DNA from: Candidatus Moraniibacteriota bacterium
Lineage (GTDB): Bacteria > Patescibacteriota > Minisyncoccia > Moranbacterales > UBA1568
Reading direction: 5' to 3'
Length of the DNA stretch: 64,000 bases
Assembly (NCBI GenBank): GCA_052034935.1
Contig: JBPOIB010000003.1
Location: 34,407 to 98,406 of the forward strand
Part shown: positions 1-64,000 of the stretch, piece by piece
How positions within the stretch are numbered: position 1 is the first letter of the stretch
Layout: each line of letters begins with the position of its first letter
Notes under the pieces: generated by a model
Told to the model about the DNA's origin: nothing
Databases searched by the model: none
The model's input: the letters and a program-made list of their open reading frames with translations, nothing else
Made by a program: the position numbers and the translations under genes

Positions 1-2
1 GG

Positions 3-1835
3 TCGGCAATCCGCGAAAAAGGAAAGACGCGGCTTTTTTATCGCGCCCAGTCGCTCCCCCTCCTCCATGAGGAAGGGCCCTGGCTTTCCATGTCGAGTAT
101 CGGCCAGACCGAGAGTGCTGATGGGATACATTTCAAAAAACACCGTCCGTTCATCGAGCCAACCGAGACCTGGGAGCGTTTTGGCTGCGAGGATCCGCGC
201 ATCACGAAATGTGATGGAAAATACTATCTTTTCTATACGGCACTCTCTGAGTTTCCCTTCCGGGCCGAAGGCATCTCGGTCGGTCTCGCGATTACAGAGA
301 ATTTCAAGAAAATCGAAAAACATCACATCACGCCGTTCAACGCCAAGGCGATGGCGCTTTTCCCGGAACGAATCAACGGCAAGCTCTGGGCCATCCTCTC
401 CGCCAACACTGATCGACCGCCATCAACCATCGCGCTCGCTTCGTTCGACGAAGAATCAGATTTGTGGGACAGTGCTCGCTGGCTGAAGTGGTACGAGCAT
501 CTCGAGGATCACGGGCTTGATCTGCAGCGCACCGACGATGATCATGTCGAGATCGGCGCGGCCCCGATCAAGACCGAGGATGGTTGGCTCATGCTGTACT
601 CTTACATTCAGAAGTATCACACCGAAAACCCGATTTTTACCGTCGAGGCAGTTCTGCTCGATCTGAACGATCCTCGGAAAGTCATTGCCCGGACCGACTC
701 TCCGCTCCTCGTTCCGGAAGAAGAATACGAGCACTACGGCAAAGTAAAAGATATTGTCTTCCCAAGCGGCGCTGTTGTCCGCGGTGATACCATCTTCCTG
801 TACTATGGCGCGGCTGATACGACCACCTGCGTCGCAACCGGGAGTCTGAAGGCGCTTTTGAAAGAGATGAAGACATCAAAAAAGGACCAGCCCGCACTTA
901 CTCGCTACCGGAAAAATCCTGTGCTTGAGCCAGTCCGCGACCATAGCTGGGAGTCCAAAGCCGTCTTTAATCCGGCCGCCATCGAAGTGGACGGTACCGT
1001 CCGCATCCTTTACCGTGCGATGTCAGATGATGACACGTCCGTCCTCGGCTATGCCGAAAGCAAGAATGGCTTCAAGATTACAAAGCGTCTGCCTGATCCA
1101 GTCTATGTCCCGCGCGCTCCGTTCGAAGTGAAGAATGCGCCGGGAAATTCTGGCTGCGAGGACCCGCGGCTTACCCGTTTTGGCGATACCTATTACATGC
1201 TCTACACGGCGGTCGATGCCGCTGCCCCGCCGCGCGTCGCACTCTCGACGATCTCAGCCGAAGATTTTGAATCCAGCCGTTTTGACCGTTTCAGCTACCC
1301 GGTGCTCATCTCACCGCCTGGGATTGACGACAAGGACGCCTGCCTTTTCCCGGAAAAGATCGGTGGGAAATATGTCATCCTCCACCGCATCCAGCCAGCA
1401 ATCGATATCAACTTCCTCGACAGTCTGGACTTCGACGAATCGACCTTCCTCACCCATCAGCCATTCATTTTCCCACGGCGGGGCATGTGGGATAGCCGGA
1501 AAATCGGCATCAATACCGCCCCTGTCCGGACCAAGGCCGGCTGGCTCATCCTCTATCACGGTGTCTCCGAATACGATGGTCACTACCGCGTCGGTGCTAT
1601 CCTCCTCGATCTCGACCACCCCGAAAAAGTCATCGGTCGGAGTCGACGACCACTCTTCAGCCCCGAGGAAGGGTATGAGCGCTTCGGCATTGTCCCGAAC
1701 GTTGTCTTTCCCTGCGGTGCCGTTGTCCGCGATAATACCCTCATCACCTACTACGGCGGAGCCGACCGGGTCATCGGAGTGGCAAGCATTAAACTCCCCA
1801 AACTCCTGAAATCGCTTCTCGCCGAAGGTATCTAA
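3..1835 (+). CDS. Tandem-duplicated GH130 (DUF377) glycoside phosphorylase-like protein; 5' partial, the frame is open from position 3
   Basis: Two roughly 290-aa repeats each carry the GH130 motif GCEDPR(I/L)T followed by YY(L/M)(F/L)YTA. The upstream frame translates ...TRLFYRAQS..., matching RILYRAMS of repeat 2, so the gene starts before the window. Confidence 0.7.
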   Translation, partial: SAIREKGKTRLFYRAQSLPLLHEEGPWLSMSSIGQTESADGIHFKKHRPFIEPTETWERFGCEDPRITKCDGKYYLFYTALSEFPFRAEGISVGLAITENFKKIEKHHITPFNAKAMALFPERINGKLWAILSANTDRPPSTIALASFDEESDLWDSARWLKWYEHLEDHGLDLQRTDDDHVEIGAAPIKTEDGWLMLYSYIQKYHTENPIFTVEAVLLDLNDPRKVIARTDSPLLVPEEEYEHYGKVKDIVFPSGAVVRGDTIFLYYGAADTTTCVATGSLKALLKEMKTSKKDQPALTRYRKNPVLEPVRDHSWESKAVFNPAAIEVDGTVRILYRAMSDDDTSVLGYAESKNGFKITKRLPDPVYVPRAPFEVKNAPGNSGCEDPRLTRFGDTYYMLYTAVDAAAPPRVALSTISAEDFESSRFDRFSYPVLISPPGIDDKDACLFPEKIGGKYVILHRIQPAIDINFLDSLDFDESTFLTHQPFIFPRRGMWDSRKIGINTAPVRTKAGWLILYHGVSEYDGHYRVGAILLDLDHPEKVIGRSRRPLFSPEEGYERFGIVPNVVFPCGAVVRDNTLITYYGGADRVIGVASIKLPKLLKSLLAEGI

Positions 1836-1856
1836 GGCGCCGACAAAAGCCGGCAA

Positions 1857-1897
1857 TAAAAAAAACCGTCCTGAGTTCATCGAAGGACGGTTTTTTT
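1857..1897. terminator. Bidirectional rho-independent terminator
   Basis: A8, then CCGTCCT-loop-AGGACGG, then T7, placed between convergent genes. Confidence 0.7.
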
Positions 1898-1908
1898 ATT
1901 AATCAGTC

Positions 1909-2562
1909 TTACTGAGCCATCACCTGAGACATGTCCGGCATCGCCATCCCCGCTGGCAGTTTTTCCTTTATCTCTTCCATCATCTGCATCGATTGTTCCA
2001 TCAGGGCACATTGATCGGTAAAAACAATGTCTCTCGGCCAACTCAGAACAATATCCGGCGCCGGTTCACACTTCACGTTCTTTGCCATATCAAAAGCTTT
2101 TTCCATATCCTTCGGTTCGGCTGGTACCGGCACGTCCCCGGCCGGCTTCGGCATATCCTTCACTGCCTCGCCCATCTTTTGGAGACAGGCTTTCGACATT
2201 TTCATTCCTGTCCTCGTTGCGCTGTTCCATGAGTACTGATTTTCACCGTCGAAGAGCGTGTCCACCTGCATTCCACCCACCACGGTCGTCAAACGATACT
2301 TTTCGCCATCAATGCTGACTTTCGACTCCACCGACTCCCCACTCTCGTTCAAGACATACGTGCACTGCATCTTCTGGCCGAGACCCATTGCTTCCTTGAT
2401 CGAAGAAACCATCCCTTTCTCTGGAGTCGTCTCCACCATCATATTGGCCGGAACCGCTGCCTCATCGCTCGGTTCACTTTTTTGCTTCCAGAAGAAAAAT
2501 CCAGCTATCAGGACCACTACGAGGATTCCAAGCCCGATTATTTTTTGCATAAGGGATGGCAT
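1909..2562 (-). CDS. Hypothetical membrane-anchored or secreted protein
   Basis: N-terminal hydrophobic helix (IIGLGILVVVLIAGFFFW); no recognisable domain. Confidence 0.45.
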   Translation of the reverse strand: MPSLMQKIIGLGILVVVLIAGFFFWKQKSEPSDEAAVPANMMVETTPEKGMVSSIKEAMGLGQKMQCTYVLNESGESVESKVSIDGEKYRLTTVVGGMQVDTLFDGENQYSWNSATRTGMKMSKACLQKMGEAVKDMPKPAGDVPVPAEPKDMEKAFDMAKNVKCEPAPDIVLSWPRDIVFTDQCALMEQSMQMMEEIKEKLPAGMAMPDMSQVMAQ

Positions 2563-2621
2563 TAATTACCTCCAGTATACACCGAGATGCCGCTTTCATA
2601 AGCTATACTTAAAGTATCGCC

Positions 2622-3164
2622 ATGGCCAAGAATATTGTCTACATTGCTGCCAGTCTCGACGGTTTTATCGCCCGCCCAAATGGAGCCGTCGACTGGCTCG
2701 ACGCCTATCAGAATGAGGGCGAAGACTATGGTTATGCAGAATTTTACGCCTCTGTCGGAGCTGTAGTAATGGGCTGGAATACTTACCAAAAATCACTCTC
2801 TCTTCCTGGGGCGCTCGACCCGAACATGCCCACTTATGTCATTTCAAGCATGGCCCATCAGCAGACATCAGAGACCCTTCACTTCGTTTCAGGAGAAAAT
2901 CTCGCCACCCTTATGGGAGAGATCCGTCAGTCGGTAGAAAAGAATATCTGGACTGTTGGCGGCGGCAAGCTCGTTCAAAGCCTCATACAGCTCGATCTCA
3001 TCGACGAAATCATCCTCTCCACCATCCCCATTGTCTTAGGTAACGGCATTTCACTCTTCGGATCAGTCAAAAAAGAGATTCGCCTTTCGATTCTCTCGTC
3101 AAAAAGCTATCCGGACGGAATTGTTCAATCGCACTACCGGCTTCAGAGAGAGTTTTCGCCTTAG
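2622..3164 (+). CDS. Dihydrofolate reductase family protein (RibD C-terminal domain-like)
   Basis: N-terminus MAKNIVYIAASLDGFIARPNGAVDWL is typical of the RibD_C/DHFR-like family; about 180 aa. Confidence 0.6.
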   Translation: MAKNIVYIAASLDGFIARPNGAVDWLDAYQNEGEDYGYAEFYASVGAVVMGWNTYQKSLSLPGALDPNMPTYVISSMAHQQTSETLHFVSGENLATLMGEIRQSVEKNIWTVGGGKLVQSLIQLDLIDEIILSTIPIVLGNGISLFGSVKKEIRLSILSSKSYPDGIVQSHYRLQREFSP

Positions 3165-3241
3165 TGCCTGTCCGGTTCTGCGAAGCTTAGGTCAATGGTT
3201 TACAGAGGCATTCTTTCCTGCTAGGCTCCCCTTACAGGCCT

Positions 3242-3757
3242 ATGCTTTCGAGACTCTCCGAACCCACGTTCCTTTTCGCCTGTCTCGGCGTTTTTTTTCT
3301 CTTTTTTGTCGTTCTTTTCAGCCTCATACTCATGCTTCATTTCCGTCAGCGGCGGCAGGAAAAGAAGCTCGCGCTGTTTTTTTCCGGAAAAGACGCGCGC
3401 AGCCTCGAGTCCCTTCTCGTTGAAGAGAAGGAGCTCATTGCCTCGGTCGATACTGATGTCCAAGAGCTCTTCGATATCTCGAACGAGCTGCATCGTCTCG
3501 GGGCCAAGAGCCTCCATAAGTACTCCGTGATGCGCTTCAATCCGTTCAAGGAAACTGGCGGCAACCAAAGCTTCGCCGTCGCCCTCCTCGACGGAAAGAA
3601 CTGCGGGGTGGTTATCTCTTCGCTTCATACGAGCGCTGGGACTCGAGTGTTCGCGAAACCCGTGAAGAGCGGCGAAGCAGACGGATTCCCTTTCACTGAA
3701 GAAGAAAAGGCCGTGATCCGCGAGGCCGAACGCAGCGCCATCGAGAAAAAAGTCTAG
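3242..3757 (+). CDS. DUF4446-like membrane-anchored protein
   Basis: N-terminal TM, then VMRFNPFKETGGNQSFAVALLDGKNCGVVISSLH, resembling DUF4446. Confidence 0.4.
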   Translation: MLSRLSEPTFLFACLGVFFLFFVVLFSLILMLHFRQRRQEKKLALFFSGKDARSLESLLVEEKELIASVDTDVQELFDISNELHRLGAKSLHKYSVMRFNPFKETGGNQSFAVALLDGKNCGVVISSLHTSAGTRVFAKPVKSGEADGFPFTEEEKAVIREAERSAIEKKV

Positions 3758-3808
3758 TTTTCAAATCTATCCCGTCAGAATCATCGATTTAACCGTTTAT
3801 TCAAACTC

Positions 3809-5572
3809 ATGAGCGAAGCAGAAATTATCAAATCCGTCGCCCTTCCTGAGACCATGACCGTCAAGAAACTGGCGGAGCTTCTCCATGTTCCGGTCGCAAA
3901 CGTCATCATGGAGCTCATGAAGAATAAAATTATCGCTACAATCAATGAGGAGATTGATTTTGACACTGCCTCGATTATCGCGAGTGAGCTCGGATTCCAG
4001 ACAACTGCCGATACGAATGAAAAGGCTGGCTCGCTGACTCTGGAAGAGCTCGCGGCGCTGGTGGCGGAAGAAAAGAAAGAGGCTGACCGGAAGCTTTCCG
4101 AGCGCGCTCCGATTGTCACTATCCTCGGTCATGTCGATCATGGTAAGACGACTCTCCTCGACACTATCCGCAAAGCGAACGTCGCGGCTGGCGAGGCGGG
4201 TGGCATCACCCAAAAAATCAGCGCCTACCAAGTGAAGAAGCACGGTCAGATGATTACCTTTATCGACACTCCGGGCCACGAGGCATTCTCCGGCATGCGC
4301 GAGCGCGGTGTCTCCATCGCCGACATCGCTATCCTCGTTGTCGCCGCCGATGACGGTGTCCGCCCCCAGACCAAGGAAGTGATCCAGTTCATCAACGAAA
4401 AGAAGCTTCCTGTTATCGTCGCTATCAACAAGATCGACAAGCCGGATGCCAAACCGGACCGGGTGAAGCAGGAGCTCGCTGAAAATGGCATCCTTTTCGA
4501 AGGATGGGGCGGCGAAGTCATGTGTGTCGAAGTGAGCGCGAAGGGTAATATCAACATCGATAAACTCCTCGATGCCATCCTCCTGGTCGCCGAAGTCGAG
4601 GAATTCAAAGCCGATGAGAAGCGCGACGGTCTCGCGGTCATTCTCGAATCCCATCTCGACCCGCAGAAAGGACCCGTAGCGACCGTCCTCATCAAGACCG
4701 GTACACTTAAAGTCGGCCAAGATATCATCGCCGGCAGCGCTTTCGGCCGTGTTCGGCGCCTCGAGGACTTCACCGGCAAGAACCGCGAGACCGCTGGTCC
4801 GTCCGTTCCGGCGATCCTGTACGGTTTTAGCACTGTCCCTCAAGTGAACGACGTCGTGCAGGTCGTGTCAGGGAAATCGCTCGCTCGCCTCAAATCACAG
4901 GAGGCCTTGCTCAAAGAAGGCGAGGTGAAGAAAGTCATCCGCAAGGAAGATGAGAACGTGAAGCGCCTGCCAATCATCCTCAAAGCCGATGTCCAGGGCT
5001 CCCTCGAAGCGCTCCAGCAGATTCTCGGCGCGATCGAGCATCCCGAAGTCATGCTCGAGGAGATTGCGACTGGGGTTGGTAGCATCACCGAAAGCGATGT
5101 GAAACTCGCCGCCTCGAGCCATGCCAAGATTTTCGGCTTCAATGTCGAACCGACGTCGGTCGCCAAACGGATTGCCGAAACAAGCCTCGTGCCGATCGAG
5201 AGCTTCAACATCATCTACAAGCTCGTTGAGGCTGTAAAGAACGACCTTTCTGCCCTCCTTCCGCCGGAAATCATCCGCACCGATTTTGGCCAACTTTCTA
5301 TCCTCGCAATCTTCAAAAGTGGCAAGCGAGACATGATTATCGGGGGCCGTGTTTCAGAAGGAAAGATCCTTAAAGGAACACTCCTCGAAGTGAAGCGTGA
5401 CGGTGAAATCATCGGGTCAGGTAAAATGGGCAATCTCCAGCGTAACAAGGAGAATGCCACTGAGGTCGGGCAAGGGAATGAATGTGGACTCGTTTTCGAC
5501 GGTCCAGTGAAGCTCCAGGTGGGCGACACGCTCATTTCTTATCAGGTGGAAGAGAAGCGTCGTGCACTCTAG
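3809..5572 (+). CDS. infB: Translation initiation factor IF-2 (short form)
   Basis: G-domain GHVDHGKTTLLD, DTPGH, NKID; C-terminal beta-barrel domains present. Confidence 0.95.
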   Translation: MSEAEIIKSVALPETMTVKKLAELLHVPVANVIMELMKNKIIATINEEIDFDTASIIASELGFQTTADTNEKAGSLTLEELAALVAEEKKEADRKLSERAPIVTILGHVDHGKTTLLDTIRKANVAAGEAGGITQKISAYQVKKHGQMITFIDTPGHEAFSGMRERGVSIADIAILVVAADDGVRPQTKEVIQFINEKKLPVIVAINKIDKPDAKPDRVKQELAENGILFEGWGGEVMCVEVSAKGNINIDKLLDAILLVAEVEEFKADEKRDGLAVILESHLDPQKGPVATVLIKTGTLKVGQDIIAGSAFGRVRRLEDFTGKNRETAGPSVPAILYGFSTVPQVNDVVQVVSGKSLARLKSQEALLKEGEVKKVIRKEDENVKRLPIILKADVQGSLEALQQILGAIEHPEVMLEEIATGVGSITESDVKLAASSHAKIFGFNVEPTSVAKRIAETSLVPIESFNIIYKLVEAVKNDLSALLPPEIIRTDFGQLSILAIFKSGKRDMIIGGRVSEGKILKGTLLEVKRDGEIIGSGKMGNLQRNKENATEVGQGNECGLVFDGPVKLQVGDTLISYQVEEKRRAL

Positions 5573-5595
5573 TGACTCTTACTAGAGACAAGGGA

Positions 5596-5618
5596 CCGGC
5601 GAGCAAGCCGGTTTTTTC
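5596..5618 (+). terminator. Rho-independent terminator after infB
   Basis: CCGGC-GAGCAA-GCCGG followed by T6. Confidence 0.65.
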
Positions 5619-5626
5619 TTTTTATC

Positions 5627-5656
5627 GTTGACGCCTCCTCTCAAAGCGGAGTATAC
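5627..5656 (+). promoter_or_regulatory. Sigma70-like promoter upstream of cca
   Basis: TTGACG, 17-nt spacer, then gTATACT. Confidence 0.5.
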
Positions 5657-5695
5657 TCGAACCTCATTCGAAGCCCATGCTAGACTGGAAATGCT

Positions 5696-7285
5696 ATGAC
5701 CTATCCTATTCCTCTGCCTGTTTTTGAAGTCATTCAAGCCCTTGAAAAGGCCGGTTTCAAGGCCTACATCGTCGGCGGATCGCTTCGGGATCTCCTCTTG
5801 AACCGTCAGCCGAAGGACTGGGACATCACTACTGACGCCCTGCCGGAAGCGATTCAACAGATCTTCCCCGAAAGCGTCTACGAGAACACCTTTGGTACAG
5901 TTGGAGTAAAAGTTGGCCGTTTCACCCCGGCTTTTCCAGATGAGAACGGCTTTTTGGCGACTGAGGCTATTAAAAACGAGTCTTCAGAAGAGGTCACTGA
6001 AAAGGAAATTATCGAAGTGACTACCTTCAGGAAAGAATCGACTTACAGCGATAGCCGACGTCCCGACCAAGTAACCTTTGTATCTTCAATCGAGGACGAC
6101 CTTGCGCGCCGCGACTTCACCGTAAACGCAATTGCCGGGAAAGTCAGTGCTCTCTCCACCGATTTTCCGACCGAGAAGACCCTTGTTCCTGCAACGATTG
6201 AAATCGTTGATCCATTCCAGGGCACCATCGACCTTGAAAAAAAAGTGCTGCGCGCTGTTGGAAATCCCGAGGAGCGATTCGAGGAAGATGCTCTTCGTCT
6301 CATCCGCGCGATTCGGCTTCTCTCCGAGCTCCAGTCGATCAAAACAACGCCAGATCCTCTCTCAAACTGGACTATCGAACCAGAAACTCTCGCAGCTTTG
6401 AAAAAACTTTCAGACCGGATTTCCCGGGTCGCACCGGAACGAATCCAGGCCGAGCTCTCGCGTATCATCCTCTCACCGAAGCCGGAACTCGGAATTAGCC
6501 TCCTCCTCGAGACCGGATTGCTCCGATTCATCATCCCCGAGCTCGTTGAAGGGGTCGGCGTGACACAAAATCTCCACCACATCTATACTGTTTGGGAACA
6601 CAATCTCCGCGCGCTCGCGACCTGTCCATCAAAAAAACTTTCAGTGCGGCTCGCAACACTACTCCATGATGTCGGAAAACCACGAACTAAAAAAGGCGAG
6701 GGGTACCGCTCCACGTTCTACAATCACGACCATGTCGGCGCACGGATGACGCGAAAAATTCTGGAGAGGCTTCGCTATCCAAAAAAAATCATCGATCATG
6801 CTTCAATGCTGGTCGATAATCACCTCTTCTATTACAACGTCGGCGAAGTAACTGAGGCATCGGTGCGGCGGCTCATCAAACGAGTCGGTCTCGAGAATAT
6901 GGATGATCTCATGGCCGTCCGCATCGGCGATCGGCTCGGAAGCGGCGTTCCGAAGGCAAAGCCTTACAAGCTCCGTCATCTTGAATATATGGTCGACAAA
7001 GTATCTCACGATCCGACATCGGTAAAGATGCTCAGTATCGATGGGGCAACGCTGATGCGCGAACTGCAACTCTCGCCGGGACCAAAAATAGGAGCTCTTC
7101 TTGATTGTCTCCTGGCAGAAGTTATCGAGCAACCGAAAAACAATGATCCCACATGGCTTCTTGACCGGGCGAGGGAACTCATGGATAATGATTTGAGCGC
7201 ATTACGTGCTCTCGCTAAAGAGCGAATCGAGGAAAAGAACGAGGCTGAGGATCAATCGATTCGCGGTCGCCATCGGGTCGCCTAA
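5696..7285 (+). CDS. cca: CCA tRNA nucleotidyltransferase with HD domain
   Basis: PolyA-polymerase head GGSLRDLLL..DWD; HD motif LLHDVGKP. Confidence 0.9.
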   Translation: MTYPIPLPVFEVIQALEKAGFKAYIVGGSLRDLLLNRQPKDWDITTDALPEAIQQIFPESVYENTFGTVGVKVGRFTPAFPDENGFLATEAIKNESSEEVTEKEIIEVTTFRKESTYSDSRRPDQVTFVSSIEDDLARRDFTVNAIAGKVSALSTDFPTEKTLVPATIEIVDPFQGTIDLEKKVLRAVGNPEERFEEDALRLIRAIRLLSELQSIKTTPDPLSNWTIEPETLAALKKLSDRISRVAPERIQAELSRIILSPKPELGISLLLETGLLRFIIPELVEGVGVTQNLHHIYTVWEHNLRALATCPSKKLSVRLATLLHDVGKPRTKKGEGYRSTFYNHDHVGARMTRKILERLRYPKKIIDHASMLVDNHLFYYNVGEVTEASVRRLIKRVGLENMDDLMAVRIGDRLGSGVPKAKPYKLRHLEYMVDKVSHDPTSVKMLSIDGATLMRELQLSPGPKIGALLDCLLAEVIEQPKNNDPTWLLDRARELMDNDLSALRALAKERIEEKNEAEDQSIRGRHRVA

Positions 7286-7287
7286 AA

Positions 7288-7360
7288 CGGAGTGTGGTAT
7301 AACGGCATTACGCACGCTTCGGGTGCGTGTAATCCGGGTTCAATTCCCGGCACTCCGACA
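7288..7360 (+). tRNA. tRNA-Pro(CGG)
   Basis: Acceptor CGGAGTG/CACTCCG; anticodon stem CACGC/GCGTG; loop TTCGGGT (U33, anticodon CGG, G37); T-arm CCGGG-TTCAATT-CCCGG. Confidence 0.8.
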
Positions 7361-7784
7361 AATGCACAGCACAGGCTCGCTTTCGTGAAATTCGGCCGTT
7401 CTGCTTCATCTCAAAAGTCCGACTTTTTCGAGAAAGGTCTCGACTGAATAAAATTATGCGACTTCTCATAAGACAATCCGGTGAAAGTGCGCTTACCCTT
7501 TTCCGAAGAGCCGGGTACTCATTTCAGCATCAGAACGGAGGCGAGATGAGCTTTGTCCGGACTCTCTCTAGGGGCGATTACCCCCGCTTCCATTCGTATG
7601 TGAAGACACACTCTGATGGTTTCGAGTGCAGTATCCATCTCGACCAGAAACGTGAGACGTATGGGAAAATGACCCGGCATCATGGCTAATACGATGACGA
7701 GGGCGCCGTCGCTTAAGAAATCAAGCGACTGGAAACTCATGTCGGTCCGCTCGCCCGGATTGGATAATTGGATAGCGGCAAGCA
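7361..7784. ncRNA. Candidate structured ncRNA in a tRNA-flanked spacer (RNase P RNA-like motifs, possibly reduced); strand uncertain
   Basis: 424 nt with no convincing CDS. On the + strand, GUCCGGACUCUCUCUAGGGGCGAUUACCCC resembles P4/CR-I plus the following hairpin. A downstream ACCCGGCA can pair with it, leaving a bulged U as in P4. GGUGAAAG...GCGC and CGACCAG motifs are also present. Confidence 0.25.
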
Positions 7785-7870
7785 GCTGTGGTGGTGGAAC
7801 GGTAGACACGCTAGCCTTAGGAGCTAGTGCTCGTAAGAGCATGAGAGTTCGATTCTCTCCCACAGCACCA
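7785..7870 (+). tRNA. tRNA-Leu(UAG)
   Basis: Acceptor GCTGTGG/CCACAGC; anticodon arm CTAGC-CTTAGGA-GCTAG; long variable arm; T-arm GAGAG-TTCGATT-CTCTC; encoded CCA. Confidence 0.85.
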
Positions 7871-7903
7871 AAAAAATCTTCCTATATAGGAAGATTTTTA
7901 TGT

Positions 7904-10762
7904 TTATCTTCGCCGTGCCGATTGAGGAACGTTTGGAATCAGAGCAAAGACAACTCCCGAAGAGAAGAGGATGAGGAAGACTGAGAAGAGGACCTTGAGC
8001 GAAAAGAGGACCGATGCGGGGAGGTAGCTCGCAAGCAAGGCGTAATATTTCTTGGCGCCAGACTGGGTGATATTTGATGTCTCTGGCTGTTCTATTTGGA
8101 TATTTGAATTAAAGTATACCTCCGTCGTATCGAGAGAGGATATCCCCCAGATATCGGTCATTGCCTGACGAATATCCGTACTGGGCCGATAGACCGCCGA
8201 TAATGAGACATTATACACCCCCTGGCCAGGCTTGCTGGCAGCGAAAGAGATCGTATTTGATGATTCATCTCCGACGTTAGAGCGTTCGACTGTCCAAGCT
8301 CGTGCCACTTTTGGCGGAGCCTCGTTCGAGAGAAAGTCTGGTGTGAACAAAACACGCAGCTGCACTGAATTCCCCTCATAGGTTTCAAGCGTGCTCTTGC
8401 TGAATTCAGTGTATGCAACACCTTTTGTATCAATGTATTGTCCAAGGACTTTCGGCCAGACATTGTTCTGGTCATTCGAAATGATTGTCACCGCAGGATC
8501 AACAATTTTGAATGATCGGGTTATGGTAACTGATTTTTCTGTTGAAACAACGTTGTCGAGCTTATTGGCCGTTACAGAGATTGTGAATACATCACCGACG
8601 CTTCCGACGATAGGGAAGAAGTTTATACTACTCTGTTTGTCGTCACTGCAGTTAAGAACTGATACCTTCGTATTACAGATGAGCGGCTGGCCGTTGATTG
8701 ACCAGCTGAAATTAGTAAGATCGTTGCCGGGCACTTGAAGGGCGATAATTTCATTCTTTACCACCCGACAAAGCTTCGCATCAAGGCGCTGAATCACCTG
8801 ATACTCCGGCGGATCAGCCGGATTCACAATCCCTGTGCAGATTTCATTCCCGGCGTTGATCGAGAGCTTGGCGGGACTACCAGCGACATTGACCGTATGC
8901 GCCAAAATCTTATCCTGGCTCGCATTGAACTTGACGATCGTATTGCTCCGGCCGCGCCGACTTGCTCCGGCCGCGCCGAAGTTTTCAACCGTATCGACAC
9001 GGAACCGAAGATAGCCAATATTATTCAGGAGGTAATTCGGGAAAGGAGTACCGCCGAACGTATCGGTACTCCGCATATTCATATTCATCGTCACTTTTGC
9101 GACACCATTCCCCTTGACCGGCGAGAGAAGTTTCCGATTATCCGGCAGGCTATTTACCGCGCTTGTGATATTTTCCCAACTCGGAGGGTTGGACGTACCG
9201 TCTGAGGAAAGCTCCACTCGCCACTCATAAAAGATCCCCTGCGTTCCCTGCGCGCCATTATTCACCGTTGCCGTTACCTCAAGGAGATCGCCATCCCCTC
9301 GGGTTGTGACATCATTGATGACATCTTCGGGCGAAGAAGATACCGTCAGTTCAAGATTGGTCGCCTGACCACCCTCGGTCGGATCGACAAGGTTCTTCTC
9401 CAGGCAATCATTCAAGTCCATCGAAATAGTTGGAAAGCTGATCTGATAGCCCTCAATCTGTTTGATATAGGTCCCCGTGCCACCTGCCTTCTCGCAAGTA
9501 TTCTTCGAAAAAGCCCACATGATCATGTTTGAAGAATCCTTGTGCTTCGTCGGAATCATCGAAGTTCCTTCGACCACGACACCAACCTTGTCTCCTGGGA
9601 TGTAGTTCCACTCGAAAGAATCCCTTCCGAGGCCGGCGACATTGGCTTCATCCTTTGCGCCATTATCCGCCGTCGACGGATCGGACGGATCAGTCTGCCA
9701 GAACTTCTCCTCATCCGCGCCATAGGTCCCGTCACCGACGGTAAAACCCGGAGCCTTGGGGAACAAGTGTTCACAGACCGGATTGGAGTCTCTGGCGCTG
9801 GAATAATCGCAGGTGAGCAACTCAACATCACAACTCCTCGCGGTTGCTGGATTCGCAACGCAACACGGGGTACCTGTCGCACATGCAGCAACCGGCGAAG
9901 GAAGCGAGGGGTCAGAGTTATCACAGTACGGCAGACCCGAGACATAGTCATCGCCCGGCGTCCACTCGAACGTGCTTCCGCTCACCCCGACTGAACCGCC
10001 ACCGACGTCTCCGCTTGCGACGCTACCGCCATCGGCACTGCCCGTAATAGTTCCAGCATCGATATTCGTGCTTGATTCCATGCAGACGGCATACGGAGTC
10101 GTGCCACCACATTCGTTCCAAGCGGTATTATTGATATTATTCACCAGTTCGTAATTTTCCCCATCCTCATTGTCATGATAGTAACAATGGTTCGGAACAT
10201 TGACCCGGTTATCACCACCGAAGCGAGCCTGATACCCGTCATTATCCGTATCCGCAGCATAACTCGCCACTGCGAAATCGAACCCCTTGCTCGCGAGCTC
10301 ACGATGGGCCGCAATCTTCCAGTCGTTCTCTCCGATAAGTCCATTACCATCCAAATCGCAGGACGGAATCGGGGGATTCCCCTTTTTGCACTCAGGATGC
10401 TGTAGATACCAGGTGAAGTAGAGTTTACCCACATCGCTTGAAAAGTACGTAGCGAAAGCTCGGGCCGTAATCCGTTCACCCTCTTTCGGGTCCGAGGGTG
10501 AAAAAAAGAGGGAAACTTCCGGAGTAACCTTTTTCGTATTGGCGACATTCATGTTTTCACCCTGATCCTGAACAGCTCCTGTATCGATATGGTAGCGTTG
10601 TTCAAGCTCCGAAGCCGACTGAGACGGAGTGGGGACGCTTGGAACTTTCGGAGCACTGAAAAGGCCGGCATTCGCCGGCATAACTGAAGTGAAGAGCAAC
10701 TGAAGACTCAGTATGATACGGCCGAAACGAAAAGCCTTTTTGTATTTTGGGGAGCTCGACAT
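7904..10762 (-). CDS. Large (952 aa) Cys-rich secreted surface protein with a C-terminal membrane anchor; last gene of the T4SS-like operon
   Basis: Signal peptide (RIILSLQLLFTSVMPANA), many Cys, and a C-terminal hydrophobic segment with a basic tail (LILFSSGVVFALIPNVPQSARRR). Confidence 0.6.
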   Translation of the reverse strand: MSSSPKYKKAFRFGRIILSLQLLFTSVMPANAGLFSAPKVPSVPTPSQSASELEQRYHIDTGAVQDQGENMNVANTKKVTPEVSLFFSPSDPKEGERITARAFATYFSSDVGKLYFTWYLQHPECKKGNPPIPSCDLDGNGLIGENDWKIAAHRELASKGFDFAVASYAADTDNDGYQARFGGDNRVNVPNHCYYHDNEDGENYELVNNINNTAWNECGGTTPYAVCMESSTNIDAGTITGSADGGSVASGDVGGGSVGVSGSTFEWTPGDDYVSGLPYCDNSDPSLPSPVAACATGTPCCVANPATARSCDVELLTCDYSSARDSNPVCEHLFPKAPGFTVGDGTYGADEEKFWQTDPSDPSTADNGAKDEANVAGLGRDSFEWNYIPGDKVGVVVEGTSMIPTKHKDSSNMIMWAFSKNTCEKAGGTGTYIKQIEGYQISFPTISMDLNDCLEKNLVDPTEGGQATNLELTVSSSPEDVINDVTTRGDGDLLEVTATVNNGAQGTQGIFYEWRVELSSDGTSNPPSWENITSAVNSLPDNRKLLSPVKGNGVAKVTMNMNMRSTDTFGGTPFPNYLLNNIGYLRFRVDTVENFGAAGASRRGRSNTIVKFNASQDKILAHTVNVAGSPAKLSINAGNEICTGIVNPADPPEYQVIQRLDAKLCRVVKNEIIALQVPGNDLTNFSWSINGQPLICNTKVSVLNCSDDKQSSINFFPIVGSVGDVFTISVTANKLDNVVSTEKSVTITRSFKIVDPAVTIISNDQNNVWPKVLGQYIDTKGVAYTEFSKSTLETYEGNSVQLRVLFTPDFLSNEAPPKVARAWTVERSNVGDESSNTISFAASKPGQGVYNVSLSAVYRPSTDIRQAMTDIWGISSLDTTEVYFNSNIQIEQPETSNITQSGAKKYYALLASYLPASVLFSLKVLFSVFLILFSSGVVFALIPNVPQSARRR
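8943..8979. repeat. 18-bp perfect direct repeat, two copies with a 19-bp period, inside the 952-aa CDS
   Basis: ttgctccggccgcgccga at 8943-8960 and again at 8962-8979. Confidence 0.8.
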
Positions 10763-10764
10763 AG

Positions 10765-11427
10765 TTATCGAAAAATCAACACGACGGCATCAGTAAGAAA
10801 ATAGAAGAACCACGAAGCCCCATAACTGAAGAGGATCGAACGGGACTGATAGGCGATAAGTCCAGCAAAGGGAGCGAAGAGCATCGCTGGTATCGTCTCG
10901 GCAGACACGCCATCACCCAGGTAGACAAGGAGGAAGAACAGGCCCGTCTGGAAAAGCACCGACCACACCCCCCAGCTCCGGAGCCAGAGGAGCATGATAA
11001 AACCCCGGAAAAAGACCTCATACAATAGTGTGATGAACCCATTGACGAGAATCTGGTAGAGGACAAAGAAAAGAAATTTTTCTTCAACAGCCCTGGGAAG
11101 CTGATAGTCCTTGAGCAGCGGGGTAAAGTTCCAAAGAACGAGGAGCGCTGCCAGGGCAACGATAAGAGCGAGAACACTCCCACCAATACCGGCCCAAATA
11201 TTTCCCTTGTGGAAACCGATAGCCGACAAGGGTCGACCTAGCATTATTTTACAATAGAGGAGAGGAATAACCAAGAATACCCCACTGTACGTAATGAAGC
11301 TCCGGACAAGCGGGTCGACATCACCGTAGTCACCGAGATAGAGAAGGAGAATCAAAGAGCTCAGGACGACAGTTGTTGTCCCGATGAACTCTTTGTAGTG
11401 AGCGAGGAAAACGAGTAATTTATTCAT
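10765..11427 (-). CDS. CPBP-family (CAAX protease-like) intramembrane metalloprotease
   Basis: Polytopic membrane protein with the EVFFRG motif (E-E-x-x-x-R-like). Confidence 0.5.
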   Translation of the reverse strand: MNKLLVFLAHYKEFIGTTTVVLSSLILLLYLGDYGDVDPLVRSFITYSGVFLVIPLLYCKIMLGRPLSAIGFHKGNIWAGIGGSVLALIVALAALLVLWNFTPLLKDYQLPRAVEEKFLFFVLYQILVNGFITLLYEVFFRGFIMLLWLRSWGVWSVLFQTGLFFLLVYLGDGVSAETIPAMLFAPFAGLIAYQSRSILFSYGASWFFYFLTDAVVLIFR

Positions 11428-11534
11428 GGAGTTCTGCCTTCATATCCGAGCATTCGTTCATTTCTCGGAGTCTATTGCACTTAAGAACACGAGCAAGGAC
11501 TACTTCTATTCTATCCTATTTTACTCTTTCCGGA

Positions 11535-12050
11535 CTACGCCTGGGCTACCCCCTGGTTTACACTGACTGAACCAGGCCCAAGAGCCCGACCAATTCGCCT
11601 CCGGACAGCCTGCTGCCCCTTTTGAGCCATTTCAAGAGACATGGCTGACTCGTTTGCATCTTTCTTCGCCAGATAGTATGCAAAGAGGACACTTATTGTA
11701 TTAAATGGAGCCAGCCCAATATAGGGAATGAGGTCTAGGAGGGTAATAAAAAAGAAGGCTATCCGGAGCCAGATACGTCCCCGTCCCCACATGAAGATAA
11801 AAAGGTAGGTCGCTATGAAGGAGCTGAAAAACATCCCGAAAACCCAGCCAACTATCGGAAAAGCGGCAAGAATATCAATCATAAAATCATCAGCCAGGGC
11901 CAGGGTCAAAGGAAACAAGAAAACAGAAAAATCTCCGTCTTTTATCCTCTTTCTGTGCTCGATGGCTGTGCGGACAGCGCTTCGGACGGCTGCCCCCCGA
12001 TTGTTCATTACCCCCGTCCGAGCTGCTGTGGCAAGGTCTGAAAAGGCCAT
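11535..12050 (-). CDS. Hypothetical small polytopic membrane protein
   Basis: Three or four predicted TM helices; no recognisable domain. Confidence 0.4.
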   Translation of the reverse strand: MAFSDLATAARTGVMNNRGAAVRSAVRTAIEHRKRIKDGDFSVFLFPLTLALADDFMIDILAAFPIVGWVFGMFFSSFIATYLFIFMWGRGRIWLRIAFFFITLLDLIPYIGLAPFNTISVLFAYYLAKKDANESAMSLEMAQKGQQAVRRRIGRALGPGSVSVNQGVAQA

Positions 12051-12059
12051 ACAGTACGA

Positions 12060-14435
12060 TTATGGGTTCTGGGCATCGAATTCGCGCTTCGCCTCCTCGA
12101 TCTCGAGGAGTTGGCGCGGATCCGACGTGATGATCTGGTCTTCGCTATACGAAGCGATTACCTTGATAGCGGCATGTTTGGTTCCAGCGAAGAATATCCC
12201 CTCACCAACATTCGATTCGAGAAGCAAGAACTTCTCATGGTCAGTCAGATAGAAGGTCTCCGTGATGTAGTCGATTGAAGCGGGTGATTGACGGAGGAGG
12301 AGCTGCATCGATGAGTTCGTGATAATCGGCTTACCGTAGCGCGACGACATGAAGTCACTGATGTCCTGCGTGATAGTTGTCAGGCCCGTATAGTATTTGC
12401 GACAGCGCTTCGCGATACCGAACAGGAAAGAGGCGGCGTCCTCGTTCTGCATCATGATCCATGCCTCATCAACAACGATAATCCGCTGCCGCAGCTTAGA
12501 TCGGATATCGTTCCAGATATACTGCAGGATGATATACATCGCCACCGGGCGAAGTTCTTCTTCCAAATCCCGGATATTGAAGACGACGAGCTGATTTTCC
12601 GTATCGATATTCGTCTGTTGATTGAGGAATCCCGAGAAAATACCTTCCGTGTATCGCTGGAGTCTGGCGGCGATGGAATCCGCCCCTTCCATGTTCTGAA
12701 GCACTGCATAGAGGTCAGACATGGTCGGAAATGAGTTGGCTGTGAGCGTGCTAAAGCGCGAGTCTTCATGAATATCGCGGATAGCGTACGCCTCCCGGAT
12801 CGCCTGATCAAGAATCGAATCTTCCTCAGGAGACAACGTGCCGAGCATGAGATGGAGCAAACCGATCAGGTTGGCGATCGTATTCCGATACACGCCATTG
12901 CTCTCATCATCCGTGGTCACCTTCGGCATATCGAACGGATTGAGGTGCACATCGGAATTCAGCGACACCTTCAGGAACGCCCCGCCGACCGTCTCACACA
13001 GATGTTTGTATTCGTTCTCGGGATCAATAATGATGACGTTCGATTCGAACATAAGGGCACGCAGCACTTCCAGCTTGACCGTATAGCTCTTACCAGCACC
13101 CGACTTCGCGAAGACGACCATGTTCGCATTCTCCATCTTGAAACGGTCAAAGAGAATGAGCGAGTTATTATGCCGGTTGATCCCATAGAGGATGCCTTCA
13201 TTCGAAGACAGGTCGGAAGAGACGAACGGAAATGTCGTCGAAAGCGGCTCGGTATTCAGGTTATTTGCAACATCCAGCGCATCGTTCGCCAAAGGGCGGG
13301 TCGAAGCAAAACCAGCATCCATTCGGAGCACCGCCGGCTTCGTATACACCAACTGTGCCTCGAGTATTGCTTCAATCGACTGGACTTTTTGAGCCAGGTC
13401 TTTTTCATCTGATCCGTACAGCATCATATAGAGACCAAAGCGGAAAAACTTTTCGGTCCCCTGCTGGAGCCGGTCCCGCAGTTCCTCGATATTTTGGAGA
13501 GCCGCCTCAAGCATAGGATCGCGGATCTTTCCCTCTTCAATCTCGATATTCATCTGCGACTGGACCTGAGTCGCCGACTTCCGGAGCTGCTTCAATATCT
13601 CGGCGGTTTCAATCGGGTGAATGAAGAGCGCCGTGTCCATCGGAAAATCAAGGTTGATGATTGGAGAAAACCAGTTCGTCGAAAGAAATCGCGGATAGGC
13701 GACAACAAACAGCGTCCGTGCGACGACATCGCCGATTTGCATCGTCGCTGGCGTGACTCGGATTGCGGGCGGAGCGATCAAATCCTTGATTGTCGCCAGC
13801 CCTCTCTGGTAGAGCACCTCCGTATCAACGCTCTCATCAGTAACTGCCGTTTTTTTCTTCCCGAACAGTCCAGAAAAAAAACTTTTCTTCGGCTTCGGAG
13901 CAGGTTCGACCGGCGCAGGGACGGGGGTGGGAGCGAGCTTCTTCTCGGCACGTTCTTCTTTCGTCGGCATGGCGAGAGGCAAACCGAATGGCTTTTTCAC
14001 CGGCGCTTCAGCGGCTGATTTTTCTGATGTTTCCGCAACTGCCTCCTTCTCCGGATTATTCTTGGCATCAGCCGGTTTACTTTTTCCAGAGCCTTTGGCT
14101 TTCCCGGTTATTTTCTGCAGCCAGCCCTTCTTCTCCTCAACTGCTGAAACCTCCAGTATTTTCCCCGTTTTAGGCGGGCGGGCGTCGCCCCGGAGGGTCT
14201 GATTCAGAAGCTCGGAAGCTCGGCCGACTGGAGCAATCCAGTCGCTTTCCTCGTCCGGATCAGCCAGCACCCGCTTCTTTGCTGCGCCCGCTGGCCGAGA
14301 AGCCGGCTCAGGACTGCCTGTCTGATCTCCGTCCGAAACGGACATTTTTGCGAGGCTGGAGGCGTCGAGAAGCGAAGGGTCTACCACAGAAACCTTTTTA
14401 GCTGGCCGATCAAAAATAACGCGATTGGTTCCCAT
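12060..14435 (-). CDS. VirB4/TrbE-family T4SS ATPase, C-terminal segment with a disordered K/P/A/E-rich N-terminal linker
   Basis: Walker A VVFAKSGAGKSYTVK; Walker B IIVVDEAW; Gram-positive VirB4 middle-region motifs. The first 200 aa or so are low complexity. The ATG lies one codon after the in-frame TGA that ends the upstream ORF. Confidence 0.85.
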   Translation of the reverse strand: MGTNRVIFDRPAKKVSVVDPSLLDASSLAKMSVSDGDQTGSPEPASRPAGAAKKRVLADPDEESDWIAPVGRASELLNQTLRGDARPPKTGKILEVSAVEEKKGWLQKITGKAKGSGKSKPADAKNNPEKEAVAETSEKSAAEAPVKKPFGLPLAMPTKEERAEKKLAPTPVPAPVEPAPKPKKSFFSGLFGKKKTAVTDESVDTEVLYQRGLATIKDLIAPPAIRVTPATMQIGDVVARTLFVVAYPRFLSTNWFSPIINLDFPMDTALFIHPIETAEILKQLRKSATQVQSQMNIEIEEGKIRDPMLEAALQNIEELRDRLQQGTEKFFRFGLYMMLYGSDEKDLAQKVQSIEAILEAQLVYTKPAVLRMDAGFASTRPLANDALDVANNLNTEPLSTTFPFVSSDLSSNEGILYGINRHNNSLILFDRFKMENANMVVFAKSGAGKSYTVKLEVLRALMFESNVIIIDPENEYKHLCETVGGAFLKVSLNSDVHLNPFDMPKVTTDDESNGVYRNTIANLIGLLHLMLGTLSPEEDSILDQAIREAYAIRDIHEDSRFSTLTANSFPTMSDLYAVLQNMEGADSIAARLQRYTEGIFSGFLNQQTNIDTENQLVVFNIRDLEEELRPVAMYIILQYIWNDIRSKLRQRIIVVDEAWIMMQNEDAASFLFGIAKRCRKYYTGLTTITQDISDFMSSRYGKPIITNSSMQLLLRQSPASIDYITETFYLTDHEKFLLLESNVGEGIFFAGTKHAAIKVIASYSEDQIITSDPRQLLEIEEAKREFDAQNP

Positions 14436-14438
14436 ATA

Positions 14439-15116
14439 TCAGGATTGGAGTTCAATGCCTTCGATATTCCGGACGACACTCGCTGCGAACATCGACGGAT
14501 TATAGCTATTATAAAGCAGTTCGATCAGCTCTTCGGTTCCGAGCGTGGTAGCCCGGATACCCATTGGAGAAAGGCCGGCCGTCACGTGCTCCACCCGCTG
14601 CATGAGCTGCGTCCGATAGGTATCGAAAAGATCCTCTTTGAGACCGACCGTTTTCTTCGGATGGAAGATATCGCCGATTTTTCCAAAAAACCCACCCTTG
14701 GTATTCTCAACTGGGGAAAATGGGATGACCACGTAGAAAAACTTCGACATGATATTCGATATCTCAGTCAGGTTCTTGATGAAACCCTGGTATTCTTTCA
14801 TTTGAAAACGGAGTAGCTCATTTGGTTGCTGCACCTCTTTTTCTCGCAGAAGCTCAATATACGGGTCGATATTGAAACGTCGCGACTGAATCACTACTTG
14901 GACCGGGAAGTCGAGCGAGTTGAGAAAGTTCTGGTACTGACTAATGATTGAATCCTGTTCTTCACTCGACTTAAGGTCGAAATTGATAGAGGAGACCAAA
15001 AGCACCGCCCGGAGCGCCCCGTTCTTGAGGACCAATGCACCGTCACGAATCTCTTCCACATTGACGTAACGCTGGGTGCTTGATCCGCTCGATTGTTTCT
15101 TGGAGAGGAGTTCCAT
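14439..15116 (-). CDS. VirB4 N-terminal domain-like protein, in frame with the downstream VirB4 segment and separated from it by one TGA
   Basis: Motifs resembling VirB4 N-termini of Gram-positive T4SSs: LLVSSINFDLKSSEEQDSIISQYQNFLNSLDFPVQVVIQSRRFNIDPY. Confidence 0.5.
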   Translation of the reverse strand: MELLSKKQSSGSSTQRYVNVEEIRDGALVLKNGALRAVLLVSSINFDLKSSEEQDSIISQYQNFLNSLDFPVQVVIQSRRFNIDPYIELLREKEVQQPNELLRFQMKEYQGFIKNLTEISNIMSKFFYVVIPFSPVENTKGGFFGKIGDIFHPKKTVGLKEDLFDTYRTQLMQRVEHVTAGLSPMGIRATTLGTEELIELLYNSYNPSMFAASVVRNIEGIELQS

Positions 15117-15124
15117 AGGAGCGT

Positions 15125-15517
15125 TTACTTACTATCAAGAATACGAGCGAGACGCGAAAGCTCCTCAGGGCTGATCCGCTTTTCTGCCTTTGCTGGTTTT
15201 GGCGGCTCAACGGGGACCGCTATTTTTTTCGGCCGAGCGACCGGCCGTTCCCAGACAGCCACCTTTGGTCGGAAAAAATAGACGATGCCATGGAAAAAGA
15301 ACGAGACCAGTGGCTGACCTTGCGGCCGATAGAATGCGAGAGCGGAAAAGAGAAGTACAATCGGCACGCCAGTCACAAAAAAGCCGATCAGGCCAATCGT
15401 GTTATAGATGATGAGCAGCGTCACGCCCATCCCCATCATCCAGAGGAGTTGGCGCCACGTCAGGGGACCGGCGATTTTGTCTTCGACATCGATAAATTGC
15501 GGGACACTGAACATCAT
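15125..15517 (-). CDS. PrgI/VirB3-like small membrane protein
   Basis: VPQFIDVEDKIAGPLTWRQLL, then two TM helices; about 130 aa; directly upstream of VirB4. Confidence 0.55.
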   Translation of the reverse strand: MMFSVPQFIDVEDKIAGPLTWRQLLWMMGMGVTLLIIYNTIGLIGFFVTGVPIVLLFSALAFYRPQGQPLVSFFFHGIVYFFRPKVAVWERPVARPKKIAVPVEPPKPAKAEKRISPEELSRLARILDSK

Positions 15518-15610
15518 ACGGCGATTTTGTTTCGGGGCGTAGAAAAATTTCTCGCCCGGACCTTTTTACAACAAAAAAGAGGCTTCTTCGTCAGTATACC
15601 ACGCACCCTT

Positions 15611-16828
15611 TTATGCCGATGGCCGATCATCGTTCCTGAGACGAAGCGGCCGAATCGTGTACGGACTCTTCGGAAGGCTCGCACCCGGTTCACGTTTGAT
15701 GCCCTGAGACGGATGCTGCACCGACTGATTCACGGGAGCCGGTGGCGCCATCGGCGCAACTGGTGGAACGGTCTTTTCCGAAGCTTTCTCAGCGGGAAGC
15801 ACATGTCCGGTTGAAAAATGGAGTGTTTCACCAGAAATATTCTTTTCCGGCGGAGTTGTTTTTGAGAAAAGCGGCTTGAGATTGGCGAGTACCGGTGTTG
15901 CTGGTGTTGGCTTCGGCGGCATCACACCAGACGGCCGAATCGCCGGAGCTGGAGCCATCCCTGGAGCGAATGCTGCTGGACGGACAGTACCGACCGGCAT
16001 CGCGCGCGGCTGAATGAAACGATTCGCCACCGGGCGAGCATTCGTATTCACCTGGGTCAATTCCATCGAAGCATCGCTCCCGGCCGGAAAAATGATTGCT
16101 TCACGCTTCGGATCGATATCGAGCGGGAATCCCTCTTCGATCGACTTCAGGATAAGGTTCAGCTTGGCTCGGTCGTCGTTGGTCAACTTCTTCCCATTCT
16201 GGGACTGAAAGAGGAACCCACCGCGCTTTACCGGTTCATGGAAACCGATACCGAGTTCTTCCCGGTAGGAGCGAATCCAATTCGAGAGCGTCGGCCGGAC
16301 CAATTCCGTCGAATTTCGAAGCTTGATCTTCTCGCTCGTGATCAGCTGATCCGTCACATGTTTGTAGTCACTCATCGCCTTCAAAAGGGGCAGTTTGACA
16401 GTTGCAGGTCTTTCCTCTCGTGGAATATATATTTCCTCTTCAATCACAGGTTCCGGCGCGGGAACAATCGTCATGATTTCTTTCTGAATTGCTTCAACAA
16501 TTGCCTTCGCCTGATCTGGACTCCCACCCTCACTAGACTTCAATGCCGAAGCAATTTTCGTTTCTGCTTCGTCGAAATTTAGGTCACCAAAAAATATTTT
16601 TCGTACAGCGAGACTCACTATCGCTACTCCAACTTCTTGAAGCTGAAAGCGCTTTTCGAAGTCCTGCATCTTCTCAACGACTTCACTTGAGACAAGAATG
16701 TCTTTCTTTTTGGTATCAAGAGTCCGAAACTTCACCCACATCTGAAATTCTTCCTCTACAGAATCGGCATCTGTAAAAACAAGCATTGGATAGTAAGCGT
16801 CACTCAGTTTTACTGCGCTGGTTGACAT
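15611..16828 (-). CDS. Hypothetical T4SS-associated protein, 405 aa, soluble, with a Pro-rich C-terminus
   Basis: No TM; the C-terminal third is Pro/Ala-rich; lies between VirB6-like and VirB3-like genes. Confidence 0.4.
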   Translation of the reverse strand: MSTSAVKLSDAYYPMLVFTDADSVEEEFQMWVKFRTLDTKKKDILVSSEVVEKMQDFEKRFQLQEVGVAIVSLAVRKIFFGDLNFDEAETKIASALKSSEGGSPDQAKAIVEAIQKEIMTIVPAPEPVIEEEIYIPREERPATVKLPLLKAMSDYKHVTDQLITSEKIKLRNSTELVRPTLSNWIRSYREELGIGFHEPVKRGGFLFQSQNGKKLTNDDRAKLNLILKSIEEGFPLDIDPKREAIIFPAGSDASMELTQVNTNARPVANRFIQPRAMPVGTVRPAAFAPGMAPAPAIRPSGVMPPKPTPATPVLANLKPLFSKTTPPEKNISGETLHFSTGHVLPAEKASEKTVPPVAPMAPPAPVNQSVQHPSQGIKREPGASLPKSPYTIRPLRLRNDDRPSA

Positions 16829-16846
16829 ATCTCTTTTCTGACTACC

Positions 16847-19150
16847 CTATGGATTTTGCTGGCCGGTCCCGTTTTGTCCGGCATTACTTGACGGCTGATT
16901 GAAGGCGGCTTGCGCATTTTGCCAAGCCTGTGACCGCTGAGCAGTTTGCTGGGTCTGTGTTCCAACAGAATCTTTAATCTCAAGCAACACTTTCATATCT
17001 TCGGGCTTTAGCTCATCTGACCTGAGCACTTTATCAAATGCATCCTTCTGGTTCTTCGCCATCTCTTCAAAATAAGCGCGCGCCTCTGGATCCGTACCAT
17101 TCGCCTGGGCACTTTGAATGAGCCCACTCTGTTTCGATAGATCCTTACTGCCCATTTTTAGAACATCCTTATAGACCTGCGCTACCGGGATTGGTCCGGT
17201 TCCTGAAGTCATTCTCCGAGCAATTTCTGCTTGAATTCTATACTCGGCCTTATTCTCCTTCTTGAGCGCTCCACTGTAAGCCTGCTGTAAATCAGTTTGG
17301 CGAGAACCATAAACCGATACATCCTTTCCGTCCTTATCTTTCTTAGTCTCGCCCAACATGCCAATGATCTTAGCATTAGTCGTACTATCCATCGATCCGA
17401 CCGCCGACGGTTTTGCCTTATCAAGAACCTGGTTAAATTCATCAGCATTCCCCTTCACTGCATCAAGTGAATCTGCCAACTGATTGGCCGTTCGAATTTC
17501 TCCCATCTGAGCCAAAGAAAGAGCAGCTACTCGCTTATCAAAATCGGATGACTTACCATCTTTTAGAGTTTCAAAGTGTTTCGTTGCTGTCACACCCTTA
17601 TCGATATTCTCCTTTACTGCCTTACGGGCACGATCGGTCTCGAGACTTCTGAGTTCCGCATCCGCACCTTCCTTCGCTGTAGACCATCCGCCTTCCCTCT
17701 GGACTCGGCCTTTACCGGCCGCAAACCTATCTTCAATCGCTTCCTTTCGGCCTTTGGCCGTCATAAACTTCGGAATATTTTTCCCAAATACTTTTCCACC
17801 GTCCGTAAACGATTCTTTCACGCCAGCCAATTCACCCCTCAATCGGTCATATGGCAACACCATGCGAGCCGTGCCGCCAGCAACGCTCTTCGCCGTGTTT
17901 CCGGCGAATTTGGCGGTATTGACGACTTTTGTCTTGGTATAATTTCCGATCGCCCGCGGCAAAGCATAACCGAGGCCGACGACGACCGAGGCGCCAACCA
18001 AACTCGATCTGCTTGCCATGCCGATGGTGAACCAGATCATGATGATCGGGATACAGAAGAAAACCACCTGAGCGAGAAAAGTTGCAGAAGCCGCATCCGG
18101 CGACTGGCCGCTCGAGTAGTCTCCGAGGCTCTTCCAAATGCCGCTCCCGGCAACGCCAGCCATGAATTTGATGCTGATCATCAGCATCAGTGCCGCCGAA
18201 GGTCCGAAAAGCGCGTATTTCCAAAAATACTCCCACCATTCGCGTCCGAATTTATCGAGACCCGGGAGGAGCGAGGCAGCAAAACCGATCGGGGAAAAGA
18301 TGAGCAGCATCGTGAGCGCGATCAGCCGGATGATCATCATGAGCGCGAGGACGAACAATGAGATGCTGAAGAGAAAAACGAAGATGATGCCCATGATGAG
18401 CGGTGCCATATCCCCTTCCTGAACATTGGTAAAGGCGGTCGCTCCGGTTCCCGAATAAGCGAACATCGACTGCATAGCGATCATCCCACCGGAACTTTTT
18501 CCGTCCCCGAGCACATCATTGATGAAGTAATACATCGGCACATTGGCGGCATCAATGAGGAAACGCGTGATTGGAAAGCTGAAATTGATGAAAAGCGCCA
18601 CGAGGAGAATATTCTTGAAGATATTCCGGATATTGAAACTGTCGACTTGGAAAATAGTAGCGAACGCGGAAAAAAGAAGGATAAGGATGAAGAAAAGATT
18701 GAAAAAATCCCGGATGAACTGCCAGAGGTTATAGACGGCGGGAAGATTCAATGTTCCACTAGTACCCGTCATCGTTGCCGGGTCGACCGTCCAAGCAAAA
18801 CCGGTCGCCGCTGGTATCATGACGAAGCGGAACAGGAAACTGAGAAACATCCCCAAAAGCTCGATGATGAGGTTTTTCAGGTGACAGCCAAATTCAAAAG
18901 TATCACAGGTACCTGGGGTAACAACCGGCGGAGCCGCCGGCGTTTGGCTCGTAGCACTGGCATCTTTTTTCCCGAGATCTTTGGTTTGTTCGTAAGGTCC
19001 AACACCTGCTGCATATGCTCCTTCAGGCGCCATTCCAGGATTATCTGCATGGACGTCAGCTACAAGGAAAAACCCACCCTGAACAAACAGTATCGCGAGA
19101 AGAATAAAACTGAGTCTCTTTTGTATTTTCTTTTTTTGCAACCACCCCAT
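16847..19150 (-). CDS. VirB6/TrbL-like polytopic T4SS membrane protein with a roughly 400-aa hydrophilic C-terminal extension
   Basis: Signal peptide, at least six TM helices, long charged C-terminal tail. The ORF track starts at GTG 19171; ATG 19150 gives a better signal peptide. Confidence 0.55.
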   Translation of the reverse strand: MGWLQKKKIQKRLSFILLAILFVQGGFFLVADVHADNPGMAPEGAYAAGVGPYEQTKDLGKKDASATSQTPAAPPVVTPGTCDTFEFGCHLKNLIIELLGMFLSFLFRFVMIPAATGFAWTVDPATMTGTSGTLNLPAVYNLWQFIRDFFNLFFILILLFSAFATIFQVDSFNIRNIFKNILLVALFINFSFPITRFLIDAANVPMYYFINDVLGDGKSSGGMIAMQSMFAYSGTGATAFTNVQEGDMAPLIMGIIFVFLFSISLFVLALMMIIRLIALTMLLIFSPIGFAASLLPGLDKFGREWWEYFWKYALFGPSAALMLMISIKFMAGVAGSGIWKSLGDYSSGQSPDAASATFLAQVVFFCIPIIMIWFTIGMASRSSLVGASVVVGLGYALPRAIGNYTKTKVVNTAKFAGNTAKSVAGGTARMVLPYDRLRGELAGVKESFTDGGKVFGKNIPKFMTAKGRKEAIEDRFAAGKGRVQREGGWSTAKEGADAELRSLETDRARKAVKENIDKGVTATKHFETLKDGKSSDFDKRVAALSLAQMGEIRTANQLADSLDAVKGNADEFNQVLDKAKPSAVGSMDSTTNAKIIGMLGETKKDKDGKDVSVYGSRQTDLQQAYSGALKKENKAEYRIQAEIARRMTSGTGPIPVAQVYKDVLKMGSKDLSKQSGLIQSAQANGTDPEARAYFEEMAKNQKDAFDKVLRSDELKPEDMKVLLEIKDSVGTQTQQTAQRSQAWQNAQAAFNQPSSNAGQNGTGQQNP

Positions 19151-19302
19151 AAAAAGCAAGATATAGCGCACTCAGTCAATATGAGAAATTATATCACAAG
19201 AAACATCATTTTCCGTAAAGAAAAACCTCCTTTATCTGAAAGAGGTTTCTTATTAGCTGCACTTGCTTCCGTAGCTGTTCAGACCCAATTGTCTTCGCGA
19301 GT

Positions 19303-20709
19303 CTAATACACGTACCCTTTGATGACGCGGCTGTTTCGCGACAACTGGCGAACACTCTTTTTCGCCCAACCGGTATAGTTCATCTCAGAAACCGTAATCG
19401 TATCCTTCGTTACCTTTTCGACATAGGCGACATGGCCATAATAGCGATCTTCAGTCGTGACAACGATTGATCCGACCGTCGGAGTCTTACCGGTCTTATA
19501 GCCGTAGGCACGGGCATTGTAGAGCCAGGTTCCCGCATTGCCACCCCAGGGAACATAGCGTTTCTGAGCCACGAACCAGGTACAGTAGCCGTAGGGGAAG
19601 CGATGGCCTTGGCTGATTTTCCCCTCCTTTGGTCGCGAGAAGCTCGGCGTGATGTCGGTGGCCGCTCCGCCGCTGGTCTGAGATGCATACTCGCGCCGCG
19701 CGAGCCCGGTCGAGTCTTGGCTCTGCGGGGGGAGCTCCTTCACTCCGCCCGGGATAACAATCTCCTCGCCGTCCGTCAGCTTCCCGTTCGCCGGCAATCC
19801 GTTGAAAGAAATAATCTGGCTTCGATCAGCCTTATACTTGGTGGCAATTGCATCGAGCGTATCCCCCGCCTGGACCTTATAGTTGAATCCACTCACCGGA
19901 GGGACGAAGATCTGGTCCCCCGGCTTGATGGAGTCGACATTATCAAGGACATTCGCCCAAAGAATCGTATTGACGGTCACACCGTTGGCGGCAGCGATGC
20001 CGGAAACCGTATCACCCAGCTGGACCGTGTAGAGCTTCACACCCCCGTCTTCTTCGGGCTCGCGAGCCCGCTGTGCGCTCATGGCACTAGTCAGGAACAT
20101 CTGATTTTCAGGCGACAGATACGCCTCTTCAAGCACGTCCGTGTCTGTTTTTGCCGAAAGATCGGCCGGTGTCGGGGCAGTGGCAAGAGAAACGAGCGAG
20201 AGGTTATGCCGCTTGGACTCCTGCGCGGCTCGGCGAGGCACGATTCGTCGCTCGGAAGACGAATCTATACCGAAGAAGCTGAGCAAGCGCTCTCGGCCGC
20301 CGGTCTCTTGAGCGTAATTAGTGATGGAAACAAGCGCCGCCGCTGAAATGACCAAGGAAAAAGCGGCATATTTTCGAAAAAGAATCACCGGGACATACCC
20401 CGAACGCTCTTTAAACCAGATAAGGAATTTGGTCTGCCACTGATGAAACGTGGTATTCCATTGCGTAAAATCAACCAGCTTTCTGGTTTTAGACCACCAT
20501 TTCTTCCCGCCTGATGAAAAGTTCAAAGAGATACCTGCACCCTTTCTTTTGGGAATATCGCTAGTTTCCGCCGTGGCAAGCCAGGACCAAAACATCGCTG
20601 AATTCCCCCAAGAGTTACAGAAGGCAGCATAACCAAAAAGCCCGCTTTGGTCAATCTGATTTTCGCTCTTTTTCTTGGATTTTCCCTTATTTGAGCTAAA
20701 AAGTTCCAA
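19303..20709 (-). CDS. Peptidoglycan hydrolase: N-terminal membrane anchor, two LysM domains, C-terminal CHAP domain (VirB1/PrgK analogue)
   Basis: LysM: YTVQLGDTVSGIAAANGVTVNTILWAN and YKVQAGDTLDAIATKY. CHAP: Cys and His in GYCTWFV...YGHVAYVE. Confidence 0.8.
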   Translation of the reverse strand: MELFSSNKGKSKKKSENQIDQSGLFGYAAFCNSWGNSAMFWSWLATAETSDIPKRKGAGISLNFSSGGKKWWSKTRKLVDFTQWNTTFHQWQTKFLIWFKERSGYVPVILFRKYAAFSLVISAAALVSITNYAQETGGRERLLSFFGIDSSSERRIVPRRAAQESKRHNLSLVSLATAPTPADLSAKTDTDVLEEAYLSPENQMFLTSAMSAQRAREPEEDGGVKLYTVQLGDTVSGIAAANGVTVNTILWANVLDNVDSIKPGDQIFVPPVSGFNYKVQAGDTLDAIATKYKADRSQIISFNGLPANGKLTDGEEIVIPGGVKELPPQSQDSTGLARREYASQTSGGAATDITPSFSRPKEGKISQGHRFPYGYCTWFVAQKRYVPWGGNAGTWLYNARAYGYKTGKTPTVGSIVVTTEDRYYGHVAYVEKVTKDTITVSEMNYTGWAKKSVRQLSRNSRVIKGYVY

Positions 20710-20770
20710 GGGGTCATCACGCCATGCTGGACGAGTACCGGAGCAACTTTAGATAGAAACTCAGCATTGA

Positions 20771-21781
20771 ATGGAAATCATTGCTACAATTCACTTATGT
20801 CGCATAATGTTTATGATTTTCTTTGACCCGCCGAAAAATGAAATTGAACGTCTCGCGAAAGAGTTCTCTGAGCACCTCGAGATTGAAATGAGCCGATCGC
20901 CCCGGACGCTTTCAAGCTATTCCCAGGCCTTGGCGGCTTTTTTCACTTGGGGGGAAATCGAGAGGCCGACTGATATGACGAGCGAGAAAATTCGGCAATA
21001 CCGTCTTTTCCTCAATCGTAAAGTCACTCGCCAGAATACAACCCTGAAACGCAGCACCCAGGCCTATCACGCGATTGTGCTCCGGACCTTCCTCAAATAC
21101 CTCTCCAAGCATGATGTCGTTGCCCTCGCCCCGGAAAAAATCGAGATCGGTCGCGTCCCGGAACGCCAGGTCGATTTTCTGGAATATGATGAGGTGGAAC
21201 GGCTGCTCGCTGGACCAATGGGCGATACGGTACGTGCTAAACGCGACCGCGCCATCCTCGAACTCCTCTTTTCCGCCGGACTCCGCGTTTCCGAGCTAAC
21301 CGGTCTCGATCGCGACCAGGTCAATCTCGGCAAAGACGAATTCAGCGTCCGTGGAAAGGGGTCAAAACTCCGCATTGTTTTCCTCTCCCCCTCCGCCAAA
21401 GAGGCGATTGAGGACTATCTCAAATATCGTACTGATATCGACCCTGCTCTTTTCGTTTCGCATCCGAAAAAAGGCCTGGTGAATAAGAAAAATGCCGGGC
21501 GCGATACGCTTCGCCTTACGCCCCGGACCGTCGAACGCCTCGTGAAACACTACGCGAAGAAGGCCGGCATCCTGAAAGATGTGCATCCGCACACGCTTCG
21601 ACACAGTTTTGCCACCGATCTGCTCCAAAACGGTGCCGACATCCGCTCCGTTCAAGCGATGCTCGGGCACGCCTCAATCACGACGACCCAGATCTATACG
21701 CACGTCACGAACGAACGGCTGAAAGAAATCCATCAGACTTTTCATGCGAAGCAGTCACGGAAAAAGAAAAACGACAACTAG
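20771..21781 (+). CDS. Tyrosine site-specific recombinase (XerC/XerD-like integrase)
   Basis: C-terminal HTLRHSFATDLLQNGADIRSVQAMLGHASITTTQIYTHV; the catalytic R..H..R..Y pattern is consistent. Confidence 0.85.
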   Translation: MEIIATIHLCRIMFMIFFDPPKNEIERLAKEFSEHLEIEMSRSPRTLSSYSQALAAFFTWGEIERPTDMTSEKIRQYRLFLNRKVTRQNTTLKRSTQAYHAIVLRTFLKYLSKHDVVALAPEKIEIGRVPERQVDFLEYDEVERLLAGPMGDTVRAKRDRAILELLFSAGLRVSELTGLDRDQVNLGKDEFSVRGKGSKLRIVFLSPSAKEAIEDYLKYRTDIDPALFVSHPKKGLVNKKNAGRDTLRLTPRTVERLVKHYAKKAGILKDVHPHTLRHSFATDLLQNGADIRSVQAMLGHASITTTQIYTHVTNERLKEIHQTFHAKQSRKKKNDN

Positions 21782-23100
21782 AAGAAGAACATGAAGAGCG
21801 CATTCGGAAACGATTTCTTTTGGAGCACATCGAAGGCTGACTGAAGTTCGCCCTCACGGCGGAGTGATTCGATCAAGACTGACTGACGGCGGTCTTCAAG
21901 GGAGGGATCATCAGTTCGCGGAAAAGTCGCAATCGCTTCACGCTCCCGGTCCAGCGCAACAAATGCCGCCTCGAACCTCTCTTTTTCTTCGCCGGCAACC
22001 GGTTTCAAACGGAACATCTGCTGAAACATATTCCCCTGTCGTTCGTGGAGCCATTGTTCGAGCGCGTACTCAGCCGCATGCAGCGTCCTCGCCAACCCTT
22101 CGAAAGTCTCTGTTGTTTCAGCTCGCAATTCTTCTCGGGAAACCTCTGGTATTTCTTCTTCTTTCTTTTCTTCCTGGATGCTCGTCCGATTCACGAGCCC
22201 GCCACATTCCCGGTCGATGAGACCAGCCTTGTTGCCACGAAAAATATTATCAATCGCTGAAATTGACCGGCGATAAAATGATGCATCCGCGCCACCGAGG
22301 CTTGGTGATAAACAGGACAGACCAAAACTCCGATTATCCGCAAAGGTATTACCTGAGAGCCTCACACTTCCCGGTGCTTTGCCGATGCCACTGTACGATT
22401 GGATTGTCAGGCCATCGGCTTTGTTGCCACGAAACGTATTATTCTGGATGACGAGTCGCGCCGAACCAGCAATGATTTCTGCACCACCCTCCCCATTGCC
22501 GATGAACTGATTGCCGGAAATCGTCCCTGTAACACCAGCCCGCACATCGAGACCCTCCTCATCATTATTATTGATGACATTGCCAGAAAGCATCAGATTT
22601 TTTCCGGGGAGAACATAGAGGCCTTTACGGTTATTCGTCACGCGGGAATTCCTCAGCGTCAGCGTACCGCCACCTTCCTGCGCGACGATGCCCGCGTCCT
22701 TGCCGCCACGGACCGTGACATTAATGAGCGTTACATTCGCTCCCTTTGCGATTGTGATGGGAATTTGATTCCCCGAAACGGTGACATTCGAGAGTGTCGC
22801 GCCGTTTTCGAGCTTGATATCACCCGAGATGATTGCCTTTCCCGGATTTGTCCCGGTCACCGTCACGCCGCTTCGGATAGTGAAATCCTCGTTTTCCTTT
22901 CCCTCAAAGAGAATCACCTTCTTGCCGGACTTCACCGCTTTTTCGAGTTCTTTGGTCGGCTTTTCCGCCGCGGTTGAGATGGCAGGAGAAAAGAGGAATG
23001 TAAGGAAAAGCCCGAAAAACAGGGCTTTCTTGAAATCGAATGGGGAGAGAGGGGGCATACTCATACGGCCCATTCTTTCAGACTTTCCGGAGCGGAGCAA
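21778..23100 (-). CDS. Secreted right-handed parallel beta-helix repeat protein (NosD/pectate-lyase fold)
   Basis: Signal peptide; repeated GxNxxxxN beta-helix turns (TLINVTVRGG, TLRNSRVTNN, SGNVINNN, ISGNQFIGN, IQNNTFRGN); C-terminal coiled-coil. The true start is probably an internal ATG near 23064. Confidence 0.6.
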   Translation of the reverse strand: MLRSGKSERMGRMSMPPLSPFDFKKALFFGLFLTFLFSPAISTAAEKPTKELEKAVKSGKKVILFEGKENEDFTIRSGVTVTGTNPGKAIISGDIKLENGATLSNVTVSGNQIPITIAKGANVTLINVTVRGGKDAGIVAQEGGGTLTLRNSRVTNNRKGLYVLPGKNLMLSGNVINNNDEEGLDVRAGVTGTISGNQFIGNGEGGAEIIAGSARLVIQNNTFRGNKADGLTIQSYSGIGKAPGSVRLSGNTFADNRSFGLSCLSPSLGGADASFYRRSISAIDNIFRGNKAGLIDRECGGLVNRTSIQEEKKEEEIPEVSREELRAETTETFEGLARTLHAAEYALEQWLHERQGNMFQQMFRLKPVAGEEKERFEAAFVALDREREAIATFPRTDDPSLEDRRQSVLIESLRREGELQSAFDVLQKKSFPNALFMFFF

Positions 23101-25321
23101 CCCCGAGCATCATTTTCTTTACACCGGCGCGCTTGAAGGCGACTGAAACCAGACTGCCGTCGAGCGCGATGACGAGACCGCTGCCGAACTGTTGGTGTTC
23201 GACCATATCGCCCGGCCGCAGGTCCTTGGCCGGAGCTATTGTTTCCCCCTCTATTTCTGCCGGTTTCGCCGCAGCGGTAAACCGACGGATCGGCGCCGCA
23301 TAGCTCTTCCGTTTCGGTTTGGAGAACGACAGATGGGTACCGTTCGACTCGCGCTTGATGATGAGTGCTTCCGGGATCTCTTCGACAAAACGCGATGGCG
23401 GGTTCATCTGTGTCGATCCGAAAATTGTCCGCATATCGGCATGGATGAGATAGGCCTTCGTCTTCGCGCGCGTGAGTGCCACATACATAAGCCGGCGTTC
23501 CTCTTCGAGCTCGGGCGCCGAAAGCGCGCTCCTCGAATGCGGGAATATCCCTTCCTCGAGGCCAATAATGAAAACGACCGGAAACTCGAGACCCTTCGCT
23601 GAGTGCACCGTCATGAGGTGGATGGCGTCCGATCGCTGATCAATCGTGTCCGTATCGGACGCGAGCGCCACTTCCTCGAGGAAACGACTGATGGCTTCAC
23701 GGACCGGCACTCCGTCAAATTTTTGAGCGACTGAAAATAATTCCTGGACGTTCTCCTCGCGCACTTCGCCCTCCGGTGTACCATCGCGGAGACTCTCGAG
23801 ATAGCCACTCTCACGCGTGATGACATCAAGCAGCATGCGGAGCGTCAGGCCCTCCTCATGAAGCAGGCTGTCCTGCCAATGAGCGAAGAGATCGGTAAAA
23901 TTCTCAATCGTCTTGATCTTCCGTTCCGGTAACAGGTTCTCTGCTTTGAGCGCACCAGTCGCGGAAAGGAAGTCCAGACCCTTCGCTCGGGCCATATCCA
24001 CCCAGATCTTGAGCGTGGTCGGTCCGATACCGCGTTTCGGTTCATTGACTACGCGCTCGAGCGCGATGAAGTCTTTCGGATTCGACAGGAAACGGACATA
24101 CGAAATAACATCCTTCACCTCTTTGCGCTGATAGAACTTCAGTCCGCCGACGATCCGGTAGGGCAGGTTCTCGCGAAGAAACGCTTCTTCAATACTCCGC
24201 GACTGAGCATTCGTCCGGTAGAGGATAGCGAAGGAGTGGTAGGGAAGTTGTTTCTCCCGGACCAGTGTCTTGATCTCGCGCGCGACGAAGCCCGCTTCAT
24301 CATCTTCGCTTTCAGCCGGATAGAGCGCGATTGAGTCGCCCGCCCCCTCGTTCGTCCAGAGCTTCTTGTGGCGCTGATTTGCATTGTTGCTGATGACGGC
24401 CGTCGCTGCGTCGAGGATAATCTGCGTCGAACGATAGTTCTGGTCGAGAGTAATAACCACTGCCTCGGGATAATCTGTCTCGAACGAGAGGATATTGCGG
24501 ATATCTGCCTGTCGCCAGGAGTAGATTGACTGGTAGTCGTCGCCGATGACGAAAAGATTGCGATACTTCGCCGCAAGGAGCTTCACCAAGCGATACTGGA
24601 GCGGGTTCGTATCCTGATACTCGTCCACCATGATATAGCGGAAGGTCTCTTGGTAGCGCTCGAGTACGTCGGGATGCTCGGCCAAGAGCCGAACAGTGAG
24701 GAGAATGAGGTCGTCGAAATCAAGCGCGTTCGCTTCCTGGAGCCCCTGCTGGTAGCGGGCGTAGACTTTCCCGACGAGCTCTTCGAAATAGCTCTCCGCC
24801 ATACTGAGAAAACGGTCCGGGGAGAGCTCACGGCTCTTCGCACCAGAAATCGCTTCGAGGACGGAGCGTGGCTTCACCTGGTCCGGATTCATCTCGAGCT
24901 CTTTCATCGATTTCTTGACGAGCGCAATCTGTTCGTCGGCATCGATGATATTGAAGTCCTTGCTGTAGCCAAGCCGGTCGATATCGCGCCGGAGGATACG
25001 GGCCGAGATATTGTGGAACGTCCCGATGAATTGCGGCATCCGAAAGTGCTTTCCCCCATCCTGCACCGCCTGCTCGAGCATCCGTTCCACGCGCTCACGC
25101 ATCTCCTGGGCCGCTTTATTCGTGAATGTGACCGCCAAGATGGATTCCGGTGCTACTCCCTTGCCGGCAAGCAGATAGGCGATGCGATGAGTCAATGTCT
25201 TTGTCTTACCACTCCCCGCTCCTGCCAAGATCAAGACCGGCCCCTCGGTCGTATCGACGGCGCGCTTCTGCTCTGGATTGAGCCCGGATTCCCAAAATGA
25301 CATAGGTTTACATTGTAGCAT
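23078..25321 (-). CDS. UvrD/PcrA-family ATP-dependent DNA helicase
   Basis: Motif I AGAGSGKTKTLTHRIAYLL and the remaining SF1 motifs. Confidence 0.9.
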   Translation of the reverse strand: MLQCKPMSFWESGLNPEQKRAVDTTEGPVLILAGAGSGKTKTLTHRIAYLLAGKGVAPESILAVTFTNKAAQEMRERVERMLEQAVQDGGKHFRMPQFIGTFHNISARILRRDIDRLGYSKDFNIIDADEQIALVKKSMKELEMNPDQVKPRSVLEAISGAKSRELSPDRFLSMAESYFEELVGKVYARYQQGLQEANALDFDDLILLTVRLLAEHPDVLERYQETFRYIMVDEYQDTNPLQYRLVKLLAAKYRNLFVIGDDYQSIYSWRQADIRNILSFETDYPEAVVITLDQNYRSTQIILDAATAVISNNANQRHKKLWTNEGAGDSIALYPAESEDDEAGFVAREIKTLVREKQLPYHSFAILYRTNAQSRSIEEAFLRENLPYRIVGGLKFYQRKEVKDVISYVRFLSNPKDFIALERVVNEPKRGIGPTTLKIWVDMARAKGLDFLSATGALKAENLLPERKIKTIENFTDLFAHWQDSLLHEEGLTLRMLLDVITRESGYLESLRDGTPEGEVREENVQELFSVAQKFDGVPVREAISRFLEEVALASDTDTIDQRSDAIHLMTVHSAKGLEFPVVFIIGLEEGIFPHSRSALSAPELEEERRLMYVALTRAKTKAYLIHADMRTIFGSTQMNPPSRFVEEIPEALIIKRESNGTHLSFSKPKRKSYAAPIRRFTAAAKPAEIEGETIAPAKDLRPGDMVEHQQFGSGLVIALDGSLVSVAFKRAGVKKMMLGVAPLRKV

Positions 25322-25398
25322 TCATCCCTGATTCTTCACTCATCCAAGCCTTTTTCGGCCGAAACTGCAGAAAATACTGCATGGTATAATGGGAAACT

Positions 25399-27033
25399 AT
25401 GCAAACAAAACTCCTCAAAATACTTGAAAAGATTGAGAATCGGCCACTTTCCCTCGGGACCTTCGTCGTGACCCTTCTCGCCATCATCGCCATCCGAATC
25501 GTCCTCGAAAACTACCTCGACAATATCCCTTTCCGCTTCTCGGATCAGTTTTTCTATCAGTTTTCCCATCACTTTCTCACTTTCTCGACGATTTTTCTTT
25601 CCGCCCTCCCCGTCCTCGTCTGGGCGGGAAAGGTCGGTATCCGAGGAGCGGCCAATATCCTTCTCAGTGGCTTTCTCGTCATCTGGACGCCGCCGATTGT
25701 CGACGAGATTATTTCGCGCGGTGCAGGACTCTGGAGCTTCTATAGCTTCGACAGTCTGCTCGGCCTATTCAAACGGTACATCACCTTTTTTGGTGATAAG
25801 CCCGACATCGGCATCACCTACGGCGTCCGCTTCGAGGTCGGCCTCGTCGTCCTGCTCGTCCTCGTTTACGCCTGGCTCAAATCGCACTCACCAGTCCGGA
25901 CGCTCGCGAGCGGTATCCTCCTCTACACTGTTCTTTTTATCATCGGTGTTCTCCCTTCCATCATTACCATTCTCCTCCTCGGGCCAAGCACTGGATTTCT
26001 CGCCGTCAGCGAACAGGATGTCGCCCGGGTGATGCTCTCTCCAGCGCCGCTTTTCATCTTCAATCCACCAGGAATTGAGAGTGTCCTCGCAATCAAAATG
26101 ACGACTCAGTACGCCGTACTCATCGTCCCCCTCATCGCCGGTCTCACCTTCTTCTTTTTCCGCCGTATCTTTTGGGCGCTCTATCATAACGCCCGCTTCC
26201 CCCAGCTCGTCTACCATGTTGGACTTTTCTCGGTCGGCGCCGGACTCACGTGGCTCTATGGAACCAACGCCTTCCAATTCGACATCTTCCACATCGCCGG
26301 TACCATCATTTGTCTCATCGCGGTCGGCTGTGCCTGGCTCGCGTCGGTTGTCATGAATGATTTCCGGGATATCGCCATCGATCGAGTGACCAATCCTCAT
26401 CGCCCGCTTGTGACCGGAGTGATTGACCCAGCGACTTATCAGACTATCGGCATACTGTTCTTCACCGCTTCAATCTTTCTCTCGGCTATCATCTCGACGC
26501 AAATGATGCTCCTCCTCACGGTATACCAGTTTTTCGCCTATCTTTACTCCGCCGATCCGCTCCGACTCAAACAGTATCCGTTCATCGCCACCGCACTCGC
26601 AGCGAGTGCCAGCCTACTCATCCTCTTCTCCGGTTTCATCGTCTTCTCGGCAGAAAAAAATATCGCTGCGATCCCGGTTTCATACGTCGCACTCCTCTTC
26701 TTTGCCTACCTCGCCATCATTCCAATCAAGGATTTCAAAGATATCGCTGGTGATAAAGCCGACGGCGTTACCACTCTCCCGGTTCTCTTCGGCGAAGATC
26801 GTGCCAAACGGATTATCGGTGCAGCCGCCTTTCTTGTCTTTGTCATTTCACCGTTCATCCTTTCACTGAAAAGCCTCTTCCCACTCGGCATGTTCTTCGG
26901 CGCAGTGGCTTTCTGGATGTTGCAGCTCTCGTCGGCTGATCACCGCTATCTTTCCTATCGAAAACTCGCCGGCTGGTTCGTCGCTCTCGTTGCTAGTTAC
27001 GGTACATTCATCACGCTTGCTCTCGTCAAATAG
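25399..27033 (+). CDS. UbiA-family prenyltransferase with a roughly 300-aa N-terminal polytopic membrane extension
   Basis: C-terminal half carries NDFRDIAIDRVTNPHRPLVTG (NDxxDxxxD) and the second D-rich motif KDFKDIAGDKADG; the N-terminal 300 aa are hydrophobic helices with no known domain. Confidence 0.6.
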   Translation: MQTKLLKILEKIENRPLSLGTFVVTLLAIIAIRIVLENYLDNIPFRFSDQFFYQFSHHFLTFSTIFLSALPVLVWAGKVGIRGAANILLSGFLVIWTPPIVDEIISRGAGLWSFYSFDSLLGLFKRYITFFGDKPDIGITYGVRFEVGLVVLLVLVYAWLKSHSPVRTLASGILLYTVLFIIGVLPSIITILLLGPSTGFLAVSEQDVARVMLSPAPLFIFNPPGIESVLAIKMTTQYAVLIVPLIAGLTFFFFRRIFWALYHNARFPQLVYHVGLFSVGAGLTWLYGTNAFQFDIFHIAGTIICLIAVGCAWLASVVMNDFRDIAIDRVTNPHRPLVTGVIDPATYQTIGILFFTASIFLSAIISTQMMLLLTVYQFFAYLYSADPLRLKQYPFIATALAASASLLILFSGFIVFSAEKNIAAIPVSYVALLFFAYLAIIPIKDFKDIAGDKADGVTTLPVLFGEDRAKRIIGAAAFLVFVISPFILSLKSLFPLGMFFGAVAFWMLQLSSADHRYLSYRKLAGWFVALVASYGTFITLALVK

Positions 27034-27823
27034 CGAGCGCTTGCTGGAGTCTCTCCCAATCTTCTACGGATAACGCCTGGGCACGGATATCTTTCCGCAT
27101 TCCATTTTTCTCAAGTGCCGTTTCAACAACCGCCTTCTCCAGCTTCAAGCTCGAAGCGAGATTATTCGCAAGTGTCTTCCTTCGCGCCGCGAATCCGGCC
27201 CGGGCGATTCGAAAAAATTTCCGATCGGTTTCAGCATCGAATGCTCGTTTCGCTTTTAAATGGACGACTGCCGAGTCGACTTTCGGGACTGGATCAAACG
27301 CTTCTTTCAGTACGACGAAGGCGAGCGCCACATCGCTGTAGTACTGCGCCATGAGCGAAAGCAGACTCATCGCCCCTGGCTTCGCCGAGAGCCGTTCGCC
27401 AACCTCTTTCTGGACCATGAGCGTCAGACTCGTCGGTTGCCGCTCGAGCGAAAGCAGCGTCCGGATGATCGGCGCTGTGATGTAATACGGGATATTCGCC
27501 ACCACTTTGTACCCGCGCGATGAGTAGCTCGCATGAGCAAGCGTCGCGGCGAGATTCACACCGAGGATGCTTCCTTCAAGGATAGAGACTCCGGCGCTCT
27601 CTTCAAAGTGCTTATTGAGACGCTCTACCAACTCATGATCGAGCTCGATCGCCATTACCTGTGTGCCTTTTTTCGCGAGTGCTTCCGTCAGGATGCCGGT
27701 CCCCGGACCGATCTCGAAGATCTTGTCGCCCGGAACGACTTCCGCCACGGTCAAGATCCGCTCGATGACCGACTGGTCTTTCAAGAAATTCTGTCCGAGT
27801 GATTTCTTTGCTTTCACTTCCAT
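27026..27823 (-). CDS. rsmA: 16S rRNA (adenine1518/1519-N6)-dimethyltransferase
   Basis: KSLGQNFL..., SAM-binding EIGPGTGILTEAL. Confidence 0.9.
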   Translation of the reverse strand: MEVKAKKSLGQNFLKDQSVIERILTVAEVVPGDKIFEIGPGTGILTEALAKKGTQVMAIELDHELVERLNKHFEESAGVSILEGSILGVNLAATLAHASYSSRGYKVVANIPYYITAPIIRTLLSLERQPTSLTLMVQKEVGERLSAKPGAMSLLSLMAQYYSDVALAFVVLKEAFDPVPKVDSAVVHLKAKRAFDAETDRKFFRIARAGFAARRKTLANNLASSLKLEKAVVETALEKNGMRKDIRAQALSVEDWERLQQALAI

Positions 27824-27826
27824 ACC

Positions 27827-28771
27827 CTAATTTGTAATCTCCTCCATCTTCACGTTGATAACACCAGCGCCAATCGAAGCAATTTTTTCGAATGCCACTT
27901 TGTCGAGATCGATGATGCGGCCTGGGACGAATGGTCCGCGGTCATTGATGACGACAATCACCGATTTCCCATTATCAACATTCGTCACCTTCACATAGCT
28001 TCCCTTGGGCAGCCAGGGATTCGCTGCGGCCATCGTTCCGGTCCAAGCATACCACGAAGCGGCGCCACGATGAGCCTTCCCCGTTTTGACGAGCGTTCCC
28101 TGTGTTACGACTTCCGTCACCGGCTCCTTTACGACCTCGGTAGCGAGTATCTTCCGGTTCACCTCCTTGCCGTTATGATAGCTCACTTTGTAGGTGGTGC
28201 GCTTCAGACCATTCTCGCCTTTCTGCGTGACGATTTTCTTCCGCCAAGAGAGATTTCCATCTTCTTCCGTCTTGGTCGCATACGGAATCTTCGTTTCTTT
28301 CATTTCTTCTTTCACTTCCACCCGGGTGATCGTAATCTTCTTCCCTGTCGGAACTGCCGCTTCGAACGCCGGCGTCACCAAATCGTCTTCATCAAGTACC
28401 ACGCCCGCCTCCCGGATGATTTCCTCTACGGTCGAAGATATGGCGCGAACCAGCACCTCTTTTCCATCGACGAGAATTTGTATCTCACGCGCGGGCTGCC
28501 AGACGATGCGTGCGCCGGTAAAAACGGCACTTTCTCCAATCGGATACAGCTGATCATCCGGTGCTAGTGTGAAGCCGGCGCGACGAATCACTTCCGCTAC
28601 TGTCAGCCCAGCATCAAACTGAACTTCAAACTCCCCGCCAGAAATAACGAGTGTCGCCGATGATGGCCGACCAACCGAAAAACTTTCGCGTGAATCGCCG
28701 AAAGGCGGGGTCAAAAACTGATAGGCTGCAAAACTGCCAAGGATGATTGCTGTAAAAAAGAAAATTTTCAT
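27827..28771 (-). CDS. YabE-like cell-wall protein (DUF348, G5 domain, 3D/RlpA-like DPBB domain)
   Basis: G5-like KKIVTQKGENGLKRTTYKVSYHNGKEV; C-terminal AHRGAASWYAWTG...VINDRGPF 3D domain; ksgA-yabE-type synteny. Confidence 0.7.
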   Translation of the reverse strand: MKIFFFTAIILGSFAAYQFLTPPFGDSRESFSVGRPSSATLVISGGEFEVQFDAGLTVAEVIRRAGFTLAPDDQLYPIGESAVFTGARIVWQPAREIQILVDGKEVLVRAISSTVEEIIREAGVVLDEDDLVTPAFEAAVPTGKKITITRVEVKEEMKETKIPYATKTEEDGNLSWRKKIVTQKGENGLKRTTYKVSYHNGKEVNRKILATEVVKEPVTEVVTQGTLVKTGKAHRGAASWYAWTGTMAAANPWLPKGSYVKVTNVDNGKSVIVVINDRGPFVPGRIIDLDKVAFEKIASIGAGVINVKMEEITN

Positions 28772-28783
28772 TTTGAAATGAGT

Positions 28784-30304
28784 CTATTCACGGAACCGAT
28801 ACTGGAGTGCTTCAGCAAGATGTCCGTCTTGGATGTGCTCGGAGTGATCTAGATCCGCTATTGTCCGGGCAACCTTCAGGATTCGCGTATAGGCACGCGG
28901 CGAGAGATGATAGTGTTCGACGGCTTCTCTGAGGAGCGCTTGTCCAGCAGCATCCAGAACGCAGTGCACTTCCATGAGTTTGTTATCGAGCTCGGCGTTA
29001 GATCCTTTACCACTCCCCTCGAGCCGCGCGCGGCTCTCTTGACGCGCAGCCTCAACACGAACACGAACCACTTCGCTCGAATCAGTGCCCACCCGGTCAC
29101 GGAGTTCATCAAATGAAAGGCGAGGAACATCAATATGGAGATCAATACGGTCCATAATCGGGCCCGAGATCTTCTGACGATACTTTTCGATCTGATATGC
29201 GCTGCAGCCGCACATCCGTTCTGGGTCACCATGATGTCCGCATGGACATGGATTCATCGCTGCGACCAGCATGAAGCGCGCCGGGAAAGTGAGCGTCCCC
29301 TTGGCACGCGAAATTGTTACCAGCCCATCCTCGAGCGGCTGGCGAAGGCTCTCGAGGAGCGAACGGGGAAATTCGGCAAACTCATCGAGGAAAAGCACGC
29401 CCCGATGTGCGAGACTCACTTCGCCCGGCCTGGGAATCGTCCCGCCACCGATAAGTGAGATACCGCTCGCCGTGTGATGAGGTGAACGGAAAGGCCGAGC
29501 CTCTACGAGCGCTTCGCCTCGAGCCAGCCGGTCAGCGACCGAGAAAATCTGCGTCACCTCGAGGCATTCTTCAAACGTAAGCTTTGGCAAGATAGTCGGC
29601 AGAGCCTTCGCGAGAAGCGTTTTGCCCGATCCTGGGGGCCCAAGCATGAGGATATTATGTCCGCCTGCCGCAGCAATCTCAAGTGCGCGCTTCGCATGCT
29701 CCTGGCCACGGATAAGGGCAAAGTCGGTCGCCGGATTCGAATGCTTTCCTTCTTCAATCGCGGTCGGCTCAGTCGCTGTAAATGGCGCCCGGCCTTCGAG
29801 GTGCCCGATGAGCGTTTGGAGCGAATCAGCCGCAAATACCCGAATACCAGGAACGAGCGCTGCTTCCGCAGCATTTTCTTTCGGTACAAAGATCTCTTCG
29901 AATCCCATCCGTTTGGCAAAGAGGGTAAGCGGGAGCACACCCGAAACCGGTCGGAGTCGGCCATCGAGGGCAAGCTCGCCGATGAAAAAACGTTTCTCAA
30001 CAGGAAAAGAAACCTGCTTGGTTGCCTGGAGAAAAACAAGAGCGATGGGAAGATCATAGGCTGAAGAACCTTTCGGAAGATCGGCCGGGGCGAGATTGAC
30101 GGTTACCCGTCCGCTCATGTGAGGTGGCCGGAAACCGGTATTCTTAATTGCCGCACTGACCCGGTCACGCGCTTCTTTCACTGCTGTATCGGCCAGACCA
30201 ACGATTGTGAACTGATGCAAGCCCTTGGAAAGGATGTCGGCCTCAATTTCAACAGCGACCCCGTCGAGTCCGATCGTTGCTCCAGAATACACTTTAGCTG
30301 ACAT
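28784..30304 (-). CDS. comM: Mg-chelatase-like AAA+ ATPase YifB/ComM
   Basis: Walker A LMLGPPGSGKTLLAKAL; Lon-like N-terminal domain; ChlI-like C-terminus. Confidence 0.85.
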   Translation of the reverse strand: MSAKVYSGATIGLDGVAVEIEADILSKGLHQFTIVGLADTAVKEARDRVSAAIKNTGFRPPHMSGRVTVNLAPADLPKGSSAYDLPIALVFLQATKQVSFPVEKRFFIGELALDGRLRPVSGVLPLTLFAKRMGFEEIFVPKENAAEAALVPGIRVFAADSLQTLIGHLEGRAPFTATEPTAIEEGKHSNPATDFALIRGQEHAKRALEIAAAGGHNILMLGPPGSGKTLLAKALPTILPKLTFEECLEVTQIFSVADRLARGEALVEARPFRSPHHTASGISLIGGGTIPRPGEVSLAHRGVLFLDEFAEFPRSLLESLRQPLEDGLVTISRAKGTLTFPARFMLVAAMNPCPCGHHGDPERMCGCSAYQIEKYRQKISGPIMDRIDLHIDVPRLSFDELRDRVGTDSSEVVRVRVEAARQESRARLEGSGKGSNAELDNKLMEVHCVLDAAGQALLREAVEHYHLSPRAYTRILKVARTIADLDHSEHIQDGHLAEALQYRFRE

Positions 30305-30725
30305 ATGACTTCCTTGTGGAGAATATTCCGCTCATTCGCCCCAAAAGATACAGCACCCCAAGAAGAAGCATCATATCAGCCAAATTAAAGCTTGGAAAGG
30401 GCCCCAGGGTGAGATAGTCCCGGACACAGCCCTCCAGGAAACGGTCGAGCGTATTGACTGTTCCGCCGATGAAAACGGCAGACCAGGCCAGTCGTTCTCC
30501 CTCATCACTCCTCCGGCCAAACTGCCACAAGACACCAATAAGAAGGGCGACGATCCCCGACCAGAGGAGGGTCTCGGGGAGAACGATTCCGAAAGCGATG
30601 CCCGGGTTGCAGACAGTGATCTCAGGACTCTTCAGTCGATATACGAGATCGAAAAGACCGCACAAAAACAAAAGTCCGATGACGAATCGCTCCATCCTCG
30701 GACTCCATCCCCCCATACAACTCAC
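30294..30725 (-). CDS. lspA: Lipoprotein signal peptidase II
   Basis: NPGIAFG and FNLAD motifs with four TM helices; the start is probably an internal ATG (MERFV). Confidence 0.7.
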   Translation of the reverse strand: MSCMGGWSPRMERFVIGLLFLCGLFDLVYRLKSPEITVCNPGIAFGIVLPETLLWSGIVALLIGVLWQFGRRSDEGERLAWSAVFIGGTVNTLDRFLEGCVRDYLTLGPFPSFNLADMMLLLGVLYLLGRMSGIFSTRKSYVS

Positions 30726-30727
30726 TT

Positions 30728-31087
30728 TTAAGCTTCGATAACGGTTCGCGCAGCCGGATTGGCCTGGAGCCGTTCGAGCGGAATTTCTTTACTGGTTTTT
30801 TCACAGACGCCATACGTTCCGGCAACCATTTTAGAGAGAGCATCATTCACGTCACGCAAGTTATCCTCAAGCGTTCCTTCCAAGGAAAGATTGTCAGCGT
30901 ATGCTTCGACTTCGCTCGCATTCTCATCTGGATCGCTGCCAATCACCTCGAACTTCGTCTCATAGTCACCAGGAGTGCCGGTCGGCTGAGCGAAACGAGT
31001 GAGCTCTTCTTCGAGCCGAGCCTTATCCGCAAGTAGTCTTTCCTTCAGTTGAGCAAGTGTGGTTGTATCCAAAGCCATAAGGTTCAA
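30728..31087 (-). CDS. DksA/TraR-family protein with a degenerate zinc finger
   Basis: Coiled-coil N-terminus; C-terminal GTYGVCEKTSKEIPLERLQANPAARTVIE carries only one Cys. Confidence 0.5.
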   Translation of the reverse strand: MNLMALDTTTLAQLKERLLADKARLEEELTRFAQPTGTPGDYETKFEVIGSDPDENASEVEAYADNLSLEGTLEDNLRDVNDALSKMVAGTYGVCEKTSKEIPLERLQANPAARTVIEA

Positions 31088-31127
31088 ATTAAGATAGTCC
31101 TAGTATATCGAATCTGGCACCCCCTGT

Positions 31128-31523
31128 CTACGTGTAGAATATATGGTCAAGATGCCTAATTTTCGGTTCTTCTCCGGCGAAGAATGTCACTGAGATGGCA
31201 TCAAACGAGTATTCCCGATCAGTGAGCTGCTTTTCTCTCAGGTAGAGAAGGGCTGCTTTTTCCATTTTCCGAAGCTTTGCAGGGGTAATCTGCCACTCTG
31301 GAAGACGTTCTGCTCTGCCCGCATCGATAAAGGCCGCCTTTACCTCGACAAAGACGATTTCCTTGCTTTTCTCCGCTATAATATCGATTTCTCCCAGGCG
31401 AATGCCTTTTGCATTAGCATAATTCCGGTCAAGGATGCGATACCCGGCTCCCTCCAGATAAAGAGCAGCCTGCTCCTCTCCCGATTTTCCGATATCAGTA
31501 GTAGGAATAGAGAAATTATTCAT
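31128..31523 (-). CDS. YraN-family (UPF0102) endonuclease-like protein
   Basis: GEEQAALYLEGAGYRILDRNY...GEIDIIA. The ORF track begins 28 codons upstream at 31607; the MNNFS start is preferred. Confidence 0.7.
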   Translation of the reverse strand: MNNFSIPTTDIGKSGEEQAALYLEGAGYRILDRNYANAKGIRLGEIDIIAEKSKEIVFVEVKAAFIDAGRAERLPEWQITPAKLRKMEKAALLYLREKQLTDREYSFDAISVTFFAGEEPKIRHLDHIFYT

Positions 31524-32154
31524 ATGTTTCTCCCTGAAAATAAGCCAAAAAACGGATTTTAGCAACAAAAAAAGGCCCATTGGCCATTCTCCTCCTGCCC
31601 GGCACACACTTTACAAGATGTTGGTGCCGGGCGCCTGCCCAGAACGCCCATATTTTGAAAAATTTGGCTTTGTGACAAGCGCCCGACGTGCGTGTGCCCA
31701 ACATGCAGGCCGATAATGAAACGCTCGGGTGAGAAGCATTTGATTATACAAGCTTTCATGTGGTTTGATGCCCACGCGAATAGGACTTTTCTGGTATTTT
31801 CCTGATCTCTCACCGTTCTTTGGCTATGCCAATTTTACTTTGCAAGGTACTGGTTTTTGTTTTTTGTTTTTGTGTAAAGGCCGAGGTTTATTATATTTCT
31901 CGACATTTTTGTTTTTGTTTTGGCGGCACGCTCCAGACCAGAATAGGAGCTGTTGGTGACGATGCACCGAACGGTTAAACAGTGGAGACCTTCTCATTCC
32001 CATGCGAGATGCGGACGAGAGGGTCTCCCTTGTTCAGATCATATTTTCAAGAAACTTTTTCAACTCAACAAATCCATTATAGCAGAAAAAAACGCTCGAG
32101 TCAATCTTGCGGACTCATTATCTTTTAGTTGCGCGATAATTATTTCTCTTGCCG

Positions 32155-32179
32155 ATAAAAAAACTCATCATGAGATGAG
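32155..32179 (-). terminator. Rho-independent terminator for the 32230..33459 gene
   Basis: Minus strand: CTCATC-TCAT-GATGAG, then T7. Confidence 0.7.
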
Positions 32180-32229
32180 TTCATTCAAAAAAGAAGTGCT
32201 GCGACTTTCGAAAAACAGCTTGGCAGAGA

Positions 32230-33459
32230 CTAAAGACCGGTCTTATCGAGCACAGCCCGCAGCGAATTCTTGCTCGTACCGATAACCCACTGCTTGCCGC
32301 GGACCGCATAGTCAACCGAAAGCCCGAGCGAAGCATCAACATTGGTGAAACGGACCGGGCGTTCCAGGTACATGCCGTCGCGGAAAGCCAGATTGCGCTT
32401 CGGAGCGGTCGTCATGTCGAGATAGAGAGGGTCGAGCGCTGAAGGAAGCAGACCTTCGTCTTTCTGTAGCTCCAGAGAGAATGTCTCCTGGTTCTTGATA
32501 TAAGCCAGCAGCACAGCTCGTGGACGATCACCATCAATATAAACGTACACAGAGAACGGTTCGTCGAGCGCCTCCAATATCCCGGCCGGAAGCTCGAGCT
32601 TAGCAAGGTAAGCGAAGCGGGATAATGCCAAAGGATTGAGCTTCTGATCACGGATCAGGAACTCGACCGCATCTGAAAGTCCATCTTTTTTGATTCCCTG
32701 ACCCGCCTGGAGAAGAGTGCTCTTGATTTCTTCAGCAGTCACCGTTTCCGTATTGAAAGAGAGGACGTTTGGTTGATCAGACTGGTATTTAGGAGGGGTC
32801 GTGGTAGCTGGTAGGGATTTTTCCGGATTAGGTCTGATCGGATCATTCGCGATCTCTCCAGGGATTGCTGGCTTATCGGTCATTCTCTGCCAGACATACC
32901 AACCACCGAGAGAGAGCACGACTGCGACCAGGACAGTTCCGAGTCGGATCCATTTTGTTTTTTCGCCAGTGAGAAGTGTTTTTAGCCGATGTAGCAACCC
33001 TGGACGCGAAGGAAGCATTCCCTCAAAAGAAGCCCCTCCCACTGTCGGTTGAGCGATATTGAGAGCGACTGGTTTAGCCTCAGTATCAAAGTGCTGCTCT
33101 GATACAGCAGAATGAGCAGGGACGACCGGGAGCACAGTTGGAGGTGCGGCAGAAGCAGTCTTCGCCCCCTCCTTCACCGAGAGAGGATCAGCTTCGGGAG
33201 ACTGAAGAAAAGGACTAGTCTCTGATGGATTCGGCATCACTTCAGCCGTATCTACGCCTGGAGCAGCGTAAAAAGGAGCGCCTTCGCGAGCGTTCGGGTT
33301 GAAACTCACCAAAGGCTCTTTTTTTTCCGGTATCTTTGTCGGTACATTCCGGCCAGTCAGATCATCTTCCATCGTGTGCACCAAAGGAAGCACCGATTCG
33401 ACCGGACTTTGTACATCCGCAGATTCTTCCGCTACCGTATCTTTTTTGAACCAGTTCAT
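32230..33459 (-). CDS. Hypothetical single-pass membrane protein with an extracytoplasmic C-terminal domain
   Basis: Mid-protein TM (WIRLGTVLVAVVLSLGGWYVW); no recognisable domain. Confidence 0.45.
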   Translation of the reverse strand: MNWFKKDTVAEESADVQSPVESVLPLVHTMEDDLTGRNVPTKIPEKKEPLVSFNPNAREGAPFYAAPGVDTAEVMPNPSETSPFLQSPEADPLSVKEGAKTASAAPPTVLPVVPAHSAVSEQHFDTEAKPVALNIAQPTVGGASFEGMLPSRPGLLHRLKTLLTGEKTKWIRLGTVLVAVVLSLGGWYVWQRMTDKPAIPGEIANDPIRPNPEKSLPATTTPPKYQSDQPNVLSFNTETVTAEEIKSTLLQAGQGIKKDGLSDAVEFLIRDQKLNPLALSRFAYLAKLELPAGILEALDEPFSVYVYIDGDRPRAVLLAYIKNQETFSLELQKDEGLLPSALDPLYLDMTTAPKRNLAFRDGMYLERPVRFTNVDASLGLSVDYAVRGKQWVIGTSKNSLRAVLDKTGL

Positions 33460-33465
33460 AGCAAT

Positions 33466-33490
33466 ACAAAAAGAGAGGCTATCCTCTCTT
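33466..33490 (-). terminator. Rho-independent terminator after pnp
   Basis: Minus strand: GAGAGG-ATAG-CCTCTC, then T5. Confidence 0.6.
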
Positions 33491-33524
33491 CAGTATACCT
33501 TGTCTCATTTGCTCGCGCTATATT

Positions 33525-35660
33525 CTACACTTCTTCACCGAGCTCTTCGCGGACAAGCTTCGCTTTAGCCATCTTGTGAGAGAGGTTGATCCGGCCCTGG
33601 GTGTCGATTTCTTTCACGATGACCGTGACAACATCGCCGACATTCACGATATCTTCGACTTTTTCTACTCGATGATCGGCCAGTTCAGAAATATGGATCA
33701 GTCCTTCCTGGTTCGGCAAAACTTCGGCAAAAGCACCGAAATTCATAATTCGAGTAATCCGGCCCTGGAACATCTCCCCGACAGCAACCTCGCGAGTGAT
33801 ATTTTTGATCCACTGAACCGCTTCTTCGGCGCCGGTCGCATCAACCGCCGTGATAAAGACCGATCCATCGTCTTCGATATCGATTGAGACGCCGGTCTCA
33901 TCGATAATCTGATTGATTATCTTACCACCAGGACCGATGACGTCACGGATTTTCTCCGGATTGATGTGGAGAGTAATAATACGTGGAGCGTACGGGGACA
34001 TCTCTTTGCGCGGCTCTGGGATGGCAGCGAGCATGACCTCCATGATTTCGAGCCGAGCCTCCTTCGCCTGCTTGATCGCGATCCCGAGCATATCCGGGGT
34101 CAGCCCATCGATCTTCACATCCATTTGCATCGCCGTAATACCGTCTTTCGTACCGGCGACCTTGAAGTCCATATCGCCGTAATGGTCCTCGAGACCCTGG
34201 ATATCGGTCAAGACCTTGAAACTTCCGTCTTTGCCAGCAATGACGCCCATCGCGATACCGGAAACCGGCTTCTTGATCGGCACACCGGCATCCATGAGGG
34301 AAAGCGTCGATCCGCAGGTTGATCCCATCGAGGAAGAACCATTAGAGGACAGCACTTCGGAAACGAGGTGAATCGTATAGGGAAATTCCTCTTTCGATGG
34401 GAGTACCGGGAGAAGCGCCTTCTCAGCGAGAGCACCATGGCCGACTTCCCGACGGCCCGGCCCGCGCATCGGCTTGATTTCGCCGACTGAATAGGCCGGG
34501 AAATTGTAGAAGTGCATATAGCGCTTCTTTTCGTCGGTTTCCATCGTATCCACAACCATTTCATCGCCTGGAGCACCGAGTGTTGTCACGGTCAAAACCT
34601 GGGTTTCGCCACGAGTAAAGAGTCCGGTGCCATGCGTGCGAGGCAGAATACCGACCTGGGATGCGAGCGGCCGGATTTCCGTCAGCTTGCGGCCATCAGG
34701 ACGCTTGTCATGTAGAAGGATATTGGTGTGAAGCGCCTCGTCTGAGAGCTCTTCATTGATGAGTGAGAGAATTTCCGCCTGATTTTTCTCGTCCGGAAAG
34801 TTCTCCGCAGCGTATTCCGCAGCTTTTTTCTCGATTTCCGCCGTTTTTTCGAGCATCGTAGCTTTCGGCTTGAGATACAGGGCATCAGCGAGTCCAAGCG
34901 AAGCGGTATATTCCTTCATTTTCGCTTCGAACTCTTCGCTTCCGACGAGCAGAGCGGCTGCCTTCTTCTCGCGGCCAATCTCTTTTCTCACTGACTCGAT
35001 AAAGTCCGTGACTTTTTGTATGGCTTCATGACCGAAACGGAAGGCCTCCGTCATTTGTTCCTCAGCAATCTCGTTCGCCCCACACTCGATCATATTGATC
35101 TTGTCATGAGTACCGGAGACGAGGAGATCAAGGGCGCTCGTCGCCCGTTCTTCACGGGAAGGATTGAGGATAAAGGCTTTTTCCGCATTCAAACCAACAC
35201 GAACAGCACCAATCGGGCCATTCCAAGGGATATCGGAAAGGGTAAGGGCGGCTGAAGCCGCAATCATCGCGACCAAATCCGGTTCATTTTCACCGTCAAT
35301 CGAGAGAACAGTCGTCACGACTTGGACTTCGTTCCGCATCCGGCTATTGAAGAGTGGGCGAACTGTCCGGTCTACCGCACGGCCTGAGAGGATAGCATCA
35401 TCCGACGGCCGACCTTCACGCTTGATAAAGCGCGAGCCTTTGATCTTGCCCGCTGCGTAGTAACGCTCCTCGAAATCCACCATAAGCGGGAAATAGCCGG
35501 TAATCCGAGACATTTCCTTACTCATGACGGCTGTCGCCAGGACGACCGTATCGCCGTACTGGACCGTCACCGCGCCGTTCGCCTGACCAGCCAAGAGGCC
35601 CGTTGAGATGCTTAATTCACGCCCGCCGAGCTGGAGAGACCATTTTTTAGCTCCTTGCAT
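33525..35660 (-). CDS. pnp: Polyribonucleotide nucleotidyltransferase (PNPase)
   Basis: Two RNase PH domains, then KH and S1; characteristic motifs throughout. Confidence 0.95.
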   Translation of the reverse strand: MQGAKKWSLQLGGRELSISTGLLAGQANGAVTVQYGDTVVLATAVMSKEMSRITGYFPLMVDFEERYYAAGKIKGSRFIKREGRPSDDAILSGRAVDRTVRPLFNSRMRNEVQVVTTVLSIDGENEPDLVAMIAASAALTLSDIPWNGPIGAVRVGLNAEKAFILNPSREERATSALDLLVSGTHDKINMIECGANEIAEEQMTEAFRFGHEAIQKVTDFIESVRKEIGREKKAAALLVGSEEFEAKMKEYTASLGLADALYLKPKATMLEKTAEIEKKAAEYAAENFPDEKNQAEILSLINEELSDEALHTNILLHDKRPDGRKLTEIRPLASQVGILPRTHGTGLFTRGETQVLTVTTLGAPGDEMVVDTMETDEKKRYMHFYNFPAYSVGEIKPMRGPGRREVGHGALAEKALLPVLPSKEEFPYTIHLVSEVLSSNGSSSMGSTCGSTLSLMDAGVPIKKPVSGIAMGVIAGKDGSFKVLTDIQGLEDHYGDMDFKVAGTKDGITAMQMDVKIDGLTPDMLGIAIKQAKEARLEIMEVMLAAIPEPRKEMSPYAPRIITLHINPEKIRDVIGPGGKIINQIIDETGVSIDIEDDGSVFITAVDATGAEEAVQWIKNITREVAVGEMFQGRITRIMNFGAFAEVLPNQEGLIHISELADHRVEKVEDIVNVGDVVTVIVKEIDTQGRINLSHKMAKAKLVREELGEEV

Positions 35661-35845
35661 AGAGTTATGAACCGTCCTGGGCTCATAAACACGCGGCTTT
35701 TCCTGAATCCTACTTCAGAAAGAATCGTGTACCTATAAACCCTTGTGACGGCAATTACTTGTTAACCGCCTGTACTCTAGCCTCTTTTTACCCATTTTGT
35801 CAAAGAAAAACGAGCTTTTCAGCCCGTTCTCTTGCCATCGACACT

Positions 35846-36343
35846 TTAGATGAGGAAACGCTTCTTGTTTTCGGAGAGATTCAGGAAGCTATCCGCTTTT
35901 TCGATAAGTTTCGCACTCGCTGATTCCGCAAAGGCGAGTACTTCCACCCGGCACCCGAAGGTATTCTGAAGATACTCGACGAGATGGATATAGTCGCCAT
36001 CACCCGAAACGAGTACGATGACATCGACTTTCGCCGCCATTTTGACCGCGTCGATCGCGATACCTACGTCCCAGTCACCTTTCCGCGATCCGTCTGGAAA
36101 AATCTGGAGATCCTTGGTCATCACATCATAGCCACTTTTGGTGAGCGCCTCGAAGAATTTCTCCTCCATTCCTTCTGTCGTCTTGATACCATAAGCCAAG
36201 GCGCGGATAAGTTTCCGGTCGTTCACTCCCGCCTCGAGGACAGTTTTGAAATTCACTTTTTTGCTGTACAGCACGCGCGCACTGTAGTAGAGATTCTGGA
36301 TGTCGACGAGGACACCAACTCTCTGGTCACTGAAATTTGCCAT
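35846..36343 (-). CDS. NYN-domain (LabA/DUF88-like) protein
   Basis: VGVLVDIQNLYYSAR...VLVSGDGDYIHLV, a PIN-like acidic residue pattern. Confidence 0.7.
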   Translation of the reverse strand: MANFSDQRVGVLVDIQNLYYSARVLYSKKVNFKTVLEAGVNDRKLIRALAYGIKTTEGMEEKFFEALTKSGYDVMTKDLQIFPDGSRKGDWDVGIAIDAVKMAAKVDVIVLVSGDGDYIHLVEYLQNTFGCRVEVLAFAESASAKLIEKADSFLNLSENKKRFLI

Positions 36344-36367
36344 AAAAGAGTTCGCTGGTTTATAAAT

Positions 36368-36398
36368 GCGGAAACGGAAACCGCCACTTGCGTGGCGG
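36368..36398 (-). terminator. Terminator or attenuator hairpin downstream of rpsO
   Basis: Minus strand: CCGCCAC-GCAA-GTGGCGG, then TTTCCGTTTCC. Confidence 0.55.
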
Positions 36399-36404
36399 AA
36401 AAAC

Positions 36405-36668
36405 TTAGAGTCCGAGTTTCTTCACGAGCGCTTTCTGAGCCTTCTCGTTCACCTTTTCGAGGTAGGCGAGAAGTTTCTTCCGCTTCGAGACCATCTTGAG
36501 AAGGCCACGGCGTGAATGAAAGTCTTTCTTATTCTTTTTCAAATGCGTGGTGAGCCGCTTGATCTGCTCCGTGAAAAGGGCAATCTGGTACTCCGGAGAA
36601 CCGGTATCCGAATCATGCCGTTTCACATCCACTGTCACTTTCTCCTTTTGCTTGTGCGAGAGCGCCAT
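36405..36668 (-). CDS. rpsO: 30S ribosomal protein S15
   Basis: 87 aa; GSPEYQIALFTEQIKRLTTHLKKNKKDFHSRRGLL. Confidence 0.9.
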   Translation of the reverse strand: MALSHKQKEKVTVDVKRHDSDTGSPEYQIALFTEQIKRLTTHLKKNKKDFHSRRGLLKMVSKRKKLLAYLEKVNEKAQKALVKKLGL

Positions 36669-36882
36669 AGCATCTTGTCAGCAATAGACTCGTCCTGTCG
36701 GTGCTCTGACGGACCAATCTACGCTCAATGTATAAAAATTACTTCACCAGTGTAACACGCTTTCTCTCTTCTAGCAAGTCTCAACACCATTTTGACAATT
36801 TCACAAAGCGTTGGTTTAATAAAGCGTCCTTGAAACATCGGGACAAGATCTTTGTTTTCAGTGGCTCAAACTGGAGGATGCC

Positions 36883-37176
36883 ATGCCCCAAGAGATAGAC
36901 CAAGTGCAGTCCAATTCGACTGCTCTTCCCATCGGAGAATTTCGCTTGCTCACACCCCCGGCGGAGGTGGATCGCGCCTATCAGGATGATCGCGAAATCG
37001 AGCTTGAATTCGACGACGGGGAAGCCCATCGCCGAGTGAAAGCCGTCTTTCCTTTCTACGACCTGGTGGATGGCTATCGTGGCCGCACAGCCGATCCGGT
37101 CGGCTTCGCTCTCCAGGTGGTCTGGAGGACTAAGGGAGTCCAGTACATCATCATCCGAACCAAGAGCGGTCATTAA
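36883..37176 (+). CDS. Hypothetical small protein
   Basis: 97-aa ORF with its own upstream region and a downstream terminator; no homology recognised. Confidence 0.35.
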   Translation: MPQEIDQVQSNSTALPIGEFRLLTPPAEVDRAYQDDREIELEFDDGEAHRRVKAVFPFYDLVDGYRGRTADPVGFALQVVWRTKGVQYIIIRTKSGH

Positions 37177-37212
37177 AACCGCCAGAAGAAAGTCTCAGTA
37201 GAACAAAGAGAA

Positions 37213-37252
37213 CGGCCTCGGCGCGAAATAGCGCGAGGCCGTCTTTCTTTTA
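37213..37252. terminator. Bidirectional hairpin terminator between convergent genes
   Basis: GGCCTCGGCGCG-AAATA-GCGCGAGGCC with T-rich flanks. Confidence 0.55.
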
Positions 37253-37267
37253 CTTCAGAAGTCACCG

Positions 37268-39718
37268 TTAGAGAAGCGTGAAGGCGCCGACTCGATCGCC
37301 AGATTGTGGCCGCATAACACGCACACCCTGAGTAACGCGTGAGAGGAGAGGTACTGACGCGAACGGAACCCGGATGATGATGCCCTTTTCCGAAGTCACC
37401 AGCATATCGAGCTCAGCATCAGTTTCGCTTGTAATGTGGGCGCCGACGAGCTTGCCGGTTTTGGTCGTCACATTCATCGTCTTAATTCCCGATCCGCCGC
37501 GCTTCTGAATCTTGTAGTGTTTCAAGTCACTCCGCTTGCCGTAGCCATTTTCGGAAAGGATAAGGAGTTCGCGGTCAGCGGCACCCTTTGCGACGACATC
37601 CATTGCGACGACATGGTCTCCCGTGCGAAGTTTAATCCCCCGAACACCGGCCGCACTTCGTCCCATGGCCCGCACATCGCCCTCCTTGAAACGGATTGCT
37701 TGTCCACCCTCGGTCGTAATGATCACCTCATCACTTCCTGTCGTCGGTGCGACCCAATTGAGAGTATCGCCCTTCTCGAGATTAATCGCGAGGAGACCAG
37801 AGCGACGGACATTGGCAAAGTCTTCGAGTTTGGACTTCTTGACCGTACCGTCAGTCGTCGCCATGAAGAGAAATTTCGCACCATCATTCGTCCCGAAAGA
37901 AATCATCGCCGTAATTTTCTCCTCATTCGAGAGCTGAAGGAAATTCACGATTGCCTGGCCTTTCGCGGTGCGCGATGACTCCGGTATCTCATAGGCTTTC
38001 GTCTGAAACACTTTTCCCGTATCAGTGAAGAACATCAGGTTGTCATGTGTCGCGATCGTAAGCACCTTCGCAATCTTATCTTCTTCCTTCGTCGTCGCAC
38101 CGATAACTCCTTTGCCGCCGCGCTTCTGGACACGGTAGACACTCGGATTCATCCGTTTGATATAGCCATCGTCAGTGAGCGTAATGATCGCTTCTTCGTT
38201 CGGGATGAGATCCTCCTGGCGGAATTCGCCGATACCATTCCGCATCACTCTTGTCTTGCGCTCATCGCCGAACTTATCACGGACTTCAACGAGCTCAGTT
38301 TTCACAAGGGCGAGAATCTTTTTCTTGTGTTTCAAAAGATCTTCGAGATAGGCGATAAGTTTCAGTTTTTCCGCGAGTTCATCCTCGATCTTCTTTCGTT
38401 CGAGTCCAGCCAAGGTCTGCAGCCGCATCTCAAGGATTGCTGTCGTCTGCCTATCGGACAACTTGAACTTCTTCATGAGATTCGCGTGTGCCTCCTCTTT
38501 CGTCGGCGACTGTTTGATCACCTTGATGATTTCATCGATATGATCGAGGGCGATTTTCAAGCCCTCCAGGATATGGGCGCGATCCTTTGCCTTCTGCAGC
38601 TCGTATTCGCTTCGTCTCGTCACTACTCGCTCGCGATGAACGATATAGTGTTCGAGGATCGACTTCAGATTGAGAATCTGCGGGTCAACGCCGTCGACGA
38701 GCGCCAGCATGTTCACGTTAAAGTTCTTCTGGAGATCAGTGAGGGTAAAGAGCTTGTTCAAAACTTTCTGTGGGAAAGCGTCCTTCTTTAGCTCGATCAC
38801 GATGCGCACGCCGTCTTTGTCAGATTCGTCGCGCAAATCTTTGATCCCTTGAATCTTGTCTTCCTTGACGAGATCGGCGATTTTTTCGATAAGAGTTGCC
38901 TTATTCGTCGCATACGTCATCTCGGACACGATAATCTGGAACTGCCCTGACTTATTCTCGACGATTTCCGTCACCGCGCGTGCAGTAATGGGTCCGCGCC
39001 CGGTGGCATAGGTCTCGCGAATTTCTTTCGCATTATAAATAATTCCGCCTGTCGGGAAATCTGGACCCTTGATGAATTTCATGAGGTCATCGACATCGCA
39101 CTCCGGATTATCAATCTGAAAGCAGATTGCATCGACGAGTTCGTTCAAATTGTGCGGTGCGATATTCGACGCCATGCCGACGGCGATACCGACCGTTCCA
39201 TTCAAAAGGAGCTGCGGCAGCTTCGCTGGAAGCACAACCGGCTCCTCGTGCACGCCGTCGAAGTTCGGAATGAAATCGACCGTGTCTTTCTCGATATCGA
39301 CGAGCATCTCTTCGGCGATCGCCTTGAGCTTCGCTTCGGTATACCGATAGGCCGCCGCACGGTCACCGTCCATCGAGCCAAAGTTTCCCTGTCCCCAGAT
39401 GAGCGGGTAACGGAGCGAGAAATCCTGCGCCATACGAACCATCGTGTCGTACACCGCCGTATCACCATGCGGATGGTATTTTCCGAGCACTTCACCGACC
39501 ACCGTCGCCGACTTGCGGAACTTCGCCGTCGAGCGGAGACCGGTCGACCACATTGAGTAGAGGATGCGGCGATGCACTGGCTTCAGACCGTCGCGCACGT
39601 CCGGCAAGGCACGGCCAACGATGACTGACATCGCATAGTCGAGATACGATTGCTTAACCTCGTCGGAGATATTCCGCGCCTCGATTTTTCCACCGTGAAA
39701 TTCGTTCTTTTCGGCCAT
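37268..39718 (-). CDS. gyrA: DNA gyrase subunit A
   Basis: [18 protein letters not shown] with the active-site Tyr region; C-terminal beta-pinwheel repeats. Confidence 0.95.
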
Positions 39719-39723
39719 AGTAT

Positions 39724-40143
39724 TTAAGGTAGTGTCAGCATTGGAATATTTTGCATCGCAGGATCAGTCTCTGACTCTTCTTTCACCTCTTCCCCCTTCG
39801 GTCTTATGCCCTCGTCATCGGGATCAAGCCTGGTTCGATTTTCACCCTGCTCGCGCAGGAACTCCTCGCCTGATTTGGGTTGAACCGCTTCAAACTTCCC
39901 TTCACCAGAAAGGATTTGATCAAGCGAAAAATCGGATGACTTCGGCAAGATACCACCCGTTGCTTTGGTAGTCTCGGCGATATCGCTCGGATTCATCTTT
40001 TTGAAACTTTCCGTAACCGTGAGAGACCACACGATCACCACGAAAAACATTGAAGTCGCTACACAGCCAACCATATACCGCTGACGGATATTTTCCGGCT
40101 TCGCCTTCACCTGTTCAATCCAGTTTTGAACATTGAAACTCAT
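39724..40143 (-). CDS. Hypothetical small membrane protein
   Basis: One TM ([15 protein letters not shown]); acidic C-terminus. Confidence 0.4.
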
Positions 40144-40147
40144 AATC

Positions 40148-40846
40148 CTAGTCTTTGGACAAAAGCACCACTTCCATATTCTTTCCTTCCAGATCTTTTT
40201 TCTTTACATTCCATTTCGCGATCGTTTCTTTCGGGCAATTCCCGATCGCTTTACAAAAAGGCTTTTCATCTGGCAATTCCGTCGTCATGCCAGCAATCTT
40301 ATAGTGCATCGGAATGACGGTTTTTGGCTCGATTTTGCGGACAAGCTCATCGACTGAATCCGGGGGAATGGTATCTTTTCCACCGACTGGAACGAAAAGG
40401 ATATCGATTCCTGACAGCCGCTCAACGACATCCGGCGCCAGCTCATCACCGAGACTGCCCAAGAAAGCGAGTCGTAATTCTTCGGTTTCAATGAGAAAAA
40501 TGGTGTTCTGCCCCCGTTTAACTCCTTTTTCCGTGTCGCGGGCACTTGGAAAACCGAGCACGGCGACTCCTTTGGCTGAATATTCCCCCGGAGCAAAGAT
40601 CTTAACCGGTTCACCCTTAATGACCGCAAGCTCTTCTGCTTCAGGCGACTGGTGTGAAAGAAGGACAATCTGTGCCTCGCCCTGAGGCGTACGGAGGCCG
40701 AGGCCTTTCTCCGGAGTATCGGTGATAATTACCACATCCTCAGTTGCCCGGCCGTTTGGTTTAGTTGTGATTTTGAAGCAGTAGTCGCCGTAATACTGGA
40801 TATTCATAGGGAAAATAGTCGATTTGATCGAAACGAGTATGCTCAT
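40148..40846 (-). CDS. Metallo-beta-lactamase-fold hydrolase (UPF0173-like)
   Basis: MBL-fold-like segments (IVLLSH..., DILFVPVGG, IPMHY). The start is probably MNIQYYGDY. Confidence 0.5.
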   Translation of the reverse strand: MSILVSIKSTIFPMNIQYYGDYCFKITTKPNGRATEDVVIITDTPEKGLGLRTPQGEAQIVLLSHQSPEAEELAVIKGEPVKIFAPGEYSAKGVAVLGFPSARDTEKGVKRGQNTIFLIETEELRLAFLGSLGDELAPDVVERLSGIDILFVPVGGKDTIPPDSVDELVRKIEPKTVIPMHYKIAGMTTELPDEKPFCKAIGNCPKETIAKWNVKKKDLEGKNMEVVLLSKD

Positions 40847-40897
40847 CGTAGCAGGATTTTACCCCTCCGACAAGCCTTATTTCACTGAAAATACCTA

Positions 40898-40927
40898 TTG
40901 ACAAATACAGTAATAGTAGATAAAATA
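40898..40927 (+). promoter_or_regulatory. Sigma70-like promoter; with the following roughly 290-nt leader it forms the rpsA control region
   Basis: TTGACA, 17-nt spacer, TAAAAT. Confidence 0.5.
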
Positions 40928-41215
40928 TTCTTACTTATTCTATTTTTCAGGACTGCTTACTCAATAATCTATATCTCCTTGAGCCGGGTCTTTACCGCTT
41001 TCCAAAAAGCCTTTCTGGACTTGCCAGAAGTGGGCTTCCCTGCTAAACTAGGGTCACCTTAATTTCCGTTAAGACAACTGAATACGGGATGATTCAATCC
41101 TGATTGAGAAGCGGTTTCTCCTGTTTTTCTTCTCTTTTGACGATTTTTTCACCCCACATTCTCGGGGTTTTAATTTTTTACCAGAGACCACCCCGGCTCT
41201 AAACACTCTGTTTCT

Positions 41216-42349
41216 ATGACCATGACGAATAACATGACCGACCTGAAGCTCAAAAGCAACATGTCGGAACTCGAACAGCTCTATGAAACCCACTCCGCTT
41301 CCATACCGGAAGTCGGTGAAGTGGTACCCGGCACCGTAATCCATGTTGGTTCAAGCTCAGCCTTGGTCGACCTCGGCCCACTCGGGACCGGTATCGTCCT
41401 CGGCAAAGAAATGAAAGACGGCCTCGGCGGCGGTGTGAAGCTCCGTCTCGGAGACACCGTCCAAGCCACTCTCATGAGCTATGAGAACGAGGACGGCATG
41501 ATTGAGCTCTCAATCCGCGAAGCCTCGCACGACAAGAGCTGGGAAGACATCGACAATAAGCTCAAGAATAAGGAAGTGGTTGAGACCAAAGTGAGCGATG
41601 CCAACAAGGGCGGTCTCATGATAGAAGTGAATGGCATCCCAGGTTTCCTCCCGGTTTCACAGCTCGCGAGCGAGCATTATCCACGTGTCGAAGACGGCGA
41701 CAAGAACAAAATCCTCGACCTTTTGAAGAAGCTCGTGGGCGAAACCCTGACGGTTCGTATCCTCGATGCCGACCGTGAGGGAGAGAAGCTCATCGTCTCT
41801 GAAAAGGCGGCTCAAAGCGAAAAGGAAAAAGAATTCCTCAACCTGCTCCATGTTGGCGACACTATCAAAGGTACTATTTCCGGAGTCGTTGATTTCGGTG
41901 CGTTCGTGAAGTTCGCCCTTCCGGGTGAAAATGCCGACAAGCGTCTCGAGGGTCTCGTTCATATTTCCGAGCTCGCTTGGCAGCTCATCGATGATCCACG
42001 TGAAATCGTGAAAACCGGTGACGCAGTGCAGGCCAAAATCATCGGCATCGATGACAACCGCATCTCCCTTTCCATGAAAGCCCTCAAGGCTGATCCCTGG
42101 GAGAATGTCGCAACTCGTTACAAGGTCGGCGACGAAGTCTCGGGTACCGTCGACAAGATGAATCACTTCGGTGCCTTCGTCTATCTCGACAAAGACATCC
42201 ACGGCTTGGCCCATGTCTCGGAATTCTCCGATATTTACCCGGGTCGAAAAATGGAAGAAGTCTTCGAGGCCGGCAAGACTTACAGCTGGAAGATCCTCTC
42301 GATCGAACCGCGCAGCCACCGACTCGGACTCCTCCCCGTCAAGAAGTAA
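41216..42349 (+). CDS. rpsA: 30S ribosomal protein S1 (four S1 domains)
   Basis: Repeated S1 OB-fold motifs (G.V..v...GafV). Confidence 0.85.
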   Translation: MTMTNNMTDLKLKSNMSELEQLYETHSASIPEVGEVVPGTVIHVGSSSALVDLGPLGTGIVLGKEMKDGLGGGVKLRLGDTVQATLMSYENEDGMIELSIREASHDKSWEDIDNKLKNKEVVETKVSDANKGGLMIEVNGIPGFLPVSQLASEHYPRVEDGDKNKILDLLKKLVGETLTVRILDADREGEKLIVSEKAAQSEKEKEFLNLLHVGDTIKGTISGVVDFGAFVKFALPGENADKRLEGLVHISELAWQLIDDPREIVKTGDAVQAKIIGIDDNRISLSMKALKADPWENVATRYKVGDEVSGTVDKMNHFGAFVYLDKDIHGLAHVSEFSDIYPGRKMEEVFEAGKTYSWKILSIEPRSHRLGLLPVKK

Positions 42350-42410
42350 TGTGCCGCCGCGCCCCTCGATTGAGGGGCGCTTTCGTAAACAGATGTGCAA
42401 ATAACAAATC

Positions 42411-42974
42411 ATGAAAAACGTCTTCATCATTTCTGGAGCGGCTGGTTCGGGCAAGGACTCCCTTATTGAAAAACTCGCTGAGCAGCTTCCGCTCGAGCGT
42501 ATTGTGACAACGACGACTCGACCCATGCGCCCATCTGAAAAAGAAGGGCACCCTTACTACTTCATTACCCCCGAAGAATTTAAGTGGAAAATTACTGCCG
42601 GTGAATTCATTGAGCACTCCGTGAATGAGAACGGCGGATTTTATGGCGTAACGAAAGCGGAACTTGAACGCGTGACGAACCGCGGGGGTATTGCCATCGT
42701 CCGAGTAGATTGGAAAGGTGTCGTTTCGATCAAGCAGCTTTTCCCTGATATCCCGGCTATATACATTTCCGCTCCGATTGAAATCCTCGAGGCTCGCCTC
42801 AGAGCGCGTGATAAAGATAAGGATGAGAGGTATTTTCAAGAGCGTATGGACTACACGCGCGAGTGGCTCAAGCATCTCAATATCTATGACTACACAATTG
42901 AAAACGAAGAAGGCAAGCTCGAACAAGCGGTTAAGCAGGCCAAGGCAATCATCGAGTCCCGCCTCGAAAAATAA
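42411..42974 (+). CDS. gmk: Guanylate kinase
   Basis: P-loop ISGAAGSGKDSL; TTTRPMRPSEKEGHPYYF. Confidence 0.85.
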   Translation: MKNVFIISGAAGSGKDSLIEKLAEQLPLERIVTTTTRPMRPSEKEGHPYYFITPEEFKWKITAGEFIEHSVNENGGFYGVTKAELERVTNRGGIAIVRVDWKGVVSIKQLFPDIPAIYISAPIEILEARLRARDKDKDERYFQERMDYTREWLKHLNIYDYTIENEEGKLEQAVKQAKAIIESRLEK

Positions 42975-43698
42975 TTTTTTCCGAGAGCTTGCTGCGACGC
43001 ACGCTGGTCTTGTTTTCGTACGGCGCTTTCAGAATGCGATTGCCAAAGGAAAGACTCTTCCACGCGGCTCGAAAATTGTCGTCGCTGTTTCGGGTGGCCC
43101 CGACAGCATGACGCTCCTCACGCTCCTCACCCGGCTCCAAACAAAGCACGGCTTCGCGCTCCATGTCGCCCACGTGAACTATCACTTACGTGGTAAAGAT
43201 GCCGATCGCGACGAGCTCTTGGTGAAACAGACATGCATCAATTATGGATTGCCACTTTCGGTTCTGCATCCGAAACACAAGCCGACAAAAAACATCGAGG
43301 CTGCTCTCCGTGAGATTCGCTACCGCTTTTTCGAGCGCCTTCGAAAAAAATTAGACTTCGATGTAATTGTCACGGCGCATACGATGAATGATGTCGCCGA
43401 GACCGTTCTCCTAAATCTCATCCGCGGATCGGGACTCGCAGGATTGTCACCGTTCCAGCGCGCTCACTCGAACATCATCCGTCCTCTTCTCTCTTTCACT
43501 CGGGCTGAAATCGAAGCCTTTCTCGAATGTGAAGAAACTCCCTCGCGGCAGGACAAGAGTAACCAGTCCAAACGCTTCACTCGAAATCGGATTCGTCACG
43601 AGCTTCTTCCGCTGCTCGAAACATTCAATCCAAACATCGTCGCCACTCTCACAAAAACAGCCGCTATTCTCGGTCGAAAGGACACTCCGGTCTCGTAG
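42886..43698 (+). CDS. tilS: tRNA(Ile)-lysidine synthetase, short form; start uncertain and overlaps gmk
   Basis: PP-loop VVAVSGGPDS. No in-frame ATG/GTG/TTG lies between the gmk stop and the PP-loop. The ORF track extends to 42718. Confidence 0.7.
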   Translation: MTTQLKTKKASSNKRLSRPRQSSSPASKNNFFRELAATHAGLVFVRRFQNAIAKGKTLPRGSKIVVAVSGGPDSMTLLTLLTRLQTKHGFALHVAHVNYHLRGKDADRDELLVKQTCINYGLPLSVLHPKHKPTKNIEAALREIRYRFFERLRKKLDFDVIVTAHTMNDVAETVLLNLIRGSGLAGLSPFQRAHSNIIRPLLSFTRAEIEAFLECEETPSRQDKSNQSKRFTRNRIRHELLPLLETFNPNIVATLTKTAAILGRKDTPVS

Positions 43699-43830
43699 AA
43701 AGATTAAGCAGGTCGGCCGGTTGAAAAAGAAGACTTTTTATGGTAGGCTGAAGCTTGCTTTTATAGTCCTCCGGAAAACAAAGCATACCTAATTCATCGA
43801 TTTTTCCCTTAATTTCTTTGCTCAAAAAAT

Positions 43831-45678
43831 ATGGACAAGCTCATGAAAAATATTGGCCTCATCGTGTTTCTGTTCCTCATGCTCTCGGGCATCATGATAC
43901 TCTATTCGACACCCGAAAAGAAACCCGCTGATGTCTCGCTCTCCGAGCTGGTCACTCAGATAAACAATGGCGAAGTCAAAGAGATCGTCGTGACCGGCAA
44001 TGAGCTCAGTATTACGAAAACTGATGATACCAAACAAAAGGCGAGCAAGGAGCCAGAAAGCTCTCTCACCGAAACCCTCGCTAACTACAGCATCGACAAA
44101 GAGCGCTTCAAGGCTGTTTCGGTCACCGTAAAACAGGATACTGGCTTCGGCTACTGGATGTTGACGCTTCTTCCTTTTCTCCTACCATTCATCCTCATCG
44201 GTGCATTCATCTGGTTCATGATGCGCCAGGCACAGCGTGGCAATTCGCAGGCGCTTAATTTCGGCATGAGCCGCGCCCGTATCCTTGATCCCAAAGATAA
44301 AAAGAAGAAAATCACCTTCAAAGATGTCGCCGGTGCGACTGAGGCAAAGCAAGAACTCATGGAAGTCGTCGATTTTCTCCGCACGCCGAAGAAATTCCTC
44401 GCTATGGGAGCCAAGATTCCGAAGGGCGTCCTCCTCCTCGGCCCTCCAGGAACCGGTAAGACACTCATGGCGAAAGCCGTCGCTGGCGAAGCAGGAGTCC
44501 CCTTCTTCAACATCAGCGGTTCTGAGTTCGTTGAGATGTTCGTCGGTGTCGGCGCTTCCCGGGTTCGTGATCTCTTCAAACAAGCCAAAAAGAATGCTCC
44601 GGCCATCGTCTTCATCGATGAAATCGACGCCGTCGGGCGTCACCGCGGCGCGGGGTTAGGTGGCGGACATGATGAACGCGAGCAGACACTCAACCAGATA
44701 CTGGTCGAGATGGACGGTTTCGAGACCGATCTGAGCGTCATCGTTATCGCTTCAACGAACCGCCCAGATGTGCTCGATCCGGCCTTGCTCCGGCCAGGGC
44801 GGTTTGACCGCCGGGTCACTATGGATTTGCCAGATATTAATGAACGCGAGGCGATTCTGAAGATCCATGCAGCCAATAAGCCACTAGCGGAAGCGATCAA
44901 TATGCGCCGCATCGCTGAACGGACGCCCGGATTTTCCGGCGCCGATCTCGCCAATCTCGTGAACGAGGGTGCGATTCTTGCTACCCGCCGAAACATGAAA
45001 GAGATTGGATTGAAGGAACTTGCCGAGTCGATTGAAAAGGTTATCCTCGGACCGGAACGAAGAAGCCGTGTCATCAATGAGGAAGAGAAGAAAGTAGTTG
45101 CTTACCATGAAGGCGGCCACGCCCTCGTCGGTACTAGCCTTGAAAATGCCGATCCGGTCCACAAAGTCTCGATTATCTCCCGTGGACACGCCGGTGGCTA
45201 CACCATGGCTGTTCCATCCGAAGATAAGACTCTCCACACCAACCGCTACTTCCTTGATGAGCTCGCCGTCCTCTTGGGCGGCTATGCGAGCGAGAAGCTC
45301 GTTTTCGGCGACATCACTACCGGCCCATCGAATGATCTCGAACGCGCCACTGGAATGGCACGGAGTATGGTCACCCGGTACGGTATGAGCAAGCTCGGCG
45401 CCCGGACTTTCGGTAAGAAGGAAGAACTTATCTTCCTCGGTCGCGAAATGCATGAAGAGCGCAATTATTCCGAAGAAACGGCCCGTTCCATTGACTCAGA
45501 AGTCTCACGGCTCATCGATGAGGCTTTTGCCCGCGCGACCAAAATCTTGACTGAAAGGCGTGCCGTTCTCGACCGAATTGCGAATACTCTTCTCGAGAAA
45601 GAGACTATCGAAAAAGATGAATTTGAAGCGCTCGTAAAAGAGCCGGCTGTACCGACTTCGCCGACATCTGCCCTCTAA
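43831..45678 (+). CDS. ftsH: ATP-dependent zinc metalloprotease FtsH
   Basis: Two N-terminal TM helices; AAA Walker A GPPGTGKT; the HEGGH zinc motif ([11 protein letters not shown]). Confidence 0.95.
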
Positions 45679-45695
45679 GAGTTTAGACTACCGCC

Positions 45696-46586
45696 ATGCC
45701 TGAAATAGTCTCCTTCGCGTCGCTCACACGGACTGCCTTGAGGGATTTTTTCCAGAACCGATCGGTTCAATGGGTAGCTTTTCCCGTTGGATTCCTCATA
45801 GTCTCCGGGTCATTCTTCGCCTCTCAGGCAGAACGCTTGCTTGAGAGCAGCGACCCAGTGTTTCTTGTTAGCTGGATCTCTGCTGGGCCAGACTCTTCTT
45901 TTCTTTTTTTCTTAAGTCTTTCACTCGTCTGTACCCTCGCTCAATCTCCATTTCGAGGAGTCGTCATCCTTCTTCTCCAATCGGCCCACTTGAACCAGTC
46001 GGCAGAAACCCCCTTCCGACCGAAGAGGCAGGACTTTTTTCGCGTTGCCAGAAAAACATTCATCTTTGAATCCGGATTCTGGCTCTTTCTTATCGCTCTC
46101 GGTAGCATACTTTCCATCCCGAGTTTTCTCGCTTGGCGATTTAACCCAGATGCTTTCACCATCGTATCCCAGTTCGGACTCATCCTTCTCCTTACCCTCT
46201 CGTTGTATCTCTACCTCATCAAGGAACTTTCACTCCTCTACTCCCTCCTCGGCAACACAAGTCTCCCGAGCGCAATCGACCTCGGATTTCGCCTCTTCCG
46301 ACGTCATTCATTCTTAACTCTTCTCTTCTTTACCTACGCCTCCATGCTAGCGCTTGTGGGTACGCTTTCTATCAGCCTCATCGGTAGCACGCTCGATTTC
46401 TTTGGTGTACAAAATGATTTTCTCAAGAACTTTATTGCCGTACCGCTTTTCGGACTTTATTTCATTTTTGATCAGACACTCCGGCTCGCCTATTTCCGAA
46501 AAATTGCTTCGCGACCGAAATCGCCAACCGCGAAAGTAGTCGCGACAAAACCAGCCGAACCCGTCACCGGCATGCCAAACGCATAG
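45696..46586 (+). CDS. Hypothetical polytopic membrane protein
   Basis: At least six hydrophobic helices; no recognisable domain. Confidence 0.45.
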   Translation: MPEIVSFASLTRTALRDFFQNRSVQWVAFPVGFLIVSGSFFASQAERLLESSDPVFLVSWISAGPDSSFLFFLSLSLVCTLAQSPFRGVVILLLQSAHLNQSAETPFRPKRQDFFRVARKTFIFESGFWLFLIALGSILSIPSFLAWRFNPDAFTIVSQFGLILLLTLSLYLYLIKELSLLYSLLGNTSLPSAIDLGFRLFRRHSFLTLLFFTYASMLALVGTLSISLIGSTLDFFGVQNDFLKNFIAVPLFGLYFIFDQTLRLAYFRKIASRPKSPTAKVVATKPAEPVTGMPNA

Positions 46587-46653
46587 TTTGCCAACCGGCG
46601 AATTCATGCTACAGTATTTTCTGTGCTGCACGATTTCTTTCCGCAAAGAAAAA

Positions 46654-46727
46654 GGACAATTAGCTCAGTTGGTTAGAGCGTCACATTGACATTGTGAAGG
46701 TCACTGGTTCGAATCCAGTATTGTCCA
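46654..46727 (+). tRNA. tRNA-Val(GAC)
   Basis: Acceptor GGACAAT/ATTGTCC; anticodon arm TCACA-TTGACAT-TGTGA; T-arm CTGGTTCGAATCCAG. Confidence 0.85.
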
Positions 46728-46730
46728 CTA

Positions 46731-46760
46731 AAAAACCCACTCTTTACGAGTGGGTTTTCA
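46731..46760 (+). terminator. Rho-independent terminator after tRNA-Val
   Basis: CCCACTC-TTTAC-GAGTGGG, then TTTT. Confidence 0.6.
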
Positions 46761-46776
46761 ACTTCCGGAAATAACC

Positions 46777-47880
46777 TCAACAATCCGTCACGCCCGTGCC
46801 ACACATCGATGGGTTCGGATTAAAGTTAACTATTGACTGCTGCACCCCCGTATACTTCCCCGTACCGGTACTACCCTTACCGCCAATATGTTGCTCGGCG
46901 TTACGGAGAAAGACCGCTCCTGGTCCGAGTTCTTTATGTAAATCTGCCCGCGCTGCGTTAAGCTTACTGTCGACCTTGCCCAGTTCTCGATTGATTTTTT
47001 TCGAGACGTCTTCAAATCCTTTCTGATAAAGATTGCTCAGTGCCTGATTCACGAATGCGCCGGCGGCGGAGGAGAGAAGCTCGCCCCACTCTTTAGAGCC
47101 CGTAATGAGCTGGAAAGGGAGTTCTTGGGCCGAGGATGTCAAATCAGCAATAACCGAACCGGGTGAGATTGTTTTCCCATTTTTATCTTTGATTCCTGTA
47201 AACCCCTTCCCGACAATCGCTTCGATTTCATTCTGTTTCTGTCGGGCAGCAACATTTCTCTGAACATTCACCCTTGTCCGATTGGTCATTCCGAGTGGAT
47301 TATTACACGGAAAGGTGACCGTTGCATTCAGGACGCGGAAATCCCCTTTAGCAATCGAGGAAAGCGGATTCGAGGTGTACTGATCCAAATTATATTTGCA
47401 GTTATCAGCAACAAAGGCAGATTTGACTTCACTATTAAGAAGACTCATGTACTGTTTACCGAGAGACTGGATGCTACCGCCCGAAGCAACATAGTTCAAG
47501 ACTGAACCTTTCCCACCCATAGTCTGGGTCAAAAGATCATCCATATAAAGCAGTCCTTCATCGATAGCGGCAGAAAAAATATACTGCCGATAGTCAGTGA
47601 TAAATGCCGGCTTCTTATCCATTCCACCTGATGTAAGCCGGTTCGCCTGATCTCTCGCAATACCAACAGCTACCCGCTTAGCGATACCGAACAAAATCGC
47701 TTTTATCTGCTCCCAAATCGTCTTAAGAGCAAAGCCGAGAAACTCACCGGCGATACTCTCTCCCCAAACACCAGCTCGCACTGGAAGTGGTGCGGATGTC
47801 GTGACGAGAACAACGCTGATGAGAAATGCAGCGATGAATTTACGGCTTTTATTTTTTTGTTGAAATTTTCCAGTAAACAT
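46777..47880 (-). CDS. Hypothetical secreted protein
   Basis: Signal peptide; C-terminal Cys pair; no recognisable domain. Confidence 0.45.
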   Translation of the reverse strand: MFTGKFQQKNKSRKFIAAFLISVVLVTTSAPLPVRAGVWGESIAGEFLGFALKTIWEQIKAILFGIAKRVAVGIARDQANRLTSGGMDKKPAFITDYRQYIFSAAIDEGLLYMDDLLTQTMGGKGSVLNYVASGGSIQSLGKQYMSLLNSEVKSAFVADNCKYNLDQYTSNPLSSIAKGDFRVLNATVTFPCNNPLGMTNRTRVNVQRNVAARQKQNEIEAIVGKGFTGIKDKNGKTISPGSVIADLTSSAQELPFQLITGSKEWGELLSSAAGAFVNQALSNLYQKGFEDVSKKINRELGKVDSKLNAARADLHKELGPGAVFLRNAEQHIGGKGSTGTGKYTGVQQSIVNFNPNPSMCGTGVTDC

Positions 47881-47886
47881 AGCAAC

Positions 47887-48873
47887 CTAGATGTCGAGTG
47901 GTATATTTTCAACCCCGAGCGCGGAAAGATTCGATTGAGTCTCTTTGATGAAACTATCAAGACTTAGGAGGAATCCCTGAAGCTTTGAAAATGAATACAT
48001 CTGGCCGAGCGGATCTTGTGGGCTGACGGAAGTCTTCACCACCTGTTTCAGGTTCGCCGCAAATGTCACCATCTGAAGTGCTTTTACATGCGTTCCAAGC
48101 ATGCTTTCCGGGACCTCAACTTTATTAATTTCTTCCAAAGCCTTTTTTCCACGATCTTCGATAGAGTCAAGAAAGGAATAGTTCCCCGACATCATCCCCA
48201 TTATCATTTTGTTCCCCGAATCAACCAGAAAATTTTGAAGTGATGTTGTGTCTCGAATCTGCACCGGAGCGTTTGAGATGAGAATATAACTTACGAGGGT
48301 CAAGTACTCAATTGCATCTTCCCGAGACTGTTCCTTCTTTTCTTCTTCGGGTAAAACTTCAGCTACCAACTTCACCTTTATATCATCTGTTTTGACTTCG
48401 GGAAGAACTACTTCCTCAGTCCCCTTCGACATCACCTCAGCGATTGCTGTATCCAAATCAGCCGAAGTAATTTCCGGTGTTTCTCCGGACTCAATTTTCT
48501 TATCGAGAATCTCGCCAAACTCCTGACTCGCAATCTCCGTCAAATTCACTTCTGGCTCAACGCCCGGCTCTACAGCGACCGGTTCCTCTGGAATAATACG
48601 ATCGCCAGGTGCTGGTTTGAGTGGATCAAAACCACCTTTAATTTCAACTCCATCACTGTAACTATCTGCATCAGTATCCGCCACGTTCGGATCGGTACCG
48701 TATACTTTTTCTTCATCATTTGAAAGACCATCCCCATCAGCATCATCAAAAACTAAAGAGTCCATTGTAGAGGCTTCATCAGCCACTACATACATGGCGC
48801 TGCTGAAGAGAAAAAGGAAGGCAAAAACGAAAATGCTCCAGCGTAAATTATTTTTTGTTTGTGATATTCCCAT
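47887..48873 (-). CDS. Secreted protein with thrombospondin-type-3/dockerin-like Ca-binding D-x-D repeats
   Basis: Signal peptide; DADGDGLSNDEEKVYGTDPNVADTDADSYSDGVE. Confidence 0.45.
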   Translation of the reverse strand: MGISQTKNNLRWSIFVFAFLFLFSSAMYVVADEASTMDSLVFDDADGDGLSNDEEKVYGTDPNVADTDADSYSDGVEIKGGFDPLKPAPGDRIIPEEPVAVEPGVEPEVNLTEIASQEFGEILDKKIESGETPEITSADLDTAIAEVMSKGTEEVVLPEVKTDDIKVKLVAEVLPEEEKKEQSREDAIEYLTLVSYILISNAPVQIRDTTSLQNFLVDSGNKMIMGMMSGNYSFLDSIEDRGKKALEEINKVEVPESMLGTHVKALQMVTFAANLKQVVKTSVSPQDPLGQMYSFSKLQGFLLSLDSFIKETQSNLSALGVENIPLDI

Positions 48874-49109
48874 ATGAAAAAGTATATCACATCAAACCCT
48901 TTTTTTGTTCAATGTTTCGACACAGCCTCTCAATAAACATTGTCAGTTAATAGATATTTTTTGCCAATTAAATAACCTTCTCATTCATTAAATGACGGAT
49001 GACACAATTAATACAAACGCAAGTAAAATAATATTTTTAAACAACAACTCTTTCTTTCTAGAACTATTTCTAAAAAGTTAGCGAATCTTAATAACACTAA
49101 CCATTTTTC

Positions 49110-50420
49110 CTAAATAATTTTATACAATGTTTTATTATTATTGTCAATATAATAGTATATCAATAGAAGCGCTGTCAAGAAAAGGTACATTCCTTGTTGA
49201 ATATCCCAAAAAAAATGGTCGGTCATTAAATATATGATTAGGAATATTAGAGTAATAAATAGTGAGTTTTTTGTTTCACGTGGAACAATAAGAGGGAATT
49301 TCAGGATACACGCTACTAATAAAAACAACAGAACAACGGGAACGATACCTAACTCTCTATAAATTATATATACGCTACTATGAACCGGCTCAAGCACCCA
49401 CCACTCTACAGGGCTACTGAGACTATCATAACTATATCTATATGTACCTAACCCACTCCCTAAAAAAGTCGCCTGACTAAAATTTGACTGATAGTTGAAC
49501 TGATCTATCCGTGTAGAGTATGATTGTTTAATATCTGATTGATAGAGAATAACTAAAGAAACAGTGATAACAGCGACAATGGCTATTAATATTTGTTTCA
49601 CGTGGAACAAATATTTTATTCTTTCTCCAAGGAAAATAATAAGAAACAGAAAGGCACCTGTTTTCGATCCCGTCAGTAATATAGCAACCCCTATTAAAAC
49701 AGTAGAAAAAAGTATGGCGATTTGTTTCACGTGAAACAAACTTTTATACGTGACTAGCAAAATATACGACAACAGACAGAATGCAGCCAAAACATTAGGG
49801 TGAGGGAATGTTCCATAGCCTCTCAAAATTTTAAAACCAAGTATCTCAGATTTCGCTACATTCAGTGTCTCTGTTGATATTTTTGATTCATTCAACCAAT
49901 ACAGTCCGGCTGAATGATTATTCATGATCTGATAACCAGAAATAGCCACCTGCAACAAAATACTAATCACAACAACCTTGAATACATCTTTCAAAAAAGA
50001 TGTTCCACGTGAAACAATAAGTACTTTCGTTAAAAATATAAACAATAGCGCTAAAGAAGCATGCCAGATGAAAATCAGCGAAAGTATAGGATCAATTGAT
50101 TGAGCCGTATTTAAAGCCAAGTAAGCTACCGCTAATAGGGGAAGTAATTGTTCCACGTGGAACCAGTTTTTTAGTCTGTTCTTAATGTTTTTATTAATTG
50201 ACTTTATTACTTTTATATTGTTTAATATATATAAAACAAACATGAAGACAAGAATCACCTCTCCAAGATAAAGTGACACATCCATGTATTCATTGAACGG
50301 TCCGCCAGCCATCCCACGACTTTCAGTCAATATAAAGCGCCAGGAGAAGGGGAACTGCCAAAGGAATGCGAGGTACAGAATCACATCGCCATCCTGAAAT
50401 AATCGCTTTATCACAGTCAT
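49110..50420 (-). CDS. O-antigen ligase / Wzy_C-family polytopic membrane protein (AT-rich gene)
   Basis: About 12 TM helices; LLTGSKTGAFLFLI motif. Local GC is far below the window average. Confidence 0.6.
   Translation of the reverse strand: MTVIKRLFQDGDVILYLAFLWQFPFSWRFILTESRGMAGGPFNEYMDVSLYLGEVILVFMFVLYILNNIKVIKSINKNIKNRLKNWFHVEQLLPLLAVAYLALNTAQSIDPILSLIFIWHASLALLFIFLTKVLIVSRGTSFLKDVFKVVVISILLQVAISGYQIMNNHSAGLYWLNESKISTETLNVAKSEILGFKILRGYGTFPHPNVLAAFCLLSYILLVTYKSLFHVKQIAILFSTVLIGVAILLTGSKTGAFLFLIIFLGERIKYLFHVKQILIAIVAVITVSLVILYQSDIKQSYSTRIDQFNYQSNFSQATFLGSGLGTYRYSYDSLSSPVEWWVLEPVHSSVYIIYRELGIVPVVLLFLLVACILKFPLIVPRETKNSLFITLIFLIIYLMTDHFFWDIQQGMYLFLTALLLIYYYIDNNNKTLYKII
49271..50165. repeat. 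Five copies of an 18-bp palindrome, TTGTTYCACGTGRAACAA, inside the ligase-like CDS
   Basis: Copies at 49271-49288, 49593-49610, 49722-49739, 50001-50018 and 50148-50165. They are translated in two different frames (LFHV(K/E)Q three times, V(S/P)R(G/E)T twice). Confidence 0.85.
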
Positions 50421-50577
50421 AATAGTCCTTTAGTATAGCGCAAAGACGATATATTTCTAGGGATCGAATTGACGAAATACAAAATCTGGCTATGATTGTA
50501 AGGTGCTTCTTCATTTCCGTTTAGATGAGTTTAAGAAAGGTAACTCGTCGAACGATACAGGAAGCCATCATTTTTTT

Positions 50578-50653
50578 GGGCCATTAGCTCATTTGGTAGA
50601 GCACTTCCATGGCATGGAAGGGGTGGCCGGTTCGAATCCGGCATGGTCCACCA
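50578..50653 (+). tRNA. tRNA-Ala(GGC)
   Basis: Acceptor GGGCCAT/ATGGTCC with the G3:U70 pair; anticodon arm CTTCC-ATGGCAT-GGAAG; T-arm GCCGG-TTCGAAT-CCGGC; encoded CCA. Confidence 0.8.
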
Positions 50654-50655
50654 CT

Positions 50656-50684
50656 TAGCCCTTTTCTGGGCTTTTTTGCTACTT
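50656..50684 (+). terminator. Rho-independent terminator after tRNA-Ala
   Basis: AGCCC-TTTTCT-GGGCT, then T6. Confidence 0.6.
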
Positions 50685-50864
50685 ATCCCCGAGTTATCCA
50701 CTTATTTCCTCTGCTACAATAGGTACATCCTTGCCAGAGTCATCATTATCCTTTAAAGTAACCAGTCGTCCCGATGCTGTTTACCTCAGTTTTCCGTGAA
50801 TACTGAAGGAATTGCACCCCCGACAAGGATAAGCTTCAGAATAGGAGTCCGAGAGATTCCCCAT

Positions 50865-50937
50865 GCCCCGGTAGCTCAATGGATAGAGCAAGCGCGTCCT
50901 AAGCGTGAGATCTAGGTTCGATTCCTGGTCGGGGCAC
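50865..50937 (+). tRNA. tRNA-Arg(CCU)
   Basis: Acceptor GCCCCGG/TCGGGGC; D-arm GCTC..GAGC; anticodon loop GTCCTAA (U33, CCT, A37); T-arm CTAGG-TTCGATT-CCTGG. Confidence 0.75.
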
Positions 50938-50979
50938 TCCCACAACAATAATCTATCGTAATCTGTCCTCGGTACTCCT

Positions 50980-51327
50980 ATGCATAGTCGCATCACCCAG
51001 CTCAATGACCTCATCCGTGACGCCGTCAGCAGCCTTTTTGTCCGCGAACTCTCTCTCAAAGAGGGGGTGATCATCACTGTTGCTCGCGTTTCAACGGCGA
51101 GAAATCTCCGCTCGACCCATGTCGCGGTCAGTGTTTTTCCGATAGCTGAGCGCCCGTATGCGATGAAGACCCTCGAGCATGAGTCACGAGAACTCCAGAA
51201 ACTGCTGCACCGGATGATCGCTACCCGGCCGCTGCCAAAGCTTTTCTTCGAACTTGATACCACCGAGGAGAAGGCTGATGAGGTCGAGCACCTCCTGATG
51301 GATATTCGAAAATCTGATACGGAGTAA
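50980..51327 (+). CDS. rbfA: Ribosome-binding factor A
   Basis: KH-like RbfA pattern ...ITVARVSTARNLRSTHVAVSVF...LFFELDTT. Confidence 0.8.
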   Translation: MHSRITQLNDLIRDAVSSLFVRELSLKEGVIITVARVSTARNLRSTHVAVSVFPIAERPYAMKTLEHESRELQKLLHRMIATRPLPKLFFELDTTEEKADEVEHLLMDIRKSDTE

Positions 51328-51334
51328 TCCTGCT

Positions 51335-52294
51335 ATGCGTTTTTTTGGTAAAGAATTCAAAACACTCCAGTTCGTTATCGACAAGGCCGAGTCGATCCTC
51401 CTCGTCGCACACAAACGTCCCGACCCGGATACTGTCGGAGCGAACCTCGCCCTCAAGTACTATCTCGAGTCGATTGGAAAAAAAACGACCATTGTTTGCT
51501 ACGATCCATTCCCTGAATCGCTCGGCAATCTTTTCCATGAGACCTTCTACCATCCTGATCAAATTGACCTCAGTAATTTTGATGCGGTCATTGCAGCTGA
51601 TTCCGTCGATCGCGGCTTCCATCTTTTCGCCGACCGGTTCGATGAACGTCAGGTAATCGTTCTTATCGATCATCATCCGGACATCTCACTCGAAGGAGAC
51701 ATCGTGATGATTGACCCAAAGTATTCTTCGTCCTGTGAGCTCATCTATTTGTTCCTGACGCATATCCAGGCGCGCATCAGCAAAAATGTAGCGACCGCAC
51801 TTTTGACTGGTATTCTTTTTGATACGGGAAATTTTCAACATTCCTCCGTTTCGCCACAAGTCATGGATATCGCCTCACGACTCATGAAGCTCGGCGCGCC
51901 ACTCACCAAAATATCTAACACCATCTTCACGAACAAAAACGTCTCCGCCATGAAGCTGTGGGGGAAGGCCCTCGAAAAAGCAAAATTCGTTCCGCAGTCC
52001 GGACTCCTCGTCACCGCCGTAACACAGTACGATATCGATGAATGCGAGGCGACATCAGACGACATCTATCAAGTTGCCTCGATTCTCTCAACTGTTCCAG
52101 AGGCCCGCTTTGCCCTTGTCCTTTCTGAGCGTGATACCGAAACTGTACGAGGGAGTCTCCGCGCTTCCGAGCATCACGGTATAGATGTCTCGGCTATCGC
52201 ACACGAGCTCGGCGGCGGCGGACATAAGCTTGCGAGCGGATTTGAGGTCAAAGGAAAGATTATCGAGACGGCGGAAGGCTGGCACGTTATGTAA
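51335..52294 (+). CDS. DHH-family phosphoesterase (NrnA-like nanoRNase / pAp phosphatase)
   Basis: DHH motif VLIDHHPD; DHHA1 GGGGH motif near the C-terminus. Confidence 0.8.
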   Translation: MRFFGKEFKTLQFVIDKAESILLVAHKRPDPDTVGANLALKYYLESIGKKTTIVCYDPFPESLGNLFHETFYHPDQIDLSNFDAVIAADSVDRGFHLFADRFDERQVIVLIDHHPDISLEGDIVMIDPKYSSSCELIYLFLTHIQARISKNVATALLTGILFDTGNFQHSSVSPQVMDIASRLMKLGAPLTKISNTIFTNKNVSAMKLWGKALEKAKFVPQSGLLVTAVTQYDIDECEATSDDIYQVASILSTVPEARFALVLSERDTETVRGSLRASEHHGIDVSAIAHELGGGGHKLASGFEVKGKIIETAEGWHVM

Positions 52295-52330
52295 GGAGAC
52301 AGGGCGATATAAAACTGAGCCATATACGGT

Positions 52331-52918
52331 ATGAACAAATCTGATGCGCTCAAGGTTCTCAATGCGCGAATGATCATCGAATGTCCATGCGCTCTGCGCG
52401 AGACAGCAACACAGGCGGTGCCGGGTGACGGTTCGGCAGATGCGGAAATCATGTTCATCGGCGAAGCACCGGGCAAGAATGAGGATGAGCAAGGGGTTCC
52501 TTTTATCGGTGCGGCCGGAAAATTTCTCGCCGAGATGCTTGCCGCCATCGGTCTCAAACGTGAGGATATTTATATCACAAACGTCGTGAAATACCGGCCG
52601 CCCGACAACCGCGACCCAAACCCTGAAGAAATCGAAGCCTGCATGCCGTGGCTCCACGAGCAGATTAGGATTATCAAACCAAAAATCATTATTACACTCG
52701 GCCGCCACGCGATGGAGCATTTCATTCCCGGAAAGAAAATCTCAGAAGTCCACGGCCAGGCCTTTCGTCGTATCTTCGATGACATTGGTCCACAGGTGTT
52801 CTTCGCCCTCTACCATCCAGCTGCAGCACTCTACAACGGTGGCATGCGCCAGACCCTCATCGAGGACTTTAAAAAGATTCCGAAAGTCGTAGAAAAATTG
52901 AAATCAAAAGAAAGATAA
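52331..52918 (+). CDS. Uracil-DNA glycosylase, family 4
   Basis: GEAPGKNEDEQGVPFIGAAGKFL; Cys residues for the Fe-S cluster. Confidence 0.85.
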   Translation: MNKSDALKVLNARMIIECPCALRETATQAVPGDGSADAEIMFIGEAPGKNEDEQGVPFIGAAGKFLAEMLAAIGLKREDIYITNVVKYRPPDNRDPNPEEIEACMPWLHEQIRIIKPKIIITLGRHAMEHFIPGKKISEVHGQAFRRIFDDIGPQVFFALYHPAAALYNGGMRQTLIEDFKKIPKVVEKLKSKER

Positions 52919-52945
52919 AATCCCGATCACTCGGGATTTTTTTTA
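52919..52945 (+). terminator. Rho-independent terminator after the UDG gene
   Basis: ATCCCGA-TCAC-TCGGGAT, then T8. Confidence 0.7.
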
Positions 52946-52953
52946 AAATTGTG

Positions 52954-54060
52954 CTACGACCTTTTATCCAGTGTAAAGAAGACGACTTCTTGCGAAGTAC
53001 CAAAACGCTGCGGCGGTCCCCAACTTCCGGCACCACTCGTCGTATACACCAGAGCATCACCATACGGCTTCAATCCAAAATCATAGCCCTTGTACACAAA
53101 CCAGGTGATGACGCTGAAAGGCCACATCTGTCCCTCATGCGTATGGCCATGGAGAGTAAAGTCTGCACCGGAACCGACGAGCTCACCAATATTCCTCGGA
53201 ATATGTTTGAGTACGATGGTCGGTAGCTCTGGATTCACATGAAGATGCATCATCACCATCTCGGTTGCTTCAGGTGTCCGCGTCGTCACGAAATCGAGAC
53301 CGACAACCTGGAGACCATTCTCTTCGATCCGCTTATCATTGATAACCCGGAAGCCGGCTGACTGGAGCGAACGGAGAAAGCCAATCGTGTCGCCATACTC
53401 TTCATGATTACCAGAAACAAAATAGGTTGGTATGCGCTTCGTCAGTCTCTCGAACGGCTTCGTCACGAGATCGGGGTCAATCGGCGGGCCATCAAAAAAA
53501 TCTCCGCCCATGAGAATGAGTGACGGGTCTTCGGCCTCGATCAACTGGACGATGTCTTCGGCCGTTCGATTGCGGTGAATATTTCCGAAGTGCGAATCAG
53601 CAAAAAAAGCAATCTTTTTTCCTATCCAGTGTTCGGGTAATTTCGGCAAAGCGATGGTGAGATACCTAGAATGAATCTGAAAGCCATTCCAGAGAGCGAA
53701 ACCGTTGAAGCCAAGAGCGGTAAGGAAAACAACGCAAGCGAACCAGGGCGAAAGTGTCGATCCCGAAAGCTCGGCAAAAAGCGAAATAAGAGAGATGGTC
53801 ACCGCAGCCAGAAAAAGAAAGTGCACCGTTCCTAGCCACATCGCGGCGTAAAAGTACATCATGCGTGTCACTTGGCCCGGTAGGAAGCGGGTGAAGATAT
53901 TGAAAGTGACATAAGAGAAAGAAAGTACGATAACGAAACTAAAGAAAGCAGAGTGCGCCCACCCCGAAAGAGGCCAGTAGTTATCGAGAACACTCCAGAC
54001 CGTGTAGTGGACAAAAGTAATGAGCGACTGGACAACGACAAGAAAAGCAGCGATACCCAT
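52954..54060 (-). CDS. Membrane-anchored calcineurin-like metallophosphoesterase
   Basis: N-terminal TM helices; GDFFDGPP, GNHE and GHTHEG motifs. The start is moved to MGIAAF (54060) because the longer ORF would overlap tRNA-Leu. Confidence 0.75.
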   Translation of the reverse strand: MGIAAFLVVVQSLITFVHYTVWSVLDNYWPLSGWAHSAFFSFVIVLSFSYVTFNIFTRFLPGQVTRMMYFYAAMWLGTVHFLFLAAVTISLISLFAELSGSTLSPWFACVVFLTALGFNGFALWNGFQIHSRYLTIALPKLPEHWIGKKIAFFADSHFGNIHRNRTAEDIVQLIEAEDPSLILMGGDFFDGPPIDPDLVTKPFERLTKRIPTYFVSGNHEEYGDTIGFLRSLQSAGFRVINDKRIEENGLQVVGLDFVTTRTPEATEMVMMHLHVNPELPTIVLKHIPRNIGELVGSGADFTLHGHTHEGQMWPFSVITWFVYKGYDFGLKPYGDALVYTTSGAGSWGPPQRFGTSQEVVFFTLDKRS

Positions 54061-54101
54061 AGCGTATATGTTCGTACAGGTATTGTAGCAAACCAATTGA
54101 G

Positions 54102-54185
54102 TGCCGAGGGTGGGACTCGAACCCACACGGCTTATTCAGCCAAGAGATTTTAAGTCTCCGATGTCTACCATTCCATCACCCCGGC
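54102..54185 (-). tRNA. tRNA-Leu(UAA)
   Basis: Reverse complement gives GCCGGGG...CCTCGGC acceptor, anticodon arm GGAGA-CTTAAAA-TCTCT, a long variable arm, and T-arm GTGGG-TTCGAGT-CCCAC. Confidence 0.85.
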
Positions 54186-54194
54186 AAATTTTTC

Positions 54195-54268
54195 TGGAGG
54201 TCGCGTCCGGAGTTGAACCGGAGTAAAGGGTTTTGCAGACCCGTGCCTAACCGCTCGGCCACGCGACC
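54195..54268 (-). tRNA. tRNA-Cys(GCA)
   Basis: Reverse complement GGTCGCG...CGCGACC-T-CCA; anticodon arm CGGGT-CTGCAAA-ACCCT; T-arm TCCGG-TTCAACT-CCGGA. Confidence 0.85.
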
Positions 54269-54358
54269 ATCTCTGCGCGCTAAAACATTGGAAGCCTAGC
54301 AAAGGCCCTCGTCTGCGTCAATCAAAGCAAGAAGGGGCTTTCGCCCCTTCTTTATCAC

Positions 54359-54895
54359 TTAATTGATGATTTCCGCCTCGAGATTCTGGCGACCGAAGGC
54401 GAACGCCTCGCTCTTGGTCTCCATATAGATATCAATTTTGTTGCCCTTGATTGCACCACCCCGGTCTTCACAGCGGAATTCGCCCATACCGTCAATGTGG
54501 AGTTTAGTCCCGAAGGGAAGCTCTCTCGGACAAGCGAGTGTCCGGTTCGCCTCTACTTTGAGACCAGAGGCCGTAATACCGTCGGACTTACCGCATTCAT
54601 CGGCCGCAGCTGTATAGGCCGAAGCATTAATGGTGAAGCGCTTGCCGGTTTCCAGCTTGGCCCAAAGAGCGGCTTGCTTTTCTTTCCAGCGAGCAAGTTT
54701 CTTCTCGTCCGCCGTCATTTCGCCTTTTTCGGTCACGATCGGCTCATTCTCCTTGGTCGCAAACGTCCAGATAAGGAGGAGCGGGTCTTGAGCGAGGTCA
54801 TATTTCGGCGCAAGGGGAACCTCAGCTGCCTTAGCAGCTGGGCTAAAGAGAGAAAGTCCGATAACGAGGCTCGCCACGAGGGGGAGAAATCGCAT
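54359..54895 (-). CDS. Secreted 3D-domain (MltA-like) protein
   Basis: Signal peptide, then GKSDGITASGLKVEANRTLACPRELPFGTKLHIDGMGEFRCEDRGGAIKGNKIDIY. Confidence 0.75.
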   Translation of the reverse strand: MRFLPLVASLVIGLSLFSPAAKAAEVPLAPKYDLAQDPLLLIWTFATKENEPIVTEKGEMTADEKKLARWKEKQAALWAKLETGKRFTINASAYTAAADECGKSDGITASGLKVEANRTLACPRELPFGTKLHIDGMGEFRCEDRGGAIKGNKIDIYMETKSEAFAFGRQNLEAEIIN

Positions 54896-55172
54896 ATTGT
54901 ACCTTTACACATAAGCCAGTCGGGAGGAAACAACACCTTTCCGACTAGGTCCGTTTTTCAACGTAACGATACATATTAGCACATATTTTATATTCTGTCA
55001 ATACTTTAACAGTCTCGCTCGCTTTTCAACACACGAGTAAGGTACCATTCTATTTTTTGGCTCAAATAAGCCATATTAAAGATTACGTAGCCGGAGAGTA
55101 CCGCGACATCATGACTATGGCATCAAAAAACAGGACCGCCGCTTTTGGGGGTCCTGTTTCGCCTCTTTCCTA

Positions 55173-55559
55173 CTAACGGATCACTTCGCGGAGGATTTTG
55201 ATCACTTTCGGCGGCGAAGTCAGGGCTTTTACGAGATAGAAGTGGGTTTCGAACTCGCCGACTTTCTTGAAAGACTCCTGGTCATCGGCATTCGAGAGGA
55301 TGACGACCGGGATATTGCGGAGCTTCGGATCAGCTCCGAGCTCGGCCAAGACTTCGAAACCATTCTTCTTGGGCATCTGGAGGTCGAGGATAATCGCGTC
55401 CGGCACATGCTGGCGAATGAGCGCGATACCTTCTTCGCCATCCTTGGCGAGTACCGCATCAAAATTCTCTCGGTTCAGATTGAGGAGATATATTTCGCGC
55501 AAGTCAGCATCATCATCGATAACGCAAACCTTGTGACGATTGAATGGTTGATTACTCAT
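55173..55559 (-). CDS. Stand-alone response-regulator receiver domain (CheY-like)
   Basis: VCVIDDDADLREIY...AIILDLQMPKKNGFEVL with the phospho-acceptor Asp. Confidence 0.85.
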   Translation of the reverse strand: MSNQPFNRHKVCVIDDDADLREIYLLNLNRENFDAVLAKDGEEGIALIRQHVPDAIILDLQMPKKNGFEVLAELGADPKLRNIPVVILSNADDQESFKKVGEFETHFYLVKALTSPPKVIKILREVIR

Positions 55560-55601
55560 GCCAATAGTATATCACTTCTGAAAGAAACATCTCAAGGTAT
55601 A

Positions 55602-56009
55602 ATGAAGCCACCTCCTATGCCTTGGAACCAACTCACAACCGAAGAAGCGCGCATCATCGTCGGACGGGGGACCGAGGTTCCATTTTCGGGCGAATACGAT
55701 TCGCTGTTTACTCGTGGCACGTACCTCTGCCGCCGCTGCAATGCGCCACTCTATGATGCAAAGACGAAATTCGATGCTGGTTGTGGCTGGCCCGCTTTTG
55801 ACGATAATTTTCCGGGCGCCGTAAAACGACTCACGGATGCGGATGGCCACCGGATCGAAATCCGCTGCGCGCACTGTGACGCCCATCTCGGCCATATCTT
55901 CGAAGGCGAACGCCTCACCGAAAAAGATACCCGCCACTGCGTGAATTCACTTTCAATGCGATTTGTTCCAGTTGACGAAGATTTCCCACCCATACTCGAC
56001 AAAGAATAG
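55602..56009 (+). CDS. msrB: Peptide-methionine (R)-S-oxide reductase
   Basis: CGWPAF and the RC..C..HLGHIF zinc and catalytic Cys motifs. Confidence 0.9.
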   Translation: MKPPPMPWNQLTTEEARIIVGRGTEVPFSGEYDSLFTRGTYLCRRCNAPLYDAKTKFDAGCGWPAFDDNFPGAVKRLTDADGHRIEIRCAHCDAHLGHIFEGERLTEKDTRHCVNSLSMRFVPVDEDFPPILDKE

Positions 56010-56012
56010 GCT

Positions 56013-56564
56013 ATGACCAAAAAAGCGATCCTTGCCGGCGGTTGCTTCTGGTGCACCGAGGCGATCTACAAACGGCTGCGCGGTGTTATTTCCGTTGTGC
56101 CCGGCTACACGGGCGGTAAAAATGAGAACCCGACATATACGGAGGTTTCAACAGGCGAAACCGGCCATGCCGAAGCAATTGAAATCGAATATGATCCGAC
56201 TCTCATACCGTACGAGAAATTGCTCGATATATTTTTTCATACGCACAACCCAACGACATTGGACCAGCAGGGGGCCGATATCGGAACCCAGTATCGTTCA
56301 GGAATTTTTTATTCTGATGAGGCCGAAAAAGGAATTGCTGAGCGAATGATAAAAGAATTGGAGACAGAGCGCGTCTATCCGGATCCGGTCGTGACCGAAG
56401 TTGCTCCGTTCACTGCATTTTACCAGGCAGAAAATTACCACCGCGATTATTACGATCGCAATCAGAATCAAGGGTACTGCAATATTGTGATTAGCCCAAA
56501 AATCGCCAAGCTTCTAAAAGAGTACGCGGACGATGTAAAAGACGAATTCAAGAAAATAGTGTAA
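56013..56564 (+). CDS. msrA: Peptide-methionine (S)-S-oxide reductase
   Basis: GGCFWCTEA active site. Confidence 0.9.
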   Translation: MTKKAILAGGCFWCTEAIYKRLRGVISVVPGYTGGKNENPTYTEVSTGETGHAEAIEIEYDPTLIPYEKLLDIFFHTHNPTTLDQQGADIGTQYRSGIFYSDEAEKGIAERMIKELETERVYPDPVVTEVAPFTAFYQAENYHRDYYDRNQNQGYCNIVISPKIAKLLKEYADDVKDEFKKIV

Positions 56565-56577
56565 AGTAGATTCAAGA

Positions 56578-56620
56578 AAAAGACGGCTCCAAAAAGATAG
56601 GCCGTCTTTTTATTTTTTCA
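56578..56620. terminator. Bidirectional rho-independent terminator
   Basis: AGACGGC-loop-GCCGTCT, then a T-run, after msrA. Confidence 0.65.
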
Positions 56621-56630
56621 ACCAGAATGC

Positions 56631-57272
56631 TTAGGTCCCCAGATCGGATTTCTTCCACTCGGGGATTCCTCCGACCTCGCGCTCGATCGATGAAGCGAGA
56701 CGGAGCGCCGGCTCGTTCGCTGCCGGGACAATCGGATAATGCCGCGAGCGGTCCAGCGCCTCCGCGATATCGATGAGACTCTCTTCGCTCGTAATCCACT
56801 CTGTCCCGAAATGCTTGAGATTGAATGGTCGCGAGTACTCACGCAAAGTCTTCCGACCGGTGGTCGTCATGTAATATTCATGAAAATAGGAGAGGACCAG
56901 TTCGCGCACGGTCCGATACACGGGATCACGGTATCGGAGCACACCATGATTCGTTTTCGACAGAGCACCCCAATACCCATTTCTTTTAAACAACGTCACC
57001 ACATGATCGTAGTCATAACGAAGCGCTCGGAGATCGAGGATAAGCGGCTCTTCGCCGTGATACCAAAGTGCCAAGGCGGCGAGACAGGCTGCCTCAATAC
57101 AGTGTGCTTTACCTTCGCGCAGGACCGCTCGCGGGGAGTGAAACGTCAATTCATTCTTCTCCAAGTTGAAGGGGAGGGTGTCGAGATAATCCTGGATCTT
57201 CGCTGGCGTCGAGAGCCTTTGAAAAAACAATTCCTCTTTTTTATTGAGCCCAAAAATATCTTTTGACATATC
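56631..57272 (-). CDS. Hypothetical protein, possibly a papain/transglutaminase-like Cys-His fold
   Basis: GKAHCIEAACLAAL...DYDHVV. The start is set at MSKDIFG; the ORF track runs to 57536 and overlaps the upstream gene. Confidence 0.35.
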   Translation of the reverse strand, partial: DMSKDIFGLNKKEELFFQRLSTPAKIQDYLDTLPFNLEKNELTFHSPRAVLREGKAHCIEAACLAALALWYHGEEPLILDLRALRYDYDHVVTLFKRNGYWGALSKTNHGVLRYRDPVYRTVRELVLSYFHEYYMTTTGRKTLREYSRPFNLKHFGTEWITSEESLIDIAEALDRSRHYPIVPAANEPALRLASSIEREVGGIPEWKKSDLGT

Positions 57273-57348
57273 ACCAGTATAGTCGGAAAAGAAAAACGCC
57301 GCCCATCCGGTTGAGACCGGGGACGGCGCGCATGCTGCTGACACACCA

Positions 57349-58050
57349 TCAGATACGGCGGAGGTTCTTCCACCAAGGGTAGAACGCGCCAAAGAAGGCG
57401 CCGAAGGCAGTGGCCCACAGAGTGAGCATCGCCGCCGTTGGTAGCGCTCCCCGCTTGACGTAGAATAGAGAGAATTCGCGAGCGAGATCTTCCCTGTTTT
57501 CAGCCAAGAGTACGAAGCCACCAACGAGGACGGCAAAGGCAGTAATCGAAGCGACCAGACCGGCTACCGCAAACGGAACGAGGCCGCGCCGCGACCAGAT
57601 CATGAATCCAGTTCCGACTGTCATGCCCGCAGCGGTGGCGAGAACGGAGTTGAAGCCGAAGAGAAACACCGCAAAGGCAAAAACCGATAGAGCAATAAGC
57701 GTCCACACCTTGGTCTCACGTTTGACTGAACGCGTCCGCTCAGGCGCCAAATCAACTCCAGCTGCATAGAGAGCCGAGCCCGTCACCAGACTCAGGAAAC
57801 CAGCACCAAAGGCTGCACTCTCGAGCGGGAACCACCAAGGAAAGAGCGATGCCGGCTGCCAGAAGTCGAGCTGGTACACGCCGTTGATGGCCGGACCACC
57901 GATGGCACCACAAAGCGCCATGACACGCATCGCCTTTCCGATTTGAGGATCGCTGAAGACAAGGTGGGTGGCCCTGGCGGCAAGACTGGTGAAGAGAGCG
58001 AGGGTGATGTACGCCGTCGACAAATCAATCGCGAACATGAGACACTCCAC
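57349..58050 (-). CDS. Hypothetical polytopic membrane protein
   Basis: Six hydrophobic helices. Confidence 0.4.
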   Translation of the reverse strand: MECLMFAIDLSTAYITLALFTSLAARATHLVFSDPQIGKAMRVMALCGAIGGPAINGVYQLDFWQPASLFPWWFPLESAAFGAGFLSLVTGSALYAAGVDLAPERTRSVKRETKVWTLIALSVFAFAVFLFGFNSVLATAAGMTVGTGFMIWSRRGLVPFAVAGLVASITAFAVLVGGFVLLAENREDLAREFSLFYVKRGALPTAAMLTLWATAFGAFFGAFYPWWKNLRRI

Positions 58051-58117
58051 GAAAAGTTGTTAAAGATGTCCGCACTCTACCAGCTTTTTCCCCACTGTCA
58101 ATACCTCCACTCAGAGC

Positions 58118-58837
58118 TTAAATACTATTCGTCGAAGCCATACCAGCCGCTGTGGCTACCAAGCGACGCTTACGCCACTTATCGAATTCGACGGCAAAAC
58201 GAAGAAAGACAACACTCGTACCAACAATCGAGAAGAGCAACCGGGGTGGCGGGAGGGTATCAAAATTGCGGAGATATTCGCCCCACATTTCCGGCCGGAG
58301 ATCAGCGCCGATTGCATTGCTCTCATTCATCATGGCGCGGACGACGAGAAGGAAGAAGGCGAGATAGCCGAAGCGGAGCAGATTGCGCCAGCGTACCGGT
58401 CCGATTGCCATCATCGCCCGGTCATTCGAGATGAGTGTCATCATCGTAAAAATCGCCATGGCCGAAATGCCGAGGAGGAAATCGCTTGTCCAGAAGTTCT
58501 CAAAAAATCCGTACCAATAACGTTCAGGTTGCAGAATCGGGAGAAGAAGCATATAGGTCAGAGCCGAGAAGTAGCCGAGCAGGCCGAAGTATTTTCGGTA
58601 CACGACTTTGCTATCGAGAAAATCAAAGAAGTAACCCAGTGAGGACAGCGAGAGTGAGGCCGCAAAAAGAAAATTCGCCGTGCCCGCCATAACTTTGGCA
58701 AACGAGATGAGCGTGAACGGTCCATCCAGCAGTGTGACGTACAAAAAGAAAAACCCATTCACTCCGAACATGATGAGGAGCGAATTCATCCACAGCTTTC
58801 TCGTCATCGCCGCACGCGGATCAATAGCGTCAGTCAT
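58118..58837 (-). CDS. Hypothetical polytopic membrane protein
   Basis: Six hydrophobic helices; no His ligands, so a heme protein of the YedZ type is unlikely. Confidence 0.4.
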   Translation of the reverse strand: MTDAIDPRAAMTRKLWMNSLLIMFGVNGFFFLYVTLLDGPFTLISFAKVMAGTANFLFAASLSLSSLGYFFDFLDSKVVYRKYFGLLGYFSALTYMLLLPILQPERYWYGFFENFWTSDFLLGISAMAIFTMMTLISNDRAMMAIGPVRWRNLLRFGYLAFFLLVVRAMMNESNAIGADLRPEMWGEYLRNFDTLPPPRLLFSIVGTSVVFLRFAVEFDKWRKRRLVATAAGMASTNSI

Positions 58838-58952
58838 AAGGGAAATATTTCCTCTTCAGTATATATCGAAATAGGGTCGATTGACTTCAGGGGCCCGCTC
58901 GGGTAATCTGGTCAGTCGTCACTTAACAACTCATCTCTCGAAAGGACATACG

Positions 58953-60497
58953 ATGAATGCCTTCAATGCGCATTGGCCCGACGTCCGTGTCGAGGACGTC
59001 TTTCTTGTGACCGGAAACGGCCTCACCACCATCCGAAGCTGGGAAAGGTTTCGGAAGGCTCGCTGGTACAAAAAGGCGACCGGGAACCTGCGTCGTCTAC
59101 CAGCAGTCTACGCCCTCGGTGAGGCCTACAAACACTTCTGCAAAATTCACGACCAAGAGCCAGAATGGATGAAGCGCCTACCTGAAAATATGCGGGGGAG
59201 CCTCCGTCATCTTTGGCTCACCGGCGATTGGTTCGATCCGCTCTGGATCATTCAGTACCGGCAAGGTCTCGGGTTCTCATTTGCGGTCGAGAGCGATGGC
59301 TTCATCCATGATGTTGCCGAAGCACTCAATGTATTCCGGCTCGGTGAAATCCGGCAGCTCGGTTTCCTGCATGACCCCGTTGTGAACAACGACACAGCTG
59401 ATATCGGGCTCGCCGAAAACTTCCATCACACCCGCCTCCTTCATTCCGCAACCGTGATGGCAACAGCCGCCCTCATCGCGCACAGACTTCGGCTGCCGAA
59501 ACTCCTCACTCGTCATCTCTTGGTCGCCGCGCTCACCCATGACATCTTGACTCCGGCGGGCGGGGACTCAGTCAAGCCTATCGATCCTGATGGGCTCGAC
59601 GAAGACCAGCACTACCCGGAAGCTTTTCGCAATAACCCGCGTTGGGAAGTAGTGAGTCGGCGCTATCGACTCGATGAAACACTCCTAGCGAAAACCGTTG
59701 CCGGAAAGGGATTACTGGGGCAACTCCTCGACATTGCCGACAAGACCACGTATGTCGATCACGATGTCGACGCCTACCTGAAGTGGAATGACCCGCGGAA
59801 GTTTCGTTGGCTCGTTCCGTCAGCAGGCTTCGTCGAGGTTTGGGATCTTCGGAAGAAACTCGGACAAAAAGCCTGCCGACTGTGGGACTCTCTCGAGCTC
59901 GTCGCTGGGAAGCTCGTCATCACGAACCCGAGTCGTCTCGCCGGTTTCCTCCGCTTGCGTGCACTCATGTTCCGTCACCTGTACTTCAACCCACGTGCCC
60001 GCTACCGAGAGCAGATGCTCGCGCTGCTCGTCATCGAGCCGCTCTACCACGAAGGACGACTCACCCGTGAGATGCTGCTCCGAATGACAGACCATGAGCT
60101 CATGCGTTGGATCGACCAGGAGACAGGGTGTGACATCAAGGAACACCTCTCGCGCAGTGACTGTGCGCCCGCAATCGAGTCATTCGCCACAGAAGGAGAA
60201 GCGCTCTCCCGGCTCCGGGCGCTTCACCAGAGCGATCGGACACTTCTCTTCATGCTCGAGACTTTCCCAGAGCCGAGCAAGAAAGCCGTCCGGGCCCTCG
60301 TCCGCGACGAGCGGGGTGATATCCGACCATTCGAAGAAGCCTACCCCGAGGAAGCCGACGGCATCCTTGCCTTCGGCCGAGACTCAACGCCCGTCAAGCT
60401 CTATATCCTCAACAAATGGAAAGCCGGCCGGGTGCTGCCGCGAGACCTTTGGGAAAAGCTCTACGCCAGGCAACGAGTACGCTTCAACCTCGAGTGA
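58953..60497 (+). CDS. HD-domain phosphohydrolase (distant dGTPase-like) with extra N- and C-terminal regions
   Basis: FHHTRLLHSATV...ALTHDILTP...DKTTYVDHD gives an H..HD..D pattern; start set at MNAFNAHW. Confidence 0.5.
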   Translation: MNAFNAHWPDVRVEDVFLVTGNGLTTIRSWERFRKARWYKKATGNLRRLPAVYALGEAYKHFCKIHDQEPEWMKRLPENMRGSLRHLWLTGDWFDPLWIIQYRQGLGFSFAVESDGFIHDVAEALNVFRLGEIRQLGFLHDPVVNNDTADIGLAENFHHTRLLHSATVMATAALIAHRLRLPKLLTRHLLVAALTHDILTPAGGDSVKPIDPDGLDEDQHYPEAFRNNPRWEVVSRRYRLDETLLAKTVAGKGLLGQLLDIADKTTYVDHDVDAYLKWNDPRKFRWLVPSAGFVEVWDLRKKLGQKACRLWDSLELVAGKLVITNPSRLAGFLRLRALMFRHLYFNPRARYREQMLALLVIEPLYHEGRLTREMLLRMTDHELMRWIDQETGCDIKEHLSRSDCAPAIESFATEGEALSRLRALHQSDRTLLFMLETFPEPSKKAVRALVRDERGDIRPFEEAYPEEADGILAFGRDSTPVKLYILNKWKAGRVLPRDLWEKLYARQRVRFNLE

Positions 60498-60515
60498 ATC
60501 CACTCCACCCTTCAG

Positions 60516-60550
60516 AACGAGTTTCGCGACTCGTTCTTTTCTTTTCTTCA
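60516..60550 (+). terminator. Rho-independent terminator after the HD gene
   Basis: GAACGAGT-TTCGCG-ACTCGTTC, then a T-rich run. Confidence 0.65.
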
Positions 60551-60562
60551 AAAACAACGGTT

Positions 60563-61027
60563 TTATTCAGCAGAAGTCGTGGTGGCCGTTTCGCTCGGAC
60601 GAAGCATGGAAAGCGAAAGAATAAAAATTGAAATGATAATCACGGTACACATAAGGCACAGCAGACAGTATTGATGGATGAAGAAAATCTCGCGATAGAT
60701 AATGAACCCGTTGAAGCCTATCCCCATCGCGGAAAGCACCGCGAGTACCTTGGCCGGCATCGTTGAGACACGACAGTGGCCATACCACGCGATACAGAAG
60801 AGAATCGGGTAGACGACGAGAGCGATAAAAGGGAAGGGGATGCCGAAGACGAGCGAGAGTGGGTTCCGAAGCACATCCGAGCACGAGCCCACACCAAAGG
60901 CATCGCAGGCGGTCGAGAGTTCCGATTGACCGACGAAGTGATAACCGTACGCCTTGTAGCTAAGGTAGCCCGCGTTCACAATTGCCACCGCTGCGAGCAC
61001 CATGATCACGAGATATTTTTTTGACAT
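60563..61027 (-). CDS. Vitamin K epoxide reductase (VKOR)-family membrane protein
   Basis: Loop Cys pair CDAFGVGSC; TM CxxC in YCLLCL. Confidence 0.7.
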   Translation of the reverse strand: MSKKYLVIMVLAAVAIVNAGYLSYKAYGYHFVGQSELSTACDAFGVGSCSDVLRNPLSLVFGIPFPFIALVVYPILFCIAWYGHCRVSTMPAKVLAVLSAMGIGFNGFIIYREIFFIHQYCLLCLMCTVIIISIFILSLSMLRPSETATTTSAE

Positions 61028-61150
61028 ACCGTTTCCTTATAAATCTGCTCTCAGTGTAGCAAATCAAAACCCCCTCGAGGAGAGTCTGGATCCTGTGAGC
61101 TCCCTGGTACACACGGTTAGAACTAATTTCCTAAATTATAGACAGAGTGA

Positions 61151-61960
61151 CTAAAAATATCTCTCCAGTTTTGAGATAATCTTTTGTGCTTTTTTTGGAA
61201 CGTTAGATATTTTCAACGTAAACGTACCACGCATATCAAGAAAAGAATCAATTTCTGAAATATCCTGTTTCGTAACACTAGGGTGCTCTCTCATCCAGGA
61301 AACGAAGTCTGCACTAACTCTAGTATCGAGCTTCGTTTCAAAAATAAACTTTCCAATAACATTTTTGTACTCTTCCTCGTCTTGCTTGAGAGGATTCTTA
61401 TCAAAAAGTACTTCCATTTTTTGTTTGGTACGCACCCGTAAAATAGAACGATCCACTGCTAAAGGGTGAGTAATCACCAGACGCTGTAACCGGCTTTTCT
61501 GTCGACGCAACCAAAGAGCGTCAGTTTCAGGGCGGGCGTAGTAGAACCAGTCATGGGGAGCAATGGAATACGTAGGAAACGAAAGAGGAAGTTCTTCTTC
61601 AACAAGAAGAAAGGCTTGAGTCCAGTAGAGCTCTAACTCTCTCAGCGTTCGAAATCTGAGCTTCACATACTCTCCTGGTCTGAGATCTAGGAAAGAGCTT
61701 GTGCGAGCAGATGATTGATACATACGAGCCATACGATTCAATCGCCCAAGCTCTTTATCAATCCACCAAAGAGAGAGGCTCACACTCTTGGCGTGAAACG
61801 TTATGACTTCTTTTTCTTTGAGAGCGCGTAAGGCCTTATATACCCCCTGAATACTTACATGATTTTCTCTCTGAAGCTCGGTTAATAGAACAGCCTTCTC
61901 AATTGAACCCTTTCCGAGAAAATCTATAATTCTTTCTTCAATATTCGTGTCTGGCATCAT
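61151..61960 (-). CDS. Hypothetical protein with an N-terminal winged-HTH (low-GC gene)
   Basis: IIDFLGKGSIEKAVLLTELQRENHVSIQGVYKALRALKEKEVI resembles a MarR/TrmB-type wHTH; about 200 aa of unknown function follow. Confidence 0.4.
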   Translation of the reverse strand: MMPDTNIEERIIDFLGKGSIEKAVLLTELQRENHVSIQGVYKALRALKEKEVITFHAKSVSLSLWWIDKELGRLNRMARMYQSSARTSSFLDLRPGEYVKLRFRTLRELELYWTQAFLLVEEELPLSFPTYSIAPHDWFYYARPETDALWLRRQKSRLQRLVITHPLAVDRSILRVRTKQKMEVLFDKNPLKQDEEEYKNVIGKFIFETKLDTRVSADFVSWMREHPSVTKQDISEIDSFLDMRGTFTLKISNVPKKAQKIISKLERYF

Positions 61961-62077
61961 CTGAGATTAAACTTTTAGTTTAATATTTAACTAAAGTAAA
62001 GCTTTTTTTAGATGAATTGTCAATAATGTGACATCTTCAATCCGCGAGATACTCGTGTTCTTTCGAAAGGAAATGTA

Positions 62078-62299
62078 ATGCCTCCGAGTGGATTCAGTGA
62101 AAAGGCCATCGAGGGAGCCCTCGTCTTCATCAAGGGCTGTTATGAAGATCTGCTTCAGGAGGTGAGGGACGGGAAACATCCTTCTCCTGAAGTAGCCATC
62201 GAGTACGAGATCAGCCAAATCGGGAAGGCTTTGGCGAAGCTCCACATCGACAAGGATGGCAGTCTGGTGGAGCGCACCACCGTCCATGCGACCAGCTAG
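62078..62299 (+). CDS. Hypothetical small protein
   Basis: 73-aa ORF followed by a strong terminator. Confidence 0.3.
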   Translation: MPPSGFSEKAIEGALVFIKGCYEDLLQEVRDGKHPSPEVAIEYEISQIGKALAKLHIDKDGSLVERTTVHATS

Positions 62300-62353
62300 A
62301 AGAACTAGCCATCACAACTTACCTTCCACTGTCATGTGCAGTGGAGGGTTTTC

Positions 62354-62384
62354 ATTTTTAGACACAAAAAAGAGGCCTATCAAA
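62354..62384. terminator. Bidirectional rho-independent terminator
   Basis: A6, then AGAGGC-CTATCAAA-GCCTCT, then TTTTCT. Confidence 0.7.
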
Positions 62385-62575
62385 GCCTCTTTTCTGAAAT
62401 TGAGCTGGCTGGTACAGGCGGTTAGAACCAACGCTCAAATGCTTCGCTAGACTGTTGAATTCTTTTGGCTTTCCTAAGCCATAAAGTTATCTTATCCACC
62501 GTTTATACATATTTTCCATCTTTTTTTACATCTTTTTGCATTGCCAAATGATAAATGCCATGTTACGCTGTCAGC

Positions 62576-63265
62576 ATGACGAATCAGCGGTTATCTAAAA
62601 AACAAGGCGATGTATACAACGAGATACGCCGCCACATCACAGACAGCGGGATTTCTCCTACGCTCGAGGAACTGAGGCAGGCATTAGGCCTGAAGTCACT
62701 TAACTCAGTGAAGCAGTTTGTTGATGCCCTCGAAAAAAGAGGGCTGATCAGACGACGTCCATATGAGAAGAGAAACATTGAGTTAGTTTCCGACACTCCA
62801 AGGGAAAATACCGGCGTTGTTCTACTCCCCGTCATTGCGTCGGCTGGCTGTGACGCGCTGAATGTTTTTGCGGATCAGCGTTTTGACGAACACCTGACCG
62901 TTGATTCAAGGTACATTCCAAAAAATAAGAGTTCAGATAACTTAGTTGTCTTTAAGGCTATCGGCCAGAGCATGGAAGCGTCTGGGATTAATAGCGGTGA
63001 CTATGTACTGGTAGAGCGAACGGATAGCGTGTCGAATGGTGACAGAGTCGTTGCAAGCGTTGGCGACATGGCAGTAATCAAGCGTCTCCGGGTCGGAAAA
63101 AATGCGACTACTCTCGATCCAGATTCCCCTAATCCTTACTACCGACGGATTGTGATGAAAGATAACTCGAGCATTTTCGGAAAAGTCCTCGATGTCATCA
63201 AGACAAGTATGGATGACCAATACGTGCTTGAGTTCGAAGGTGGTAGACGAGAGATTCTGAACTAG
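62576..63265 (+). CDS. lexA: LexA-like repressor (wHTH + S24 peptidase, Ser-Lys dyad)
   Basis: N-terminal LSKKQGDVYNEIRRHI...SPTLEELRQALGLKSLNSV...LEKRGLIRR; C-terminal GQSMEASGI and VIKRL. Confidence 0.7.
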   Translation: MTNQRLSKKQGDVYNEIRRHITDSGISPTLEELRQALGLKSLNSVKQFVDALEKRGLIRRRPYEKRNIELVSDTPRENTGVVLLPVIASAGCDALNVFADQRFDEHLTVDSRYIPKNKSSDNLVVFKAIGQSMEASGINSGDYVLVERTDSVSNGDRVVASVGDMAVIKRLRVGKNATTLDPDSPNPYYRRIVMKDNSSIFGKVLDVIKTSMDDQYVLEFEGGRREILN

Positions 63266-63457
63266 CAGTTCTGTTATACCCTTTTGAAGGTCAAAAAAAG
63301 CCGTCATTGAGGACGGTTTTTTTGGGCGTTTAAATCAAATGGAGCCCTTTCCTGAAAGACTCCGGTCGTACTTGAGAAGCTAGCAATGAACACAAAAGCT
63401 TACTACTTTGACTGTAACATGCTGACACCCGATTAAACAACCCTCACCGAAAACAGT

Positions 63458-63613
63458 ATGAGCAAGGACGCTAAAACTTCTCTGCGTGGTCGAGATGCAG
63501 AAACGGGTCAATTCACTACCGTTGAAGAGGCCCGCCGACATCCCAAAGACCATGTGGTAGAACGTGTTCCGAAGCCAGGCTACGGCGACACTGAAAAAAA
63601 GAGTCAGCGATAA
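63458..63613 (+). CDS. Hypothetical 51-aa charged protein, absent from the ORF track
   Basis: ATG...TAA ORF: MSKDAKTSLRGRDAETGQFTTVEEARRHPKDHVVERVPKPGYGDTEKKSQR. Confidence 0.25.
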   Translation: MSKDAKTSLRGRDAETGQFTTVEEARRHPKDHVVERVPKPGYGDTEKKSQR

Positions 63614-63691
63614 GCCGTAGTTAAAGGTTGTTAAGGGTCGAGGTTTCATCTGAGGAAAGGGGATGTCCTCGACTCAAAACAATCAAATCAT

Positions 63692-64000
63692 ATGCCAACA
63701 CTACATCACCTATTTTTCTCCCAAGATACAAATAAACGAACATTGCATCGGAACATAGCTCCGACACCAAGACAGCAGGAAATGCAGCAAGAACGGTGGC
63801 ATGATGTTTGTGATTATTTGATAGAAGACCTGCAAGAGCGTACTGGGATAACAATCTCATCCTGGCTCCAAGGATCGTATAAGTTAGGCACCCAAATAAG
63901 GCCGACCAAAAAATCTCAAGGGTTTGATATTGATCTAGGAATTTATTTTCACCTAGAAAATAATCCTCTCACTGAGGAGGGTACTATTTCCCCTAAAATA
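63692..64000 (+). CDS. Nucleotidyltransferase-fold protein (GS...DxD; CD-NTase/SMODS-like), 3' partial, runs off the window
   Basis: Open frame from ATG 63692 to the window end; WLQGSYKLGTQIRPTKKSQGFDIDLGIYF gives a Gly-Ser then Asp-x-Asp minimal NTase motif. Confidence 0.45.
   Translation, partial: MPTLHHLFFSQDTNKRTLHRNIAPTPRQQEMQQERWHDVCDYLIEDLQERTGITISSWLQGSYKLGTQIRPTKKSQGFDIDLGIYFHLENNPLTEEGTISPKI

What the first reader, a model, noticed from the sequence alone, without database searches (positions are those of the whole stretch)
7904..20709. Minimal Gram-positive-type T4SS-like operon with no coupling protein or relaxase
Eight co-directional genes on the minus strand encode a LysM+CHAP cell-wall hydrolase (VirB1/PrgK analogue), a VirB6/TrbL polytopic protein with a roughly 400-aa tail, a 405-aa Pro-rich soluble protein, PrgI/VirB3, a split VirB4 ATPase, a small membrane protein, a CPBP protease and a 952-aa Cys-rich surface protein. 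No VirD4, relaxase, VirB8 or pilin is recognisable in the window. This gene set resembles T4SS-like host-interaction or DNA-uptake machines in reduced-genome (CPR-type) bacteria more than a conjugative plasmid module. The operon composition (CPBP protease plus giant Cys-rich cargo/adhesin) is not a described canonical architecture.
Basis: partly seen in the sequence, partly recalled or inferred. Interest (0 to 1): 0.8.

Follow-up and report, generated by a model that had tools for sequence, protein, structure and literature searches.

The report
Chromosomal type IV secretion locus, Moranbacteria
This is the chromosomal type IV secretion gene cluster that ultra-small CPR/Patescibacteria carry instead of a conjugation module; the system was described in 2023-2025, so the find is real but mostly ordinary, apart from an undescribed two-gene surface-protein cassette attached to it.

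Summary
Nine co-directional minus-strand ORFs (7904-20709) encode a LysM+CHAP hydrolase, an extended VirB6/TrbL-like protein, a 405-aa cytoplasmic protein, PrgI/VirB3, a TrsD-like VirB4 N-terminal piece, the VirB4 ATPase body, a small 3-TM protein, a CPBP-fold membrane protein and a 952-aa exported protein. No VirD4 or relaxase lies in the 64 kb.

The host is a Candidatus Moranbacteria (Paceibacteria, CPR). The whole row, with its housekeeping flanks (PcrA, Xer, CCA enzyme), is syntenic in about 50 species-level genomes. It is therefore a vertically inherited chromosomal locus, not a mobile element.

This is the Patescibacteria-clade T4SS described by Wang 2023 and Quinonero-Coronel 2025: relaxase-less, with TrsD+VirB4+PrgI+VirB6, and essential for epibiotic growth in Saccharibacteria.

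- The "CPBP protease" lacks the first catalytic Glu and has no conserved His in 52 orthologs, so it is probably not a protease.
- This protein and the 952-aa protein form an obligate pair. The pair also occurs far from any T4SS gene.
- The 952-aa protein is a disulfide-rich array of Ig-like beta-sandwich domains with a C-terminal anchor. That looks like an adhesin or stalk, with no evidence that it is cargo.

Verdict: new member of a known kind, moderate interest.

The parts
19303..20709 (-). Membrane-anchored cell-wall hydrolase with two LysM domains and a CHAP domain. It is a functional analogue of VirB1/PrgK/TraG. The probable true start is the ATG at 20595.
   Evidence: Pfam LysM 7.7e-21 and CHAP 1.5e-18. 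NCBIfam PcsB-type CHAP 7e-23. One hydrophobic segment at residues 108-126. Orthologs lack the first ~55 residues, and a GGGGG RBS precedes the ATG at 20595. It sits next to the VirB6-like gene in both Moranbacteria subclades.
16847..19171 (-). Extended VirB6/TrbL-like polytopic membrane protein. Residues ~95-420 form the TM domain. A ~350-400 aa K/E/A/Q-rich hydrophilic tail follows.
   Evidence: No direct Pfam hit. Weak NCBIfam CD3337/EF1877 mobilome membrane protein match, 1.6e-4. Profile A3 hits P0174 at E 5e-55, and P0174 is Pfam TrbL 8.6e-9 (35.9 bits vs cutoff 25.9). P0147 matches TrbL_4 at 1.2e-5. Many hits carry precomputed PF19590, which names TrbL_3. About 8 hydrophobic segments.
15611..16828 (-). 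Conserved cytoplasmic protein of unknown fold. It has a helical domain (~10-125), an alpha/beta domain (~140-250) and a disordered Pro-rich tail. The tail carries two conserved short motifs, HFSTGHVLPAEK and PY(T/S)IRPLR.
15125..15517 (-). PrgI/VirB3-like small membrane protein.
   Evidence: Pfam PrgI 1.8e-9, 38.4 bits vs cutoff 27; TcpE 6.4e-5. Present in 75 of 80 related loci.
14439..15116 (-). TrsD/TraC-like protein, the detached N-terminal segment of VirB4.
   Evidence: NCBIfam VirB4_plasma 6.8e-11 (profile 96-233), TrsD 4.5e-7, CD1110 6.7e-6 (profile 2-111), TIGR00929 (5-123). The ortholog in L085 carries precomputed PF26593 TraC-like. 74% mean column identity across 47 orthologs. The gap to virB4 is 3 bp.
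12060..14435 (-). VirB4 ATPase body. Residues ~1-200 are a low-complexity extension. Residues 203-753 are the VirB4 middle and P-loop domains, with Walker A AKSGAGKS and Walker B IIVVDEAW.
   Evidence: Pfam P-loop_TraG 4.6e-30 and AAA_10 9.7e-13. NCBIfam conju_CD1110 2.8e-107, above cutoff. More than 8000 homologs, with 69-95% identity across Moranbacteria. The motifs are visible.
11535..12050 (-). Small polytopic (~3 TM) membrane protein of an unnamed family. It lies directly downstream of virB4.
   Evidence: An HMM built from positional orthologs finds it directly after VirB4 in 75 of 80 loci, including the subclade that lacks the two downstream genes. Conserved core ...ALLKDLLD...PGIGT...LNFLP.ET.... 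No credible Pfam or PDB sequence match.
10765..11427 (-). CPBP/Rce1-fold membrane protein with degenerate catalytic motifs. It is the obligate upstream partner of the 952-aa gene.
   Evidence: Pfam Rce1-like 7.4e-4, below cutoff. 26 of 46 orthologs match, best 2.8e-7. Motif 1 reads (Y/F)E-V-F-F-R-G. Q160 and D213 are conserved. There is no conserved His in 52 sequences. It is adjacent to the 952-aa homolog (median gap 11 bp) in all 47 loci where both genes are complete, and in L082-84, L085/86, L087 and L088.
7904..10762 (-). Exported, C-terminally anchored, disulfide-rich surface protein. It is built from tandem Ig/FN3/MG-like beta-sandwich domains.
7872..7899 (.). 12-bp-stem palindrome just past the stop of the 952-aa gene and after the convergent tRNA-Leu. 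It is the likely bidirectional terminator marking the 3' end of the gene row.
   Evidence: Terminator-like site. tRNA-Leu at 7785-7870 (+). The overall scan counts were not above chance, so this is positional inference only.

Best explanation
The region is the chromosomal, vertically inherited type IV secretion locus of a Candidatus Moranbacteria (class Paceibacteria, CPR/Patescibacteria). It belongs to the Patescibacteria VirB4 clade that derives from Gram-positive (MPF_FATA) conjugation machinery.

Shown here:
- The locus encodes a cytoplasmic-membrane translocon. Its parts are a VirB4 ATPase split into a TrsD-like N-terminal protein and the ATPase body, a PrgI/VirB3 protein, an extended VirB6/TrbL-like channel protein and a LysM-CHAP wall hydrolase.
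- Two lineage-conserved partners of unknown fold accompany it: a 405-aa cytoplasmic protein between VirB6 and PrgI, and a ~3-TM protein directly after VirB4.
- Directly downstream lies a separable two-gene cassette. It consists of a catalytically degenerate CPBP-fold membrane protein and a 952-aa disulfide-rich protein made of Ig-like domains, anchored by a conserved C-terminal helix pair.

Inferred:
- The hydrolase opens the wall.
- VirB4/TrsD, docked on PrgI and VirB6, powers assembly and translocation of a non-conjugative substrate (protein or another macromolecule) at the contact with a host cell. This follows the Saccharibacteria system, where the T4SS is essential for epibiotic growth.
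- The 952-aa protein most likely acts as a surface adhesin or stalk. The CPBP-like protein is most likely its membrane partner, acting as scaffold or chaperone for the anchor rather than as a protease.
- Whether the cassette is a working part of the T4SS or only a neighbour is unresolved.
For: - Domain assignments.
- Taxon: the closest VirB4 homologs and 80 GTDB species loci are Moranbacteria/Moraniibacteriota.
- Chromosomal and vertical inheritance. The flanks are the CCA-adding enzyme, tRNAs, Xer recombinase, PcrA and KsgA. The order PcrA/Xer/LysM-CHAP/VirB6/405/PrgI/TrsD/VirB4/3TM/CPBP-like/952/CCA recurs in about 50 species-level genomes. GC content does not differ from the flanks.
- No T4CP or relaxase domain in any ORF of 150 aa or more in the window.
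- VirB4 is 69-84% identical across the order, against 33-45% for the envelope proteins. This fits strong purifying selection.
- Literature: the T4SS genes SEML1_0006-0019 are essential in S. epibionticum, with no recognisable coupling protein or relaxase in that cluster (PMC10633639). A phylum-wide survey reports TrsD, PrgI and VirB6 near virB4, relaxases rare, and ksgA nearby (PMC12102498).
- Cassette: strict adjacency, degenerate motifs and Ig-like arrays.
Against: - No experiment or expression data exist for this lineage. The substrate and the direction of transport are unknown.
- The VirB6 assignment is transitive, not direct.
- No VirB8-like protein and no VirB2-like pilin were found. The characterised Saccharibacteria system has an NTF2-like protein and an essential pilin array, so the Moranbacteria machine may work differently.
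- A T4CP may exist elsewhere in the genome; only 64 kb were seen.
- The CPBP-like/952 cassette is detached from T4SS genes in L082-84 and L088.
Confidence: 0.8

Rival explanations
1. The CPBP-like gene and the 952-aa gene are an autonomous surface-protein module (an adhesin or S-layer-like protein plus its membrane partner). It happens to lie downstream of virB4 in this lineage and is not a T4SS component.
For: - The pair occurs without any T4SS gene within 10 kb in L082-84 (after UPF0102-DksA-LspA) and in L088 (between ValRS and DprA).
- A second Moranbacteria subclade keeps PrgI-TrsD-VirB4-3TM but has no cassette within 10 kb of virB4.
- The about 50 syntenic genomes are one clade. Their linkage may therefore reflect a single ancestral rearrangement.
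- Structure searches gave no match to any T4SS part.
Against: - Linkage directly after virB4 recurs in the more distant L085/86 lineage, in a different arrangement with no 3-TM gene between.
- The gap to the upstream operon genes is small (107 bp) and the strand is the same.
- In S. epibionticum, large exported proteins with Ig-like domains downstream of virB4 are essential.
Confidence: 0.4
2. The CPBP-like protein is an active, non-canonical intramembrane protease. It would process the conserved C-terminal anchor of the 952-aa protein, as a dedicated sorting system analogous to CPBP-type MrtS/Synerg-CTERM or myxosortase systems, releasing or re-attaching the surface protein.
For: - Strict gene pairing in every context examined.
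- A weak NCBIfam match to the MrtS sorting protease, 4.5e-3.
- The 952-aa C-terminus has the tripartite look of a sorting signal: a conserved motif (K-K-Y/F-x-A-x-L-x-S-Y-x-P), hydrophobic helices and a short polar or charged tail.
- E137, R141, Q160, S197, S201 and D213 are conserved.
Against: - The first Glu of EExxxR is Y/F/L, and no His is conserved anywhere in 52 orthologs. From general knowledge of Rce1/CPBP enzymes, one Glu and two His are required for catalysis.
- The MrtS match is far below its cutoff (17 vs 130 bits).
- The C-terminal basic cluster is not conserved.
Confidence: 0.12
3. The machine is a DNA (or RNA) import device, comparable to the Helicobacter ComB or archaeal Ced systems, rather than an exporter.
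For: - There is no relaxase or T4CP in the window, as in uptake systems.
- Weak VirB4-family matches to CedB, 5.6e-13.
- ComM (28784-30304) and PcrA lie nearby.
- A 2026 preprint reports host-RNA uptake by a cultivated Patescibacterium with tubular structures 'that may be T4SS pili', and treats VirB4 as presumably associated with macromolecule transfer.
Against: - The CedB match is generic to the VirB4 ATPase fold and far below its cutoff.
- In S. epibionticum, a review (PMC12857230) summarising Wang 2023 states that competence abolished by a comEC deletion did not affect viability, whereas the T4SS is essential. T4SS essentiality is therefore not explained by ComEC-dependent DNA uptake.
- The preprint states that the uptake mechanism is unresolved.
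Confidence: 0.12
4. It is a decayed or integrated conjugative element (ICE/plasmid remnant) that has lost its relaxase and coupling protein. The adjacent tyrosine recombinase would be its integrase.
For: A Phage_integrase-family gene (20771-21781) is adjacent and divergent. The VirB4 best model is a conjugative-element family, CD1110. tRNA genes lie at the other end.
Against: - The recombinase is conserved at the same position, at 56-81% identity, in 43 related genomes, including the subclade with a different T4SS arrangement. It behaves as a chromosomal Xer-type gene.
- The whole locus and its housekeeping flanks are syntenic across about 50 species.
- There is no GC anomaly and there are no relaxase or T4CP domains.
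- All nine ORFs are intact and under conservation.
Confidence: 0.03

Closest known systems
Patescibacteria-clade T4SS (Southlakia epibionticum SEML1_0006-0019, Wang et al. 2023, PMC10633639; phylum survey by Quinonero-Coronel et al. 2025, PMC12102498)
   Same: - Chromosomal and monoderm-type.
- Core order VirB6-like ... PrgI - TrsD-like - VirB4, followed by large exported or envelope proteins.
- An extended VirB6.
- Peptidoglycan hydrolase(s) in the cluster.
- No relaxase or coupling protein in the cluster.
- ksgA in the neighbourhood.
- VirB4 belongs to the same highly conserved clade.
   Different: - No VirB2-like pilin array and no NTF2-like (VirB8-like) protein here.
- The hydrolase is LysM+CHAP only, rather than lysozyme-like x2 + cysteine proteinase plus a DD-peptidase protein.
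- There are extra conserved proteins of unknown fold (405-aa cytoplasmic, ~3-TM).
- The degenerate-CPBP + 952-aa cassette is not in the Se cluster. The Se CPBP, SEML1_0208, is canonical and lies elsewhere.
MPF_FATA conjugative T4SS of Firmicutes (pGO1/pSK41 Trs with TrsD+TrsE; pCF10 PrgH-I-J-K; CD1110-family ICE ATPases)
   Same: - VirB4 matches conju_CD1110 above its cutoff.
- PrgI family protein.
- TrsD-like separate N-terminal VirB4 piece.
- TrbL/VirB6-like polytopic protein.
- CHAP-domain wall hydrolase.
- No outer-membrane core components.
   Different: - No relaxase, T4CP, oriT-associated genes or PrgB-type adhesin.
- Not on a mobile element.
- Vertically inherited with housekeeping flanks.
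T4CP-less, non-conjugative T4SSs (Bordetella Ptl, Brucella VirB)
   Same: They function (or are predicted to function) without a VirD4-type coupling protein encoded in the locus. They are dedicated to host interaction rather than DNA transfer (cited in PMC12102498 and PMC12857230).
   Different: Those are diderm MPF_T systems with VirB7/9/10 core complexes and pili. There is no sequence relationship beyond VirB4/VirB3/VirB6. Absence of a T4CP from this genome is not established.
CPBP/Rce1 superfamily, including catalytically dead members such as APH-1 and CPBP-type C-terminal sorting proteases (MrtS). This comparison rests on general knowledge and was not tested here.
   Same: Multi-pass membrane protein with the (E)ExxFRG helix. 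26 of 46 orthologs match Pfam Rce1-like. It is genetically paired with a protein that has a conserved C-terminal anchor.
   Different: The first Glu and both motif His residues are missing in all 52 orthologs. The scores are below the curated cutoffs for this protein.

Membership tests
Type IV secretion system (VirB4-based), Patescibacteria / MPF_FATA type | VirB4-family ATPase with intact Walker A and B motifs | tested here: met
   NCBIfam conju_CD1110 359.8 bits vs cutoff 325. Pfam P-loop_TraG 4.6e-30. AKSGAGKS and IIVVDEAW are visible.
Type IV secretion system (VirB4-based), Patescibacteria / MPF_FATA type | VirB3/PrgI small membrane protein next to virB4 | tested here: met
   Pfam PrgI 38.4 bits vs cutoff 27. 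It lies two genes upstream of virB4.
Type IV secretion system (VirB4-based), Patescibacteria / MPF_FATA type | VirB6/TrbL polytopic channel protein | tested here: inconclusive
   No direct Pfam hit for this protein or for 40 of 41 orthologs. Transitive support: profile A3 hits P0174 (5e-55), and P0174 is TrbL above the gathering score; there are also TrbL_3 and TrbL_4 annotations on homologs. The structure was not predicted.
Type IV secretion system (VirB4-based), Patescibacteria / MPF_FATA type | TrsD-like protein (VirB4 N-terminal homologue) adjacent to virB4, the most frequent accessory in the Patescibacteria clade | tested here: met
   Complementary matches to three VirB4 models, plus TrsD 4.5e-7 (below that model's cutoff). 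The ortholog carries PF26593 TraC-like.
Type IV secretion system (VirB4-based), Patescibacteria / MPF_FATA type | Cell-wall hydrolase (VirB1 analogue) in the cluster | tested here: met
   LysM x2 + CHAP. It is conserved next to the VirB6-like gene in both subclades. It is an analogue of SLT-type VirB1, not a homologue.
Type IV secretion system (VirB4-based), Patescibacteria / MPF_FATA type | VirB8-like (NTF2-fold) bitopic protein | tested here: not met
   No ORF in the row has a VirB8/PrgL hit. The 405-aa model has no NTF2-like match. The survey also finds VirB8 rarely in Patescibacteria.
Type IV secretion system (VirB4-based), Patescibacteria / MPF_FATA type | VirB2-like pilin(s) near virB4 (frequent in Patescibacteria, essential in S. 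epibionticum) | tested here: not met
   No PF04956 or PF18895 hit. There is no room for extra ORFs in the row, and no pilin-like small ORF lies in the window's gaps. Divergent pilins elsewhere in the genome cannot be excluded.
Conjugative element (plasmid/ICE transfer module) | Relaxase (MOB) and type IV coupling protein (VirD4/TcpA) | tested here: not met
   No such Pfam domain in any ORF of 150 aa or more in the 64 kb. The rest of the genome was not available.
Conjugative element (plasmid/ICE transfer module) | Location on a mobile element: patchy distribution, foreign composition, integration boundaries | tested here: not met
   Housekeeping flanks and full synteny in about 50 species-level genomes. 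GC 0.49-0.53, like the rest of the window.
CPBP (Rce1-like) intramembrane protease | Sequence match to the family model above its curated cutoff | tested here: inconclusive
   The window protein scores 20.2 bits vs cutoff 22.4. 26 of 46 orthologs match at E of 0.1 or better, best 2.8e-7. A profile search of PDB sequences found nothing.
CPBP (Rce1-like) intramembrane protease | Catalytic motifs EExxxR, FxxxH and HxxxN/D (Glu plus two His) | tested here: not met
   Motif 1 is (Y/F/L)ExxFRG. There is no conserved His in any of 52 orthologs. Q160 and D213 are conserved instead. The exact mapping of motifs 2 and 3 onto the sequence could not be verified residue by residue.

The most novel reading that the evidence does not exclude
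In Moranbacteria the pilus-less T4SS is completed on the outside by the degenerate-CPBP/952-aa cassette. The dead CPBP-fold protein would act as a membrane scaffold for the conserved C-terminal helix pair of the disulfide-rich Ig-array protein. That protein would form the host-contact stalk or adhesin of the machine, replacing the VirB2 pilin array and the VirB8 of Saccharibacteria. The always-present 3-TM protein and the 405-aa cytoplasmic protein, whose disordered tail ends in a conserved Arg-containing motif (IRPLR), would be new core subunits or the substrate receptor that stands in for a coupling protein. Together these would give a structurally new branch of T4SS used to exchange macromolecules with a host cell.
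Probability: 0.15. Interest if true: 0.7.

Novelty: new member of a known kind. Interest (0 to 1): 0.38.

Why it matters
T4SSs of Patescibacteria are currently the best genetic lead into how these ultra-small epibionts exploit host cells, and their substrate is unknown.

This locus shows what the system looks like in Moranbacteria, a lineage for which I found no T4SS paper. Its invariant block is PrgI - TrsD - VirB4 - 3-TM protein. There is no pilin array and no VirB8-like protein. Two proteins conserved across the syntenic loci have no known fold.

The locus also yields a cleanly defined, strictly paired cassette: a pseudo-CPBP plus an Ig-array surface protein, with 423 representative clusters. 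The cassette is often but not always T4SS-linked, and I found no paper that mentions CPBP together with Patescibacteria.

These are concrete targets for AlphaFold-multimer, cryo-ET and metatranscriptomic work. They do not change the current picture of the system.

Tried and rejected
- **Direct Pfam support for VirB6.** None for the window protein, and 1 of 41 orthologs at E 0.032. I replaced this with a transitive profile search.
- **Profile searches of PDB sequences.** Searches for the CPBP-like, VirB6-like, TrsD-like and 3-TM families gave nothing, or only low-complexity noise.
- **Pfam on 45 members of the 3-TM family.** Only scattered weak hits, for example DUF4133 in 2 members at 1.8e-3. 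I rejected these as evidence.
- **Promoter/terminator scan.** Counts were not above the shuffled expectation. I used only two sites, and only as positional hints.
- **Chimeric query.** A query made of 405-aa residues 1-260 plus 952-aa residues 331-450 was meant to recover both families in the last homolog search. It returned the 405-aa family plus a single fragment of the 952-aa family, P0291. The MSA for the 952-aa protein was instead built from the representative search.
- **Residue-level motif mapping.** I looked for canonical CPBP genes in the fetched loci to map the motifs residue by residue and found none.
- **ICE/plasmid reading.** Considered and rejected on synteny, composition and the absence of relaxase and T4CP.
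- **The 405-aa protein as a VirB8 analogue.** Considered and rejected because it has no TM segment and no NTF2 fold.

Full report
**Observation**

ORF listing confirms nine co-directional minus-strand ORFs at exactly the stated limits. They are 19303-20709, 16847-19171, 15611-16828, 15125-15517, 14439-15116, 12060-14435, 11535-12050, 10765-11427 and 7904-10762, separated by 2-131 bp.

Pfam and NCBIfam give clear calls for four of them:
- LysM x2 + CHAP: 7.7e-21 and 1.5e-18.
- PrgI: 38.4 bits against a cutoff of 27.
- VirB4: P-loop_TraG 4.6e-30; conju_CD1110 359.8 bits against a cutoff of 325.
- The 225-aa protein: TrsD 4.5e-7.

The 'split VirB4' reading is correct in a precise sense. The 225-aa protein aligns to the first ~110-135 positions of three independent VirB4 models. 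The 791-aa protein aligns only from positions 175, 292 and 255 onward. Its first ~200 residues are a low-complexity extension that only the closest relatives share. The Walker A (AKSGAGKS) and Walker B (IIVVDEAW) motifs are intact.

**Context and organism**

Every other sizeable ORF of the window is a housekeeping gene. Examples are IF-2, the CCA-adding enzyme, Xer-type recombinase, PcrA, KsgA, PNPase, GyrA, S1, FtsH, TilS and LexA. There are seven tRNAs. No ORF carries a VirD4/T4CP or relaxase domain. GC content is even across the locus.

The VirB4 has more than 8000 homologs. The nearest named ones are Candidatus Moranbacteria/Moraniibacteriota. A scan of one genome per GTDB species returned 80 loci, almost all labelled Moranbacteria.

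tblastn and HMM mapping of all window genes onto these loci show one gene order in about 50 species-level genomes: PcrA / Xer / LysM-CHAP / VirB6-like / 405-aa / PrgI / TrsD-like / VirB4 / small TM protein / CPBP-like / 952-aa / CCA enzyme.

A second subclade keeps PrgI-TrsD-VirB4-small TM protein upstream of KsgA-PcrA-Xer, with LysM-CHAP and the VirB6-like gene downstream. It has no CPBP-like or 952-aa gene within 10 kb.

The locus is therefore chromosomal and vertically inherited, not a mobile module. VirB4 is 69-84% identical across the order, while the envelope proteins are 33-45% identical.

**The uncertain components**

*VirB6.* The 774-aa protein has no direct Pfam hit, and only 1 of 41 orthologs touches TrbL, at E 0.032. 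A profile of its TM domain (A3) retrieves 85 proteins. Of these, P0174 (E 5e-55) is Pfam TrbL above the gathering score, P0147 matches TrbL_4, and many carry PF19590, which names TrbL_3. With its ~350-400-aa hydrophilic tail, the protein fits the 'extended VirB6' class described in PMC12857230.

*Small TM protein.* An HMM built from positional orthologs finds this family immediately after virB4 in 75 of 80 loci. It has no credible Pfam or PDB relative. It is the most faithful unnamed companion of VirB4 in this order.

*CPBP-like protein.*
- The window protein is just below the Pfam cutoff, but 26 of 46 orthologs match Rce1-like, best 2.8e-7. Fold homology is therefore credible.
- The catalytic signature is not there. 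Motif 1 reads (Y/F/L)-E-x-F-F-R-G, and no histidine is conserved anywhere in 52 orthologs.
- The conserved polar residues are instead E137, R141, Q160, S197, S201 and D213.
- From general knowledge of Rce1/CPBP enzymes, one Glu and two His are needed for catalysis. 'Protease' is therefore unlikely, and a scaffold role (as for APH-1) is the simplest reading.

*952-aa protein.*
- It has an N-terminal hydrophobic leader, 18 Cys of which 16 are conserved, and a conserved C-terminal helix pair.
- The AF2 model has mean pLDDT 82 and is a chain of beta-sandwich domains.
- The family has 423 representative clusters among 1.84 billion proteins.
- A VKOR homolog in the window fits extracytoplasmic disulfide formation.

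**The cassette**

The CPBP-like gene sits directly upstream of the 952-aa gene, with a median gap of 11 bp, in all 47 loci where both genes are complete. The same holds in every distant context examined.

Two of those contexts lack any T4SS gene within 10 kb. They are L082-84, after UPF0102-DksA-LspA, and L088, between ValRS and DprA. One context, L085/86, whose VirB4 is 69% identical to the window's, has the pair directly after virB4.

The pair is thus a separable unit whose link to the T4SS recurs but is not obligatory. It is not part of the S. epibionticum T4SS cluster, where the only CPBP is canonical and lies elsewhere.

**Comparison with what is known**

Wang et al. 2023 (PMC10633639) showed that the S. 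epibionticum T4SS cluster is essential for epibiotic growth, resembles Gram-positive conjugative systems, and lacks recognisable coupling and relaxase proteins.

Quinonero-Coronel et al. 2025 (PMC12102498) surveyed 2,474 virB4 genes in Patescibacteria. Their findings:
- A monophyletic clade related to MPF_FATA.
- TrsD as the commonest neighbour, along with PrgI and VirB6.
- LysM-bearing VirB1 analogues.
- Rare relaxases.
- T4CP homologues mostly far from virB4.
- ksgA nearby.

Moranbacteria genomes are in their dataset. The finding is therefore a member of a described system.

The differences from the characterised Saccharibacteria cluster are:
- no pilin array;
- no NTF2-like protein;
- a simpler hydrolase;
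- the three unnamed conserved proteins;
- the cassette.

I found no paper combining CPBP with Patescibacteria, or Moranbacteria with type IV secretion.

**Mechanism**

The gene content, its conservation and the missing conjugation functions in the window are shown.

The rest is inferred. The hydrolase would open the wall. TrsD/VirB4, docked on PrgI and VirB6, would energise assembly and transfer of a non-conjugative substrate at a host contact. The 952-aa protein would be an adhesin or stalk held by its CPBP-fold partner.

The direction of transport and the substrate are unknown. A 2026 preprint suggests host-RNA uptake in the phylum, with possible T4SS pili, but leaves the mechanism open.

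**Verdict**

The claim of novelty is overstated, and the 'CPBP protease plus cargo' reading is not supported. It is a new member of a known kind, with modest added value from the cassette and the unnamed conserved subunits.

Noticed in passing
window 60563-61027 (-): A VKOR (vitamin K epoxide reductase) homolog, Pfam 1.8e-19. It is a likely DsbB substitute for extracytoplasmic disulfide formation. That fits the 16 conserved cysteines of the 952-aa exported protein.
   Followed up: no
window 49110-50420 (-), with tRNA-Ala at 50578-50653: A 436-aa ORF with no Pfam family sits in a sharp low-GC trough (0.31-0.36, against ~0.51 for the window) next to tRNA genes. It may be horizontally acquired.
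   Followed up: partly
window 21778-23100 (-): A 440-aa right-handed beta-helix (NosD/pectate-lyase-like) protein with an N-terminal hydrophobic segment lies between Xer and PcrA. A homolog is present at this position in only 3 of 80 related loci (L008, L011, L012). It is therefore a lineage-specific insertion beside the T4SS locus.
   Followed up: partly
window 13836-14435 (-), VirB4 residues 1-200: A K/A/P/E-rich low-complexity N-terminal extension of VirB4. It is shared only by the ~10 closest relatives. Other Moranbacteria VirB4 proteins are ~620 aa.
   Followed up: partly
window 20595-20709 (-): The LysM-CHAP ORF probably starts at the ATG at 20595, which is preceded by a GGGGG RBS. A promoter-like site lies at 20654-20626. 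Orthologs lack the first ~55 residues of the maximal TTG ORF.
   Followed up: yes
L006:12329-15190, L010:11905-15048, L036:4027-5820: In some relatives the small 3-TM gene after virB4 is expanded to 597-1047 aa with long C-terminal tails. The family therefore carries a highly variable extra domain.
   Followed up: no
L081:3954-5000, L082:13835-14977, L087:3993-4901 (related by sequence); L085:13715-14872, L088:8801-9958 (by position and size only): A ~300-385-aa protein with no confident Pfam family (only a faint Tricorn_2nd hit in L088) follows the 952-aa homolog in several distant lineages. blastp relatedness was shown only among the L081, L082 and L087 copies. The L081, L082 and L087 copies have no homolog in this window; the L085 and L088 copies were not compared. 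It may be a third member of the cassette that this lineage has lost.
   Followed up: partly
window 30294-31607 (-): UPF0102 - DksA-like - LspA-like genes. In L082-84 the CPBP-like/952-aa cassette sits immediately after this same block. In the window the block is followed by ComM instead. This marks the relocation point of the cassette.
   Followed up: partly
L001, L005-L008 and many others (record titles): Many GTDB-representative MAG records that carry this Moranbacteria-type locus are titled 'uncultured Bdellovibrionales bacterium'. This looks like a submission-level mislabel.
   Followed up: no

Follow-up and report, generated by a model that had tools for sequence, protein, structure and literature searches.

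In Patescibacteria, TrsD is the most abundant component of the T4SS and is remotely homologous to the N-terminus of VirB4, and a TrsD homologue adjoins virB4 in 1664 of 2272 cases (Quinonero-Coronel et al. 2025, PMC12102498). This homology is cited here from that paper because Guglielmini et al. 2014 do not use the word TrsD in their main text. According to the account of Wang et al. 2023 given in PMC12102498, essentiality of T4SS genes, TrsD included, is reported only for Ca. Southlakia epibionticum; the T4SSs of Patescibacteria are of real interest, given the report that they are essential to epibiotic growth in the single system that was tested. The pairing of TrsD with VirB4 is already known from publications on pGO1/pSK41 and Patescibacteria (PMC12102498). 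In pSK41/pGO1 (MPF-FATA), the genes trsC (VirB3-like), trsD (227 aa), and trsE (672 aa, DUF87/VirB4) follow one another in an order like that of the locus described here.

Here, we analyzed a stretch of 64,000 nucleotides from a Candidatus Moraniibacteriota bacterium (contig JBPOIB010000003.1), referred to as the window. In a preliminary description of this DNA, a VirB4 ATPase gene split by one in-frame TGA had been noted, with programmed readthrough, a genuine gene split with translational coupling, and an inactivating or sequencing lesion as the possible explanations.

Results

Reading of the sequence confirmed the reported arrangement: a 225-aa ORF (ORF1) ends in TGA (14441..14439), one TAT codon follows (14438..14436), and the ATG (14435..14433) of a 791-aa ORF (ORF2) stands in the same frame (Table 1). 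The end of a PrgI-family gene lies 8 nt upstream of ORF1. The order PrgI, TrsD-like, VirB4 was kept in relatives and mirrors trsC-trsD-trsE of pSK41.

Table 1 Features of the T4SS locus in the window, in the direction of transcription
Feature	Position	Strand	Remarks
Upstream part of the same cluster	16847..20709	-	Synteny kept in related loci L081-L086
LysM+CHAP cell-wall hydrolase, putative VirB1-like role	20709..19303	-	Pfam LysM E 7.7e-21, CHAP E 1.5e-18
774-aa protein	19171..16847	-	Weak NCBIfam CD3337_EF1877 match, E 1.6e-4, under cut-off
405-aa protein, function unassigned	16828..15611	-	Immediately adjacent to the upstream cluster part
PrgI-family (VirB3-like) gene	15125..15517	-	Pfam PrgI E 1.8e-9, 38.4 bits vs cut-off 27
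ORF1, TrsD-like, 225 aa	15116..14439	-	Predicted first part of VirB4 N-terminal domain, detached; Pfam PF26593 TraC-like
Junction TGA-TAT-ATG	14433..14441	-	ORF1 stop, 3-nt spacer, ORF2 start; sequence reading
ORF2, predicted VirB4 ATPase, 791 aa	14435..12060	-	Same frame as ORF1
ORF2 residues 1-200, N-terminal extension	13836..14435	-	Start motif, K/A/P/E-rich stretch, KKSFFSGLFGKKK
ORF2 residues 201-791, VirB4 body	12060..13835	-	Rest of N-terminal domain and C-terminal P-loop ATPase domain

In profile searches, ORF1 matched positions 96-233 of 894 of the NCBIfam VirB4_plasma model (E 6.8e-11) and positions 2-111 of 752 of the CD1110-family VirB4 model (E 6.7e-6), and this check by HMM alignment bore out the VirB4 N-terminal-domain similarity that had been attributed to it. 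ORF1 also matched positions 27-98 of 201 of the TrsD/TraD model (NF041427; E 4.5e-7), with 29.9 bits against a curated cut-off of 200, a profile on which the TrsD of pSK41 itself scores 227.6 bits. By the NCBI criterion ORF1 thus falls outside the TrsD/TraD family, as a remote relative. In size and placement it fits the TrsD type, a protein of ~200-230 aa whose gene follows a VirB3-like gene (here PrgI) and precedes a VirB4 missing its first ~175-265 profile positions. The comparison of the ORF1 family with the single pSK41 TrsD sequence by hhalign was weak (E 0.009, probability 4.5%), and the link to TrsD is therefore based on the NCBIfam HMM match, synteny, and the literature. The PF26593 (TraC-like) label comes from precomputed annotation, which assigns it to the identical protein as well as to each of the best 120 homologues. 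As the search of the ORF1 family profile against PDB sequences gave no meaningful match (best E 0.22), a fold comparison was used, and TrwK/VirB4 were the top PDB fold matches of the ORF1 model, which is of moderate quality (pLDDT 64.6; Foldseek E 0.019). In the alignment of homologues, 58 of the 225 ORF1 columns were invariant. These results suggest that ORF1 is a TrsD-like protein whose counterpart in a monoderm VirB4 of the CD1110 type is the first ~175 profile positions.

Residues 203-753 of ORF2 corresponded to positions 175-730 of 752 of the CD1110-family profile (NF045971), with 359.8 bits against a curated cut-off of 325 (E 2.8e-107), a score that places ORF2 within this VirB4 family; the first ~174 profile positions were absent from it. 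Pfam matches were found to P-loop_TraG (E 4.6e-30), AAA_10, and DUF87. Furthermore, the C-terminal domain of VirB4 (PDB 4AG5) matched ORF2 residues 407-770 (E 1.9e-50), and TrwK was matched in the PDB sequence search with E 1.3e-9. The Walker A motif GAGKS (residues 446-450) was invariant in 41 sequences, and ~300 of the 791 ORF2 columns were invariant in the alignment of homologues. ORF2 is predicted to be an ATPase, and its C-terminal P-loop NTPase domain has homologues among the solved structures of VirB4.

The ORF1 family comprised 5116 matches, the best 120 of which (63-97% identity) were all standalone proteins of 217-246 aa whose C-terminal ends coincided to within 0-4 residues. In a broader sample, the best 150 representatives of ORF1 50% clusters (37-58% identity), 149 were standalone (161-443 aa), and one, P0379, was part of a fused protein of 898 aa that matched VirB4_plasma positions 92-893 as one stretch. 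The ORF2 homologues among the matches listed had 604-844 aa and never ~1000 aa. We further compared the loci of 78 related genomes (Candidatus Moranbacteria / Patescibacteria), and two separate, adjacent ORFs were found in all 78. The ORF1 stop codon was TAA in 52, TGA in 14, and TAG in 12, and the gap between the ORFs, with a median of 11 nt, went from an ATGA overlap (-4) up to 492 nt; a complete 23S_rRNA_IVP gene stood between the TrsD-like and VirB4 genes in one locus (L040). ORF2 was offset by 0, +1, and +2 frames in 27, 28, and 23 loci, respectively (chi-square 0.54, 2 degrees of freedom, p ~0.76), showing that the reading-frame relation is random among relatives. The frame shared by ORF1 and ORF2 is a coincidence not beyond chance, because it is expected a priori in one third of cases and was found in 27 of the 78 loci. 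In the closest relatives, at 94-95% identity, ORF1 ends in TAA, the gap is 4-5 nt, and ORF2 is out of frame.

ORF1 and ORF2 together are colinear with the CD1110 profile (2-111, then 175-730). The VirB4 match starts near the same break in TrsE of pSK41 (CD1110 183-730) and in the VirB4 of a Pontibacillus plasmid (172-730), showing that Patescibacteria, the staphylococcal trsD/trsE pair, and the Pontibacillus plasmid share one break position on the VirB4 profile. The split is ancient and under selection, with strong conservation of each half and separate genes throughout. It is the conserved state over hundreds of Patescibacteria genomes.

The ~200-aa K/P/A/E-rich stretch that had been noted at the start of ORF2 was confirmed, residues 31-200 being composed of K15/A14/P12/E9/S8/G8 % with few hydrophobic residues. 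Directly after the ATG stands a conserved motif, MGxxRVIFDRPAKKVSVVDP (ORF2 begins MGRELIIFDRP), and the motif KKSFFSGLFGKKK lies at residues 183-195, just ahead of the VirB4 body. In an alignment with 13 long-form homologues, the ends of the extension were conserved and the middle was hypervariable and indel-rich. The equivalent extension had 10-283 aa (median 30) in the 78 loci, and in 40 of the 150 cluster representatives (about a quarter) a long C-terminal tail was found on the TrsD-like protein instead. The spacer was thus seen at the VirB4 N-terminus, at the C-terminus of the TrsD-like protein, or within the fused protein, and the K/A/P/E-rich stretch of ORF2 is a lineage-variable, fast-evolving extension. 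The earlier view that such an insertion is unusual holds against the textbook VirB4 but not within this family, where a low-complexity spacer of variable length is common at this boundary between domains. The text of PMC12102498 makes no mention of the spacer or of its place relative to the gene break. AF2 gave almost no secondary structure over the extension (pLDDT 31-44); the whole ORF2 model was poor (pLDDT 50.7), too poor to be searched for similar folds or to serve as firm proof of disorder.

Discussion

We consider it very probable that ORF1 and ORF2 represent two real genes, each translated on its own, in a chromosomal T4SS of Candidatus Moranbacteria (Patescibacteria/CPR). The gene split proposed among the initial explanations is strongly supported, and coupling is probable from the spacing. 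ORF2 would be the remaining VirB4 (the rest of the N-domain and the P-loop ATPase) with a lineage-specific low-complexity N-terminal extension, and the two polypeptides may form a VirB4-like protomer at the membrane through non-covalent contacts, along with the PrgI/VirB3-like protein. The 3-nt gap suggests that translation is coupled, with termination followed by re-initiation, so that ORF1 and ORF2 might be made in roughly equimolar amounts; coupling would not be obligatory, because some relatives show gaps of 100-490 nt. Shine-Dalgarno motifs are rare in the source genome, and their analysis was therefore uninformative.

The low-complexity stretch would act as a flexible spacer of unconstrained length. 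A more specific proposal, which we regard as improbable but not negligible, is that the spacer and the two conserved short motifs at its ends form a functional module, peculiar to the T4SS of Patescibacteria, that serves as a tether or binds the membrane. One possibility is an amphipathic motif anchoring the ATPase subunit to the membrane and an N-terminal strand motif docking onto the TrsD-like subunit.

Among the alternatives to two genes encoding one protomer, the one that survives best, although we judge it unlikely, is that ORF1 is an independent TrsD-like accessory factor that derives from the VirB4 N-domain and is no longer part of the VirB4 protomer; one such role would be that of an adaptor, either to VirB3/VirB6 or to substrate, present at a stoichiometry of its own. 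TrsD homologues of Gracilibacteria that lie away from virB4 (PMC12102498), the long gaps or the inserted gene between the ORFs in some relatives, and the C-terminal tails carried by about a quarter of the representatives are consistent with such independence. Against it, the genes are adjacent in every locus compared here and in most published cases (1664/2272), the break point matches the fused relative with identical domain order, and the profile positions missing from ORF2 are exactly those that ORF1 supplies.

It is very unlikely that programmed readthrough or recoding of the UGA joins the two ORFs into a single 1018-aa VirB4. Of the stop codons, TGA is generally the leakiest, only one sense codon separates it from the ATG in the same frame, and the existence of the 898-aa relative implies that a fused TrsD-like/VirB4 protein is presumably functional. 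However, relatives use all three stops in all three frames with widely varying gaps, and the closest ones have TAA with ORF2 out of frame. The base after the junction stop is U, which gives the strongest termination context in E. coli. The screen for a SECIS-like hairpin 3' of the TGA found none: the 91 nt downstream folded worse than 200 of 200 shuffles, with an MFE of -11.4 kcal/mol where the shuffled sequences averaged -18.3 (z = +2.37). Neither tRNA-Sec nor an Rfam recoding element was found within the window, where tRNAs were the sole Rfam matches. Leak-through of the UGA in this strain could at most be incidental, giving traces of fused protein.

We find it hardly credible that the stop stems from an error in sequencing or assembly, or that a recent nonsense mutation left one virB4 as a split pseudogene. 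A point error or point mutation would give a single in-frame stop of this kind, but the exact ORF1 sequence and the identical TGA-TAT-ATG junction recur in two independent assemblies from different runs (loci L085 and L086). Instead of a uniform sense codon, the orthologs showed the same ORF1 end in all 120 closest homologues, ORF2 has its own conserved motif right after the ATG, and the invariant columns in both halves indicate strong purifying selection. A further reading, of negligible probability, is that TGA is a sense codon here (genetic code 4 or 25) or encodes selenocysteine. UGA is reassigned in some Patescibacteria (Gracilibacteria, Absconditabacteria), and no stop is rarer than TGA in the window, where it ends 8 of 57 long ORFs. 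The other seven TGA-ended ORFs, however, meet their next stop within 4-58 codons and so yield no plausible extended protein, for which reason an alternative code was rejected. In addition, TAA or TAG takes the place of this TGA in relatives, the long ORFs are intact under table 11 at a GC content of ~51%, and the window holds neither a SECIS-like hairpin after the TGA nor a tRNA-Sec.

For annotation, these findings call for caution: an in-frame stop between protein halves resembles recoding or a pseudogene, and here it would reflect the ancestral two-gene state of a bacterial radiation. The analysis adds small points to the known pairing, namely the common break position, the occasional fused forms, and the hypervariable spacer on either side of the gene break; these points could help in designing constructs for structural work, and no new question is opened.

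Compared with known systems, the single-chain VirB4 of the CD1110 family is colinear with ORF1 and ORF2 together, and TrwK of R388 (PDB 7O41/8RTB), like 4AG5, matches the ORF2 C-domain and provided the best fold matches of the ORF1 model. CD1110 VirB4 and TrwK are each one polypeptide of ~750-820 aa with no spacer, whereas the locus described here encodes two polypeptides, with a spacer of ~165 aa. On the VirB4 profile, TrsE of pSK41 has the same starting point as ORF2 (CD1110 183 and 175, respectively), but the similarity of the pSK41/pGO1 TrsD to ORF1 is very remote, TrsE is without the long low-complexity N-terminal extension of ORF2, and pSK41, unlike the chromosomal window, is a conjugative plasmid whose operon includes a relaxase and a coupling protein. 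In the Pontibacillus sp. ALD_SL1 plasmid NZ_CP062975.1, a Bacillota replicon, a 274-aa protein annotated only as hypothetical precedes a 621-aa CD1110-family VirB4 with an 11-nt overlap. The 274-aa protein is a clear ORF1 homologue (hhalign 99.5%, E 1e-22 over 198 columns), and its VirB4 partner begins at CD1110 profile position 172, with no long spacer. The pairs of a TrsD homologue and VirB4 in the T4SSs of Patescibacteria (PMC12102498) belong to the same phylum-level group, have the same arrangement, and share with the window the PrgI/VirB3, VirB6-like, and cell-wall hydrolase neighbours; the window is one instance of them.

Conservation of the split between ORF1 and ORF2

ORF1, the gene of a TrsD-like protein resembling the VirB4 N-terminus, is closed by a TGA at 14441..14439, which is followed by TAT and by the ATG of ORF2, the VirB4 ATPase gene, at 14435. 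In agreement with the preliminary description, a 225-aa ORF is thus followed in the same frame by a 791-aa ORF. Of the three explanations offered there (a genuine gene split, stop-codon readthrough, and an inactivating or sequencing lesion), the genuine two-gene split, which is conserved in relatives, is the correct one, and the other two fell. That the two ORFs of this strain share a frame is the one-in-three outcome of a short spacer.

A homologue search with ORF1 gave 5116 matches, and lengths were examined in the best 120 (63-97% identity; source names, given for a few, were mostly Candidatus Moranbacteria or Moraniibacteriota). Every one was a standalone protein of 217-246 aa, and the C-termini agreed to within 0-4 residues. 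Among the best 150 of 2477 matching 50%-identity cluster representatives (37-58% identity), 149 were standalone (161-443 aa) and one, P0379 (898 aa), was a fused TrsD-VirB4 protein. The ORF2 homologues listed were 604-844 aa long, with none of about 1000 aa among them.

The junction was then scanned in relatives, with one genome per species (80 loci, both genes analysable in 78). Separate ORF1 and ORF2 counterparts were found in 78/78 loci. The ORF1 counterpart ended in TAA in 52 loci, TGA in 14 and TAG in 12; a sense codon at this point, as an assembly error would imply, was found in none. The median spacing was 11 nt, with extremes of -4 (an ATGA overlap) and 492 nt. ORF2 counterparts lay in frame 0, +1 or +2 relative to ORF1 in 27, 28 and 23 loci, indicating that the frame is random (chi-square 0.54, 2 degrees of freedom, p ~0.76). 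The closest relatives, whose ORF1 is 94-95% identical, have TAA + 4 nt (L081) or TAA + 5 nt (L082-L084) and are out of frame, and two independently assembled runs (L085, SRR10961543; L086, SRR35566598) carry the exact ORF1 sequence with TGA-TAT-ATG.

These junction data exclude the alternatives. Conserved readthrough is ruled out by the random frame, the varied stops and the out-of-frame closest relatives. In the window, TGA terminates 8 of 57 long ORFs, and it is an ordinary stop here because reading past it in the other seven meets the next stop within 4-58 codons. The SECIS-like hairpin suggested earlier was not found: the 91 nt from the ORF1 stop onward folded more weakly than all 200 dinucleotide shuffles (-11.4 kcal/mol versus a mean of -18.3, z = +2.37), revealing no SECIS-like or readthrough-stimulating hairpin in this stretch. 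There was no tRNA-Sec within the window, where tRNAs were the only Rfam families found. A recent nonsense mutation is ruled out by the standalone homologues and the separate ORFs in 78/78 loci, and a sequencing error by the identical junction in independent assemblies and the split conserved in relatives.

In the Moranbacteria genome of L040, a complete 121-aa 23S_rRNA_IVP gene (2130-2495; PF05635, E 8e-20) lies between the TrsD-like gene and virB4, showing that insertions at the junction are tolerated. A degraded 248-nt remnant of this gene occupies the same position in the related genome of L041. In L081 (GCA_041730415.1, JBGSBW010000007.1; 95% identical), a TAA at ~4215-4220 interrupts the conserved VirB4 N-terminal motif (MGRDRVIFDRPA*KVSVVDP), so that VirB4 (753 aa) is called from 55 nt past the TrsD-like stop. 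Either this TAA is an assembly error, or it is evidence that VirB4 can do without its first ~15 residues.

Identity of ORF1 and ORF2

The VirB4 N-terminal motifs described earlier in ORF1 were recovered by profile searches, which leaves no room for an ORF1 lacking such similarity. ORF1 matched positions 96-233 of 894 in NCBIfam VirB4_plasma (E 6.8e-11), 2-111 of 752 in the VirB4 family profile CD1110 (E 6.7e-6), and 27-98 of 201 in a TrsD/TraD profile (E 4.5e-7). PF26593 (TraC-like) is the precomputed annotation of a protein identical to ORF1 and of all homologues; ORF1 had no Pfam match in an older release without PF26593 (model versions.6/.13 versus.7/.14). In the PDB, the ORF1 AlphaFold2 model (46 sequences; moderate confidence, pLDDT 64.6, pTM 0.57) was best matched by TrwK chains (VirB4 of R388; Foldseek probability 0.98, E 0.019, TM 0.44, 200 columns), which is consistent with, and not conclusive for, a VirB4 N-domain fold.

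Residues 203-753 of ORF2 aligned with CD1110 positions 175-730 (359.8 bits, above the cut-off of 325). ORF2 also matched P-loop_TraG, AAA_10 and DUF87 in Pfam, and its C-domain matched TrwK and the VirB4 C-terminal domain structure 4AG5 (E 1.9e-50 for the latter).

Gene neighborhood

ORF1 and ORF2 lie in a cluster flanked by IF-2, a PolyA_pol/HD-family nucleotidyltransferase, UvrD, and KsgA plus tRNAs, and these housekeeping and tRNA flanks indicate a chromosomal Patescibacteria T4SS. Relatives keep the same gene order over the stretch that begins with the 774-791-aa protein and closes with the 220-aa protein.

Features of the T4SS cluster and its surroundings (window coordinates)
Feature	Coordinates	Strand	Remark
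Tyrosine recombinase	20771-21781	+	Phage_integrase E 1.9e-42, SAM-like N-domains
LysM+CHAP hydrolase	20709..19303	-	upstream-most gene assigned to the T4SS cluster
774-aa protein	19171..16847	-	weak CD3337/EF1877 match
405-aa protein	16828..15611	-	no assigned product
PrgI/VirB3-like	15517..15125	-	
ORF1	15116..14439	-	
ORF2	14435..12060	-	
Basic-hydrophobic motif	13851-13889	-	ORF2 residues 183-195
171-aa protein	12050..11535	-	
220-aa protein	11427..10765	-	
952-aa protein	10762..7904	-	

The tyrosine recombinase gene is divergent from the LysM+CHAP gene, 61 nt away, and may encode either XerC/D or the integrase of a mobile element. Elsewhere, GC content dips to 0.375 at 48001-50000 (~0.45-0.55 over the remaining window), overlapping ORFs 47887..48873 and 49110..50420 just before tRNA-Ala and tRNA-Arg; this may be foreign DNA.

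A variable low-complexity spacer

The K/P/A/E-rich stretch of ~200 aa reported to open ORF2 was confirmed by the composition of residues 31-200 (K 15%, A 14%, P 12%, E 9%, S 8%, G 8%, few hydrophobic residues). Across the 78 loci, the segment ahead of the VirB4 body (DTExLYxxGLATIKDLIAPPAI) was 10-283 aa long (median 30), with length clusters near 12-35, 75-95 and 126-283 aa. In the clade of the window, this segment starts with a conserved M-G/S-R-E/D-L-I-I-F-D-R-P-x-K-K-V-S-V-V-D-P, its middle is low-complexity, hypervariable and rich in indels, and its third part is a semi-conserved basic-hydrophobic motif, KKSFFSGLFGKKK. This motif stands 10-25 residues ahead of the conserved body and forms the extreme VirB4 N-terminus in short-form relatives, for example as MFFGKKK or MFGLDKNKK (L028, L029, L035, L053, L062, L064, L066-L068, L074, L076, L077, L079, L080). 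It may resemble amphipathic sequences that target proteins to the membrane, of which the MinD C-terminus is one.

In other lineages the low-complexity segment belongs to the TrsD-like gene: about a quarter of the distant TrsD-like representatives (40 of the best 150, including P0250, P0257, P0268, P0283 and P0312) have P/A/Q/T-rich C-terminal tails, 51-300 aa long. The spacer can therefore fall before or after the gene break, and fused P0379 has a ~95-aa spacer at the same boundary. Therefore, the variable spacer is a family trait and no oddity of ORF2; the insertion, earlier called unusual, is so against a textbook VirB4 but recurs within the family. The AlphaFold2 model of ORF2 left residues 1-200 nearly without secondary structure (pLDDT 31-44), which can suggest disorder only weakly because the whole model was poor (pLDDT 50.7).

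Proposed organization of the VirB4-like protomer

ORF1 and ORF2 are each conserved; taken as a pair they run colinear with a full VirB4, and they keep their synteny with the VirB3-like gene. The TrsD-like protein would associate non-covalently with the ATPase subunit to give a VirB4-like protomer at the membrane, which the PrgI/VirB3-like protein would join there. The low-complexity stretch would serve as a flexible spacer of unconstrained length, and the two short conserved motifs of the ORF2 extension might, speculatively, mediate docking or membrane binding. The 3-nt spacer would provide termination-reinitiation coupling, which is not obligatory among the counterparts because some relatives have long gaps. 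Shine-Dalgarno-like 4-mers (canonical; lax pattern) preceded only 12 of 48 predicted starts in the whole window, and translation in this organism seems to start mostly without SD motifs; since canonical motifs are rare in this genome, their absence from the junction is uninformative.

Comparison with known systems

The TrsD-like plus VirB4 arrangement is already known from trsD-trsE of pGO1/pSK41, and a 2025 survey described it in Patescibacteria T4SS (PMC12102498). That survey directly stated the remote kinship of TrsD to the VirB4 N-terminus, found TrsD outside Patescibacteria only in the pGO1 subclass of monoderm T4SS, ranked it as the most abundant T4SS component in Patescibacteria (2272 homologues, 1664 adjoining virB4), and listed it among the essential genes of Ca. 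Southlakia epibionticum (PMC12102498).

In pSK41, a VirB3-like gene is followed by trsD (227 aa) and a 672-aa DUF87/VirB4 gene, whose product covers CD1110 positions 183-730 and so has the same starting point as ORF2 (position 175). In a Pontibacillus plasmid, a 274-aa protein related to the ORF1 family (probability 99.5%, E 1e-22, 198 columns) is encoded upstream of a 621-aa VirB4 with an 11-nt overlap, and this VirB4 begins at CD1110 position 172. Fused P0379 spans VirB4_plasma positions 92-893 in a single stretch. These positions indicate that ORF1 plus ORF2 is colinear with a full VirB4 and that the gene break falls at one recurrent domain boundary. The present analysis makes two minor additions to the known arrangement: different phyla share the same VirB4 break point, and the spacer is placed on either side of the break depending on the lineage.
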